Part shown: positions 1-64,000 of the stretch, in pieces | How the letters are laid out: each line of letters begins with the position of its first letter | Numbering within the stretch: position 1 is the first letter of the stretch | Assembly (NCBI RefSeq): GCF_006345805.1 | Contig: NC_043004.1 | Coordinates: 64,666,001 to 64,730,000, forward strand | Length of the DNA stretch: 64,000 nt | Origin: Octopus sinensis | Lineage: Eukaryota | Direction: 5' to 3' | Position numbers and translations under genes: made by a program | Notes under the pieces: model-generated | The model's database searches: none | What the model was told of the DNA's origin: nothing | Seen by the model: only the letters and a program-made list of their open reading frames with translations

Positions 1-1621
1 ACCTCATGTGAACTTGTATTCCAACTGAAGCTCCGTACATATTTATTTCTTTATTGCCCACCGGGGGCTAAACATTGAGGGGACAAAAAAGGACAAAGTC
101 AATAACTGGTACTTATTTAATCAACCCCAAAAGGCAAAGTCAACCATGGTGGAATTTGAACTCAAAACGTAGTGGCAAACAAAATACCACTACGCATTTC
201 ACCTCCTGGTGGGGCACATTTGTCAAATTTGCAAGCTGGATTTTCTGGACTGCAGGCAAAAGTATTACGTTACCTGCTAGAACATAAGGGCTGATCTTTG
301 ACTGTGAACATGTTGAACCTGTTGGCCATAAAGGCACCACCTGTGCAAGTAGTACATGAAATTCAAAATACTGAGACCAGTTTTCATCACTTCTGACCTG
401 GTCATCTTCCTCTTTTACAAGCTCCTTCTACTTGGATGTCTTAGCACTTCTTCCCCACATCACCCCCACATTATATGTCTGTACCTGCAAAGTATTTTCT
501 CTTACAAACAACATTAGATTCCTCTGTTGACTATTTATTGTGAAAAAAGGGGTCCACTATACTCCATAATGTGGTAGGTGTTAAGAAGGGCATACAACCA
601 TTGAAGCCATGCAAAAATGAAACGTATGAAAGTTAGATGTGGTTTTCTAAGCATTCTAGGGGAATGGTAACTCTGAATCATAACTGATTTGGACCACGGT
701 GACCCACCGACCTTGTGCCATAGAGATGCAGATATACGTACACACATACATGCATTTGCTTTGAGATACACATACACACACACGTGCACACACACACACA
801 CACACACACAGATACATGTAGACAGATCAGATACACTCATAAAACACATATTCATATAATGTTATAAAACTGAAACCAAACAAGACCAAGTCGTTTTGTT
901 GGCAATTAATAAGGCTTTGTTAATTAGTTTGGTGTGAAATGTTGATATAATAAATTAAAAATTAAAATTGACCAAACAAAGCTAAAAGATAAGGATGATG
1001 GTGGTGGGGATGGTGGAGTGAAAGGGAGAGGGAGAGGGCCAGTGGGAAGGGGTTGGGGCTGTTGATATTAATGATTTCTGATAGTTATTATGTTGGTGCC
1101 GATGATGATGATGATGATGCTTCTCCTCGTTTGTATAATCAACATAGTTATGAAGATCACCATCATTTTGTTATCATCATCACCATTATCATTACCACAT
1201 CCCCATCGCCATCACAATTATCCAGCCTAGCATCACCATCATCATCATCAACATTTTTTCTACTATCACCACTAGTAACATCACCACAATCACTACCACC
1301 ACCATCACTAGTATCAGCATTAATAACATCATCACCACCATCATCACCAGCTTTGGTCAGCATGGTGGTGAAAAAAAAAACCCTGAAAAGAAATTCTTCA
1401 AAGCGTAAACCTTTCCGGAAGAGAAGGAATTATCTCCCTTCAACTGGCTCCAGCTGTGTCCAAAAAGGGGTCAGTTTATGCATTCTTACCTTCATTAGTT
1501 CTTTGGTTACGTGCCTCTGTCAGGTCACCTATATTGCTAAGAACAATAATAGACATGAGACCAATGGTAACTTTCTGAGTAGACATTTTTAGAGTATGCT
1601 CTTTCTGTTCAAATTATGAAC

Positions 1622-1780
1622 TTGTGGTAAGTAGATTACTTATGAACCACATGGTTCCAGGTTCAGTCCCACTGCATGGCACCTTGGGCTAGTGTTTTCT
1701 ACTATAACCTCAGGCCAACCAAAGACGTGAGTGTATTTGGTAGACAGAAACTGAAAGAAGCCCATCGTATATATATGTAT

Positions 1781-1849
<69 letters not shown>

Positions 1850-2072
1850 GCATGTGTGAGTGTGTGTGTATATGTTTGTGTGTCCGTGTTTGTCCCCCCA
1901 ACATCGCTTGACAACTGATGCTGGTGTGTTTACGTCCTCGTAACTTAGTGGTTTAGCAAAAGAGACCGATAGAATAAGTACTAGGCTTACAAAGAATAAG
2001 TCCTGGGATCGATTTGCTCAACTAAAGGTGGTGCTCCAGCATGGCCACAGTCACATGACTGAAACAGGTAAA
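1622..2072 (+). mobile_element. tRNA-derived SINE family A (internal (TA)n/(TG)n tract)
   Basis: TGTGGTAAG...GGTTCAGTCCC head, CCTTGGGC core and a conserved 3' part. Further copies on + at about 4453-4865, 18070-18430, 31025-31447, 35314-35707, 46405-46566 and 47985-48140. Copies on - at about 16640-16795, 20010-20411, 23235-23350, 31830-31990, 41215-41350, 51747-52137 and 60790-60925. Confidence 0.85.
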
Positions 2073-2840
2073 AAAAAAACTGACTGGTATGTGTATGCAT
2101 GTGTATGTGTATTTATGTATACACATGAATATGTATCATTGTTTTAATAAATAAGCACGCTAATCTCATGGATTTAAAATGTATTTTATATGGAAAAGTT
2201 TAATTGATGGAATATGGAATATGCTGCTGTGGTCTAATATATTCTGAATCTTATATGTATTACTTTTTCATTGTGATACAAATAAATTTAACCAAGTATC
2301 CAATAAACTTTTTCTTCTCCATTTTCTTTTATTAACTTTACACATTATTGGACTGTTTATACATATATATCGTGGAACTTTCTTGCAATATATTTGATAA
2401 CACAAGTTAGTATCCAGATTATTATAAATAATCCTTTAGAAGGAAATTAAATCCTCATTACTTGTATGTATATATATATATAGAATTTAGAGATAAACCT
2501 CTGTTTAGTTATTTCATCAATAGTGAAAATATATCATCTATGATAACCACATAGAAATTAATTAAATATCTTACAATATATTTGATAACACAAGTTAGTA
2601 TGCCGATTGTTAAACACAGTCGTGTTAACAAAGGGTTCAAGTCCCACGTGGATAGGAAAGCCTTGTTTTTCTGTCGAGAGCTTCTCTGCCCCTTTATTAG
2701 ACTATTTTCCTTAGTCATTGCACAGTGATCGTTATAATCTTTAAGCTTAATTAAAAATACCATTATTGTTATTTACAGGATTGTAAAATACGACGCCATA
2801 TAATAAAAAACCATTGGCACCAAAAGCATATATATATATA

Positions 2841-3483
2841 AAGATACATGTGCTGGTCTATGGGGTTAGCCTGGGTTTCACGTCCATGAGGCACTTAGCT
2901 TTACAAAGTTTCGCTTGACAATGTAAAGTATAAAAGCCATCTCAATATGGCTAACCACAAAGGATGGGGGTGTTACTGTAGCTTTTTAGCCCCAGGAGAT
3001 CATCGTCTCCAGCTGGCTTTAGACACACTTTCTGTGCCCTTGAGACGATGATCTCCTGGGGCTAAAAAGCTACAGTAACATCCCCACTTTGTGGTTAGCC
3101 ATATTGAGATGGCTTTTATACTTTACATTGTCGAGCAATTACTGTTTACATCTCGTTCAGAGATTTAATAATGCTTACAGTCAGTTTTTCGAAATCAGTG
3201 GCAGACGTCACTAGAAAAACTCTTATATATTTGCAAAGCAGGCCTTGTCTTTCATCATGACCTGGTGGTTACCGCCCGTTGATAAGAGACAATAATCTCG
3301 AAACCGGTCCGTGTGTATCACTCAGGCTTACGAGGAAGGGATGGCCTCCCTTTGCAAATACTTCAAGGGCACAGAAAGTGTGTCTAAAGCCAGCTGGAGA
3401 CGATGATCTCCTGGGGCTAAAAAGCTACAGTAACACCCCCCCTTTGTGGTTAGCCATATTGAGATGGCTTTTATACTTTACAT

Positions 3484-3484
<1 letters not shown>
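2841..3484 (+). mobile_element. Non-coding HHR-bearing element with inverted and direct terminal duplications (PLE pseudo-LTR/retrozyme-like)
   Basis: 2913-3009 is the reverse complement of 3042-3136, and 2920-3043 is the reverse complement of 3363-3484. HHR at 3273 and (TA)n flanks. Confidence 0.75.
3273..3315 (+). ncRNA. Minimal type I hammerhead motif, U3-A8 core variant
   Basis: CGCCCG-TTGATAA-GAGA(CAATAA)TCTC-GAAA-CCGG-TC-CGTGTG, with palindromic stem III ACCGGT and a GUC triplet. The flanks extend the pairing (TATTTGCAAAG near 3229 with CTTTGCAAATA near 3350). Confidence 0.72.
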
Positions 3485-3534
<50 letters not shown>

Positions 3535-3619
3535 CATACATCTCCCCTTCTCCCTAACTCTCCTGTGTGACCTTTCTGTCCAGCTTTCATGATAGATTAC
3601 TAGCCACTACACATTCTTT

Positions 3620-3942
3620 ATTTTCTCTCCGTGTTTCTATCTGTGTTCCTTTCTGTGGAAGAGCATGGACTCAAAACGTTAATGACTTTTTCACTTCCCG
3701 AGCATTAAACTAATACATCTGTTTGTTGTCTACACCACCTGTCTTCATCTTTTGTTTTTCTGTGTATGTATTCTCCCTATATATATATATATATAGTTGA
3801 AATTTACAGAAAAATAAAAGATGAAGACAGGTGTATAAACAACAAGCAAATGTATTAGTTTAACGCTCATGAAGGTGAGAAAGTCTTTTACGTTTTGAGC
3901 CTATGCTCTTTAACAGAAAGAAACATGAGGAAACAGAGAGAG

Positions 3943-3945
<3 letters not shown>
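3620..3945. repeat. Inverted pair of a short repeat around a (TA)n spacer, each with a decayed HHR-like motif
   Basis: 3640-3763 is an imperfect reverse complement of 3806-3925. The motif is CTGTGGAA-GAGC..ACTC-AAAACGTT in one copy and CTGTTAAA-GAGC..GCTC-AAAACGTA in the other. Confidence 0.65.
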
Positions 3946-3974
<29 letters not shown>

Positions 3975-3977
<3 letters not shown>

Positions 3978-4272
3978 AAGGCATGTGGCTTAGTGGTTAA
4001 AGTATTCAGCTGATGGTCATGAGTTCAATTCCCAGCAACATGTTGTGTCCTTGAGCAAGATACTGTATTTCACATTGCTCCAATCCAATTGGCTGGCAAA
4101 AATGACTAGTACCTGAACTTCAAAGGGCCAGCCTTGTCACACTCTTTGTCACTCCAAATCTCCCTGAGAACTACATTAAGGGTACACATGTTTATGGAGT
4201 GCTCAGCCACTTGCATGTTAATTTCATGAGCAGGCTGTTCTATTGATCGGATCAGTTGGAACAGAGTGCCAG
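3975..4272 (+). mobile_element. tRNA-derived SINE family D
   Basis: GTGGCTTAGTGGTTA A-box, GAGTTCAATTCC B-box and CCTTGAGCAAG core. Related copies at about 7608-7735, 8943-9070, 46000-46250 (-), 51150-51290 (-) and 60920-61030 (-). Confidence 0.7.
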
Positions 4273-4618
4273 TTATAGAAATGACGAGGGCACAAGAAAT
4301 AATGTTATCGTTTCTAGTTCCCTTGTCATTTCTATAATCTTTTGTTACATTCTGACCTTGACTACTTTTTTTGTTTTTTGAAGCATATGTATATTGAGTG
4401 TTGACACCAGGTTATTAGTGTTGCTGCACCTAAGCAAAATATTAAAACATATAGGCACAGGCATGGCTGTGTGGTAAGAAGCTTGCTTCCCAACCACATA
4501 GTTCTGGGTTCGGTCCCACTGTGTGACACCTTGGGCAAGTGTCTTCTACTATAACCTTGGGTCGACCAAAGCATTGTGAGTGGATTTGGTAGGCAGAAAC
4601 TAAAAGAATCCTGTTGTG

Positions 4619-4657
<39 letters not shown>

Positions 4658-6486
4658 TGTGTCTGTGTGTCTGTCTTTGTTCCCCTCACCATCGCTTGAC
4701 AACTGATGTTGGTGTGCTCACGTCTCCGTAACTTAGTGGTTTGGCAAAAGAAACCGATAGAATAAGTACTAGGCTTACAGAGAATAAGTCTTGGGATCAA
4801 TTTGTTCGACTAAAGGCAGTGCTCCAGCATGGCCACAGTCAAAAGACTGAAACCAGGAAAAGAATATATATATATAATTCATATATAGTGTCTAGTGTTG
4901 TATAGCACTTATATATATATATATAGTAGTAATGTACAACATTTTATCCACTCAAAACAAATTTATGCTCAGGAAATTCTTTGGACTCTTGGAATGTATC
5001 TACGGACATATCAAGTTTAAGGAGTGGTTTTATGTGGTCACAAGTTGACTTCCACCCCACACACATACACACTAAACATAGGTCTTGCTGAGGATCATAT
5101 ATTTTGCATTTTACACATAGTTGCATAAAGACACAAACAAGCATATTCATACATACGTCCATGCATAAGCATACACAAATACATATATATACATATATAT
5201 ACATATATATACATATATATATATATATATGAAAGAAAATGGAATGAGATGTGGAGATGAGATATGGAGAGAATGTTATTATAAACGTGTCTGAAGGAAG
5301 TTATATCTCAGTGTTATATTTACTGGTTTGTGATTCTATTAAGTTAATAGAATGTTAGCATCCATTATATAATCACAATTTACACTGAAGACTGGTCTTA
5401 TCCTGCTGCCTATCTTTCTTCTTTCTCTATTTGCTCTGCATTTTAATTTAAACCATGTGTTTATGTAGGTACATAATGGATATCGTGTATGTAATGTGTC
5501 AGTGTCCATCATGAAATTCGTCTGGCCTTGGGGAAATATTACCTTGCTTGGAAACAGGTGAGGGTTAGTGACAGGAAGGGCATCAAGCTGTAGAAAATTT
5601 GCTTCGAGAAGTTCCATCTGATACATGCAAGTATGGATAAGTGGGTGTTTAATGGTGATAGATATATAGGTAGATAGGGTTAGATAAAGAGAGAGAGAGA
5701 TAGGTTGATAGACAGATAGATAGGTAGGTAGGTAGGTAGATATGCATGTGTGTGTATTTCTTTGTGTGTTTGTGTGTGTATACATAGGTGTATGCGTATG
5801 CATGAGTGTGTGTATGTGTGTGTAAATGGGAAATAATAATTACAGGGATTTAAAAGAGCAAGAGAAATAGAAGACTGGAAGAGAGAGAGGGGGGAAGGAG
5901 AGGTGGGGTAGTGGTTTGAGGAGATCTATTAAGTTGGTATCTAGGAAAGAGATTGCTACAGGGTCCGTGGTGGTGGCGGGGTAATGTTCAGAATGGTGAT
6001 GGTAATGGTGGTGGTGGTGGTGAAAGTACTGAAGGTGGTGATGATGTCTATTATGTTTGTGGTTATGGGTTGTATATGGTCGTGAACATAGTGGTAGTAT
6101 TTGTGGTAGTGGGGAAGTGGTTGAGGAAACAGTTGTAGCTACAGCAACAATGAAGGTGGTGGTGGTGACGGTCAAGGTGTTATTGGCCTCTGTAGGGATG
6201 TTCGAGCTGGTGGTAAGATGCAGGGATGGATGATGATGATGTCAGAGATATTCGAAATGGTAGCGATGGTTATGGTAGTGGTGGGGTGGTGGTTGGTGGT
6301 GGTGGTGGTGGTTGCAGTGATAGTAATAGAAGTCGTATAGTGGTTGTGGTGGTGGTAGAGGTGGTGAAAATAAAGTATAAGGTAGAAGAAGGTTAATTTA
6401 ATTTCATGTTGATATAAAAATAATTCCAGATACAAGCTCTCAGCCGTTATTGATTCCATGGAACGTTTCTGTTTATTTGCTTGGTT

Positions 6487-6532
<46 letters not shown>

Positions 6533-6688
6533 AGAGACATATAAGTCCCTGCCATTGGCATCTTTTATTTAGTACACACATGCACTCTACATACATATTA
6601 ACATGCTCACATATATACATGCGCAGTTATCTGGTGTGTATTGGTATTATTTTCCTGATCTTATGTGTCAATGTGGTCATATGTTGTA

Positions 6689-6721
<33 letters not shown>

Positions 6722-7529
6722 TATATGCACGCAGGTATATACACACATGTATGTGTGTGTGTATAGATAGATATTTCTTGGGATTTCGAAAGAAACATCA
6801 CTAGTCTTCTGCCATCAACTAAATAAGCAAATTTTTGTTATGTGTTGGTACTTTAACGTGAGTTGAGCATCTCCCATGCATTAAATCATATATATATACA
6901 TACATACATACATATATATATATATATAAACTCAATTTATATATATATATATATATACTCACACATACATATTTTTACATAGATATATCATGTATACAAA
7001 TATGCATGCACTTATATATATGTATATATACACACACACACATGCACACACATACATACACACACATTGTATTCATTGCTGTTGGATTTTCCTCTTACAT
7101 CTGCTCCTCCTCCTCCTCCTCCCTCTACCCCCCACCTGCCCGTCCTATTTTTATATTTCATTATCCATTTTCTTCATGCCAGCGTGAACTTAACTGCTTT
7201 TCAAAATTCTGTCTCCTGCATGAACTTTTACAGCAGGTGTGTTTACAAATACACCAATAACTATTCATTTGCACTCCATCTCACACACTACAACTTTTTT
7301 TCTTTTTAAAAAACGAAAGAAAAAAGAAAAAAAGAAAAAGAGTGAGAATATGAGGGCAAAACCTGTTTTTCTGCTAGGGTTAGATGTAGTGAAGCTGAAT
7401 CTCATAGTGAACAGTGCTGTGGTGGGTGGGCATGGATGGGTCATAAAATGTCACCACCCCCATGCTCACACATTTACCAGCACCTCTACTGGTAGACTAT
7501 ATCCTTATATATATATATATATCACATAG

Positions 7530-7597
<68 letters not shown>

Positions 7598-7977
7598 CTG
7601 TGTGTGAGTGAAGGTTTGTGGCCTAGTGGTAAGGATATTGGACTCATGATCACTTAATCATGGGTTCAGTTCTCAGACTGGGCAGTGTGTTGCTCTGTTC
7701 TTGAGCAAAACACTTCATTTCACATTGCTCTACATGTTGGAAAGTAGCAGAATCACTGGCACGTCAGCAGAATGGCTTTATGGTATATCATCTGGCTCTC
7801 TATGGTCTGAGTTTAAATCCCACCTGTCTCCTCGATTTTTATTTTGTTTTTGGTTTTTCTTGTAGACTTATTCACTGTTCATTTTTTATGCATATTTTAT
7901 CTACTGTTCATGCAGTTTGGGTTATTTTTTCTGATGGATTGCAGTGCACCTGAGCATTATATACAATAAGTTCATTT

Positions 7978-8040
<63 letters not shown>

Positions 8041-8851
8041 TATATGCACGCAGGTATATACACACATGTATGTGTGTGTGTATAGATAGATATTTCTTGG
8101 GATTTCGAAAGAAACATCACTAGTCTTCTGCCATCAACTAAATAAGCAATTTTTGTTATGTGTTGGTACTTTAACGTGAGTTGAGCATCTCCCATGCATT
8201 AAATCATATATATATACATACATACATACATATATATATATATATAAACTCAATTTATATATATATATATATATACTCACACATACATATTTTTACATAG
8301 ATATATCATGTATACAAATATGCATGCACTTATATATATGTATATATACACACACACATGCACACACATACATACACACACATTGTATTCATTGCTGTTG
8401 GATTTTCCTCTTACATCTGCTCCTCCTCCTCCTCCTCCTCCTCCCTCTACCCCCCACCTGCCCGTCCTATTTTTATATTTCATTATCCATTTTCTTCATG
8501 CCAGCGTGAACTTAACTGCTTTTCAAAATTCTGTCTCCTGCATGAACTTTTACAGCAGGTGTGTTTACAATACACCAATAACTATTCATTTGCACTCCAT
8601 CTCACACACTACAACTTTTTTTCTTTTTAAAAAACGAAAGAAAAAAAGAAAAAAAGAAAAAGAGTGAGAATATGAGGGCAAAACCTGTTTTTCTGCTAGG
8701 GTTAGATGTAGTGAAGCTGAATCTCATAGTGAACAGTGCTGTGGTGGGTGGGCATGGATGGGTCATAAAATGTCACCACCCCCATGCTCACACATTTACC
8801 AGCACCTCTACTGGTAGACTATATCCTTATATATATATATATATCACATAG

Positions 8852-8931
<80 letters not shown>

Positions 8932-9314
8932 CTGTGTGTGAGTGAAGGTTTGTGGCCTAGTGGTAAGGATATTGGACTCATGATCACTTAATCATGGGTT
9001 CAGTTCTCAGACTGGGCAGTGTGTTGCTCTGTTCTTGAGCAAAACACTTCATTTCACATTGCTCTACATGTTGGAAAGTAGCAGAATCACTGGCACGTCA
9101 GCAGAATGGCTTTATGGTATATCATCTGGCTCTCTATGGTCTGAGTTTAAATCCCACCTGTCTCCTCGATTTTTATTTTGTTTTTGGTTTTTTTTCTTGT
9201 AGACTTATTCACTGTTCATTTTTTATGCATATTTTATCTACTGTTCATGCAGTTGGGTTATTTTTTCTGATGGATTGCAGTGCACCTGAGCATTATATAC
9301 AATAAGTTCATTTT
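6722..9314 (+). repeat. Near-identical tandem duplication, unit ~1.32 kb (6722-7978 and 8041-9314)
   Basis: The two copies align throughout. The differences I saw are microsatellite lengths and single-base homopolymer indels. Both junctions fall in (TA)n. Confidence 0.95.
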
Positions 9315-9326
9315 ATATATATATAC

Positions 9327-9386
<60 letters not shown>

Positions 9387-11467
9387 TATATTGTGAGTGT
9401 GTGTGTATGTAATGGTTGTATGGTTGTAGCAGTTGATTATTAACCTTTGGTCAAATTTGATCCAGCTTGATTAGAACAGTAAATTGTCAATGTTAATAAA
9501 ACATTAAATGAAACAATTTGTAGTAGTCAATTAATCTCTTGGGTTCCGGGTTCAAATCCTGTCAATGCCAATTTTGCTTTCTCACTTTCGATCCAGGCTC
9601 GATATATAAACCAGGTTGAATAACCACATAAAGGGTCTCTTGCTGGTTCACTAGATTCAGAGTAAAGAAGTTGCTGTGATGTTGTTTAATCCCAGGTCAG
9701 CCCTGATCCTATAAGTCTATAATCAAAGGTCTTGCAAAGATGACTACCCCCTTTTTTACTGTCTTGGACAACACTGACCAATGAATGTACCCTTCATTCA
9801 TGTGATTTAAAGTTGATTTGGTTGCTATTTCTCTGCAGTGTCCACAAGTGAATAAAGGAGAGTCTATCTTGTTGCTCAATCAGCAAGAAATAGTAGCTAA
9901 AAATCCTCTCAAATAATAACAGGACTTAAAGGAGAATGTATTGCACTGCTTAGAAAATAAAGGTAGAAGAGTCATGGTTAGATTGCTTTTGATCTTTAGT
10001 CTGATCTCATGGTTAAACACAAAACATCTATATCTGAATTAAAGAGATAATTCTTCATTTAAGAATATGCCCTCACCATCTCTTTCTTTTCAGCTGAGAA
10101 TGTCATGTATGTTCCTCTTTAGTAAGACATCTGTTACCATCCCTCTATCATACTTTCTCTTCCTTCAGTACTTTATCCCACTCAACTGAAGACTCTTGTC
10201 CTGTGAGTACTTGGCAACCTCACTGGTGCTGGTGCCACAAAAAAAAAGAAGAAAAAACACCCAGTACATTTAGTAAAGTAGTTGGTGTTAGGAAGGGCAT
10301 CCTAGTGTAGAAACCATGCCAAAGCAGACATCGGAGCTCAGTGCAGCTCCTCTAACTAGTCAGTTCCTGTCAAACCATCTAACCCATGCCAGCATGAAAA
10401 AAAAAGTTGTTAAATGATGAGGATGAGAACATTCTAATTATAATTAGACTAGATTATAATGCAAAAGGAAAGGGGAAGTGGTGACATTTGATGGCTCTCT
10501 GAAAAGACCATTGTCTAATTCTCTGTGGCATTTGTTATTCACTTTTCGATTTCATCGTTGAAGATTATTTGGTTCTTAACGAATTGTTGTTAATTCATTT
10601 GCACAAATAATCTGCACGAGACAAGATCCAAATATGAAAGTTCTGTTTGTAACCTTTTAGGAATCGGCTCGAGACAGCAAGAATTATTTCTGAACAGTCT
10701 TTGAGTGTTTATTGATATACAGACACAACTTTTGATATTTCCAAAAGATGCTCTGAGCCATCTTAAGAGGAAGAAAAGAAACAGATACAAAAATGAAAAA
10801 GAAGAAGCAGAAAGGAAGAAAACGAAAAGGAGAATTTATTAACAGGAGACTGCTTCCATAATTAAATGTCAGTGTGGTATTGAGGCATCATTGAATCTAA
10901 ATATCAGTGTTTAGGAAACAAAGGAATTTCCATTCCGTTGCTGTTAAGGAAAGAGAGAGTGTCTGGGGAGGAAGATAGAAGGAGAAAGAAGTAGAGAAAG
11001 CAGGGCATTCTTTAACCAAGATCTATGTATAATATTATAATATGGGTATGTTGTCTGCTTTTACTGTGCATGTCATTTTGACTTGTCTGTATTCTCTAAG
11101 ACAGGGCTCCTGCTTGAAACAATATCTCTTGATTCCATTATTAATTATTAATTAATTATAGGCTTTTGTGTCTTTTTAGTTTGTTTGTTTGTTTTTTTCT
11201 TTACTCTATTTTGTAACTTATGTATACGTCCACCATCCTCTTTCTACATACATTCAAACTTGTTGAATGCTTCTAGCATTAAGATCACTAATTCAGTGAG
11301 ATTTCTGAGGTCTCTTTTTCTTTTTTCTTCTTTTGCTCTTGCAGCAATAAATAATACACTGTATAATAATTTATAGTATAACATATGCTGTATTTGATAT
11401 TTTATATATATATATATAATGTAATTAATGAGAAGACAGAAGATGGAAGATACAAGAATCTTTATTG

Positions 11468-11573
11468 ATCACTACAATCGTTTCAACCCATCTGGTGTCG
11501 ATCCCTCATGGGTAGGATACTGCACAACAAGTTTAGGTGTATCCCTCAGTGTAGATGTGTCTCCTCAAGTGAT
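11468..11573 (-). ncRNA. Degenerate type I hammerhead motif with ~85 nt stem II (antisense to CELF)
   Basis: The minus strand reads ATCAC-TTGAGGA-GACACATCT...AGATGGGTT-GAAA-CGATTG-TA-GTGAT, followed by AATAAA. C3 is changed to U and stem III is a near-palindrome. Confidence 0.6.
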
Positions 11574-11799
11574 TTCAAGAGCTATCTCATTAAAATAAAC
11601 CCTGTTTCGCATAGTGAATGTACTTTACTGATAAACTACCAGGTGTGTACCATATAATTTATAAACTACTCACTATAGGATCAAAGTGTAGGAAGTTAGC
11701 TTTGAGCAGTCTATAGAAGGTATAAAAAGCAATTTTCTGGGGCAATAGTGGTTTATTGATGTAGAAGGTTGTAAATTTTTCCCATATCAAAGTTTTCTA

Positions 11800-12275
11800 A
11801 CCTGGGTCTACCTCTTCCACAGGTTCCCTCAACAGCTAGGGTGTGGCACTTTTTCACACAACTATCTTCATCCATTCTTGTCACATGACCATACCAGCAC
11901 AAACATCTCTCTTGCACACCACAACTGATGCTTCTAAGGTCCTACTTTTCTCTCAAGGTACTTACACTCTGTTGAGTATGAACACTGACATTACACATCC
12001 ATCGGAGCATACTGGCTTCATTTCTTGCAAGCTTACGCATGTCCTCAGCAGTCACAGCCCATGTTTCACTACCATGTAGCATGGCTGTTCGTACACATGC
12101 ATCATACAGTCTGCCTTTTACTCTGAGAGAGGCCTTTTGTCACCAGCAGGGGTAAGAGCTCTCTGAACTTTGCCCAGGCTATTCTTACTCTAGTAGTTAC
12201 ACTTTCAGCACACCCACCCCTGCTACTGACTTGGTCACCCAGCTAACGGAAGCTATCAACTATTTCTAGTTTTTC
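11800..12275 (-). mobile_element. RTE-clade LINE ORF2 C-terminal fragment, disrupted
   Basis: The minus strand translates to LEIVDSFR*LGD...RVRIAWAKFRELLPLL...KGRLYDACVRTAMLHGSETWA...MLRWMCNV...WYGHVTRMDEDSCVKK...GRGRPR. Confidence 0.88.
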
Positions 12276-12285
12276 TTGTTTATAT

Positions 12286-12326
<41 letters not shown>

Positions 12327-12750
12327 GATGCGAGTAAATGGCACCTTGGGCTGATGTCTTGTACTAATGCCTTGTTTGAAAATCTATTTGTTGAAAATAA
12401 GAGAGAATTCATGCACTTCATGTCTAAGGCTCTGATAAAGCTATAAGGTGTTACACAGACACTCAAATATGAGTCCACCACATCTTACAGTGGAAACATC
12501 TGTAAGCTAATGAAGTTCATTATTTATTCCTTTGTCATTTCTTCTTTCCTATTACCACTCTGTACTCGACTGACACTTCACTCAGAAGCATATTTATATT
12601 GAGTTCTACACTAGGTTTTTAGCATTGCAATGCCTAAATAAAATATTAAAACCCACACTCACATTCATACATACATATATATATATGCATGCATGATGGT
12701 AAATCTAACATGCTTGTATGTGTCTATTACACAGATATTAAATTCTTATG

Positions 12751-13009
12751 ATGTCAGCATTCACATGTAACACATATGGTAATACAGAAATGGTGCCATT
12801 TATTTGTTATACATATAGGTAATACAGGAATGTCAGAATTCATACGTAATACATGAATGCCAATAATTCTGTTTTATCTGTATTACATGGGAATGCTGAC
12901 ATGTCTGTATTAACAGTATGTATTGCATGCAAACGCCGGCATTTCTGCATTACATGTGAATGCCAATACTGCTGTATTACCTGCATGTACTACATGTGAA
13001 TGCCGACAT
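12751..13009. repeat. Fold-back minisatellite (palindromic array of ~20-40 bp units)
   Basis: Left units ATGTCAGCATTCACATGTAA..GGTAATACAG are mirrored by right units CTGTATTACC..TACATGTGAATGCCGACAT. Confidence 0.75.
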
Positions 13010-13696
13010 TTCTATTCAATGCCACTATCAGTTATAGACAAAACAGATTCTTTGTTTACTTAGCAAAGTCAGAGAGATCTATTTCCATTAGATGGAATCG
13101 GTTTAATACAGCAGATTGCTACATTTACTGAGTCTTAGCAATTTCCATCATTGATTTACATTGATTTTGTTTTTGTTTTTTGAGGGTTTTTTTTTCATTT
13201 TTGGATGGGCGGCAGGCGGGGAAGTCTTATTCATTTGTTATTTTGCTACATTTTTTCACATGCATGTTACGCCTGTGTGTATGTTTGCATAAATGTATGT
13301 ATGTATGTTAGTGTTTGTAGGTATCTATATGTAAAGGTACGTCTGTGTATCACAACATACATGCACACACATACTTGTCTCCATTCCACCAACACAGGTG
13401 TGTGTGTGGGTGTATGCTTTGTAGATATGTGTATGAGAAAAAGTTATGTTTTACAAGCAATTTTTCATGTGGGGCTTTTTTCTGCTTATCATTATTCGAC
13501 TGTACATACATTTGAATATGTCCCATGCTAGCATGGAAAGCGGACGTTAAACGATGATGATGATGATATATATATATATACACACACACACGCATGCATA
13601 TATATATAATATATATATATACACACATGCATACACACACATGCATAAATATATATATGTGTGTGTGTATTTATATACACACACACTCACACATGC

Positions 13697-13732
<36 letters not shown>

Positions 13733-13755
13733 GTACACCTTCACATGCATGTATG

Positions 13756-13798
<43 letters not shown>

Positions 13799-13820
13799 AC
13801 ACACACAAACTCACACATGC

Positions 13821-13851
<31 letters not shown>

Positions 13852-15330
13852 CACCTACACATGCTGTATATAGGATGGAGAGGGAAAGGAAAGCAAGGTA
13901 GTTGTGTGTTAGTATACATTTGCATATCATCTAATATTAATGCATACTTAGATAATCTAAAACACAGAAAAAGAAAACATACATATACAAAACAACAAAA
14001 AAATCAGATATGGGAATAGACTAACAAACAAACATACAAAAAGGCAAAACACACACACACCAGCCACAGAAGCTGCAACACAAATACCATATCAAAATCA
14101 ATTGATTTTTTAATCATTAGTATTAATTACTTAAAGAGAATTGGTATGTAGTGCCGGCAAATGGGCAAAACTATGTATTATCTACGCTTTCTTCCCCAGA
14201 CTTCTGCTATTTTGGTTCAGCATGTTGGCAACTACGATATTTCACTGGAAGACGCAGTTCCAAATATCAGCTACTTTGCCAATAATGTATAGTTACATTT
14301 TCGATGATAGAATCATATTTGTTCCTCATTAAACATACACACATTTTCAGGGTGGGATTTCAGGGTGAGGTAGCATTGGCGGTTAGTTTTCAAATTTCTT
14401 TCTTCCTCTTGCTCCTCTCTCTATCCTCTCTTTCTGCTCCCACTCTCTGTCTCCTCCTTCTCTCTCCTCTTCACCTCTTTATTTCGCACTGGAAGAAATT
14501 ATCTTTAGTCACACTTGAAGAATGAGGAGCTCTGCCAGGTTTCAAAATGCTGAAAACATTTCTCAGGCCACACAGAGACTTTATGACTCCATCAGGAGTT
14601 TAGTAGCCTGAGGATTTTTACTTTCTTTCTGTCCCTCCAAAATTATTGCAATTTAGTCCCATGTAAGTTTTGAATAAGCAGAACAGACCAATAATCAAAG
14701 GCATTCCATTCTTGACCATCCCATCTAGCCTTATTTTCATATATCATATCCAAGACTACAATATTCAGAATCCTTTTACATGTTTTTAAGAGGTAATCTC
14801 TTGATTTGAGGAAGATTTGGGAGCTATTTCTAGCAGATTAAGTTGACTATATGGGAGATTCCCAAGGTTGATAAAATAAATGCCAGCCAAATATTGGTAC
14901 TTGATTAAATTAAATTAAGCTTCAACTCCCAAGACCCTAACTTTGGACTTAATTTATGGAATTATTATCATTATATTTGGCCTTCTTAAGGTAGTGAGGT
15001 AGCATAAATGGTTGATTGTTGATTGTAGTATTTATTTAGATTTTCCACATTCTGAGTTCACCTTTTATCCATCTGGATCAATAAAATAAGGCACCTGTCA
15101 AGAACCAAAGTCAATGGCATCAAGTAACTCAGTCCTAAATTCAAAACCATTATTCATCATCATCATTATCATCGTCATCATCTTTTAATGTCAGCTTCCC
15201 ATGCTTTGACCAGAGCTGGAGAGCTGCACCAGGTTCCAGTCTGATTTGACATGGTTTCTACTGCTGGATGCCCTTCCTAATACCAATCACTTTATAGTGT
15301 GTGCTGGTGCTTTTTACATAGCACCAGCAC

Positions 15331-15418
<88 letters not shown>

Positions 15419-15635
15419 TAATAATATCACAATATCTAATATCATGATGTTGTTGATTGAAGATATTGCTTTTACCAGGGGGTTTGTATTGTCTGTCAAG
15501 TGACAATAAGGACCTCAGATATGCTGTACTTTATGCAATATGTGTGCAGTTCCAGGTAATGCCAATTTTTGCAATACACCTAGATTGTAGGGTCTTTTTG
15601 AAGTTTCCATATGTTTTTTCATATTATTATTATTA

Positions 15636-15678
<43 letters not shown>

Positions 15679-16323
15679 GTCAGTGAGCTTGCAAAATCGT
15701 TAGTAGGCTGGACAAAATTCTTAACAGTATTTCACTCATTGCTCTGTTCTGAGTTTAAATTTCATCCTAGTCGACTTTCCAGGGTTGATAAAATAAGTCC
15801 CAATTGAAGACTGGAGTTGATGTAATCAGCTCATCTCCTCCCAGCAAATTGCTGCTCTTGTGGTAAAATTTGAAACCATTATTATTATTGTTGTTGCTTT
15901 TGTTGTTGGCAAGCTGGCAGAATAATTAGCATGTTGGAGAAAATTCTTCCAACTCTCCACACTCTGGGTTCAAATTTGACTTTACCTTTCATCCTTTCAG
16001 GATAGTTGAGCACTGGACTCAGTGTAATCGACTATTCATCTCCCCTTAAAATTGCTGGCTTTGTTCCAAAATTTGAAAACCATTATTATTATTATATTTT
16101 TTTCCCCTGTATGGAGACTTTTTTCTCTCTTTGCTACACTATTACAATAGTTTATACTATTACATCCATAAAAAAACCCTTCAAAATAATATGAACATCA
16201 CAACCTGACATTTTTTTATATGGCTTTTTCTACATATAGCTCAAGCTAAATGTCTGCTAAAAATATTGTTTTGCCTTATATTCCATAAACTAATGTTTGT
16301 TCTCTTCTTCTATCTATTTCCAG

Positions 16324-16452
16324 AAGACAGAAAGTTGTTTGTCGGCATGCTCAATAAACAGCAAACAGAAGATGACATACGTCAGTTATTTCAGCCTTAT
16401 GGGACGATTGAAGAATGCACAATACTGCGAGATCAAAATGGAAATAGCAAGG
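16324..16452 (+). CDS. CELF: Internal coding exon of a CELF3-6 (Bruno-like/CUGBP Elav-like) RNA-binding protein, first half of RRM2
   Basis: Pyrimidine tract plus CAG acceptor (16321-16323) and G|gtaaga donor (16453). The exon is 129 nt, phase 1-1, and encodes (E)[42 protein letters not shown](G), including RNP2 LFVGML. This closely matches CELF4/CELF3 RRM2 as I recall it. Confidence 0.96.
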
Positions 16453-18644
16453 GTAAGATAGTAATGTTCTTCAGTTCTTCTTCTAATATTTCACTATCCA
16501 TAGAATCCTTTACTGTCAAGCCATTGAATGTTTAGATGCCGGTGGTGTGTTACAGCTGACCAGACATTGAATCCATTTTGGTAATAGTAATTTCTGGCAC
16601 TGGAAACACACATGCATCTTTTCTCCTTTTATTTCTGTCTTTTACTTGTTTCAGTCATTAGACTGCGGTCATGCTAGGGCATGGCCTTTTAGTCAAATGA
16701 ATCGACCTCTACTTTTTATCTCTTTTAAGCCTGGCACTAATTATTTATAATAAACACACCAACACCATTTGTCAAGTGGTGGTATGGGGACAAACACACA
16801 TACTTAAATATATATTTGTATAATTATGTATAAATATTTGTATAATTATGTATAAATATATATAGATATATATAATATCAATACAGAGCAAATAATATGC
16901 TGACCCACTTAAACAGAGAGTGAGATCAAGAGAAACATTAAAGCATATCATGTCAAATAAATCAATGTGGTATCAGCAATGCCAAATGCATGGTGCCAAA
17001 ATGGCTATGCCAAAACATCTCCTACCTGCCAAGCCGCACTTCCTACTTTACCCTACTCCAAGTTCACCATTGGTTCTGTGCTTACCTTATCTAGCGAGCA
17101 GAATCATCTTCTGTCACCATTTCTTGTCATCCTTCCTATTTCAAAGCATCAAAAGTCTCCCCACTTCACTAGCTCTTTCAATCTTTGAGAACCACAACTA
17201 TCTAGAACTCTGCCACCCTGAAGAAGTTAGGCCTGAAGCTCAACAACCTCAACCACAACTGTTGAGATAAAGGGTAGGGATCTTACAGAGGCTATAAGCA
17301 CTTCCTTTACCATTTTGTTCTGAAAAAAATATAAAACAAAATAAAAACAATGAAATTTGAAATATTCAATCCAGCTTTTCAAACCTTTTTATCAACTGAA
17401 AACTCAAACATTATCATCTGCAAGTTTTCTTCATGGATACCTTTATCGTTGTTAAATACATTATACTGCCTTCATATATATTATACCATCTTTGTAGACA
17501 TTATTCCACCTTCACATACACTTTACACCTCCTTCACATGTACCACATTCTTATACTTTGTACCATTTGAATATATATCATACAACCTCCTCATACACTT
17601 ATCATGCATTACACCACCTTCCTCATCCTAAGATAACAAAAGAACAAAAAAAGTAAAGTGTCAACAGTGTACTGAGGGGCAATCAATCTATTGTAACCCT
17701 ATCTGTACTGATTTTGCAACCCATTACTAATTGTTGATCAAAGTCAGATCACTTCAATAATGCTGCTAGAGAAAAGACCTTGAAGGATGAATCACCAATG
17801 TAGCTTTGGTCTGCTAGAAATAGCAGCCAGATTTCTCTGCTATCACAAGCAGTTTCTTAAAAACAGAAACTCACACATATTTAACCACTAGACTCTGGTG
17901 TGCAAGTTACCTAATGCACTCAACAAGTTTTTGAAATGAGTTATTAAATGTTGGGACATTTAAAAACAATCATGCTTTTAATGCATTGCATGGGTGTATC
18001 AAAGTGCAACACATGCATCCATTTCTATTCTAAAACAATTTCTATATCAATTTTGTTTTCTTAATATATAGGTATAGCTGTGTAGTAAGAAGTTTTCTTC
18101 CCAACCACATGGTTCTGGGTTCAGTCCCACTGTGTGGCATTTTGGGCAAATGTCTCCTACTATAGATTCAGGTTGACCAGTGCCTTGTGGGTGGATTTGG
18201 AAGACAGAAACTGAAAGAACAACAACGTGTGTGTGTGTGTGTCTTGTTTGTCCCCTACCTCTACACGGCAACAAGTGTTGGTATGTTTACCTTCCCATAA
18301 CTTAGTGGAGACTGACAGAATAAGTATCAAACTTCAAAAAAATAAGTGCTGGGATCAATTTAGTCAACTAAAATTCTTCAAGGTGGTGCCCCAGCATGGT
18401 CACAGTCTAATGACTGAAACAAGTAAGAGCTAAAAAAAATATAAACAAAACTTCTAGAAAAGTAATGATGTGTCATAACACTTTGAGCATTTTGTTCAAT
18501 GAGTCATGGGTTGTCAATCAGTGCATTAGATAATGTAGTACTAGATATACATTGACAGGAAAAACCACAGGATGGTCACATCTGGAACTGCTTTCAGAGC
18601 TGCTTTGAAGCTAAACAACATCAACAGATCTCAAATGTTTCAAT

Positions 18645-18858
18645 ACCAATCTGGCTGAAACCGCCCCTGGCTCTGTAGTACAAATGTCTTGTTTTCATAA
18701 GTTTTGAATTAAAATCTTCCACCAAACCTTAGTCACAGTTTATGTTCCTAACACTAGCTTAATGATAACTAAGTTATTTTACTAAATTCTTTGTTATATT
18801 TAAAATTAATTGAAAAAAACACAGAGCATCTCAAAATTAATACAGTAACGAAAGGGTT
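18645..18858. mobile_element. Possible piggyBac-like MITE remnant
   Basis: The right end is GTAACGAAAGGGTT, a CCC-type terminus. The left end was not resolved. Confidence 0.35.
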
Positions 18859-20009
18859 GCAGAGTACAAAATCTTTCCTCTTTATCTCTTATAAACTTGC
18901 AGCTTATATGTCAGAAACAAAAGTCTATATCTGGTGAGTGTATATGAATATGTACTTAAGAAAGATATTTAAAATTGAAATTTTAAGGTAGATTTATTGA
19001 ATCTATTCCATAGCTACACATGTGGCACCTTGGGAAAGTGTCTTCAACCAGAACCTGGTGAAAGGATTTGGTAGACAGAAACTGAAAGAATCCCCCTTGT
19101 ATATAATAAATGTCTTCATCTTGAGATTGTACACTAGTCATAAATGAGCTTTACCATCATACAAGTGGTGTCATTGCAACATTCTATGAAATCACATCTG
19201 GGAATTGTTCTGATTGGGTTCAAGGTAAATATTAAATATTAAAAATATTAAACCCAATATAAATTGGATTCAAGGTAAATAGGTAAATATTAACCCACCT
19301 GGAAATAGAAATAGGTGAAAGTTAGCAACAGGAAGAACATCTAACCATAGAAAATCTGCCCCAACAAATGTCATCTGACTAACACAAGCATGGAAATGCA
19401 GGCATTAAAATGATGATGATGATGATGATGACAACACTGGCAGCAACAGTGATGACACACACGTACAATTTTGAAACTATAAGCTTCATCACAAAATGTA
19501 ATTGAAGTTGTTTTGACTAGTTTCATTTTCTACTCAGAATCATCAGAAAACAAGGACTTTTGCTTTGCCAAGAGAATGGTTACTTGTAGTTATTTATATC
19601 TAAACACAAACCAAGACTCAGTTTCAATAATTTTAAACGTTATCTTGTCTCCATAATCAAGAATCTTATAGGAGCCAATAAGAAGACAGCTTTTATACGA
19701 TTCCTCAGCCTGGTAGAAATAGCTGCAAAATTCCCTAAAGTCATACCCCACTATCATCATCATTATCACCATCCTCATCATTTTAATGTCCACTTTTCCA
19801 TGCTTGCATGAGTCTAAGGGAATTCGTTGATGCAGATTTTCCATGACTGGATGCTCTTGTTTTCATCCAACTTGTTTCCCCATGGCCAGACGTTTTCTCT
19901 GAAGACTAAAAAGGAGGGACCTGCTTGTTCGACCATGACTCTTGTTTTATAACTAACATGGAATGTCAAGACTTGGGGTCACACACACACACACATATAT
20001 ATATATATA

Positions 20010-20411
20010 CTCTTTTACTCTTTTACTTGTTTCAGTCATTTGACTGTGGCCATGCTGGAGCACCGCCTTTAGTCAAACAAATCGACCCCAGGACTTATTC
20101 TTTGTAAGCCCAGTACTTATTCTATCGGTCTCTTTTGCCGAACCGCTAAGTGACGGGGACGTAAACACACCAGCATCGGTTGTCAAGCAATGCTAGGGGG
20201 ACAAACGCAGACACACAAACATATATATATATATACATACATATATACGACGGGCTTCTTTCAGTTTCCGTCTACCAAATCCACTCACAAGGCTTTGGTT
20301 GGCCCGAGGCTATAGTTGAAGACACTTGCCCAAGATGCCACGCAGTGGGACTGAACCCGGAACCATGTGGTTGGTAAGCAAGCTACTTACCACAGAGCCA
20401 CTCTTGCGCCT
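20010..20411 (-). mobile_element. Young-looking full-length copy of SINE family A (CpGs retained)
   Basis: Reverse complement of the 1622/4453 family with many CpG dinucleotides intact. Confidence 0.85.
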
Positions 20412-20424
20412 ATATATATATATA

Positions 20425-20993
<569 letters not shown>

Positions 20994-21094
20994 ATATATT
21001 AGAAGAAATGAGGTAATCAGAAGATTGGATGGTTTATATTTACAGATCTTTATTTATATATTACATTTTTTACATATATATCATATCACTTAGA

Positions 21095-21135
21095 TCATTA
21101 GCGCTTTCTCCCATTCTAGTGGGGTTTTCAAATCA
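21095..21135 (-). ncRNA. Possible degenerate minimal hammerhead motif
   Basis: The minus strand reads TGAT-TTGAAAA-C-CCCA(CTAGAA)TGGG-A-GAAA-GCGC-TA-ATGA, with palindromic AGCGCT, a weak stem I and AATAAA downstream. Confidence 0.4.
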
Positions 21136-21659
21136 AAATAATTCCTTTGTGGGGAATTTTAATCATTTTATAGTGGTGGGGAGGAACAAGACAGCACAAG
21201 AGGGTGAGGTGGATGAGGAGGAAGTAGTGAGAGAGAAAACATGTGTGTGTGTGTGTATCTGAGGCCAAAGAGAAAGAGGGGAAGGAAGAGGGAAGAAGAA
21301 GGATTTCCTTTGGTCTGCTGGACAGAACACTGACTCCAAGGGGGTTCTAAGAATTTCAGCTTTGACCACTTCAGTGTCACTGAGTGTGTGGTGGTGGGTA
21401 GGCAGGCCATAAATTACACCTCCTTTTATCATTTTGAGAATGGTCAAATGCCGTTTGGGGTCTAAGAACTCTTTCCACTTTTTATGATCGTTTTGTAGAG
21501 GTGTGTGTCTGTGTGTGTTTGTGTGTGTTTGTGTGTGTGTGTGCGTGTGTGTGTGCATGTCTCTGTGTGTTTGGAGAAGGGGAGAGAGACAAAAAGAGAA
21601 AAGGGAAAAGAAAAATAAGGGAGGAAGGGGGAAAAAATTGTGTTGATATTTATACCACT

Positions 21660-22958
21660 ATATATATATATACATGCTTATACATGAAATATTTGAAAAA
21701 AAACCTTTTATCGGTTCAAAATGAACAATTAAATTACACCATCTTGAAAATTATATATCATAGGAAAGTTAAAATTAAAGTGACAATTAAAAAGTAAAGA
21801 TGGAAGTAAATTATAAAAATAATATAATGTATATAACAGGCAGTATATATATATATACACACACACACACATATATATACATATACAGACGTATACTAAA
21901 TGTTCTACTATATTAGATTGTAAATCGAAAGATGTGTCCTTCAATGTCACTATATATATATATACATGCTTACACATGAAATATTAGAAAAAAACCACCT
22001 TCTATCGATTCAAAAGGAACAATCAAATTACACCATCTTGAAAATTGCATATCATAGGAAGTTTAAAATTAGAATGACAATTGGCAAGTAAAGATCAAGT
22101 AAATTACAAAAACAATATAATGTATATAACAGATAATATATATATACACACACCTATATATATATATATACACACACATATTAAATGTTCTACTATATTA
22201 TATTGTAAATCGAAAGATTTGTCCTTCAATGTATGATGAGTAAAGTTTCCGCCATTTAATTTGGGGGAGAACTTAGCTATGAAATATTTTTCCATATTCC
22301 TCCTGAAAGAGGTGTCATTCTTCGGACATTTGTAGAAGGGAAAGATCTTAAATTTTCCTTCTCCACATGTAGCTAGGTGTGTACTTTGTAGCTAGTGGTA
22401 TTTTGTGTAGTTCTTCCTGCCGAATATGTTGTCGGTGAATCCTGGCTCGCTGGCACAAAGAATTACCAGTTTCACCTACGTAATTTTCCTTGCACGTGGG
22501 GCAGGTTATGCAGTATATAAAGTTCTGCATCTTGCAGTTCATATCTGTATTTACTTTGAATATGTCACCACTTTTAAATCTCATCTCTCTGTTTCCCTCT
22601 ATGCATTTGTAGGTGGGGTTGCTGCAGATCCCACATCTACCATCTCCGCACTCTTTTGCAAAGAATTCCGTTTTAGTTTCTGAAGAGAATTTCGCTCTTG
22701 TTAGGTGTTTCTTTAGGTTTTTGTTCTGTCGTCTACTGTTTTTTATGCTATATTTGTTTAATATGTTTTCCATTTTGGGGCTTTGTAAGGCTATTGGTAG
22801 GTTTGAATGTATGGTTTGGAAGATGTTGGTAACTCCAGGGTTGTGTGTGTTTATAAAAGGGATAGTGTTTTCTTTGTTTTTTGTTTTGGGTGTCCTGAGT
22901 TGTGTGATGTCTAGTTTTAATGCTCTTGTGATTCCATTTTCTATTAGTTTAAGGGGGT
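21660..22958 (-). mobile_element. 5'-truncated Penelope-like retroelement: RT-EN linker, GIY-YIG endonuclease and tandemly duplicated 3' tail
   Basis: The ORF reads YPLKLI...IPFINTHNP...RRQNKNLKKHLTRAKF...CGDGRCGIC...NCKMQNFIYCITCPTCKENYVGETG...RIHRQH. After a frameshift near 22385 it continues ...MEKYFIAKFSPKLN. The Cys-rich linker suggests the Neptune group. The ~290 bp tail is present twice (21660-21946, 21950-22232), with (TA)n at both ends. Confidence 0.9.
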
Positions 22959-23782
22959 ATATATATATATATATATTATCATCATCATCATCAACACTTA
23001 ACATATGTTGTCTACGCTGGGATGGGTTGGACAGTTTGACAGGAACTGCAAGGTCAGGGGCTACACCAGGTTCCATAGTCTGTTTTGGTTTGGTTTCTAT
23101 GGCTAGATGCCCTTCCTAATGTCAACCAATCCATGGAAGGTACTGTGTGCTTTTTACATGGCACTAGTACCCACACCAATGCTTTTTACACAGCACCTTG
23201 GTTTTAGGGCTTTTTACTAGGCACAGTTTACATAGTGTGTGTTGTGTTTCCATCAACCAAATCCAGAGCTTTGGTAGAAGATATTTGCTCAAGGTGCCAT
23301 GCAGTGGAACTGAAGCCAAAACCACGTAGTCAAGAAGCAAACTGTTTAACCACTCACTCAAAGACAAGATGGTCACAGCTGGAGTACCTATGATCATAGA
23401 TCTACTCAATCAGGACTAACCTGAGGTTAAATAACAGTAACTGGTGAAAATCACAATTTCTGGTTTTTTCTTTTTCTGGAAATAATAAAAATTACAATTG
23501 AAAAGAAACTGAAGAAGAACCAAATGCTGCATTACAAGTGGGGAAGACCAAACATTTCAGGCAGATTGAAATTTTGGACTGTAAGATGAAGTATAAGAGT
23601 GCAGATTTGGACAAGACACTTTGACAGAGAACAAAAGGTACTGACGGAAATGTTAATCTCCACTACTTTACCGCAAGACCCACCAACTTATACAGCCTCT
23701 CCAATTCTATTTTTATTCTTCTCAATCTGATAAATGCCAACACAGACCATCTCTAAGCCTACACAGCAGTTGGATTGGATTT

Positions 23783-23850
<68 letters not shown>

Positions 23851-24065
23851 TTCTCTCTCCTGTTTTATTCACTTTCTCAGTGATTTTTTTTTACCACCCC
23901 CACTTCATCTTCATTTTATTTTAATGATTTTTAAAATATATTATTGTCATTGATTGATTGATTGATTTCATTGATTTTTTTTTATGTATTTATTTTCTAT
24001 GTTTTTCAATGATTTTTTTTTCTGAATTAGAGTTGACATTTTTCCAATATTAAATACTTTTGCAG

Positions 24066-24145
24066 GTTGTGCGTTTGTCAAGTTCTCTACTCACGCTGAG
24101 GCACAAGCAGCAATTAATGCTCTCCATGGTAGTCAGACAATGCCA
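24066..24145 (+). CDS. CELF: Next coding exon of the same CELF gene, second half of RRM2 (not in the ORF track)
   Basis: ttttgcag acceptor (AG 24064-24065) and CCA|gtaagt donor (24146). The exon is 80 nt, phase 1-0, and encodes (G)[26 protein letters not shown]. It completes RNP1 KGCAFVKF in frame with the previous exon. Confidence 0.96.
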
Positions 24146-24533
24146 GTAAGTAGCAAATGATAGAATCATCCGGAAACTAATTTCCCTTTTTTTTTAGTGT
24201 TATATCTATTTATTTATTGTATTATTATTATTATTATTTATTGTATTATTATTAATAGTATTATTATTATTACCATAAAAGTATTTCTGTACTAAAATTA
24301 TGATTAAGGTGATTGACTGAATTTACAGTACAGCATCTACAGCTTCTAGTTAATGCCTTTGTGGTATATAATAATATTTGATTACATTCTGAGTTCAAGT
24401 CCTGTGAAGTCCCAAGTTTGCCTTTTATCCTTCTGGGGTCATTAAAATATGTACTAGTCAAGACACAGGAAGTCAGTTAAATTGCTTACACCTCCTCCAC
24501 TTCAAAATTTATAGTCTTGAAACAAAGTTAGAA

Positions 24534-24570
<37 letters not shown>

Positions 24571-24632
24571 TATTATTAATATTATTTTAATTTTTATTAT
24601 TATTATTATTATTGTTGTTGTTGTTGTTGTGT

Positions 24633-25178
24633 TAAGGTGGTGAGCTGGCAGAATCGTTAGCATGCTGGGCAAAATGCTTAGCGGCATTTCAGCTCTCGTC
24701 ACGCTCTGAGTTCTAATTCTGTCAAGATTCACTTTGCCTTTCATCCTTTTGGGGTCAGTAATATAAGTAACAGTTGAACACTGGGATCATTGTAATTGAC
24801 ATACCCTTTCCCTTAAATTGCTGGCCTTGTGCCAAAATTATTATTATTATTAAAGCAAGAAGCTGGTAGGTCATTAGCACACTGGAGAAAGTGCTTTTTT
24901 GTAGTATTTCTTTAGGTCTTTCATTCCGAGCTCAAATTCCGCTGAGGTTGACTTTGACTTTCATCCTTTCGGGGTCAATAAATTAAGTACCAGTTGCATA
25001 CTGGGGTCAGTCTAATCAACTGGTCCCCCCCCCACCAAAAAAAAATTTCAGGCCTTGTGCCTAGAGTAGAAAAGAATAAAATAAGTACCAGTTACGCACT
25101 GGGATTGATGTAATCAACTAGCCCACTCCCCCAAAATTTCAGAACTTGTGCATATAGAAGAAAGGATTATTATTATTA

Positions 25179-25215
<37 letters not shown>

Positions 25216-25430
25216 GGCAGTGAGTTGGCAGTATAGTTAGCACATCAGAGAAAATATTTAGTGGTATTTCTTCCAGCTCTTTACATTCTGAGTTCAAATC
25301 CTCTCATGGTCAACTTTGCCTTTCATCCTTCGGGGTTGATAAAATAAGATATCAGTCAAGTACTGAGATCAATATAATTAATTTAGCCCCCTTCTCTCAA
25401 AATGACTGGCCTTGTGCCAAAACTAGAAAG

Positions 25431-25466
<36 letters not shown>

Positions 25467-26808
25467 TGTTCCTTCTATTTGGTGGCAAACTGGCAGAGCC
25501 ACTAGCAGACTGGACAAAATGTTTGGCAGTATTTTGACCATTTTTACGTTCTGAATTCAAATACCATCAAGGTTGACTTTGCCTTTCATCATTTTGATGA
25601 AACAAGTACCAGTTGAGCACTGGGGGTTGATGTAATCGTCTTGCCCCTCCTCTCAAAAACTACTGGCTCAATGCTAAAATTTGAAACCATTATTGTATTT
25701 TTTTATTTCTTGTTTTTCTTTTCTTTTTGTATATAATGTAAAGTGTACTAGCCATCTGAATGTGGCTAGCCACTGGGGGTGGGTGTTACTGAAGCTTATA
25801 GCCCCTTTCTGTAAAACCCCTGCTTTGTTTTATTGTCCTTTACATTTTGTCTTTGAAAGCTTGTAGCAAATGAAGACCTTATTAATCACAATTATTTGAC
25901 ACCTCTCACCTGACAATGGGTGATCTTTGCTTTACCTTTTTCATGGTATTGAGGTCTGGGGAGAAACAGGAATTAATATAAATACCAAAAACATTCTATG
26001 GCCCCTCCTCTAAATATGACTTTCTGCTTGCTTTTAGAAATCAAAATTACCATTATCATTATTATTGCTGGCCTTGTGCCAAAATTTGAAACCAATATTA
26101 TCATTATTACCTCCACCTTAGCAAAGGCAGAGGTATTGTTTTCAGGCATGTTTGTGTTTGTCCATGGACAAGATATCTCAAGAACTGCTGGATTGATATG
26201 GATGAAACTTTCAGGGATGTTTGGCCTTGTGACTGGCATGAACTGATTAGACTTTGGAATTGATCTGGTTCTGGACAAGGATTCCGGATTATTTTTCCGA
26301 GTTGGATTCATTTTTAGTATTCTCATTTGTGAGAGCAGTAAAGTTTATTTCAGATATTCTCATTTTAAAAATCATCTCCAACTAATCGTTGAGAGGATGT
26401 TGGTGTTGTCTTGGCAGAGGTTTGCGCTCTCTGTCTGCTCTTGTTATTATTATTATTATAGGTGGTGAGCTGGCAGAATCATTAGCATGCTTACAGAATG
26501 CTTAGCAACATTTCATCTGTCTATGTTCAAATTCTGCTGAGGGTGATTTCACCCTTCATCTTTTTGGAGTTGATAAAATAAGTAGCAGTCAAAAACTGGG
26601 GTCAATTAAGTTGACTTACTCCTCCTCTGAAATTTCTAACCTTATGTGAAATATTGAAACCATTGTCATAGTTATTACTTAAGGTGAGCCTGCCTTTCAT
26701 CCTTTCAGAGTTGATAAATTAAGTACCAGCAAAATACTGGGGTCAATGTAATTGACTAGTCCTCTCCCTCAAAATTTCAGGCCTTGTGCCTTTAATAGAA
26801 AGGATTAT
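24633..26808 (+). mobile_element. Head-to-tail cluster of at least 6 SINE family B copies separated by (ATT)n
   Basis: Repeated GGTGAGCTGGCAGAATCGTTAGCA...CTGAGTTCAAAT...CCTTTCATCCTTT...TAAGTACCAG...CTGGGG units at about 24633, 24852, 25216, 25480, 26460 and 26690. More copies at 15676-16085. Confidence 0.85.
26106..26445 (+). mobile_element. Helentron/DINE-1-like non-autonomous element
   Basis: 5' TTACCTCCACC..GGCAGAGGTA hairpin, 3' subterminal inverted repeat CTTGGCAGAGGT plus a short stem-loop, and T-rich ends. A second copy is at 63361-63733. Confidence 0.65.
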
Positions 26809-27210
26809 TATTATTTAAGGCAGCATATATATATAAATATGTATGTGTGTATGTATGTATGTATGTATGTGTGTGTTTATATGCATGTATGTTTGTATCA
26901 GAACAGTCTTAAGACATGGGCACACAGGACAGTGGCCAAGAGGCCTGATAGGTCTAACAACCCAGTTCTAATCTATGCTTGCTGTGGCTTGCCATCAATA
27001 AATAAATAGTATAGTGCCCAAAGAGTGCATTGTTTTGCCTGTAATGACCCATAGTGGCGCTAAGATGGTCCTAGTTTGTGTGTGTGTATGTATACATACA
27101 CACACACATGCAATTTGTGTGTTTATACATGTGACATATACATAAGCACATGTATGTTTCTATGTATATGTGTATATATATGTGTGTGTGTGTATGTATT
27201 TATATATATA

Positions 27211-27347
27211 AGCCCAAAAAGAGAGGATCCCAAACCCTACTTCTACTGTTACGTACCCAACATGTGGCAACGTCTGCGCATCTGCCTTTGGGTTACGCTC
27301 CCACCTTTAGCGTCATTGACGTCATTGTCGAATCCTGACAAACTTCC

Positions 27348-27350
<3 letters not shown>
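27211..27350 (+). mobile_element. 3' tip of an RTE-type LINE (C-terminal C2H2-like knuckle)
   Basis: One frame reads ...TVTYPTCGNVCASAFGLRSHL*RH*, then a short UTR and (TA)n. Confidence 0.6.
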
Positions 27351-27440
<90 letters not shown>

Positions 27441-27444
<4 letters not shown>

Positions 27445-27553
27445 TAATCCAAACGGGAAAACAGAAAAAACAACAACACGTGGAACAATTACAGTATTAT
27501 TATTATTAGGCACTCAGGAAAATGGAAGAAGGAGGGTATGACGTTTCGAGCGG
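27441..27553 (-). repeat. Short dispersed repeat (copies at 29924-30158 inverted, 31498-31586)
   Basis: GGTTAATCCAAACGGGAAAACAGAAAAAACAACAACACGTGGAACAA is nearly identical at 27442 and 31499. It has (TA)n flanks. Confidence 0.8.
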
Positions 27554-27570
27554 ATATATATATATATATA

Positions 27571-29230
27571 TCCAAATAAGCAACTTTGTTCTATGGAAAC
27601 TTATGAAATTTAGAAACATCAGAGTAATACAAATCTGTTGAATAACCGTTTGGAGCTGGGATCATCTTGTATACATCGTATGACCCGAACATTTAAATAC
27701 TTTAAATAATAATTTTGTGAATATTCCTATATTTTTCAAATTTTAATTCTTTATAACCAAATAAGAAGGAATATATACCATACTAGCTTTCAATTTAACA
27801 TTTATAGATGACTAAAATAACTTCACTGCAAACTTAAAATTAAATTCTTTTTTCTAAAATTAAACTGTATGAATCTAAATAGTTAGAACCCTAAATAGTA
27901 TGAATCCCAAATAGTAGGAATACTAAATAGTATGAATCCTATGTCCCTAAAGAAACTACTCAGTTCACCTTGATTATCTCACTTCCATTTCTTAATACAT
28001 AATTAGTCTAAGATATCTTTACAAAATATATTTAACCAAATAGGAATTAATATACCATACTGGTTTTAGTTTAACACCCATAAATGATTAAAAAACTTCA
28101 TTGCAAACTTAGAATTAAATTCTTCGTTTTTTATAATGTTCTCCAATACTAAGTAGTATTAATCCTATGTCCCTGGGGAAACTATTTGGTTCATCTTGAT
28201 TATCTCACTTCCATTTCTTAATATATAATTAACCTAAGATATTTTTACCTAACTAATTAACTTTTATCTGCAGGTAGTAAATTTTATTTCCAATAGATCC
28301 TATATTTTAATTCATTAATATCAACTCACTATCCATGAAATTTGAATAATTTACTCTTCTAATTTACCTCTCTTCATATTATAAAATATCACATTCTACT
28401 AAATCTATGAATATCTTCCTTCTTTGATTTTCCATCTTTCTTAGTATATATTTTGACCCCCTTATACGTTCACTTGATTAGTAAGGTTTTTTTTCCCCAT
28501 TTAATAAGTACTATGCCTACTCATAATAAGTGATAGTTTCTTTCTCCAAATTTGAATAATTTTAGATTTATATTAAGTACTTGGAACTTATTGACCAACT
28601 GTTGTGATGATGTGCATAGGGTTTGTAAGGTCTCTGCATTCTCTGCGAATGTTATTGTGACCATTTGACATTGACCAAGTTCTCCTAACGCTGAATCTGT
28701 TCATCAAATAGTAGTAATTGGCATTTAGTTGTAACAATGCTGTCTTCAACATAAATTCCTTATATGGAGCTATGACATCCCCTTTACTCCATTTATATAA
28801 TTAGAAAATCTTTATTGTCTCCTCTCATTTGTTCTTCATTCTCAGAACCTTACAGTAGTCTGGAACAACTGAATCTTAGTCAGTCAGTTGATGGGCTCCA
28901 CTACCTCAAATGTTCTTAAAATTTAAATCCACATCTTTGTCCATGTATCTACCTTCTCTATAATGTTGCCACTTGACATGAAAATTTTTGTATTAATGGA
29001 AAACCTCTATAATTGGCTGATGAGTGCTCAGCATTTTAAAACTGTTGTAATACTTACAACATTTAATAAAATGATGTAGTACGAAACGAGCGTACAAAAT
29101 TACCGGAGTCATCCTTGTTGCTTATTTTGATTATAATTACCCCACAGATTTTTATGGATAACACCATACAGATTTCTGGTGCATCTAAATTAAGTACCAT
29201 ATTCATTTGAATCTAAATTTTTGCTGAACG
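27571..29230 (-). mobile_element. Highly degraded Penelope-like element with an oppositely oriented HHR-bearing terminal segment
   Basis: The minus-strand remnant KILLPADKS (near 28260-28285) resembles the PADK motif preceding PLE RT. There is an internal diverged duplication (27755-28022 vs 28034-28248) and an HHR at 29010 on +. The left end TCCAAATAAGCAAC is an inverted match to 29118-29131, and both ends have (TA)n. Confidence 0.55.
29010..29102 (+). ncRNA. Type I hammerhead ribozyme motif with long stem II
   Basis: TAATTGG-CTGATGA-GTGCT...TGTTGTAA(TAC)TTACAACA...AGTAC-GAAA-CGAGCG-TA-CAAAATTA. Stem II is an extended hairpin, the triplet is GUA, and stem I is imperfect. Confidence 0.8.
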
Positions 29231-29329
29231 TATATATATATATATATATACATACACATATTTTTCCAATGTATGTCACCCATAATTTAATGCATTTTGA
29301 TATAAATGGAATTGTATGTGAAAATTGTG

Positions 29330-29365
<36 letters not shown>

Positions 29366-29989
29366 ACTGCTGGTGTTATTGCTGTTGTGTTTAGCTTTGA
29401 TGTTTCTCCTTTGATGATTGGTACCAACAGTGGCAATTGGTGGCGATGGTAGTAGGAGGAGGAGGGGGAAGAAATACCCAATATCCTTTGTGAGTACCAC
29501 ATTGTTTAACTTTTATTTAGAAGCTAATGATGACGATGGTGGTAATAATAATAATAATAATAACAATAATAATAATAATGATGATGATGATAACAATAAC
29601 AATAATAATAATGATGATGATGATGATGATGATGATGATAGGATTTCAGTTTAAATGACTAACATATTAAAGCTTTTAAAAAAAAGGTGGGGAAGGTTTT
29701 TTTCCTTCTTTCTAACTTGATAATAGATTAAATTTGATTAACTAAGTAATAAACAATGAATTAGATTGGGAGATGTTAAATAAAAATTCATAATATGATT
29801 TTATAATTTTATTACAAATTTCGATAAATAATATTTAGAAATTAATTTGAAGGAATGAAGATAATGAAAGAGAGGGAAAGAGTATGTGTGTGTGTGTAAT
29901 TATTTATATATATTTATACATATACCTCGTGTGTACCGTTGGCGATTTTTTTTCCTGTCTTCCCTTCTCTGGATCTTTCCTTCTCCTAT

Positions 29990-30024
29990 GTTTCCGACGA
30001 AGTGCTCCGCTTGAAACATTAAAC
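29990..30024 (+). ncRNA. Degenerate minimal hammerhead motif in a short dispersed repeat
   Basis: GTTT-CCGACGA-A-GTGC(TCC)GCTT-GAAA-CA-TT-AAAC. Partial copies at 30052 (CGCTCGAAACGTTAAAC) and 27540-27553 (minus strand) restore GCTC-GAAA-CG-T. Confidence 0.5.
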
Positions 30025-30186
30025 TTCCTTTCTTTCCTGAGCGTCCAATAACGCTCGAAACGTTAAACTTCCTTTCTTTCCTGAGCGTCTAATAATACTA
30101 TATTTGTTCCACGTCCTCGCGTTGTTGTTTTTTTGTGTTTTCTTGTTTGGATTAACTCTATACATATATATACATATAAAAATATG

Positions 30187-30218
<32 letters not shown>

Positions 30219-30713
30219 ATTGTTATATTTCGGAATGGTCATTTTGCTAGTTTAGCCAATAAACATACTATATATGTATATATAAACGTACTATATATAT
30301 GTGTGTGTGTGTGTGTGTGTATACATGCTTTTGTGAGGGGTAGGTTGTGTGTGTCTATATGTAAGTATGAATCTATATGAATGTTTTTATACCTCTAAGT
30401 TATGTTCGTGTATGCTTTTGTCGTATGTATGCATGTTTTTGTGTTTGTAAATATGTATATGTATATTTTCTTCTTTGTCTGTGCTTGTAATTGTGAGGCA
30501 TGGTAAAATGGAAGAGTGTCTTCTAGTACAAAAACCATAGTAGATATAGAATCTAATCTGCAGGAATGTCTTTTGAAAGAGTAATGCTTTAAATATTTCT
30601 TTGCGAGTGATCAAGTATAGAATAATTTAATTCTGTAGTATTTCTTATGACAGTAACATGAGAAAGATATGAGCATGTATATGTCTCTCTCTCTCTCTTT
30701 ATCTCTCTCCCCC

Positions 30714-30812
<99 letters not shown>

Positions 30813-31191
30813 CATACATATACATACATATATATGTATGAATATAAATATGCATACATACTTACACATATACCTTATAATACAAGAAAATCCAAGATCT
30901 AAGAATGGTGTATGAAATGGTAAAGTAATAAAAGTTACTTACAGACTTAACCAAACTTCTGTTGGTGCATTTTTCTTCCATACAAAAAAAGCAAGTATGT
31001 GTGTTTATATATATATATATATAATGTGCAGGCATGGCTGTGGGATAAGAAGCTTGCTTACCTACCACATGGTTCTAGGTTCAGTTCCACTGCATGACAC
31101 CTTGGGCAAGTGTCTTTTACTGTAGCCTTAAACCAACTAATGCATTGTGAATGGATTTGGTAGATAGAAACTGAAAGAAGCCCATCATATG

Positions 31192-31227
<36 letters not shown>

Positions 31228-31731
31228 GTGTGTGTGTGTGAGTGTGTGTCTTTCTATCTGTGTTTGTCTCCCCACTACCACTTGACAAATGGTGTTGGTG
31301 TGTTTATATCCCCATTACTTAGCAGTTCACCAAAAGACAACGGAATAAGTAACAGGCTTAACAAAAGTACTGGGGTTGGTTCATTTGTTAACAAATTGTT
31401 CAAGATATTCCTTGGCATGGCTGCAGTCTAACAACTGAAACAAGTAATAGATATATATATATATATGTATATGTGCGTGTATATATATATATATATAAGG
31501 TTAATCCAAACGGGAAAACAGAAAAAACAACAACACGTGGAACAATTACAGTATTATTATTATTAGGCGCTCAGGAAAATGGAAGATATGTATATGTGTG
31601 TGTGTATATATATATATATATTTAAATAATGAGGGAGATTTTCCTCTAGAGAATTCCTTTGTAGTTTGATCGTTGATGATCTATTTCTAGCATACGGCCG
31701 ATTTCCTAGCAGTCAAGCCCTGCCGATATAC

Positions 31732-31763
<32 letters not shown>

Positions 31764-31774
31764 GTATATGTATG

Positions 31775-31813
<39 letters not shown>

Positions 31814-33012
31814 GCATACATATATATGAGGGGCTTCTTTCAGTTTCCGTCTACCAAATCTACTCACAAGGCTTTGGTCAGCCTGAGGCTATTGCAGAAG
31901 ACACTTGCTCAAGGTGCCATGCAGTGGGACTGAACCTGGAACCATGGGGTTCGTAAGCAAGCTACTTACCACAGAGCCACACCTATGCCTATGCTTACCA
32001 CACAACCACTCCTACGCCTATTTAGGTAAATTTCTTCAATATTGGCAAATTTCTTCAGGATCCTAATTCTGGTAAGGATTATAGGTTTATTAGGGAATTC
32101 TAGTTTAAGGAGGTTTTGTTGCATATTGATAGACGGATTGATAGAAACAAATAGATAGCTTTTAAAATATTTTCAGTATATGTGCACACAATTATAAACA
32201 GATGTGCATATGTGCACGTATGCGTATGCACCGAAACAACCGCAAAGTATTGAGTTCTTTTCAAAGAATAAAAATAAATGTTGAAGGTGGAACCAAACAA
32301 AAGAAATTACCAAATGATAAAAATAAAACTGCTGCTGCTGCAGCTACATGAGGTATACAGCAGCAACAACAACAAGAACTCTGTGTGCAAAGCATGAAAG
32401 TGAAGAAATAAGATCTATGCAAAATAAAATATCAAAATAATTTGATTTAAATGATTCTGCTGCTTTCAGATTAGATTGATGATAGAAGCTGAGAGTATGG
32501 AATGGTAAAAATCTTCAGAGAGAGAGAGAAGCGTTTGGAGATTGGAATGTTGAGACGTAGTGCTAGTTGTGGTTGTTGCCATTAGAATCTTAAAGAATGC
32601 GGTTGTCTATCAAAACTCTTAACTAACTACACACTCATGTCCACATCACACACACACACAAACACACACAAATATATATATGTGTTATACACACATGCAC
32701 ACAAACTGAGGGAACTTTGTAAACAGTTATAAAGGATATGTTTTATGTAAATGTGTTTTGGTTATTTATATATGTATGTATATACATATGTATTTCACAC
32801 ACACACATGCATAAAAGTAATATTTTTTCAATAGATTCATATTTCTAATTTGCACGTATTTATATGTATATGTATGTATACATGTATATATATATACATA
32901 TGTGCATATATGTATACGTGTATATATATGTATGTACATATATGTATACATGTGTGTGTGTGTATATATACACACATACATACACACAAATATGTATATA
33001 CATATATGTATG

Positions 33013-33057
<45 letters not shown>

Positions 33058-33377
33058 GCCTATATGTCCAACTCATGCCAGCATAGAAAACAGACGTTAA
33101 ATGATGTTGATTTGTATGTATGCATACATGTGTGTATTTGTGTTTGCATATGCACACGTACACATGCACATATATATACAGACACATGCACACATACACA
33201 CACGTAAATATATACATACAATTTTCATGCACAAATACATAACTATTATATCCTCTTTGTTGCACTGACATTAGTCTGTGTGTACCTGTGGTATGTTTAT
33301 GCAAATTAAGCTGATATACACTTATTTACAAACTATATGCAATATCTGTTTTTCTATACATACAAATATGCGCATCC

Positions 33378-33412
<35 letters not shown>

Positions 33413-35009
33413 TGTATGTATGTATGTATGTATGTGTGTATGTATGTATGTATGTGTGAGTGTGTGTGTGTGTGTACATGTATCTATTTATACATATATA
33501 CACATACAAGCAATAATCTTTTAAAGTGTAATTTAGGAAGGATGTTGCCAGAGAATGGTACAGCCCTACCATTGCATGATGTAATTGTGTGTTACAGAAC
33601 GGAGCCAATGAGGTAGAAAATCTATAAATGATTAAGGGAACACCATACCTGATTAGCTATGTAGGAGAGAAGAGATTTCAGTTTGTCGATTCCTAATGTT
33701 ATTGCAGAAAAATTTGCAACACCCTAATTTTAATCTATATTCTGTAATCCAATTTATTCTCTTCTATTCGTTTCCCATCCAGTTTATCATTGCTTCATTT
33801 CCATATTATTTTTACTGCTTTTCAATCTATCTATCATCCTATTTATTTAATATTATCTATTTTGCTATCTATCTATCAGCCTATATGTCTTCCAATCTAT
33901 GTACCTATCTACCAATTTAACTACATACCTACCTAACTACCTATCTCTTTATCTACTTTATCTATCTGTCTGTCTACTTACTTATCTATTACAATGTGGA
34001 TTCTCGTCCACTTGTATGTTAGTGTCGGCACTGTAATATTCTTATCACCACTGCTATATTGTGGCGGTATTCCATATCTTATTATCTTTGGCTCATTTAT
34101 CATGCTATCACTGACAGCTCCGCAAGACAATGACTTGAACAGTCTACCTTGACGCTAACTCACACTCGCATTTGACATATATCTAACTCTGACTCCAACT
34201 CATATGACGACTCTATTACTGCTGACTCCCTACAATGACTGACTGTCTGACTTAGTCACGTGGGAAAAGGTATACCACACTATCTATCTCTATTTTCTTT
34301 ATTAGTTGAGTTTGCTGTCGCCATGATTCTGGTGTTTATAATTTCATGCCAGAGCATTTGTCAAACTTGTGAAATATATACGTATGATTGGATGTGCAAA
34401 AATACATAATTTTTCCATGCTGGTTTCAACTTTTATTGTGAATCATGATAAACTCCCACCATTGTTATTTCATACAGGGTCCTGCACAGTCTGATATGGG
34501 CTATGATGTAATATAAGAACATATCAGTAATGAGGCAAAAACGAACATGGGTTTGGATTTGATAGTCCTTTATTTTGTCTGTTACATATGCTTCAGGATT
34601 CAATAACATATGATGTTACACTATTGATGCAATCCTTAAGGGCAGCATGCATAAGCAAGCACATCCTCCTCAGATGTCTTTAATGTCCATGTTTCATGAT
34701 GACATGGGCTGAACACTCTGACAGGATTCAGCAGGTCCAAGGACTGCCACATTCTCCAATACATTCCTTGGCATAGTTTCTGACTGGATGTCCTTCCTAA
34801 CACAGTGTGAACTGGGTGATTTCTTTTTTGTACCACCAGTACCACTGAGGTTGCCATGCACACACAAGACTATGTACCTTGAGGGTGGGTGTCAGCTTTA
34901 TTGCTTGGAGATGAGGAGTTGGGTTAAAGTATAAGAGAAGGGCAGAGTGGTTTCTTGTAGATGAGCTGCACATATACGGTTCTACATTTAAGACTATGCC
35001 ATGTGCCCA

Positions 35010-35290
35010 TGGGAATATGACGTAGGGGTTAAGAATGCAGGCTACTAACCCCAAGATTTTGAGTACGATTCGAAGCAGTGACCTGAACAATAATAATAAT
35101 AATAATAACAATAATAATAATTACAATAATAATAATAATAACATCAAAAAATACCTTAGGAATGAGAACCCAGGTTCAAAATTTCCCCAAGACACTTGAT
35201 AAAGGCTGGAGGGTATAACAGCCGAAACATGTTAACAACAAGCAAGATGAGGACAAATATCCATCGAATGTAAATAATGTAAATAATGAG
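35010..35290 (+). mobile_element. tRNA-headed SINE-like element with (AAT)n linker and HHR-containing tail
   Basis: A-box-like TAGGGGTTAAG, anticodon-arm-like GGCTACTAACCC and B-box-like GAGTACGATTC, followed by (AAT)n, a body and the HHR. A second copy lies at 54128-55112. Confidence 0.7.
35191..35233 (+). ncRNA. Degenerate minimal hammerhead motif (paralogue of 54988)
   Basis: GACAC-TTGATAA-A-GGCTG(GAGGGTATAA)CAGCC-GAAAC-ATGTT. Stem III and the cleavage site are damaged. Confidence 0.55.
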
Positions 35291-37442
35291 TTGCATATAT
35301 ATATATATAAAGTACAGGAATGGCTGTGGGGTAATAAGTTTGCTTCCCAACCACATGGTTCTGAGTTCAGTTCTACTGCAAGGCACTTGGGCAAATATCT
35401 TCTACTATAGCCTTAGGCCAATCAGAGCCTTGTCAGTGGATTTGGTAGGCAGAAACTGAAAGCAGTGTGTGTGTGTGCATGTGTGTGTGTGTGTGTGTGT
35501 GTGCCTTTTTTATACTTGTGCTTGTCCTCACTAGCATTTTGCAACCAGTGTTGGTGAGTTTATGTCCCCATACCAGTTCAGCAAAAGAGATCAATACAAT
35601 AAGTACCAACCTTAAAAAAAATAAAACGTACTAGAGCTAATTCATTCAACTAAAATTTCTCAACGTGTAGTGCTCTAGCATGGCCATAGTCTAATGACTG
35701 AAACAAGATGTGTGTATGTACATATATATATATATATCATCATCATCATCATCATCGTTTAGCGTCCGCTTTCCATGCTAGCATGGGTTGGACGGGTCAA
35801 CTGGGGTCTGTGAAGCTGGAAGGCTTCGTCAGGCCCAGTCAGATCTGGCAGTGTTTCTACGGCTGGATGCCCTTCCTAACGCCAATATATATATATATAT
35901 CTTTCGCAAGTTTGACTTTCGCACCTAATGACTACTAACTCCCTACAAAGCTAAGGTGTGACATCACACCTACCCTATCTCTAGTGATATACTGTTCCCA
36001 CATCTGAGACAGATGTAGATATAGCAGCTACATATACAGTCATCTCCAATGATTACTACACACCCATGGATCAAAAACCACATCAAAATATGATTACTCC
36101 ACAGATTGGCATGAAGTCCCTCACCATCACATTCAAACAACCTATGCCACTCAGATGTGCTGCTTCCTTACTCTTCACTTTACATAACCACCTTTGTTCA
36201 TTGGAGCTGCTTTATCTCATATCACCTTCTTGTATTACTCAACACCCATACAATGTATGTTTTGTTTTGTTTTCCTCGTCACCACATCAAGCATTTCATC
36301 CAATCCTTCCTACTCTAGAATGTTATCCCTCTGAAATTCCTTTGTTACTTGTTCCAACCACCACCACCACCACCTTCCTCATTTATCCATTGGCTTCTAA
36401 TTATTCAAAAGAAACATTAACAATATTGATCTCACCGGGTTTGGAGAACCTACAAAGGTTATCAACAGAGTCCCTTCCTCTACACCACCAAACCAATGGA
36501 AAAACAGTTCATGTGTTGTTGTTGTTGTTGTTGTTGTTTTTATGGCTCTTTGTGGACAGAAGGAAATCCCAACCGAATAAAACCTGTCAATTGCAATAAT
36601 GAACACAAAGCAATAGTTATGGTGAGGTTAGAAATGGTGGTGGCGGAGGTGGTGTGGTTGTTAGTAATAGTAGTAGTAGAAGTAGTGGTGGTGGTGGTGG
36701 TGGCAGCAGTTGTTAGTCGTAGTAGTAGTAGCACAGCAACACTTTGCCTTCTTAACCACTTAGCCATCATTCATACTCAGCCGGCTACTTAGGATGTCAA
36801 CCAACAAGTTCAGAAAATATTGTGAATCTGTACATACTAAAATGTCTGCCAACACATTTGTTGTGTGTTGATTGGGTGAAATTGGTAAAAACACCTCCTT
36901 CCATAATGGCTGACACATAATACAAAATGCACAAAACTATATATACAAACACACACACAAACATAGATATATGTATATCATGTGTGTGTATGCACAGATG
37001 TGTATGTATATATTGATGGATGGATGTATGGCTGTATATATAATATGCATACACACACAAACACACACATATATATATACATATATTTGTATATGTATAC
37101 TTATGCATGTTTATATATGTGTGTATGTATATCTATAATATGTATAAATCAATAAAGAAGACACAGCAACAACTTAAACAACAAGCAAACAATCTGAAGT
37201 TGTCTCAGAGAGAAAGAAGTCAATGGTTCCGCTTAGAATTGGTGAAAATAATAACAACAAAACAGATATATTTTTCATTGTTTTATTTGAGCTTTTATTT
37301 ATTTATATATGTAGTTTTATTTCCATTTCCATATTGTCTTGTTACTGCTTTGCGATATATTCTGATTTGCTGATTTCCATATGTCAAATTCTGCAAGCTT
37401 ATTTTTATTTATTTATTTTTTGGGTTTTTAAATGTGTGAGTA

Positions 37443-37481
<39 letters not shown>

Positions 37482-37632
37482 GTATGCAGATTGATAATTA
37501 TAGATAGATATATGCTTGTGTGTGCATGTGTGCGCATATATATATATATACACATGTATGTGCATGCATAGGTATGTGCATTTATATATCTATATGTGTG
37601 TATATATGCATATATATATATATATATATATA

Positions 37633-38065
37633 TCATCATCATCATCATCATCGTTTAACATCCATTTTCCGTGCTAGCACGGGTTGGACGGTTCGACCGG
37701 GGTCTGGGAAGCCAGGAGGCTGCACCAGGCTCCAGTCTGATCTGGCAGTGTTTCTACAGCTGGATGCCCTTCCTAATGCCAGCCACTCCATGAGTGTAGT
37801 GGGTGCTTTTTACGTGCCACTGGCACAGAAGCCAGTCAAGGCGGCGCTGGCATCGGCCACGTTCAGATGGTGCTTTTTACGTGCCACCAGCACAGGTATC
37901 ACAACTACTATTTCCATTTGATATTTATTTCGATGTTCATGTACTTGACTCAATAGGTCTCCTCAAGCACAGCAGGTTGATCTGAAATCCAAGGTACTTT
38001 GAATGGGCAGGGGCTATGCAGAACTGGTGCAGGAAGCAGCCTGGGTCTTTGCAGTCACAGCATAT
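37633..38065 (-). mobile_element. Repeat family C (RTE-like 3' tail ending in (GAT)n)
   Basis: CATCATCGTTTAAC..TCC..GCTAGCA.GGGTTGGACGG...GGATGCCCTTCCTAA. Related copies at about 10090-10425, 15160-15330, 19300-19430, 22980-23200, 35737-35885, 43278-43412, 45047-45340 and 60240-60475. Confidence 0.75.
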
Positions 38066-38137
38066 CTCGAGAGATATATTTGTGTGTAAATATATGTATG
38101 ATATACATTTCCATGTGTGTGTATGTGTATATAATTA

Positions 38138-38185
<48 letters not shown>

Positions 38186-38340
38186 CACACATATATACAT
38201 ATACAGACACATACATATATACACATAAACACATGTATACACACACTGCTCTCCCATGCTGCCACCCATCCAATCCCCTCCGTTTTGACAGCTTTCTGCC
38301 ATTCTCCCTGCTTCCCTCTACACATTCATACACACAGAAA

Positions 38341-38398
<58 letters not shown>

Positions 38399-40562
38399 TA
38401 TCTAAGAATTTACGTTGAAAGTCTCTGAATATTCTTCCTTCTGACATTGGTCCAACTCTTTCTGACAGATGTTCCTCAACAGATCAACAATATTTTTGAC
38501 AGATGTTCTTCAACAAATCAACAATATTCCTCTCAAATCAGTTTCCAAACACAATTATCAATTTTTTCCTCTCCTCCTTCAAACACCAACACCACATTTA
38601 CCAGCAGCTCCCCCATCACAACCATCCATCATTTGTTTCTTCCCTGCTTTGCTTTATTCCCCCCACCTCTCCCATAGTTTCTAGTAATAGTAGCAGCAAC
38701 TGTAATAGTAGTTGTAGGGGTGGTGTTGGCAATGGTGATAATAAAATCTAAAATAAATAAAAATAAAAATAAATAAATAAATAACCATGACAACGGTGTT
38801 CGACCTCAAAAAAGAAGAAGAAAAAAATAAGGATATTTGCAAGGAAAAGCCATCATCTCATCCACCTAATGTCAGTTTGTCTTGGAATAATACTCTTTAT
38901 TAATCAGCATCATTCTTTATTAATGTCATTTTATTTTGTCATATGTTGTTGTTGTTGTTGTTTTGGACACATTAGACAATGTGCTCATAGTTGCTCTTGC
39001 TTTCCTCCTCTCTGTTGGAACATAAAAAAAAACAAGAAAAATATAAAACCGTCATGCTTGGATTGTTTTTCATTATAGAGTCTCCTTCTCAAGATTGATC
39101 TAGGGTTAAATAATAACAGCAAGAACAAATCCATATAAAGGGCATCTGTTGGTTAAGGTTACATGTGTGTGTGCCGATGTATGGGCAAGATATTTTGAAG
39201 AAGACTAACAGTCGCTCAAGTATGCTTACCTCCCTTCTTCAGGCTGCCACTGTCGTTTATCCAAGGGAAAGGCTGTCTAACATGGGAAGATAGATTTAAG
39301 CAACCAGTATTCTCACAGGCATTGCTGTTTGAATAGAAAGAGCAAGAAGAGGGACTGCAAGGCACGTGTTACAGCCCTGGTTTGGTATTTTTTTGTTTTT
39401 TCATTGACCCCCAAAAGGATAAAAGTCATAATTCACCATAGCAGAATTTGAACCCAGAGTGCAGAAAATCAGAACAAATACCACACAGCATTCTATCAGA
39501 TGCTGTAAGGACTCTCCTAATTCTACTTTTGAATGAGTCATCACTCACCTTATATAGTAGATACACAGACAACAGCAGTAGAGGCAGGTGATGCTGCTCA
39601 GCCTCAGGTCAATCCTTGATCCAGTAGCACTCCAATTAAAGGCATTCCAGCTGTAACTATTCAGTCACATTTTGGCACATCAAATACTAAATAGCCTGAG
39701 ATGATAGGGAAGTGTGATTTTTTAGAGAAACTTGGCTGCTATTTCTAGCAAATAGAGAATCCCTCAATAATTGTTGTTGCTCTATTTGTTACTGCGGTTG
39801 AAACATTCTGGTTACTGTGGCAACAGAGACTATTCTGATATTAAAACTATTTCATCAACAAAAGCTGTGTACTTGATAATGCTTGTATCACCTTATTTTG
39901 TTATGGCACAAGCACTAGAAGGGTTGCTGTGTGATTGAGAAGACTAAAAGGTCCTCTTGACTTCGTATTATCTTTATTCATTTCTCAACCACTTTAGAGA
40001 GTTTTCTGGGTGCATTTTATCTTGGCCCCTGCACTAGACAAGTCGCTGTGTACCCAATGAGGCAAAGAGTTCCAATTACTCTATGATGTATTTGTTTGCT
40101 CAAGACAATGAGGCTGAGAAGGCAACTAATAGAAAGAGGGAGAGAGAGAGAATAACAGAAGAAGCCAAGAAAGGAGCGAAAATATGATGATAGAAACAGA
40201 TTGGGATAAGAGATTAGTAGAAGAGGAGAGTGAGCAATGGATAAAAAGAGATGGTCAGTGGTCAAGCTATCTTAAATGAAAATAAGGTCACATCAAATAA
40301 TGTTGCCCCTTAATTTACTAAAACCTCAGCCTTGCAGAGATGTTAGTAAATCACTGTTAAGTTACAGGATCATAAACAAACCAACACCAATTGTACTGCG
40401 GTGAGAGATTCACACGAAAACATGTCCTCACCCATGCACACATGCACACACACACATACACACACACACACACACCACATATATACGAGAATTTTAATGG
40501 AGATAAAGCTCCAGTATAGAGTACAACTGTTTTTTTCACTTGTATAGGAGCTAAAGATTAAT

Positions 40563-41171
40563 AAAATTTGGTAATTTGGTATAAGATATTTGTCTTAAAC
40601 ATTCTGACAAGCAAACTCACAGTTCAGTTGTATGACATGAGATATTTTTCCATTCAAATAACCACATATTTATATTAAGACAGAGATGATAAGAATATAG
40701 AAATATAAAAATATAAACTTAAAAAATATAAGGAGTACCATTAAAGTAGAAAATATAGTTAGAATAGATTCAAGCAGGTGGTTGAAAAGATCAGTCCAAA
40801 CCTACAGCCGTTTCAGAAAGGAACCCTGAGGAAGGAAATGTTTTTATACAGGGAGCTGAATTTGGATTATTTCCTACAGCCCCTTAAAACTTTTATGAAA
40901 TGGCCGTAGGTTTGGATTGATCCTTTTAATCACCTCCTTTAATCTATTCTAACTATATTTTATTCTTTCATGGTACTCCTTATATATTTTAAATATTTTT
41001 TATGTTTTTATGTTTATATTCTTATATTTCTATATTTTTATCATCTATGTCTTAATATAAATATGTGGTTATTTGAATGGAATAATATCGCATGTCATAC
41101 ATCTGAATTATAAATTTATTTATCTGAATGTTTAAGGCAAATATCTGAAATTTTTATCTTGTACCAAATTT
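40563..41171 (+). mobile_element. Long fold-back element (~250 bp imperfect arms) whose loop and right arm start form an HHR
   Basis: 40563-40815 is an imperfect reverse complement of 40896-41171. HHR at 40821-40913. Confidence 0.72.
40821..40913 (+). ncRNA. Type I hammerhead motif with long stem II
   Basis: GAACC-CTGAGGA-...GGGAGCTG...CAGCCCC...-GAAA-TGGCCG-TA-GGTTT. The inverted copy at 40801-40815 reads CGGCTG, so the two arms together give a consensus palindrome CGGCCG. Confidence 0.68.
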
Positions 41172-41206
<35 letters not shown>

Positions 41207-41504
41207 AGCTTTTAAACAGTTTCTATACATCAAATTTTCTTTCACAAGGTAACAGTCAGCCCTGGGGCTAGAGTAGAAAGCAGTTGCACAGTGGGACTGA
41301 ACCTGAAACCATATGATTTTGAAGGGAACTTCTTAACCACAAAGCCATGCCCATACCAATGTGGAAGAAGATGAAAAATAACAAGATGGTCATATTTGGA
41401 ATGCTTTAGATAATAGATTTGGTCAATCAAGACAGACCATTTCAGTTAAGATGGTTGGTTGTCTCATACAGTTTATCTTAGTTTTCATACAATAGCAGTT
41501 AGGT

Positions 41505-41540
<36 letters not shown>

Positions 41541-41806
41541 TGTGGTGGTGGGGGGGCATGTCATGTCAAAAAAGACTTGTCACATCTGCAACAAGACTTG
41601 TCACATCTAAAAGACATGTCATATGGAATCAGTTATTACCTATATACCAAATAATCTCTTTGTTTAGGATCATAAGTTGAGGAATTTAAACTTTTGAATG
41701 GTTCTTCTTAATCTATAGAAAAGGTTACCAAGTACGTTTCTATCTTCTATAAGTATTCGGAATTCTAAAATTCATGCTTGTGTGCAAATGTCAATATTTG
41801 TGTATG

Positions 41807-41871
<65 letters not shown>

Positions 41872-42215
41872 CAAATACCAAAGCTCATCTGTAGATATAA
41901 ACATACCCATGTAGCATAAGCATACATACATACATATGTGTGTATATATATGTGTGTATATATATAATGTGCATTCAATTATATAATAGCTTTATGTTAT
42001 TAATTTTGTGTGTGTATATATGTATCCATGTGTATCATATGTTTGTAGATCTCTACATATTTGTGCACATATGTGTTTGTATACATAAGTTTATATAGTT
42101 AATGTGTATATACATACACATATATATATAATGTATATATATATACATACTTATGCTTTACTACACTCACACATATGGATTTATTTCACATATATGTATG
42201 TGTATATATATATAT

Positions 42216-42267
<52 letters not shown>

Positions 42268-43104
42268 TTATACATTTGTGCGCGTGTGTATATATATATA
42301 TATATAAATGTATTAATTTGCAATAATATGTATGTATACATATATGAATCTATGTGTGAATATGTTTGTAATATACATGTATTGATCTATATTGTATGTA
42401 TATATTAACTTGTTTATGAAACATATCTACATATATAACGTATGTATATATGTATACACAGACACACATACACACAGAAACAAACACACATGCAGATATA
42501 TATGTGTGTGTTTGTGTGTGTACGCATTGAGAGAGCTCTAAGAAGATACACAGGTACTCAGCATTATTTAATACCTGATTGTAGAGCAACTTCTTCCTGT
42601 GTTCAATAATATATTACTTAGATGTTTGTAGGTTTAATATTTTGATTGGTTCAACTGTCAAAATTGTGATCGCATCAAATATAAACTATTTACACAGGAG
42701 AATGTCTTGTCATTCTTCTGTTTTTGCCTATCATTGGGAAATCTGGAGAAGAAGTAAGGAGAGAGATAGACAGAGAGAGGAAGAGGGTGAGAAAGAAGGG
42801 GTTGTGTTAGATGTGGTGGTGGTTGTGGTGGTGGTGGTGGTGGTGGTGGTGGAGGTTGTTTATTGGGATGTTGATGGGGGGATTCACTTATTTATATCAA
42901 TATATATGTGTGTGTGTGTGTGCATGTGTATATTGAGAGTGTATTTATTAGTCGATATGTATTCCTATGTGTTCGTGTGCATAAATATATGCATACACAA
43001 ACACATATGTATGCAGATTTCAGTGTATGTGCATGTGTGTGTGTACAGAGAGAGAGAGAGAGAGAGAGATAGTGTATCTGTATATGTGTATATATGAATA
43101 TATA

Positions 43105-43151
<47 letters not shown>

Positions 43152-43231
43152 TGTATATATGTGTATATATATATAATATATATATACAATAGAAATATTA
43201 AAATTACTAAGTCTCTCTATATATATGTGCA

Positions 43232-43280
<49 letters not shown>

Positions 43281-43569
43281 TCATAGAGTGGTTGGCGTTA
43301 GGAAGGGCATCCAGCTGTAGAAACACCGCCAGATCTGACCCCAGTTGAACCGTCCAACCCATGCTAGCATTGAAAGCGAACGTTAAATGATGATGATGAT
43401 GATGATGATGATACATACATATATAGTGTGTGTGTATATAGATATGTGCAGATGGATGGATGGATAGACAGGCAGACAGCTAGATTGAAATAGATATATA
43501 TAGTGTGTATGTGTGTGTATATATATATATATGTATATAGTGTATTTGTGTATGGATATATATATATAT

Positions 43570-43613
<44 letters not shown>

Positions 43614-44360
43614 CACTCATATGCATTATTGACTCAGCAGAGCTTTTTATTGCTTGATGATGATGATGATGAAAGAGGTGGGGGGTACTCATGACGTCTG
43701 TAATGATCTTGATGGTAATGATGGTGGTGATGGTATTGGTAAGAAGGGTAGTGATGAAGAGGCGGTGGGGTGAGGATGGTTGGTATGATGTCGACGACGA
43801 TGATGATGATTATAAAGATGGGTGTGATAATTATGATGGTGATAAGGATGGTTGTAAAGATGGTAATGCTGCTGCTGCTGATGATGATGATAGAATGGGT
43901 GTGATGATTATGTAGATAAGAAAGATTGTTGTGCAGCTACTGATGATGATGATGATGATGATGTCACAAGATGGAAAATTCATTTCCATTTTCATGCATT
44001 ACTTTGTTTGCCAATATAGTTTGCATTCTTCAAAAATTGTTGCCAAAATAGCATTCGCAGACTAAATCTTCCTGAAAATTCATTTCAAAAATTTCTCCAA
44101 AAGCAAAATTATGTTTGAGTCTGTATACTTAATTAGTTTTACCTGTAGTATATATTAATGAACAACACACAAACACGCAAGTATAATATATATTTATATT
44201 ATATACATATAAGAGGGATGACCACTAAGTGGACATCTATTATGCTAGAAGTCGACCCCCTATGGTCTTACCACTAAGAAAGGAATGTTCTCAAGAAAAT
44301 TTAGCAAACACCAGAACATACGTGAGCAAGACAAAGGAAAAGATACAAAATATACAGATT

Positions 44361-44433
44361 AATCAGAAACCAGTTTCGTTGTTACCACTTACGTAATCAC
44401 TTACGTAGATGTCCGCAACTCGTCAGTGTGATT
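44361..44433 (-). ncRNA. Type I hammerhead motif (antisense to CELF)
   Basis: The minus strand reads AATCACA-CTGACGA-GTTG...CAAC-GAAA-CTGG-TT-TCTGATT. Stem I pairs at 6 of 7 positions. Confidence 0.72.
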
Positions 44434-44674
44434 GTCACAGCAAAATATAATTTGCAGAACTATACATGAAGCATCTGCATGAGATTGAACCTGTATATAG
44501 TTCTACCAATTACATCTGGGGTTATATTTCAAAAGTCTTCGTTTTGGCACGCCAAAAATACTGAAAATAATTGTGCAGAAAATAATTTTCTGTAGTGAAT
44601 TTTGCCGATTAGAGAACATAGTTATTTAAATTTTCATCCTTATTATATTAAATTTATATATATATATATATAAA

Positions 44675-45029
44675 CAGTGATACCTCACAGTACGAGTTTA
44701 ATTCATTCCATGACCAAGCTTGTCTTGTGATTTACTCGTTTTACAGATCAATTTTCCCAATTGAAATTAACTAAAATATAATTAATCTGTTCCAGCCCCC
44801 CAAAACCCACTCAAAAATAACTTTTATGGGTTTTAAAACAGAAAAGGTGTAGTTACAAGTAAAATGAAATATGTAAACTGGTTTTAACTGAATTACCTTG
44901 AAGCTAGGATGATTTGTGCGCTCAGACTGCAGAATTCCGCTTGTACTTCAAGGCAAAAATTCACACAAGTCTCAGCTCATACAACAAATTACTTGTACAA
45001 TGGTGCACTCGTAATGCAAGGTTCTACTG
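44675..45029. mobile_element. Tc1/pogo (Tigger)-like MITE
   Basis: Imperfect TIRs CAGTGATACCTCACAGTACGAGT and ACTCGTAATGCAAGGTTCTACTG. Confidence 0.6.
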
Positions 45030-46360
45030 TGTGTGTATGTGTAAAATCATCATCATCATTTAGCATCCATTTTCCATGCTGACATGGGTAAGACAATTTG
45101 ACAGGTGCTAGTAAAACAGAGCTGCACCAGGCTCCAGTTGTCTGTTTTGACTTGGTTTCTATGGCTGGATGCCCTTCCTAATGCCAACCACTCTAAAAGT
45201 GTCCTAGGTGTCTCTCATGTGTCACTGACACAGGTGCTTCTCACATATCACCAGCACAGGTGTTTCTCATGTGTCACTGGCATGGGTGCCTCTCACATGT
45301 CACTGGCATGGGTGCCTTTCATGTGTCACCAGCACTGGACAATATATGTATACACACACACAAATGCATACACACATACACACCTCCACACCTCTATCTC
45401 TCTTCTTTTATTTACATGTTTCTTTCTCAAATGTGTGTGTGTGCATGCATGTGTGCATTTGTACTTTACCTTAGTCTTTCAGTTCCTTGACAGAGTAAGA
45501 GTACTGTCATAACAAGGCTTGTCTTGGGCATTTTTCAACCGAGCACATCCCCACCATCTTCATGTCTTATAATCATTTTCTTTGAGAAGGACAGAGATAG
45601 ATAGATAGACAGAAAAAAAAGAGCAATAAAAAGGGATGAATTGACCCCGTTACTTGAATCGTATTTTATTTATCAACCCTGAAAGGATGAAGGGCAAAGC
45701 TGACCCCAACAGGATTTGATCCCAGAGTGCAACAAAACCAGAATGTTTACAGCAAAGCAACCTATCCAACACGTTTAACTCTGCTAAGTGGCTGCCTCAT
45801 GTATATTTATGCATGAAGGCACATGGTTATGATGCTACACTCCTGATCACTGAGTATTGTTGTGTTGAGCACATTACACATTGGTTTCATTCACTCAGCT
45901 GCAAATGGTAACCTCCACAATGGACTGGTGTTTTGATCAGGATCAATGTTGGCCTGCTTGCTTGACATGCCAGTGAAATGTAACAAAAATGGTAAAGGTA
46001 GCTTCTCGAGCTACGCCAATTCATAAGGGCCAGTTTCCCAGTTTCGGGGCCAGCTTCCTGTTTTCATTTTCCCCACCTTGACGGGATACCGGTCTGTCAC
46101 TGGATTACTCATTTTTGCTAGCTGAGCTGACTTGAGCAACATGAAATGAAGTGTTTTGCTCAAGATCACAATGCATTGCCCTGTCCAGGAATTGAAACCA
46201 CAATCTTACAATCAGGAGACCAACACTCTGACCACTAAGCCACATACCTCCACAGTCAGTGAAATGGCATAGTTTGGAACCTAGAATAATACAAAGTGCA
46301 TTGTGATCGGCAATGATTCACTAGTTAATACTGTGATATATATGTATAGATATATATATA

Positions 46361-46397
<37 letters not shown>

Positions 46398-46733
46398 TAT
46401 TTCAGGCAAAGGTGTGGCTGTGTGGTAAGTTTGCTTTCTATCTAACCACATGGTCCTGGGTTCAATCCCACTGCATGACACCTTCACAAGTGTCCTCTAT
46501 ATAGCCTCAAGCAGATCAATGCCTTATGAGTGGATCTAGTAGACAGAAACTGAAAAAAGCCTGTCATGTATGTGTGTGTGTGTGTGTGTATTAATCAAAG
46601 TGTTATATATACAGTATTATATATTCAATATAGCTGATCTTACCTGTTGGTTTCACACCAGTTGTTCAATGGGGTGTTTGTTAACACTCCAATTATGTAC
46701 CCCTGCACTCTTCAGAGATTATATATATATGTA

Positions 46734-46793
<60 letters not shown>

Positions 46794-47515
46794 TGTATGT
46801 ATATATGTATGTATGTATGTATGTATATGGAAGTGTGTATATGTATGAAGTGGTGATAATCAATCTTCCAATTGTGTCCATTGAATATGTTTCATGACTG
46901 ATATTATCTATCAGTTCAGTTCTCCACAGGCAACTCTTGTACTCTTAACACAATCCTCAGAAGGATCTACACACATGGCAATGTCTCATCTCACAAATCA
47001 TGAATTATGGTTACAGTCCATTCAAAGAACTCCCACACAGTTTCCATTTACCTATTTTCACCCATAGGGCAAAAACTCCCCAGGATTTCATGATTGCCAA
47101 GTAAACTTGAAAGAACCGATGGATACAGTTTCCTTTGTTTGAGCAGCAGATCAACTTCAAAGCAATGATGTACCTGTATGTGGTCATTAGTGTGTGTGTG
47201 TGTGTATGTGTGTGTGTGTGTGTGTATGTGTGTGTGTGTGTGTGTGTACAGTTTCTGAATGTATTTGTGTAGCAGTCAATATGGAAGTATATATATGCAT
47301 ACTCACACACATATACATACAGGTGGGGGTCCACACACACACACTAACATAAAAACACTCACAGGAATGCATTCACATACACAAAAGTATTAATTAGGTC
47401 ACAAAATGCTCATCCTAAAATCAGATTCTAATGCACTTCCTGTACTATGTGAAGAAAGGATATGTGTGTGTGTGTGTGTGATTCTATCTATCTACACACA
47501 TATATATATATATAT

Positions 47516-47570
<55 letters not shown>

Positions 47571-47685
47571 GTATATATATGTTTGTGGGAATAGATATAT
47601 GTGTGTGTCTATGTATGCATGCATGCATCTTTATCTGTGTGTGCATGTTTGTGCAGTTATGTACATAAATGTGTGCTGTTATATA

Positions 47686-47719
<34 letters not shown>

Positions 47720-48575
47720 ATATATATACACACACACACATACACATATGAGTATTCTGATAATTATTAAATGTGTATATCTGAAACCCTTCTGAGTTAA
47801 TCTTTTAAACTTTCATCCACTAAAGAAGCTTTAAATAAGTCCATCATAGGACTGAATCAAGCAAGAATTAATAACAGATACTTGAAAACTTTTGTAGGCC
47901 AAAAAATAGAAAAATACAAGAAGAAATTCACACAACATCTTGCAGCCGGCAGATAACATCCACTAAAAATTCATGCAAACTATACGTGGCTGTGTGGTAA
48001 GAAGGTTGCTCTCCAACTACATTGTTTCAGGTTTAATGCACTGCATAGCACTATGGGCTAGTGTACACTACTATAGCCTCGGGCCAACCAAAGCCTTGTG
48101 AGTGGATTTGGTAGACTGAGACTGAAAGAAGCTTGTCGTGTGTGTGTGTGTGTGTATACACATATATACTAGTTTGATAAGTGTCAATGCACAAAATTCT
48201 CAACCTCTGAGTTACTCTAGTACTTCTGCTAAATATTAATAAAAATATACATATACCATTATTTTAAGTTCTATTTTACCTGTTTGCATCACCATACCTA
48301 TATATATATATATCATCATCGTCATTTCATGTCGATGTCCAATGCTGGTGGGGGTTGGACAGTTTGACATGATTTAATAGATCTTGCTCTGTGCCAAAGA
48401 CGGCTAAAAGCAAACACTTTATCTATGTTTTGTTGTGTCTGGGGAGACTCATTCTGTTTTAATACCTTATTAATTAACACACTCACCAGTTCGATTTCCA
48501 CTCATTTTTTTTTTCTTTTCTAAAATTTTCATTATTTCTTGCAACCTTTTCTCTTGATATTGAAATAATCATTTT

Positions 48576-48606
<31 letters not shown>

Positions 48607-49078
48607 AATTGAGATAGGGGTTGTAAATGCAACCCTCTATGAGATAACATATATCCAATATACTGCTAGTGAAGTACCCAACAAAGTTAATACATAAATG
48701 TTAATGATTGCGATGCAATCAATTCATTTACTGTATTATATGGGCAAAGGTAAAATGATTTACCACAAGTTACTAATACAAGATAAGAAAATGGAGAAAT
48801 ACATCTAAATCAAATATCAATTACCAGATAATACTCAATCACATATTTTATTAAACCACCACATAAGAGACTGTAGGGCTAGATATAAAAAGCAGAACAA
48901 ATCTACTCTCTTATGTACACTTTTTTTATGTACATTCCTTTATGTACACTGATTTGTTCTGCTTTTTATATCTAACCCTACAGTCTTTTATGTGGTGGTT
49001 TAATAAAGTATGTGATTGAGTATTATCTGGTAATTGATATTTGATTTAGATGTATTTCTCCATTTTCTTATCTTGTAT
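48607..49078. mobile_element. (TA)n-flanked element with near-perfect 127 bp inverted repeat
   Basis: 48777-48903 pairs with 48951-49077 with about 3 mismatches. The 47 nt loop contains TTATGTACA three times. Confidence 0.7.
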
Positions 49079-49324
49079 ATATATATGTATATATATATAT
49101 AAACTAACTTGGAAATGGTTGCGTGGCATTTAATTAAATGATAATATAAATAATATATATATATATATATATAGGTACAGGATGTCACCAACTGTAAACA
49201 ACATGAAATAAGAAAACAAATGAGTTAAATACACAAAGCAGAGAAAAAAATAGAAGATAGGACAAGTAACACAAAGAACAACCCTTCACCAGTTGTCGGC
49301 TGTCTATCTACTCCTCATTTAAAG

Positions 49325-49325
49325 T

Positions 49326-49367
<42 letters not shown>

Positions 49368-49368
49368 G

Positions 49369-49445
<77 letters not shown>
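49325..49445. repeat. (GATA)n microsatellite, representative of very many (TA)n, (TG)n, (GA)n, (AAT)n, (TATG)n and (GATA)n tracts
   Basis: Seen directly. Other (GATA)n tracts are at 7530-7597 and 8851-8931. Confidence 0.95.
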
Positions 49446-49446
<1 letters not shown>

Positions 49447-49490
49447 GCAGACAGACAAACTCAACAATGCATCCCGTAAACAAACTTGAG

Positions 49491-49532
<42 letters not shown>

Positions 49533-50280
49533 ATGTATAATATATTGTATAGGGTTTATTGAAATAATGAATATATACTCTACATTTTAAAACATCGAGT
49601 AATTTATAAATTAGTGGTCTTCTTGATTATCTGATTAAGATCTTCATATATTCACACACACACACATTCAGAAATGAACATACGCATACATATAAAAGGC
49701 CAGTATTGATACAGGTAGCCACTATCAAAAACACACACACATACGCTTATTATTTACACCTGTGGATATGTTTGTATGTATGTATGCATGAATGAAAACA
49801 TGGTTGGGTGGATAGTTCAAAGTAGGTAATGGCTTAGAATAAAGCCAGAGGTAATCTACCAATAGCTATAGTTACTGCAATAAGGTATATTAATCGCATT
49901 AATCTCCTATATAATAATTATAATTAAGCTAATCCTCCAACACTTTAATGAGATTCTTCTGTGTTTATTTACATTCTTTTCTTTTTACCTTCTCATCGTT
50001 TATTTCAAAATAAATTTGACAGCTTAACAAATTTTTGGTTTTGTTTTTTCCGTTTATCTTCTTTTCTGTTAGTTTGGATTAAATTGTACCAAATATGAGA
50101 ATATAGAAGTGGTAATAATAGTGATGGAGATGGTTTTGGTAGTGATGAGGATGATGCTTGCAACAGCAATTACCTTGTTATTAAGATGGCAAACTGGCAG
50201 AATTGTTAGTATAGGGGATACAATGCTTTACGACATTTCTTCCAGTTCTTCATTCTGAGTTCAAATACTCATATGAAACC

Positions 50281-50745
50281 CAGGGGTTCTGTATAAGATT
50301 TTAGGGGATCCACACAACAAAATGATAAATTGAAGGTCCACAATAGAATTTTAAGGGTCCCTGAAAAAATTTTACTTTAGATGTATGTATTTAGCTGTAT
50401 GCAAGAAACAGCTAAGTTTTCTTACTCTAACATGTTACATGTTGCCCCTCAGGGACCATTTTAGATTTTTGGGGGTTCCTGCAACAAAATAGTAAATTGA
50501 GGATCCATAATAGTATTTTAAGGGACCCTGAAAAAATTTTGCTTTAGATGTATGTATAGGTATGTATTGCAAGAAACAGCTGGGTTTCTTTCTTTTACAT
50601 AGTTCAACCCACACAAGTGAAAAGCAAAATAGGAATTTTGAAAGAAGTCTCTAAAAAATTGGTTTCTAAATATTAAATGAGGGTCCACCATAATAAAATA
50701 GAAATCAGAGGTGTCCATAGATAAAAACATGGTTGAAAAACCCTG
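50281..50745. mobile_element. Possible hAT-type MITE with internal duplication
   Basis: The ends read CAGGGGTTCT and GTTGAAAAACCCTG. Internal direct repeat at about 50300-50425 vs 50470-50595. Confidence 0.45.
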
Positions 50746-51929
50746 ATATAGACTATTGCTCAAAATCATGGTACTGCACAGCACTTTTATGTGACTCCAC
50801 ACGGATGCTTTTACATGGCACCATATGGAGACTTTTACATGGCACCAAGTGCTTTTCACCACCAGAGGGCCTGGTCTTAACACTTCTGCTGCTGAGTATG
50901 TGTTTTCTTGATTATGGCAAGGTGCCAGGCATCTCCATCCTTTGTTATCTTACCTGAAAGGTTCAGCATCCTAAGGTCATTCTTCAGTACTTTATCCCAT
51001 GTCTTCTTGGGTCTCTCACTATCATCATCTTTGTCATCATCATCATCATTTTACATCCTCTTTCTATGCTGGCATAGGCTGGACAGGTATATAATCTGTA
51101 TTATAAGCCATTGGCTCATACAGCCGGTTTCCCGGATTCTCTGGTATATATATTCATCCTCTGGATGGGACACTGGTCCATTGCAGGACTCCTCATTTTT
51201 AACACAACCAATTACCTGATCCAGGAATTGAAACCACAATCTAACACTCATGAGTGCAATACCCTGACCACTAAGTCACAAGCTTCCACAGACTCACACA
51301 CACACACTTGTGTCTGTGCACATATATGTTTTAAATCAACAATGGGGAAACTATTTAGTGCAGTGGGCAAACATTTCCAAAGAAAGAAGTCTGTGGGCGG
51401 GTCACAAGTTGTAACACTTATATCTGTGTAAATCTTGTATATATCTATGCATAATTCAATACACATTAATACAGATAAGTTTAACACATTAAATTAACGC
51501 ATAACATCTTCATTAACGCCACCACTGAATTTAGGATATTTCTATTACTTATGTGATATTTTTAGTTTTCTCAGCTAAAGCATAGCTGGGTCTCAAGGGG
51601 GTGGTACAAACATAGAAATATGTGTTTTATAATGAAAACAAAATTTCCATTCAAATGGCAATTACCAGAAGATTCCTATTCAAGCCTGACTGTTTTAAGT
51701 CATAGTGGAAACACGACTTTTGTTGCAAATAGAGATACGAATATTCTTTTATTCTTTTACTCACTTCAGTCATTTGACTGTAGCTAGGACTTATTCTTTG
51801 TAAGCCTAGTACCTATTCTACCAGTCTCTTTTGCTGAATTGCTAAGTGACAGGGATATAAACACACCAACATCGGTTGTCAAGCAATGGTGGGGGGACAA
51901 ACACAAATAACAAACACATATACACATAT

Positions 51930-51987
<58 letters not shown>

Positions 51988-52630
51988 CGATGGGCTTCTT
52001 TCAGTTTCCATCTACCAAATCCACCAAATCTACCAAATCCACTCACAAGGCTTTGGTTGGCCCAAGGATATATTAGAAGACACTTGCCCAAGGTGCCATG
52101 CAGTGGGACTGAATCTGGAACCATGTAGTTGGGAAGTTGTACAAATTTTATAACTGAAAAATTTACTATATTTCGTACATACAAGTATATCAGCCTGTGG
52201 ATGCAATAAAAAAGTTCTAAATAATAATTTCAATGGTTTCTAACATCCCCACCACATCTTCAGGATGCAAATAGTCAATTAACTCAACCCTAGTAGTTGA
52301 TTAGTATTCATGTTTTACAGCATTATAAGAGTAAAAACCAAAGTGAAACTAGCATCATTTGAACTCAGAATCTAAAAGGGATGTAACTCAATATCAACGC
52401 CAACAATAAATAATCTTAACTACAATAAATAATGGTTTCCAAATATGGTGCAATGTCACAAAATTGAGATTTAGGGTGTAACCAGTTTAACGAATGACAC
52501 TGCATGAGAGGTAATTATTTAGTTGACCTTGGAAGGAGGAAAATTTAATGCTTACCCATGTTGGATTAGAACTCTTGACATGAAAGTACTTAGCTAATTA
52601 CCACTACACACTTTGTCATTCCATTACCAA

Positions 52631-52680
<50 letters not shown>

Positions 52681-53301
52681 TGATAATAATAATAATATTT
52701 TTTGAACCAGTTGAAGACACACAAGATGTCGAAATATCGTTCACTAGATAACAATGGCACTCTTCTTTTAATTTTGACTCTGTATCTTCAGGAGGAGTTA
52801 CCTCAATACTTTCTATATTAATAATAATAATAATAATCCTCTCTACTATAGACACAAGGTCTGAAATTTGGTGAGAAGGGGACTAGTTGATTATATCGAC
52901 CTCAATGTTTCACTGGTACTAAATTTATTGACTCCGAAAGGTTGAAAGGCAAAGTCAACCTCAGCAGAATTTGAACTTGGAATGTAAAAGTGAACAAAAT
53001 GCTGCTAAGCATTTTTCCCAGCATACTAACAATTCTGCCAGCTTACCACCTTAATAATAATAGTAATAATAATAATAATAATAATAATCCTTTCTACTAA
53101 AGGCACAGGGCTTGAAATTTGGAGATAGGGGACTAGTCAATTATATCGACCCCAGTGTTTCACTGGTACTTAATTTATTGGGCCCAAAATGGATGAAAGA
53201 CAAAGTCAACCTCAGCAGAATTTGAACTCAGAACATAGTGGCAGACAAAATACTGCTAAGCATTTTGCCCGGCATGCTAACGATTCTGCCAGCTCACCAC
53301 C

Positions 53302-53347
<46 letters not shown>

Positions 53348-53777
53348 TGATGATGATGATGATAATAATGATTTCAAATTTATGCACAAAACCAGTAATT
53401 GACCCACTCCCAAGCAGATCTCAAATGGTACTTATTTTATTGACCCTGGAAGGAAGAAAGGTAAAGTCAGCCTGGGTGGAATTTGAACTCAGAACATAAA
53501 GATGCCAGCTTAGCAACTAGCAATTCTGCCAGCTTACTGGCATAATAAAACTAATATTTTCTACTAAAGACACAAGGCTTGAAATTTTTTGGGAGGGGAC
53601 TAGTCAATTACATCAACCCCAGTATTTCACTGGTACTTAATTTACTGACCTCTAAAGGATGAAAGACAATGTCAACCTTGGCAGATTTTGAACTCAGAAC
53701 ATAGCAACAGGCAAAAATGCCACTGAGTATTTTATCCAGCATACTAACAATTCCTCCATCTCACCACCTTAATAATG

Positions 53778-53833
<56 letters not shown>

Positions 53834-54253
53834 CCTTTCTAGTGGAAGCACAAGGCCTCAAATTTGGGGGAAAGGATTAAGTCAGTTACATCGACTCCAG
53901 TGCATAACTGGAACTTATTTAATCGACCCCAAAAGGATGAAAAGCAAAGTCAACCCCGGTGGCATTTGATCTCAGAATGTGAAGACAGACGAAATACCGC
54001 TAAGCATTTCACCCGGCATGCTAACGATTCTGCCAGCTCGCCGCCTTAATAATAATAATAATAATCCATTATTTACATTATTTACATTTGACGGATATTT
54101 GTCCTCATCCGGTTTGTCACTATATACCCGTAGTGGTTATGAGAGCAGGCTACTAACCCCAAGATTCTGAGTTCAATTCCAAGCAGTGACCTGAACAACA
54201 ATAATAATAATAATAACATTGAAAAATACCTTAGGAATGAGAACCCAGGTTCA

Positions 54254-54974
54254 GCGATTTGCATTGGACAAAACACATCGCTAAAATTGCCAAGAAGGCT
54301 GAGGGTGTCTTGGCATCACTCACCAAGTCCTTTGTGAGCCGCTCTCCGGTTATCTATCTGCAGCTTTATATAGCTATGGTAAGACCTCACCTGGAATTTG
54401 CATCACCAGTGTGGAACCCCTATTTTGCCCAGGATATTAATCGTCTGGAAGCCGTTCAGTGACATGCAACCAAGAGAATACCCTCCATCAGGCATTTGCC
54501 ATATTCTGAACGCCCTACTTCTCTGGGCATGGACACATTGCAACTCTGACATCTAGCAGCTGACTTGGCAGACACCCATAAAATTATTAACCATCGTACA
54601 AACAATAACTCTGAGCACCTTTTCAAACTCCACCTGTCTAACACTAGTGGACATGTTTACAAAGTCACAAAACAGCACAGCTCCCATGACTTTTGGAAAC
54701 ATTTTTTCATGCTAAGAGTTGCTGAAGCATGGAACAGACTGCCAGCATCAGTTGTTAGTTGTCGGAGCACTGCATCCTTCAAAACATCCATGCTTCCTGA
54801 GATTCGCCAACACTACACCTGATTTTCTCCCCTCCATACACACACAAACATGTATCTGACTCATACACTGTTTGCTTTCCAGACATTTGTACATTACTGC
54901 ATATACTTTATACACACTTTTTGACAAGTTGTGGTGCACCTGAGCACTGTATACTATAATTTCATTATTATTAT
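54254..54974 (+). mobile_element. 5'-truncated CR1-clade LINE (ORF2 C-terminus and 3' UTR), with stops
   Basis: HWTKHIAKIAKKA...LYIAMVRPHLEFASPVWNPY...DINRLEAVQ*HATKRIP...GHVYKV...FFMLRVAEAWNRLPASVV...FK, ending in an (ATT)n tail. Confidence 0.9.
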
Positions 54975-54987
54975 AAAATTTCCCCAA

Positions 54988-55033
54988 GACACCTGATGAA
55001 GGCTGGAGGGTATATCAGCCGAAATGTTGTGGT
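54988..55033 (+). ncRNA. Minimal hammerhead motif in the tail of a tRNA-headed SINE-like element
   Basis: GACAC-CTGATGA-A-GGCTG(GAGGGTATAT)CAGCC-GAAA-TG-TT-GTGGT. A paralogue lies at 35191-35233. Confidence 0.68.
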
Positions 55034-55560
55034 AACAACAAACAAGATGAGGACAAATATCCGTCGAATGTAAATAATGTACATAATTCTTCATCTCTTA
55101 AATATAGAACTGAATGATAATAATGATAATAATAATGGTCCTTTCTATAATAGGCACAAGGCCTGAAATTTAATGGGGAAGGTACTAGTCGATTACATCA
55201 ACTCCAGTATGCAACTGGTACTTAATTTATCAATCCCTGAAAGGATGAATGGCAAAGTCAACCTCAGTGGAATTTGAACTCAGAATGTACATACAGACCA
55301 AATGCTTAGCAACATTTTGGCCAGCATGCTAATGACTCAGCCAGCTTCTACTTCTAATAATGGTTATTTCTCATATAGGCACAAGGCCTGAAATTTTAGG
55401 GGTGGGGCAGTCAATAACATCAATCCCAGTGTTCAACTGGTACTTATTTTATCAAGGCAAAGTTAAACTCAGTAAGATTTGAACTCGGAACATAAAATGC
55501 TGGAAGAAATACTGGCTAGAATTTTGTCTGACAACCTAACGATTCTGCCAGCTTACCACC

Positions 55561-55630
<70 letters not shown>

Positions 55631-56024
55631 TAATAATAATAATAATAAACATTTATTGTGATTTTTATCTCTTCTGTTTTGTAATTAAATTATTTATTTG
55701 ATTTTCGTCTTCATTTTTTTCCCCAATTTAATTTTATTTAATCCTTAATTAAGTAAGAATTATCGAAACATGTAAATCATTTCATTTCATCAACTAAATC
55801 ATTACCATCATCATCATCATCACAGCCACCTTCATCACCACCACCATCATCATCACCACCACTGTCATCATAAGCACCATCACCACCACCACCACCATCA
55901 GCTATCTCAATCACTATCATCACAACAATCAACATCACCGTAAACAACTTTTAATATCATTATCTAACTGCATCATTTTCTTTCTTCCAAACCTTTCCCT
56001 ATCCTTTTCCCACCCTTTCTTTCC

Positions 56025-56055
<31 letters not shown>

Positions 56056-56650
56056 CTTCTCCATCTCCCTGCCATACCCTCACCCCTCTCCACACACGCA
56101 CACAACACATTATCCCTTGACTCCTGGTTATTACATCAATTTATAATAATCTTACTAGAATCACTGAGTCTACAGAAGTAATCCTATGTTTATTAATCAT
56201 CATCACTCTCATTATTCAGTAAATGTGTGTGTGTGTGTGTGTGTGTGTACACATACAACGATGTATATGTGTCCCTCATTTTGTACATGTGTATGGATCT
56301 GTGTTTAATGTTATCAAATTAGAAATCTGTATCAGTGTGTCTGAATTCCACTGCAATATCTTTCTACAAGACAAAAAGCTGAAACACACACAAACACACA
56401 CATTCGCATATAGCTATACACACATACACATGTGTATTATGTGTGTGTGTGTATGTGTGTATTATGTATTATGTCTGTGTATATATATATATGTGGTGGT
56501 GGTGATGGTGCTAATAGACTGTATATGTATATGTAGGTATTATGTATGTGTATATGAATGTATTTTGTTTAAATGTATCTGTGTATATGTATTATATATA
56601 TATATATATTTATATATCATGTATAAGTGTATATATGTGTGTATATGTAT

Positions 56651-56699
<49 letters not shown>

Positions 56700-57844
56700 A
56701 TATATATCGTGTATAAGTGTATATATGTGTGCATGTTTACGTATATGTAGACATAAGTATGTATGTATTGTATGTATGAAAGAAAAGTAAATGAAATGTC
56801 CCACCTGGCTCCACCTGGTGCCAAATAAGAAACCACAAGATCTCTGAATTATCCTCACTGCCAGGAGCAAGTATCCTTTCTTTTGTCTCCGGGGCCCATT
56901 TATTCAGGGCACACTGGCTCTGTCCCACACACCAGTCCCTCTCTAACCTCACCTCCATTTCTCAGAGGAACTTGATCAAGTTGATGATGGCTTGACTGAA
57001 AAGATGAATGTCTGTCCTCATTCCTTTCAGTCTCAACTAGCATACAATCTCACTGCTTACCAGATAACGGCAAACTACCTGCCCTTCCTGATTGAAAGAA
57101 GGAAGCAGAGTATTCCTAACAACCAAAGCAGCTGTACGGGTTTTGAAGAACTTTTCCTTTTATTTTTTAAAGCAAAATTATTTGAACTCAACAATAGTTT
57201 GTTTACAGTATAGCTCACTGGTAGTATACTCTCCACAGCTTCACCAATAAAAGTATGAAACTATTCACTTTTTTGAGAGTGACCATTCAAACCCCAGTAT
57301 TTGCCTGGTATTATGTTTATCAATTTTGTAAGGATGACTATTTTCAATACGTCTTTCCTTTGTTTAGTTCAGTGACTTCCATCTTGAAGTAATTATTTCC
57401 TGATCAGATCTGATGTAATTAGTGGCAAAGAGCTAAACCAGAGAGAAGTAAATATATATAATGGAACAAATAATGCAATAAATATATATAAATGCAATGT
57501 GTATGTGTGTGCGTAAACATGCACACACACATCATATCTGAAGAGATGATATTGTTAAGTGTAATAGTGAGTGTGAAACCAATGGTAACATTCTGACTAT
57601 GTCATAAGCAGTAATACACACACACACATATACATATAGATAGATAGATACACATACGTATATATATATATATATATATATAAACAATCTTCTTTAAACA
57701 ATCACCTGAGAAAGTGCATTTCACACCTTCAATGCATGATAATGACTAAAAATCACCTTACCAATGTAAAACTGTGTTTAAACAATTGTAGTGATTTTAA
57801 ATAATGTCATTCATTCCATTTCCTATCATTGATATATATATATA

Positions 57845-58494
57845 TAGCAATTAAGGACAACTACTTAATAAGGAAAACTTAACAAGAAATTGTCAGGTAG
57901 ATAGCGTAAAAACCTCATAAGAGAAAAAATTTCGAAAATAATTATTTCTTATTGAACATATTAATTTATATATAGAGGGCATTATACATACATGCCAGAA
58001 GGCACTATACATACATGCCAAATGCTAAGAGGGACAATCAGTCATTTCTACCAAAAATATTACTAATCCCACCGCTATCTACCTGACAATTTCTTGTTAA
58101 GTTTTCCTTATTAAGTAGTTGTCCTTAATTGCTAAATTTTTATTCCGAAAAAACTTTTCCTCTCCCGAAATGCAATTCGTAAAAGTTTGCCATTTACCCG
58201 GATGTAATATATGTAAACTCACCCATGTGCTTCGTTGATGTTGATCAGTTAGCTGATCGGCTTAAGCGGGGCTGGGTCGTTGTTTATTTATAATACATTC
58301 AGGCCTGCTGATGATTACGTAAGTATGAAATCACTGTGATACAGGTCTATATTTTTAAATGTCTTACTTTGAAAAATTGCATTCGGTGGGATTAGTAATA
58401 TTTTTGGTAGAAATGACTGATTGTCCCTCTTAGCGTTTGGCATGTATGTATAGTGCCTTCTGGCATGTATGTATAATGCCCTCTATATATAAAT

Positions 58495-58496
<2 letters not shown>
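57845..58496 (+). mobile_element. Second copy of the 20425 family with permuted, doubly inverted arrangement
   Basis: 57845-57905 pairs with 58072-58134, and 57963-58072 pairs with 58385-58496. HHR at 58301 and (TA)n flanks. Confidence 0.8.
58301..58348 (+). ncRNA. Type I hammerhead ribozyme motif, same family as 20597, stem II base pair degenerate
   Basis: AGGCCTG-CTGATGA-TTAC(GTAA)GTAT-GAAA-TCAC(T)GTGA-TA-CAGGTCT. Stem I differs from the 20597 copy but still pairs. Confidence 0.8.
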
Positions 58497-58526
<30 letters not shown>

Positions 58527-59545
58527 TATAGACGGATGGATGGATAGACAGATGGATAGATAGGTGTGTGTGTCTCCAACCCATGCCAGCATGGAACATG
58601 GACATTAAATGATAATAATGATGAATATATATATATGCTCAAAATATAAAAACATGTACAAATACATAGATATGGGAGTTGTAAAATCAAGACAAGAGAA
58701 ACAACAAAAAGACACATAAAACAGCCCTGCAACAACGATCACCACCACCAAAACCACCACAAATAATAATTAGTAAATACAAAACAATTATTAAATACTG
58801 CAGTTATAAGCTTCTCATTATTTTTTTTCTTCTTTTTATGAAACCTTTTAAAAATTCCTTTTACTTAAAATTCAAGCCTACCATCTTTCAAAGATTAAAA
58901 GAAAGTTTTTTTTGCTTTCTTTTTGTTTTTTTATTTATTTATTTTTTGCATTGCAAACCTTCAAAATAGAATTTAATTAACAAAAGGTTAACGGAGTTTT
59001 TTTTTTGCCTTGTTTTGCTTTTTTGTTTCTAATCATGTTAAGTATTTTTCTTTGTGCTAATTTAAATCTACAAATCAGTACTGATTGTTTATATAATGTA
59101 TGTGTATGTATATGTGTGCATGTGTGTGTGAATACGTGTGTATATTTATATAAATTTATGTATGTGTATGTATATATATGTGTGTGTATGTGGCAAATAA
59201 GTTTATAGGCATACGTTTAATAAACATGTATTTAGCTTCTGTGCTAATAGACTGTTTAGTTAAACCAAAGGGCATATCATGTAGAAGGAGCTGAAGAAAA
59301 ACTTAATTAGTTTTACCTGGCTGTTGCCTGCTCATCAGTAGTGTCTACTTCATTTATTCTACAAAGATAGTTGCTGATATATATATATATATATATATCA
59401 GCAACTCTAAATGCATATATAGATATATATATATGCATCTATATATACATATATAAATATATACATTTATATGCTTATATATGTATATATGCATAAATAT
59501 ATATATATATATATACACACACACAGAGTGAGATATTTCATATGC

Positions 59546-59592
<47 letters not shown>

Positions 59593-61799
59593 CACACATA
59601 TTTATATGTATATTATATTAATATATAATTGATCTAATTATGAGGATGGATACACACACACATGTATACAGTCACACACACACATGTATACAGTCACACA
59701 CACACACTCACTGATTAACTGTGATTGGTAATAGAAGCGTTAACAGAAGAAACAAAAGTTGAGCCAGCAACAACAACAGCACAAATAACAGAAACAACAC
59801 CAACAGCAATGCTACTACCACCACTACCACTACCACCATAAGAGTAATATCAACATCTCCCCAACAACAACGGCAACAACACCCTTATCCCCCCACCCCC
59901 ACCCCATGGCATGTTACATAATGCTTAGTCATTTGTTAGTTTTTCCCACCCACTGAACATTTCTAATTAGCGTTATCAAAGAGAATTAATTACATCACTG
60001 ACCTGTCTTAACAGCTGCAACAATAACAACAACATCAACAACAAGACCTACAAACCAACATTTATGTGGCATCTTGCCATGCTAGAAATATCAGCCAAGC
60101 CTCTCTCAAATCTCACCCTCTTGTCTTTAGAATAGGTGAACTTACTGGGTAACGTAGACCAAGATATATATACAAAAAAATAATAACATAGGTGCAGGCA
60201 TGACTGTTTGGTAAGAAGCTTGCTTCCTAACCACCTGGTTACTTCTTGTCTGTTCTTTTCTGTCTTGTAAGTTACATGGCAACCTCAATAGTGTTGATGC
60301 CACATAAAAAGCACCCAAAACACTCTGTAACGTAATTGACCTTAAGAAAGGCACCCAACTACAGAAACCAAGCCATACATGACACTGGGGCTTGACATGG
60401 CTCTGCATCTTACTAGTTCCTTGTCAAACCATCCTACTCATGCCAGCATGGAACATGGACATTAAATGATGATAATATATATGTGTATATATGACATGCG
60501 ATTTGCAAATATAAATAAGAATTAGATATAAATAATATAAATATATATAAAAAAGTAAAAGATATGCAATTTAAAATATAAATACAGTAAGATTTAAATA
60601 GAAATAATATATATATAAAAGTAAATATATATATATATTTATACACACATATAAGAATTAAAAAAATAAAAAATAAGATGTATACATATTTACAGATTAA
60701 AAAGCCACATGAGATGCCATGATGGTTTTAAGGTGTAGGTACAGGAGGTAGTCAAACTCTGCATAAGGAGTAGACAACCATCATATATATGACAAGCTTC
60801 TTTCAGTTTCCATCTACCAAATCCTCTCAGAAGGCTTTGTCAGCCTGGGGTTATATAGTAAAAGACACTTACACAAGGTGCTGTGCAATGAAACCATATG
60901 CTTGGGAAGCAAACCTCTTAGCTGCTACTCATTTTCAGCTGAGTTGACTTGAGAAACATGGAACCAAGTGTCTTGCTCAAGAACACAATGTACTGCCTAA
61001 TCCTGGAAGTGAAGCCAGAATCTTATGATCATAGGTAAAACATTTTTGGTTTTGATTTCACTACCACCATCTCAATCTAATCTCGAAGGGTGTGTAGTAG
61101 TCATGGAACATAACTTAGGCTTTCCTTAAACCAAGGAAAACAGAAGGGATGGTCTTGACTGGAATCCCTTTGATTAAAGGTCTTATCGTCCAGGACTGGC
61201 CTGGGGTTAAACAAAAACTGCAACAAGAGAAACCAACAGAATTGTACTGTTTACATCACTGTACACTGCTCAGAGAAAGGGAGAAGTCTTGAAGATGGGA
61301 ATTAACTTCAATGTGATGTCATCTGATATTGAACTTTATAAAGCATCACACACATTCCTTCCTTTCTTCATCTTTATCTCTTTCTTTCCTTTCCTCTTCT
61401 CTTCCTCTTCTTTAAGTTCGTTTGCTCTCATTTCTTCACCTGTAATCAAAATAAATTTTTAAAAAACACATAAAAAGACGAAATAAAAAAAAGGAAAACC
61501 CACACCACAACCGACCTCCCATCCACTCACCCAGCATCACCCCACCCCCACCTGCGCAGAAAAATAAATGCATAAAATAAGAAAATGACAATATACTACA
61601 AAAATAACGTCATAGAACAAACATCATCATCAGCAACATCAACGTAGTTTGTAAAGGTCTGATCCAAATTCCATTCCTTCTTCTACAAAAAAATTCTCAA
61701 ATCTAATTTAAGAAAAGAATTTTCCAACATCAAGTTTTTTGTTTTTTTTTATAGAAATTCTTGAACTTTGCATCTTTCAGTACACTAATGTGATATTTG

Positions 61800-62210
61800 T
61801 GTGTGTGTGTAATGTGTTTATAATGTGTGTGTATAATAAGTATATATATGTATGTGTGCATGTGTATAATATATATATATGCATGTGTGTGTTTAATATA
61901 TACATATATCTATGTGTGTGTGTATAAGATAAACATATATGTATGTGTGTGTATAATATATACATATATGTATGTGTGTGTATGATATATACATATGTAT
62001 GTGTGTGTATAATATATACATATATGTATGTGTGTGTATGATATATACATATGTATGTGTGTATATAATGTATACATATGTGTGTGTGTAATGTATGTAT
62101 ATATACATATATATATTATACACACATATATGTATATATGCATATGTGTGTATAATATATATATATATATATGTATTTGTATAATATATCTGTGTGTATG
62201 TGTATATATA
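61800..62210. repeat. Degenerate ~28 bp minisatellite derived from TA/TG microsatellite
   Basis: Recurring unit TATGTGTGTGTATAATATATACATATGT. Confidence 0.75.
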
Positions 62211-62326
62211 TACACACACACACACGCATTCATATACATATACGTTCATATACACACACGTTCATATACATACATTAGTAATGAACTAAAAGAATGAGTA
62301 CTCAGCACTGGATATGTGTGTGTGTC

Positions 62327-62371
<45 letters not shown>

Positions 62372-62706
62372 GACAGAGAGATGTGTATGTTTATATGTAT
62401 TCATGTGTGTGTGTACTTGTGTAGGTAATAGCATTTATGTATGTGTGAGTGCATATTTGCGTGTATACACATACACACACTAATACAAAAAATAATTGCT
62501 AAAAATATATATAAAAAAACACACAACCAAAACAAAATCAAGAAAGCCATTAAAAATATAAAATAAACCATTTTTTCGAAACTCCTTAAAATGGTTGGCA
62601 GAATCTCTTCAGAGTCTAAGATTATTATTGAATATCTGGAAATAATATCATGACACATTCTTTCATTGATTAATATTTAAATTATTTTATTTATTTATTT
62701 ATTAAG

Positions 62707-62749
<43 letters not shown>

Positions 62750-63360
62750 AAGATGAGCTGGGATTGGGCGGTATTGGAATATCATGGTAGGGGAAGATTA
62801 ATTTAGAATTATGTAGGTGAGGGGTAATTAATAAACATTTATTAAACATTTCTTACTCCTCAGAGCAATACTAAAATAGGGGATTCCAAATTTTGGAAGA
62901 ATGTCAGAAATGGTTTGGTTGGGGAGAAAGTGTGTGATTGATCAATCAATTGATCTCAAATAAATTCGATTGATACCTTAACAGAATTCAAAACTTAGAA
63001 CAGACACAGATATAACTAAGTACCATTTTACAAATTCAGACATTTACCACCCTTCACAAATAATAATAATAATGATAATAATAATAATAACAATAATAAT
63101 AATAATAATAATAATAATAATCCTTTCTACTATAGGCACAAAGCCTGGAATTTGTGGGGTGGGGGACTAGTCGATTACGTTGACCTCAGTGTTTCATTAG
63201 TACTTAATATATTGACCCTGAAAGGATGAAAGGCAAAGTCGACCTCAGCAGAATTCGAACTCAGAACATAAAGACGGACGAAATGCTGCTTAGCATTTTG
63301 TGTAGAATATTAATGATGCTGCCAGCTTACCACCTTAATTAAAATTAAAATAATAATATT

Positions 63361-63730
63361 AACAAGAGCACAAAGAGAGCACAAACCTCTGTCAAGGCAA
63401 CACTAACGTCTTCTCAACGATTAGCCAGAGATGATTTTTAAAACGAGAATATCTGAAATAAACTCAACTACTCTCACAAGCTTGAATATTAAAAATGAAC
63501 CTGACCGCTCTCAAAAATTAAGTTAAAAAAAGCAGAAAAATAATTCAGAATCCTTGTCCGATATGAGAATGGTCCCAAAATCTAACCAGTTTTTGCCAGT
63601 TACGCAGCCAAACATCCCTGAAAGTTGTGTCCAAATCCATCCTGTGGATCTTGAGATATCTTGTCCAAGGACAAACAAACAAACAAACATGACTGAAAAC
63701 AATACCTCCACTTTCACTAAGGTGGAGGCA

Positions 63731-63733
<3 letters not shown>
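63361..63733 (-). mobile_element. Second copy of the Helentron-like element
   Basis: Reverse complement homologue of 26106-26445. It explains the similar spurious ORFs 25973-26326 and 63554-63790. Confidence 0.65.
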
Positions 63734-63761
<28 letters not shown>

Positions 63762-64000
63762 TCATGTCCACAATAGTTACAAGGCCTTAAAATTTTGTAG
63801 GCTAACCAATTACACTGACACCCCAACAAACCCACAACCCTCAAGAAGGATGATAAGAAAAGCTGACTTTGGTAAAATTTGAACTTAAAATGTAAAGAAA
63901 TGTCAGTAAGCATTTTGTGTAACATGCTAGTGATTCCACCAGCTTTCAATGATAATAATAATCCTTTCTACCATAGGCACAAGGCCTGAAATTTGATGGG

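Follow-up and report, generated by a model that had tools for sequence, protein, structure and literature searches.

Poseidon of Anolis carolinensis (PAc) is a Penelope-like element (PLE) with a pseudo-LTR (pLTR) and a single ORF that encodes a reverse transcriptase (RT) with a C-terminal endonuclease (EN) and runs over a hammerhead ribozyme; it has two 3' ends about 35 nt apart (the tail) and AT-rich targets (PMC11167929). All these features recur in a PLE of Octopus sinensis, two short copies of which lie in the 64,000-nucleotide stretch analysed here (the window). Its protein is 37% identical over 541 aa to an RT-EN protein of Anolis carolinensis, which may not be that of PAc itself. Compared with PAc, as described in the parts of that report considered here, the octopus pLTR differs in having a tRNA-like head with A and B boxes and an (AAT)n tract, a copy number that steps sharply at the 5' edge of the head, and a sense strand free of TTTT; its first ATG lies 5' of the hammerhead core, whereas that of PAc lies at stem II (PMC11167929).

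The minimal hammerheads of metazoan PLEs are of type I, with a short helix I, an unpaired base 5' of helix II, a G-C closing pair, palindromic positions 15.2-16.2 and no loop 3 (PMC4209133). The octopus motif, known from sequence alone, is similar in each of these respects but, unlike those in the sections of that work used here, it is situated behind a tRNA-like head. The SINE-like Sm-alpha and Sj-alpha elements of Schistosoma are also high-copy tRNA-related repeats with a hammerhead, for which the available portion of their description names no partner PLE (PMC2770079), whereas the octopus parent PLE has been identified and bears the head. A Pol III promoter derived from a small RNA is likewise found in the terminal repeats of the TRIMp3 elements Helenus, Ajax and Cassandra, where it is proposed to have originated by SINE insertion, but these are non-autonomous LTR elements with PBS/PPT (PMC10886601), and the octopus element is a protein-coding PLE. 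Short non-coding derivatives of PLEs related to the pLTR have been described as non-LTR retrozymes (10.64898/2026.07.22.740005) and non-autonomous Chlamys elements (PMC8557442). Retrozymes form head-to-tail tandem arrays, and the term 'tRNA' has no occurrence in the accessible text of the preprint (10.64898/2026.07.22.740005); the octopus copies, in contrast, begin at the tRNA-like head and mostly stand alone or in head-to-head pairs, with an adjacent direct repeat of the unit in only two of 93 rows (L128 and L147). No published PLE with a tRNA-like pLTR was found in the literature searched, Dfam and Repbase lying outside that search.

Two short copies in the window

The first-pass annotation had described a chimeric SINE, with a Pol III head fused to a tail borrowed from a PLE. 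Both copies are real, and they are short pieces of a protein-coding PLE. Their parts are as follows.

34989..35008, minus strand: inverted piece (about 20 bp) of the 5' end of the head before copy 1, read from the sequence as reverse complement
35011..35087, plus strand: tRNA-like head of copy 1, beginning at tRNA position +1, from sequence comparison
35018..35028 and 35063..35071, plus strand: A box and B box of copy 1, both mutated
35088..35141, plus strand: (AAT/AAC)n linker of copy 1, read from the sequence
35142..35190, plus strand: body of copy 1, including an ATG at 35162
35191..35234, plus strand: minimal type-I hammerhead of copy 1, damaged
35235..35288, plus strand: AC-rich segment of copy 1 up to the 'short' 3' end, without the tail extension and without poly-A
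54067..54117, minus strand: inverted, 5'-truncated partner of copy 2, ending at the short 3' end
54129..54195, plus strand: tRNA-like head of copy 2, cut off inside the A box; B box at 54171-54179
54196..54254, plus strand: linker and first part of the body of copy 2
54255..54974, plus strand: nested 3' piece of a LINE, which contains stops, has an (ATT)n tail and is foreign to the PLE family
54975..55112, plus strand: end of the body of copy 2, minimal hammerhead and 'long' 3' end with the PLE tail of about 35 bp

The annotation had given the two copies a common head, linker, body and hammerhead. The shared parts do align (88% over 67 nt in the head and 89% over 112 nt in the tail), but both hammerheads are damaged: in copy 1 the core is mutated and helix III/I carries a deletion, and that of copy 2 has an intact core (54993-54999) and a C>T change that breaks the palindromic helix III. 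Rfam called no hammerhead in either window copy. An intact hammerhead is nevertheless a property of the family, with 1,999 exact 35-mer matches in the genome and an intact core in 42 of 78 copies, and the predicted motif agrees in sequence and fold with those of PLEs. Both boxes ascribed to the head were located, but copy 1 has mutations in the A box, and copy 2 retains only part of it.

Copy 2 had been read as a single element spanning 54128-55112, but it is long only because the 720-bp LINE fragment is nested inside it, and the element itself measures about 265 bp there, not 985 bp. The fragment, which we take to be CR1/Jockey-like, matches an RT fragment in the flank of another locus, L017 (28% over 79 aa, E 2e-8), and a 68-aa piece of it has no match in Pfam. 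Its presence in copy 2 might suggest an ordinary SINE with the 3' tail of a LINE (RTE/CR1/L2), but neither copy 1 nor any of the other 29 head-anchored loci contains it. The tail that the copies have in common is that of the PLE, pLTR-ORF-pLTR copies exist and none of 90 tail-anchored segments ends in poly-A, the poly-A or simple-repeat tail of a LINE-type 3' end being absent; this explanation is refuted and retains next to no probability.

The inverted copy annotated before copy 2 is present (about 54067-54117, 92% over 50 nt), although what it copies is not the extreme 3' end, and it makes up a head-to-head pair with copy 2, one long and one short. The piece at 34989-35008 would be the snap-back or head-to-head remnant of a similar event before copy 1, and its type of junction recurs in many genomic copies.

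The parent element and its tRNA-like head

The unit is ordered pLTR, single ORF (RT, C-terminal EN), pLTR, each pLTR comprising head, (AAT)n, body, minimal hammerhead and tail, and the ORF stays open across the body, hammerhead and tail and on into the RT. The ATG at 35162 corresponds to the first in-frame ATG of this ORF when the pLTR is 5' of it, and is retained in 37 of 40 copies. The column-majority sequence of 25 copies has 841 open codons, with the first ATG before the hammerhead, and one natural copy has 401 starting from the linker. The RT domain matches Pfam RVT_1, and a single ORF with a PLE-type RT is typical of EN+ PLEs, as is the putative C-terminal GIY-YIG endonuclease. The EN aligns with the GIY-YIG region of an annotated relative, P0084 (E 7e-10), and also with P0043; the EN piece of a degraded copy gave no direct match in Pfam or PDB. 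All 30 loci fetched in a protein search of the genome belong to this family. The element is an autonomous PLE of the RT plus C-terminal GIY-YIG type, with head, linker, body and hammerhead forming its pLTR, and the Penelope/Poseidon-type label is suggested by domain order and similarity.

A SINE would have a head absent from its autonomous partner, but here the head lies within about 40 bp past the endonuclease stop at 29 of 30 EN-anchored loci (the best-scoring matches, the query's own locus included), and the near full-length pLTR-ORF-pLTR copies L276 and L270 have it in both upstream and downstream pLTRs. The head belongs to the autonomous element, and the chimeric SINE is not supported. 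Of 36 heads, eight are not linked to the tail. An independent head-only family was considered for these eight and rejected, as they stop in or just past the linker with unrelated flanks; two of them continue into one common inserted repeat.

The head is about 60% identical to real tRNAs of this genome. In a partial set of 20 distinct tRNAs from 30 loci, the closest is tRNA-Arg(TCT) (46 of 76 positions), with Thr and Cys close behind. In having a 5' head that is related to tRNA and contains A and B boxes, the element resembles a SINE. ARAGORN and Rfam called no tRNA in the two window copies, and the acceptor and T stems are unpaired by inspection. A hairpin spans the 5' boundary of the head, at about -10..+5 and extendable to -18..+10. 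Looking for other SINE families with this head turned up no more than 63-64% similarity, by a regular expression too strict to recover most of the family's own copies. Near the control ORF L351, a tRNA-like match was found 480 bp 5' of the truncated ORF, a frequency equal to the shuffled rate (1 vs 1).

Ends, numbers and variants of the short copies

Exact 20-mers are found in the genome 808 times for the EN, 858 times for the sequence just upstream of the head, 4,938 times for the head and 11,590 times for the tail; the last two numbers greatly exceed chance, their reversed controls having no match. The 5' ends lie at -8..+8 of tRNA position +1 in 21 of 36 head-anchored segments and in 24 of 38 tail-anchored segments retaining the head, a rate 13-24 times that upstream, with several solo ends at -4 to -7. 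Around the site of hammerhead cleavage, where a window of 7 nt holds 6 of 31 starts from five events, the excess is too weak to count as enrichment. Truncation is high everywhere, given that 52 of the 90 tail-anchored segments lack the head by script classes, which misclassified L136 and L152 among them. An inverted partner accompanies 52 of the 90. Head-to-head pairs combine a long and a short end in 35 of 38 cases and two long ends in none, and flanking direct repeats of at least 8 bp were found in 17 of 38 events (shuffled mean 0.4). These inverted pairs with 5'-truncated partners, the partial-tandem pLTRs, the pLTR-ORF-pLTR copies and the lack of poly-A are PLE insertion hallmarks, and the tail corresponds to the pLTR of a PLE with RT and EN; mobilization by a Penelope-type RT and not by a LINE, as first proposed, is upheld.

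Both window copies are probably short insertions of the pLTR of this autonomous Penelope/Poseidon-type retrotransposon, the tRNA-like A/B-box sequence of which is likely to be the Pol III start of the element's RNA. Because copies mostly start at the tRNA-like sequence, it is likely to be the element's Pol III promoter; the copy-number step and the pile-up of 5' ends point to an RNA start at these boxes, and we infer start sites, polymerase and cleavage alike from the ends of DNA copies. By analogy with the biochemistry of Anolis Poseidon, the RT/EN protein would nick both strands of AT-rich DNA, and reverse transcription would begin internally, at two sites about 35 nt apart just past the hammerhead (PMC11167929). 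The first pLTR would be copied back to the RNA 5' end at the tRNA edge, yielding SINE-looking copies of about 270 bp, often as a head-to-head pair whose ends are one long and one short, and copies reaching into the ORF would derive from the second pLTR or from a circular or tandem template. In this reading, the short copies are likely to be by-products of the transcript of the PLE itself and not a separately spreading SINE.

A true PLE-dependent SINE, in which Pol III transcribes solo short copies and the PLE protein retroposes them in trans, as a lineage of their own, would fit with the roughly 5:1 excess of short over ORF-attached copies, and with their A and B boxes and their start at the tRNA edge. 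However, the head is integral to the autonomous element, and short (n=80) and ORF-attached (n=55) copies have the same non-CpG variants, with none specific to short copies in this small sample. Their divergence (4.6% and 5.4%, respectively) indicates a similar age, and the single strong difference between them is a CpG site, biased by the first query used. The minimal template of Anolis Poseidon, in the part of the study drawn on here, takes in part of the ORF beyond the RT start sites (PMC11167929); solo copies lack this stretch, and the junction 20-mer occurs at only 123 places. Such a SINE lineage seems quite improbable, although the shared variants leave room for recent short copies that may propagate themselves.

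Pol III and the whole element

The 2.5-kb sense strand contains no TTTT, versus 3.0-5.7 expected, and 30 of 31 related PLE ORFs do contain it. This absence is a hint that Pol III reads the entire element. Alternatively, the tRNA-like piece may be a passenger in the pLTR of a normal Pol II transcript, the copy-number step resulting from a coincident Pol II start, from RT stalling or snap-back at the hairpin, or from tRNA-like processing. Pol III RNA is uncapped, which poses a difficulty for translation and would favour Pol II. The hairpin could add to the 5'-end pile-up through structure or microhomology, two control ORFs are likewise low in TT (0.87, 0.93) and, as known PLEs have their promoter and transcription start in the pLTR (PMC8557442), Pol II could happen to start at the head. 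However, the copies end in the hairpin loop and 5' arm (-8..+8) and not at the 3' foot, where RT would stall first; the solo ends at -4 to -7 are upstream of where RNase P would cut, and the unpaired acceptor and T stems also argue against processing. T-run depletion is the strongest of the 32 ORFs compared, and two AATAAA hexamers still present in the ORF are a slight pointer in the same direction. A passenger tRNA-like piece is unlikely.

Possibly, the likely Pol III promoter serves the element in its entirety, an uncommon arrangement for a transposon that encodes a protein. We tentatively propose, as a possibility still open to considerable doubt, an autonomous retrotransposon transcribed by Pol III from end to end, with a captured tRNA-like promoter in its pLTR, an RNA of about 2.7 kb devoid of TTTT and cap-free translation, perhaps aided by the hammerhead, internal priming on the same RNA giving rise to SINE-like copies in their tens of thousands. 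Self-cleaving hammerheads can promote cap-independent translation in other systems (PMC13725137).

In their tens of thousands, the short copies record the PLE cycle as it occurs in nature: they mark where the RNA probably begins and the two sites at which RT starts, in agreement with the single in vitro study of a PLE. What passes for a tRNA SINE in an annotation can prove to be the pseudo-LTR of a PLE, which bears on elements of the Sm-alpha type and on repeat libraries. If Pol III does read the whole ORF, a tRNA-type promoter would be driving a protein-coding retrotransposon, for which cap-independent translation is testable, and a Penelope element could give rise to a SINE directly.

The window copies and their Penelope-type parent

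The two copies proposed in the first-pass annotation are real: they agree at 88% over 67 nt in the tRNA-like head and at 89% over 112 nt in the tail, and an (AAT/AAC)n linker and a body are likewise common to both. The inverted piece of 3' region claimed ahead of copy 2 is also present (50 nt), and together they form a pair of one long and one short 3' end, the long one including the ~35-bp tail of a Penelope-like element (PLE), inserted in an (AAT)n tract. A family copy does occupy 54128-55112, but it owes its length to a nested 720-bp LINE 3' fragment with stops, presumably CR1/Jockey, which has weak similarity to another reverse transcriptase (RT) fragment. The minimal hammerhead motif reported for both copies is found in both, in damaged form, and ARAGORN and Rfam called no tRNA or hammerhead at either. 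Judged by the repeats, the host may be an octopod.

Features in the window
35010-35290 (approximate): copy 1 of the family
54128-55112 (approximate): copy 2 of the family
54255-54974: LINE 3' fragment nested in the body of copy 2
~52800-55600: SINE-like repeat of ~250 bp, distinct from this family, in tandem units with (AAT)n tracts between them, one of which holds copy 2
20418-20782 and 57962-58496: two related MITE-like elements with ~110-bp terminal inverted repeats, each with a motif resembling a hammerhead core (at about 20604 and 58308)
2900-3480: repeated and inverted arms around a sub-threshold Rfam Hammerhead_HH9 match (3261-3331, 33.7 bits); possibly another PLE-type remnant

The family had been described as a chimeric SINE with a borrowed tail; the head proves instead to lie within an autonomous PLE. 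Sequence upstream of the head, common to several loci, encodes the C-terminal part of a PLE endonuclease (EN); of the best 30 loci found with this piece, 29 have the head ~40 bp beyond the stop codon. In two near full-length elements (L276, L270) the ORF lies between two pseudo-LTRs (pLTRs), each made up of head, linker, body, hammerhead and tail. The tail is of Penelope type, as claimed. Pfam assigns the RT to RVT_1; over 541 aa, one copy shares 37% identity with an Anolis RT-EN protein. The EN can be aligned to a GIY-YIG-annotated relative, with no direct match in Pfam or PDB. Taking the majority base per column across 25 copies gives a frame that, counted from the body, stays open for 841 codons and has its first ATG upstream of the hammerhead. 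In one natural copy, counted from the linker, 401 codons are open, and the residues encoded by the hammerhead resemble the N-terminus of an outside relative (P0008). Every ORF copy seen is degraded (89-95% to the majority). It is close to certain that the family is a Penelope-type element. Seven long copies (L248, L258, L263, L267, L273, L277, L278) contain internal jumps that bring parts of the ORF right up against the pLTR, which suggests that template switching is common. One near full-length insertion (L092, L245-L247) recurs at 98% identity on a chromosome and three small contigs, likely as assembly duplicates or a segmental repeat.

The minimum-energy fold of an intact natural copy places helices I and II around the conserved core, with one base left unpaired ahead of helix II and a helix III that is palindromic and loopless, features that the available text of PMC4209133 describes for minimal type-I hammerheads; by sequence and fold, the motif is a predicted member of this class. 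The core is intact in 42/78 copies, the only clearly polymorphic non-CpG core site being the free N7 (55 T, 22 A), and a 35-mer across the motif has 1,999 exact matches.

Abundance, insertion and origin of the short copies

Exact matches in the 2.72-Gb genome numbered 4,938 for a head 20-mer and 11,590 for a tail 20-mer (reversed controls: 0), which at ~5% divergence corresponds to an estimated total of about 14,000 heads and about 30,000 tails. A tail lies downstream of 28/36 heads in a genome-order sample; the other eight heads either break off at or close to the linker or contain an insertion. Among 90 tail-anchored segments, some of them two halves of one insertion, a script assigned 5' ends to the head boundary (25), ORF (8), head interior (5), linker (21) and body or tail (31), although two loci (L136, L152) belong to the upstream class; given this spread, headless tails look like 5' truncations. 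The pLTR linker is often broken by other repeats (L002, L006, L073, L082, L210, L214); one of these repeats, the 3' end of a LINE, is found repeatedly at (AAT)n sites.

The insertion hallmarks anticipated at first pass were recovered: poly-A was absent from all 90 segments and 52 had an inverted partner. Their 3' ends cluster in two groups ~35 nt apart, and 38 unique head-to-head events comprise 35 long+short, three short-short and no long-long pairs, 17 of the 38 being flanked by direct repeats of 8-14 bp (shuffled mean 0.4). One-sided tails of 30-40 bp and inverted partners are PLE signatures in the available text of PMC8557442. Anolis Poseidon, in the portion of PMC11167929 available, cuts both DNA strands at AT-rich sites, its RT starts internally at two sites bounding the tail, and its minimal template extends further into the ORF.

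The 80 short and 55 ORF-attached copies compared, partly picked by similarity, share two main non-CpG variants (33/80 vs 26/53; 34/78 vs 14/52), diverge similarly and include no variant specific to short copies. A 20-mer across the junction of pLTR and ORF is present in only 123 places. Solo copies would be dead ends produced from the PLE's own RNA, if the RT needs sequence beyond the tail.

The literature searched, partly in excerpt and with Dfam/Repbase and the 1994 octopus SINE paper outside its scope, yielded neither a PLE whose pLTR is tRNA-like nor a tRNA SINE driven by a PLE; repeat catalogues may already list this family as a SINE or as Penelope. In the excerpts available, the nearest ideas include Sm-alpha (PMC2770079), Pol III promoters inside LTRs of non-autonomous TRIMs (PMC10886601) and the derivation of retrozymes from PLEs (10.64898/2026.07.22.740005), and the octopus (PMC13282606) and giant squid (PMC6962438) papers give class totals only.

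The tRNA-like edge and the extent of transcription

Counts of 20-mers are flat upstream of the head (808 in EN and, 114 bp away, 858 just before the head), then rise 5.8-fold across the next 58 bp. Segment 5' ends fall at -8 to +8 of tRNA position +1 in 21/36 and 24/38 segments, a per-base rate 13 and 24 times that upstream and 7-10 times that inside the head, the two samples overlapping and the Poisson P values being rough. Within the head, an A and a B box are spaced as in tRNAs; it is ~60% identical to real tRNAs, with no clear parent among those compared. The simplest reading is that the RNA would begin, as in Pol III genes, a few bases upstream of the tRNA-like head. A hairpin spanning the same boundary might contribute to the pile-up, but the 5' ends sit in its loop and 5' arm, not at its 3' foot. 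A tRNA-like promoter probably sets the RNA start of this Penelope-type element.

TTTT, a terminator-like run, is absent from 2,556 nt of majority sense strand, against expectations of 3.0 (codon shuffle, P 0.027), 4.4 (base shuffle, P 0.008) and 5.5-5.7 (synonymous re-draw, P 0.001-0.003). Among 31 related control ORFs of at least 400 codons, kept from 80 metagenome loci with the closest relatives left out, one lacked TTTT and none reached P 0.02; TT observed/expected is 0.80 here vs a control median of 1.19. In 38 controls, each taken with its 300 nt downstream, a regex that finds only 12/30 of the family's own degraded heads gave no A/B-box match. Several points speak against whole-length Pol III transcription: GGGG is absent too (expected 1.1), a majority sequence is set against single contigs, two control ORFs also have low TT (0.87, 0.93), and U-runs may be avoided for other reasons. 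Two unrelated metagenome PLE ORFs (L371, L384) have low TT/TTTT content, with no A/B-box head detected. Pol III may transcribe the coding unit over its whole length, though we lean against it. Such RNA would be uncapped, a difficulty for its translation; the available text of PMC13725137 describes hammerheads promoting cap-independent translation in other systems.
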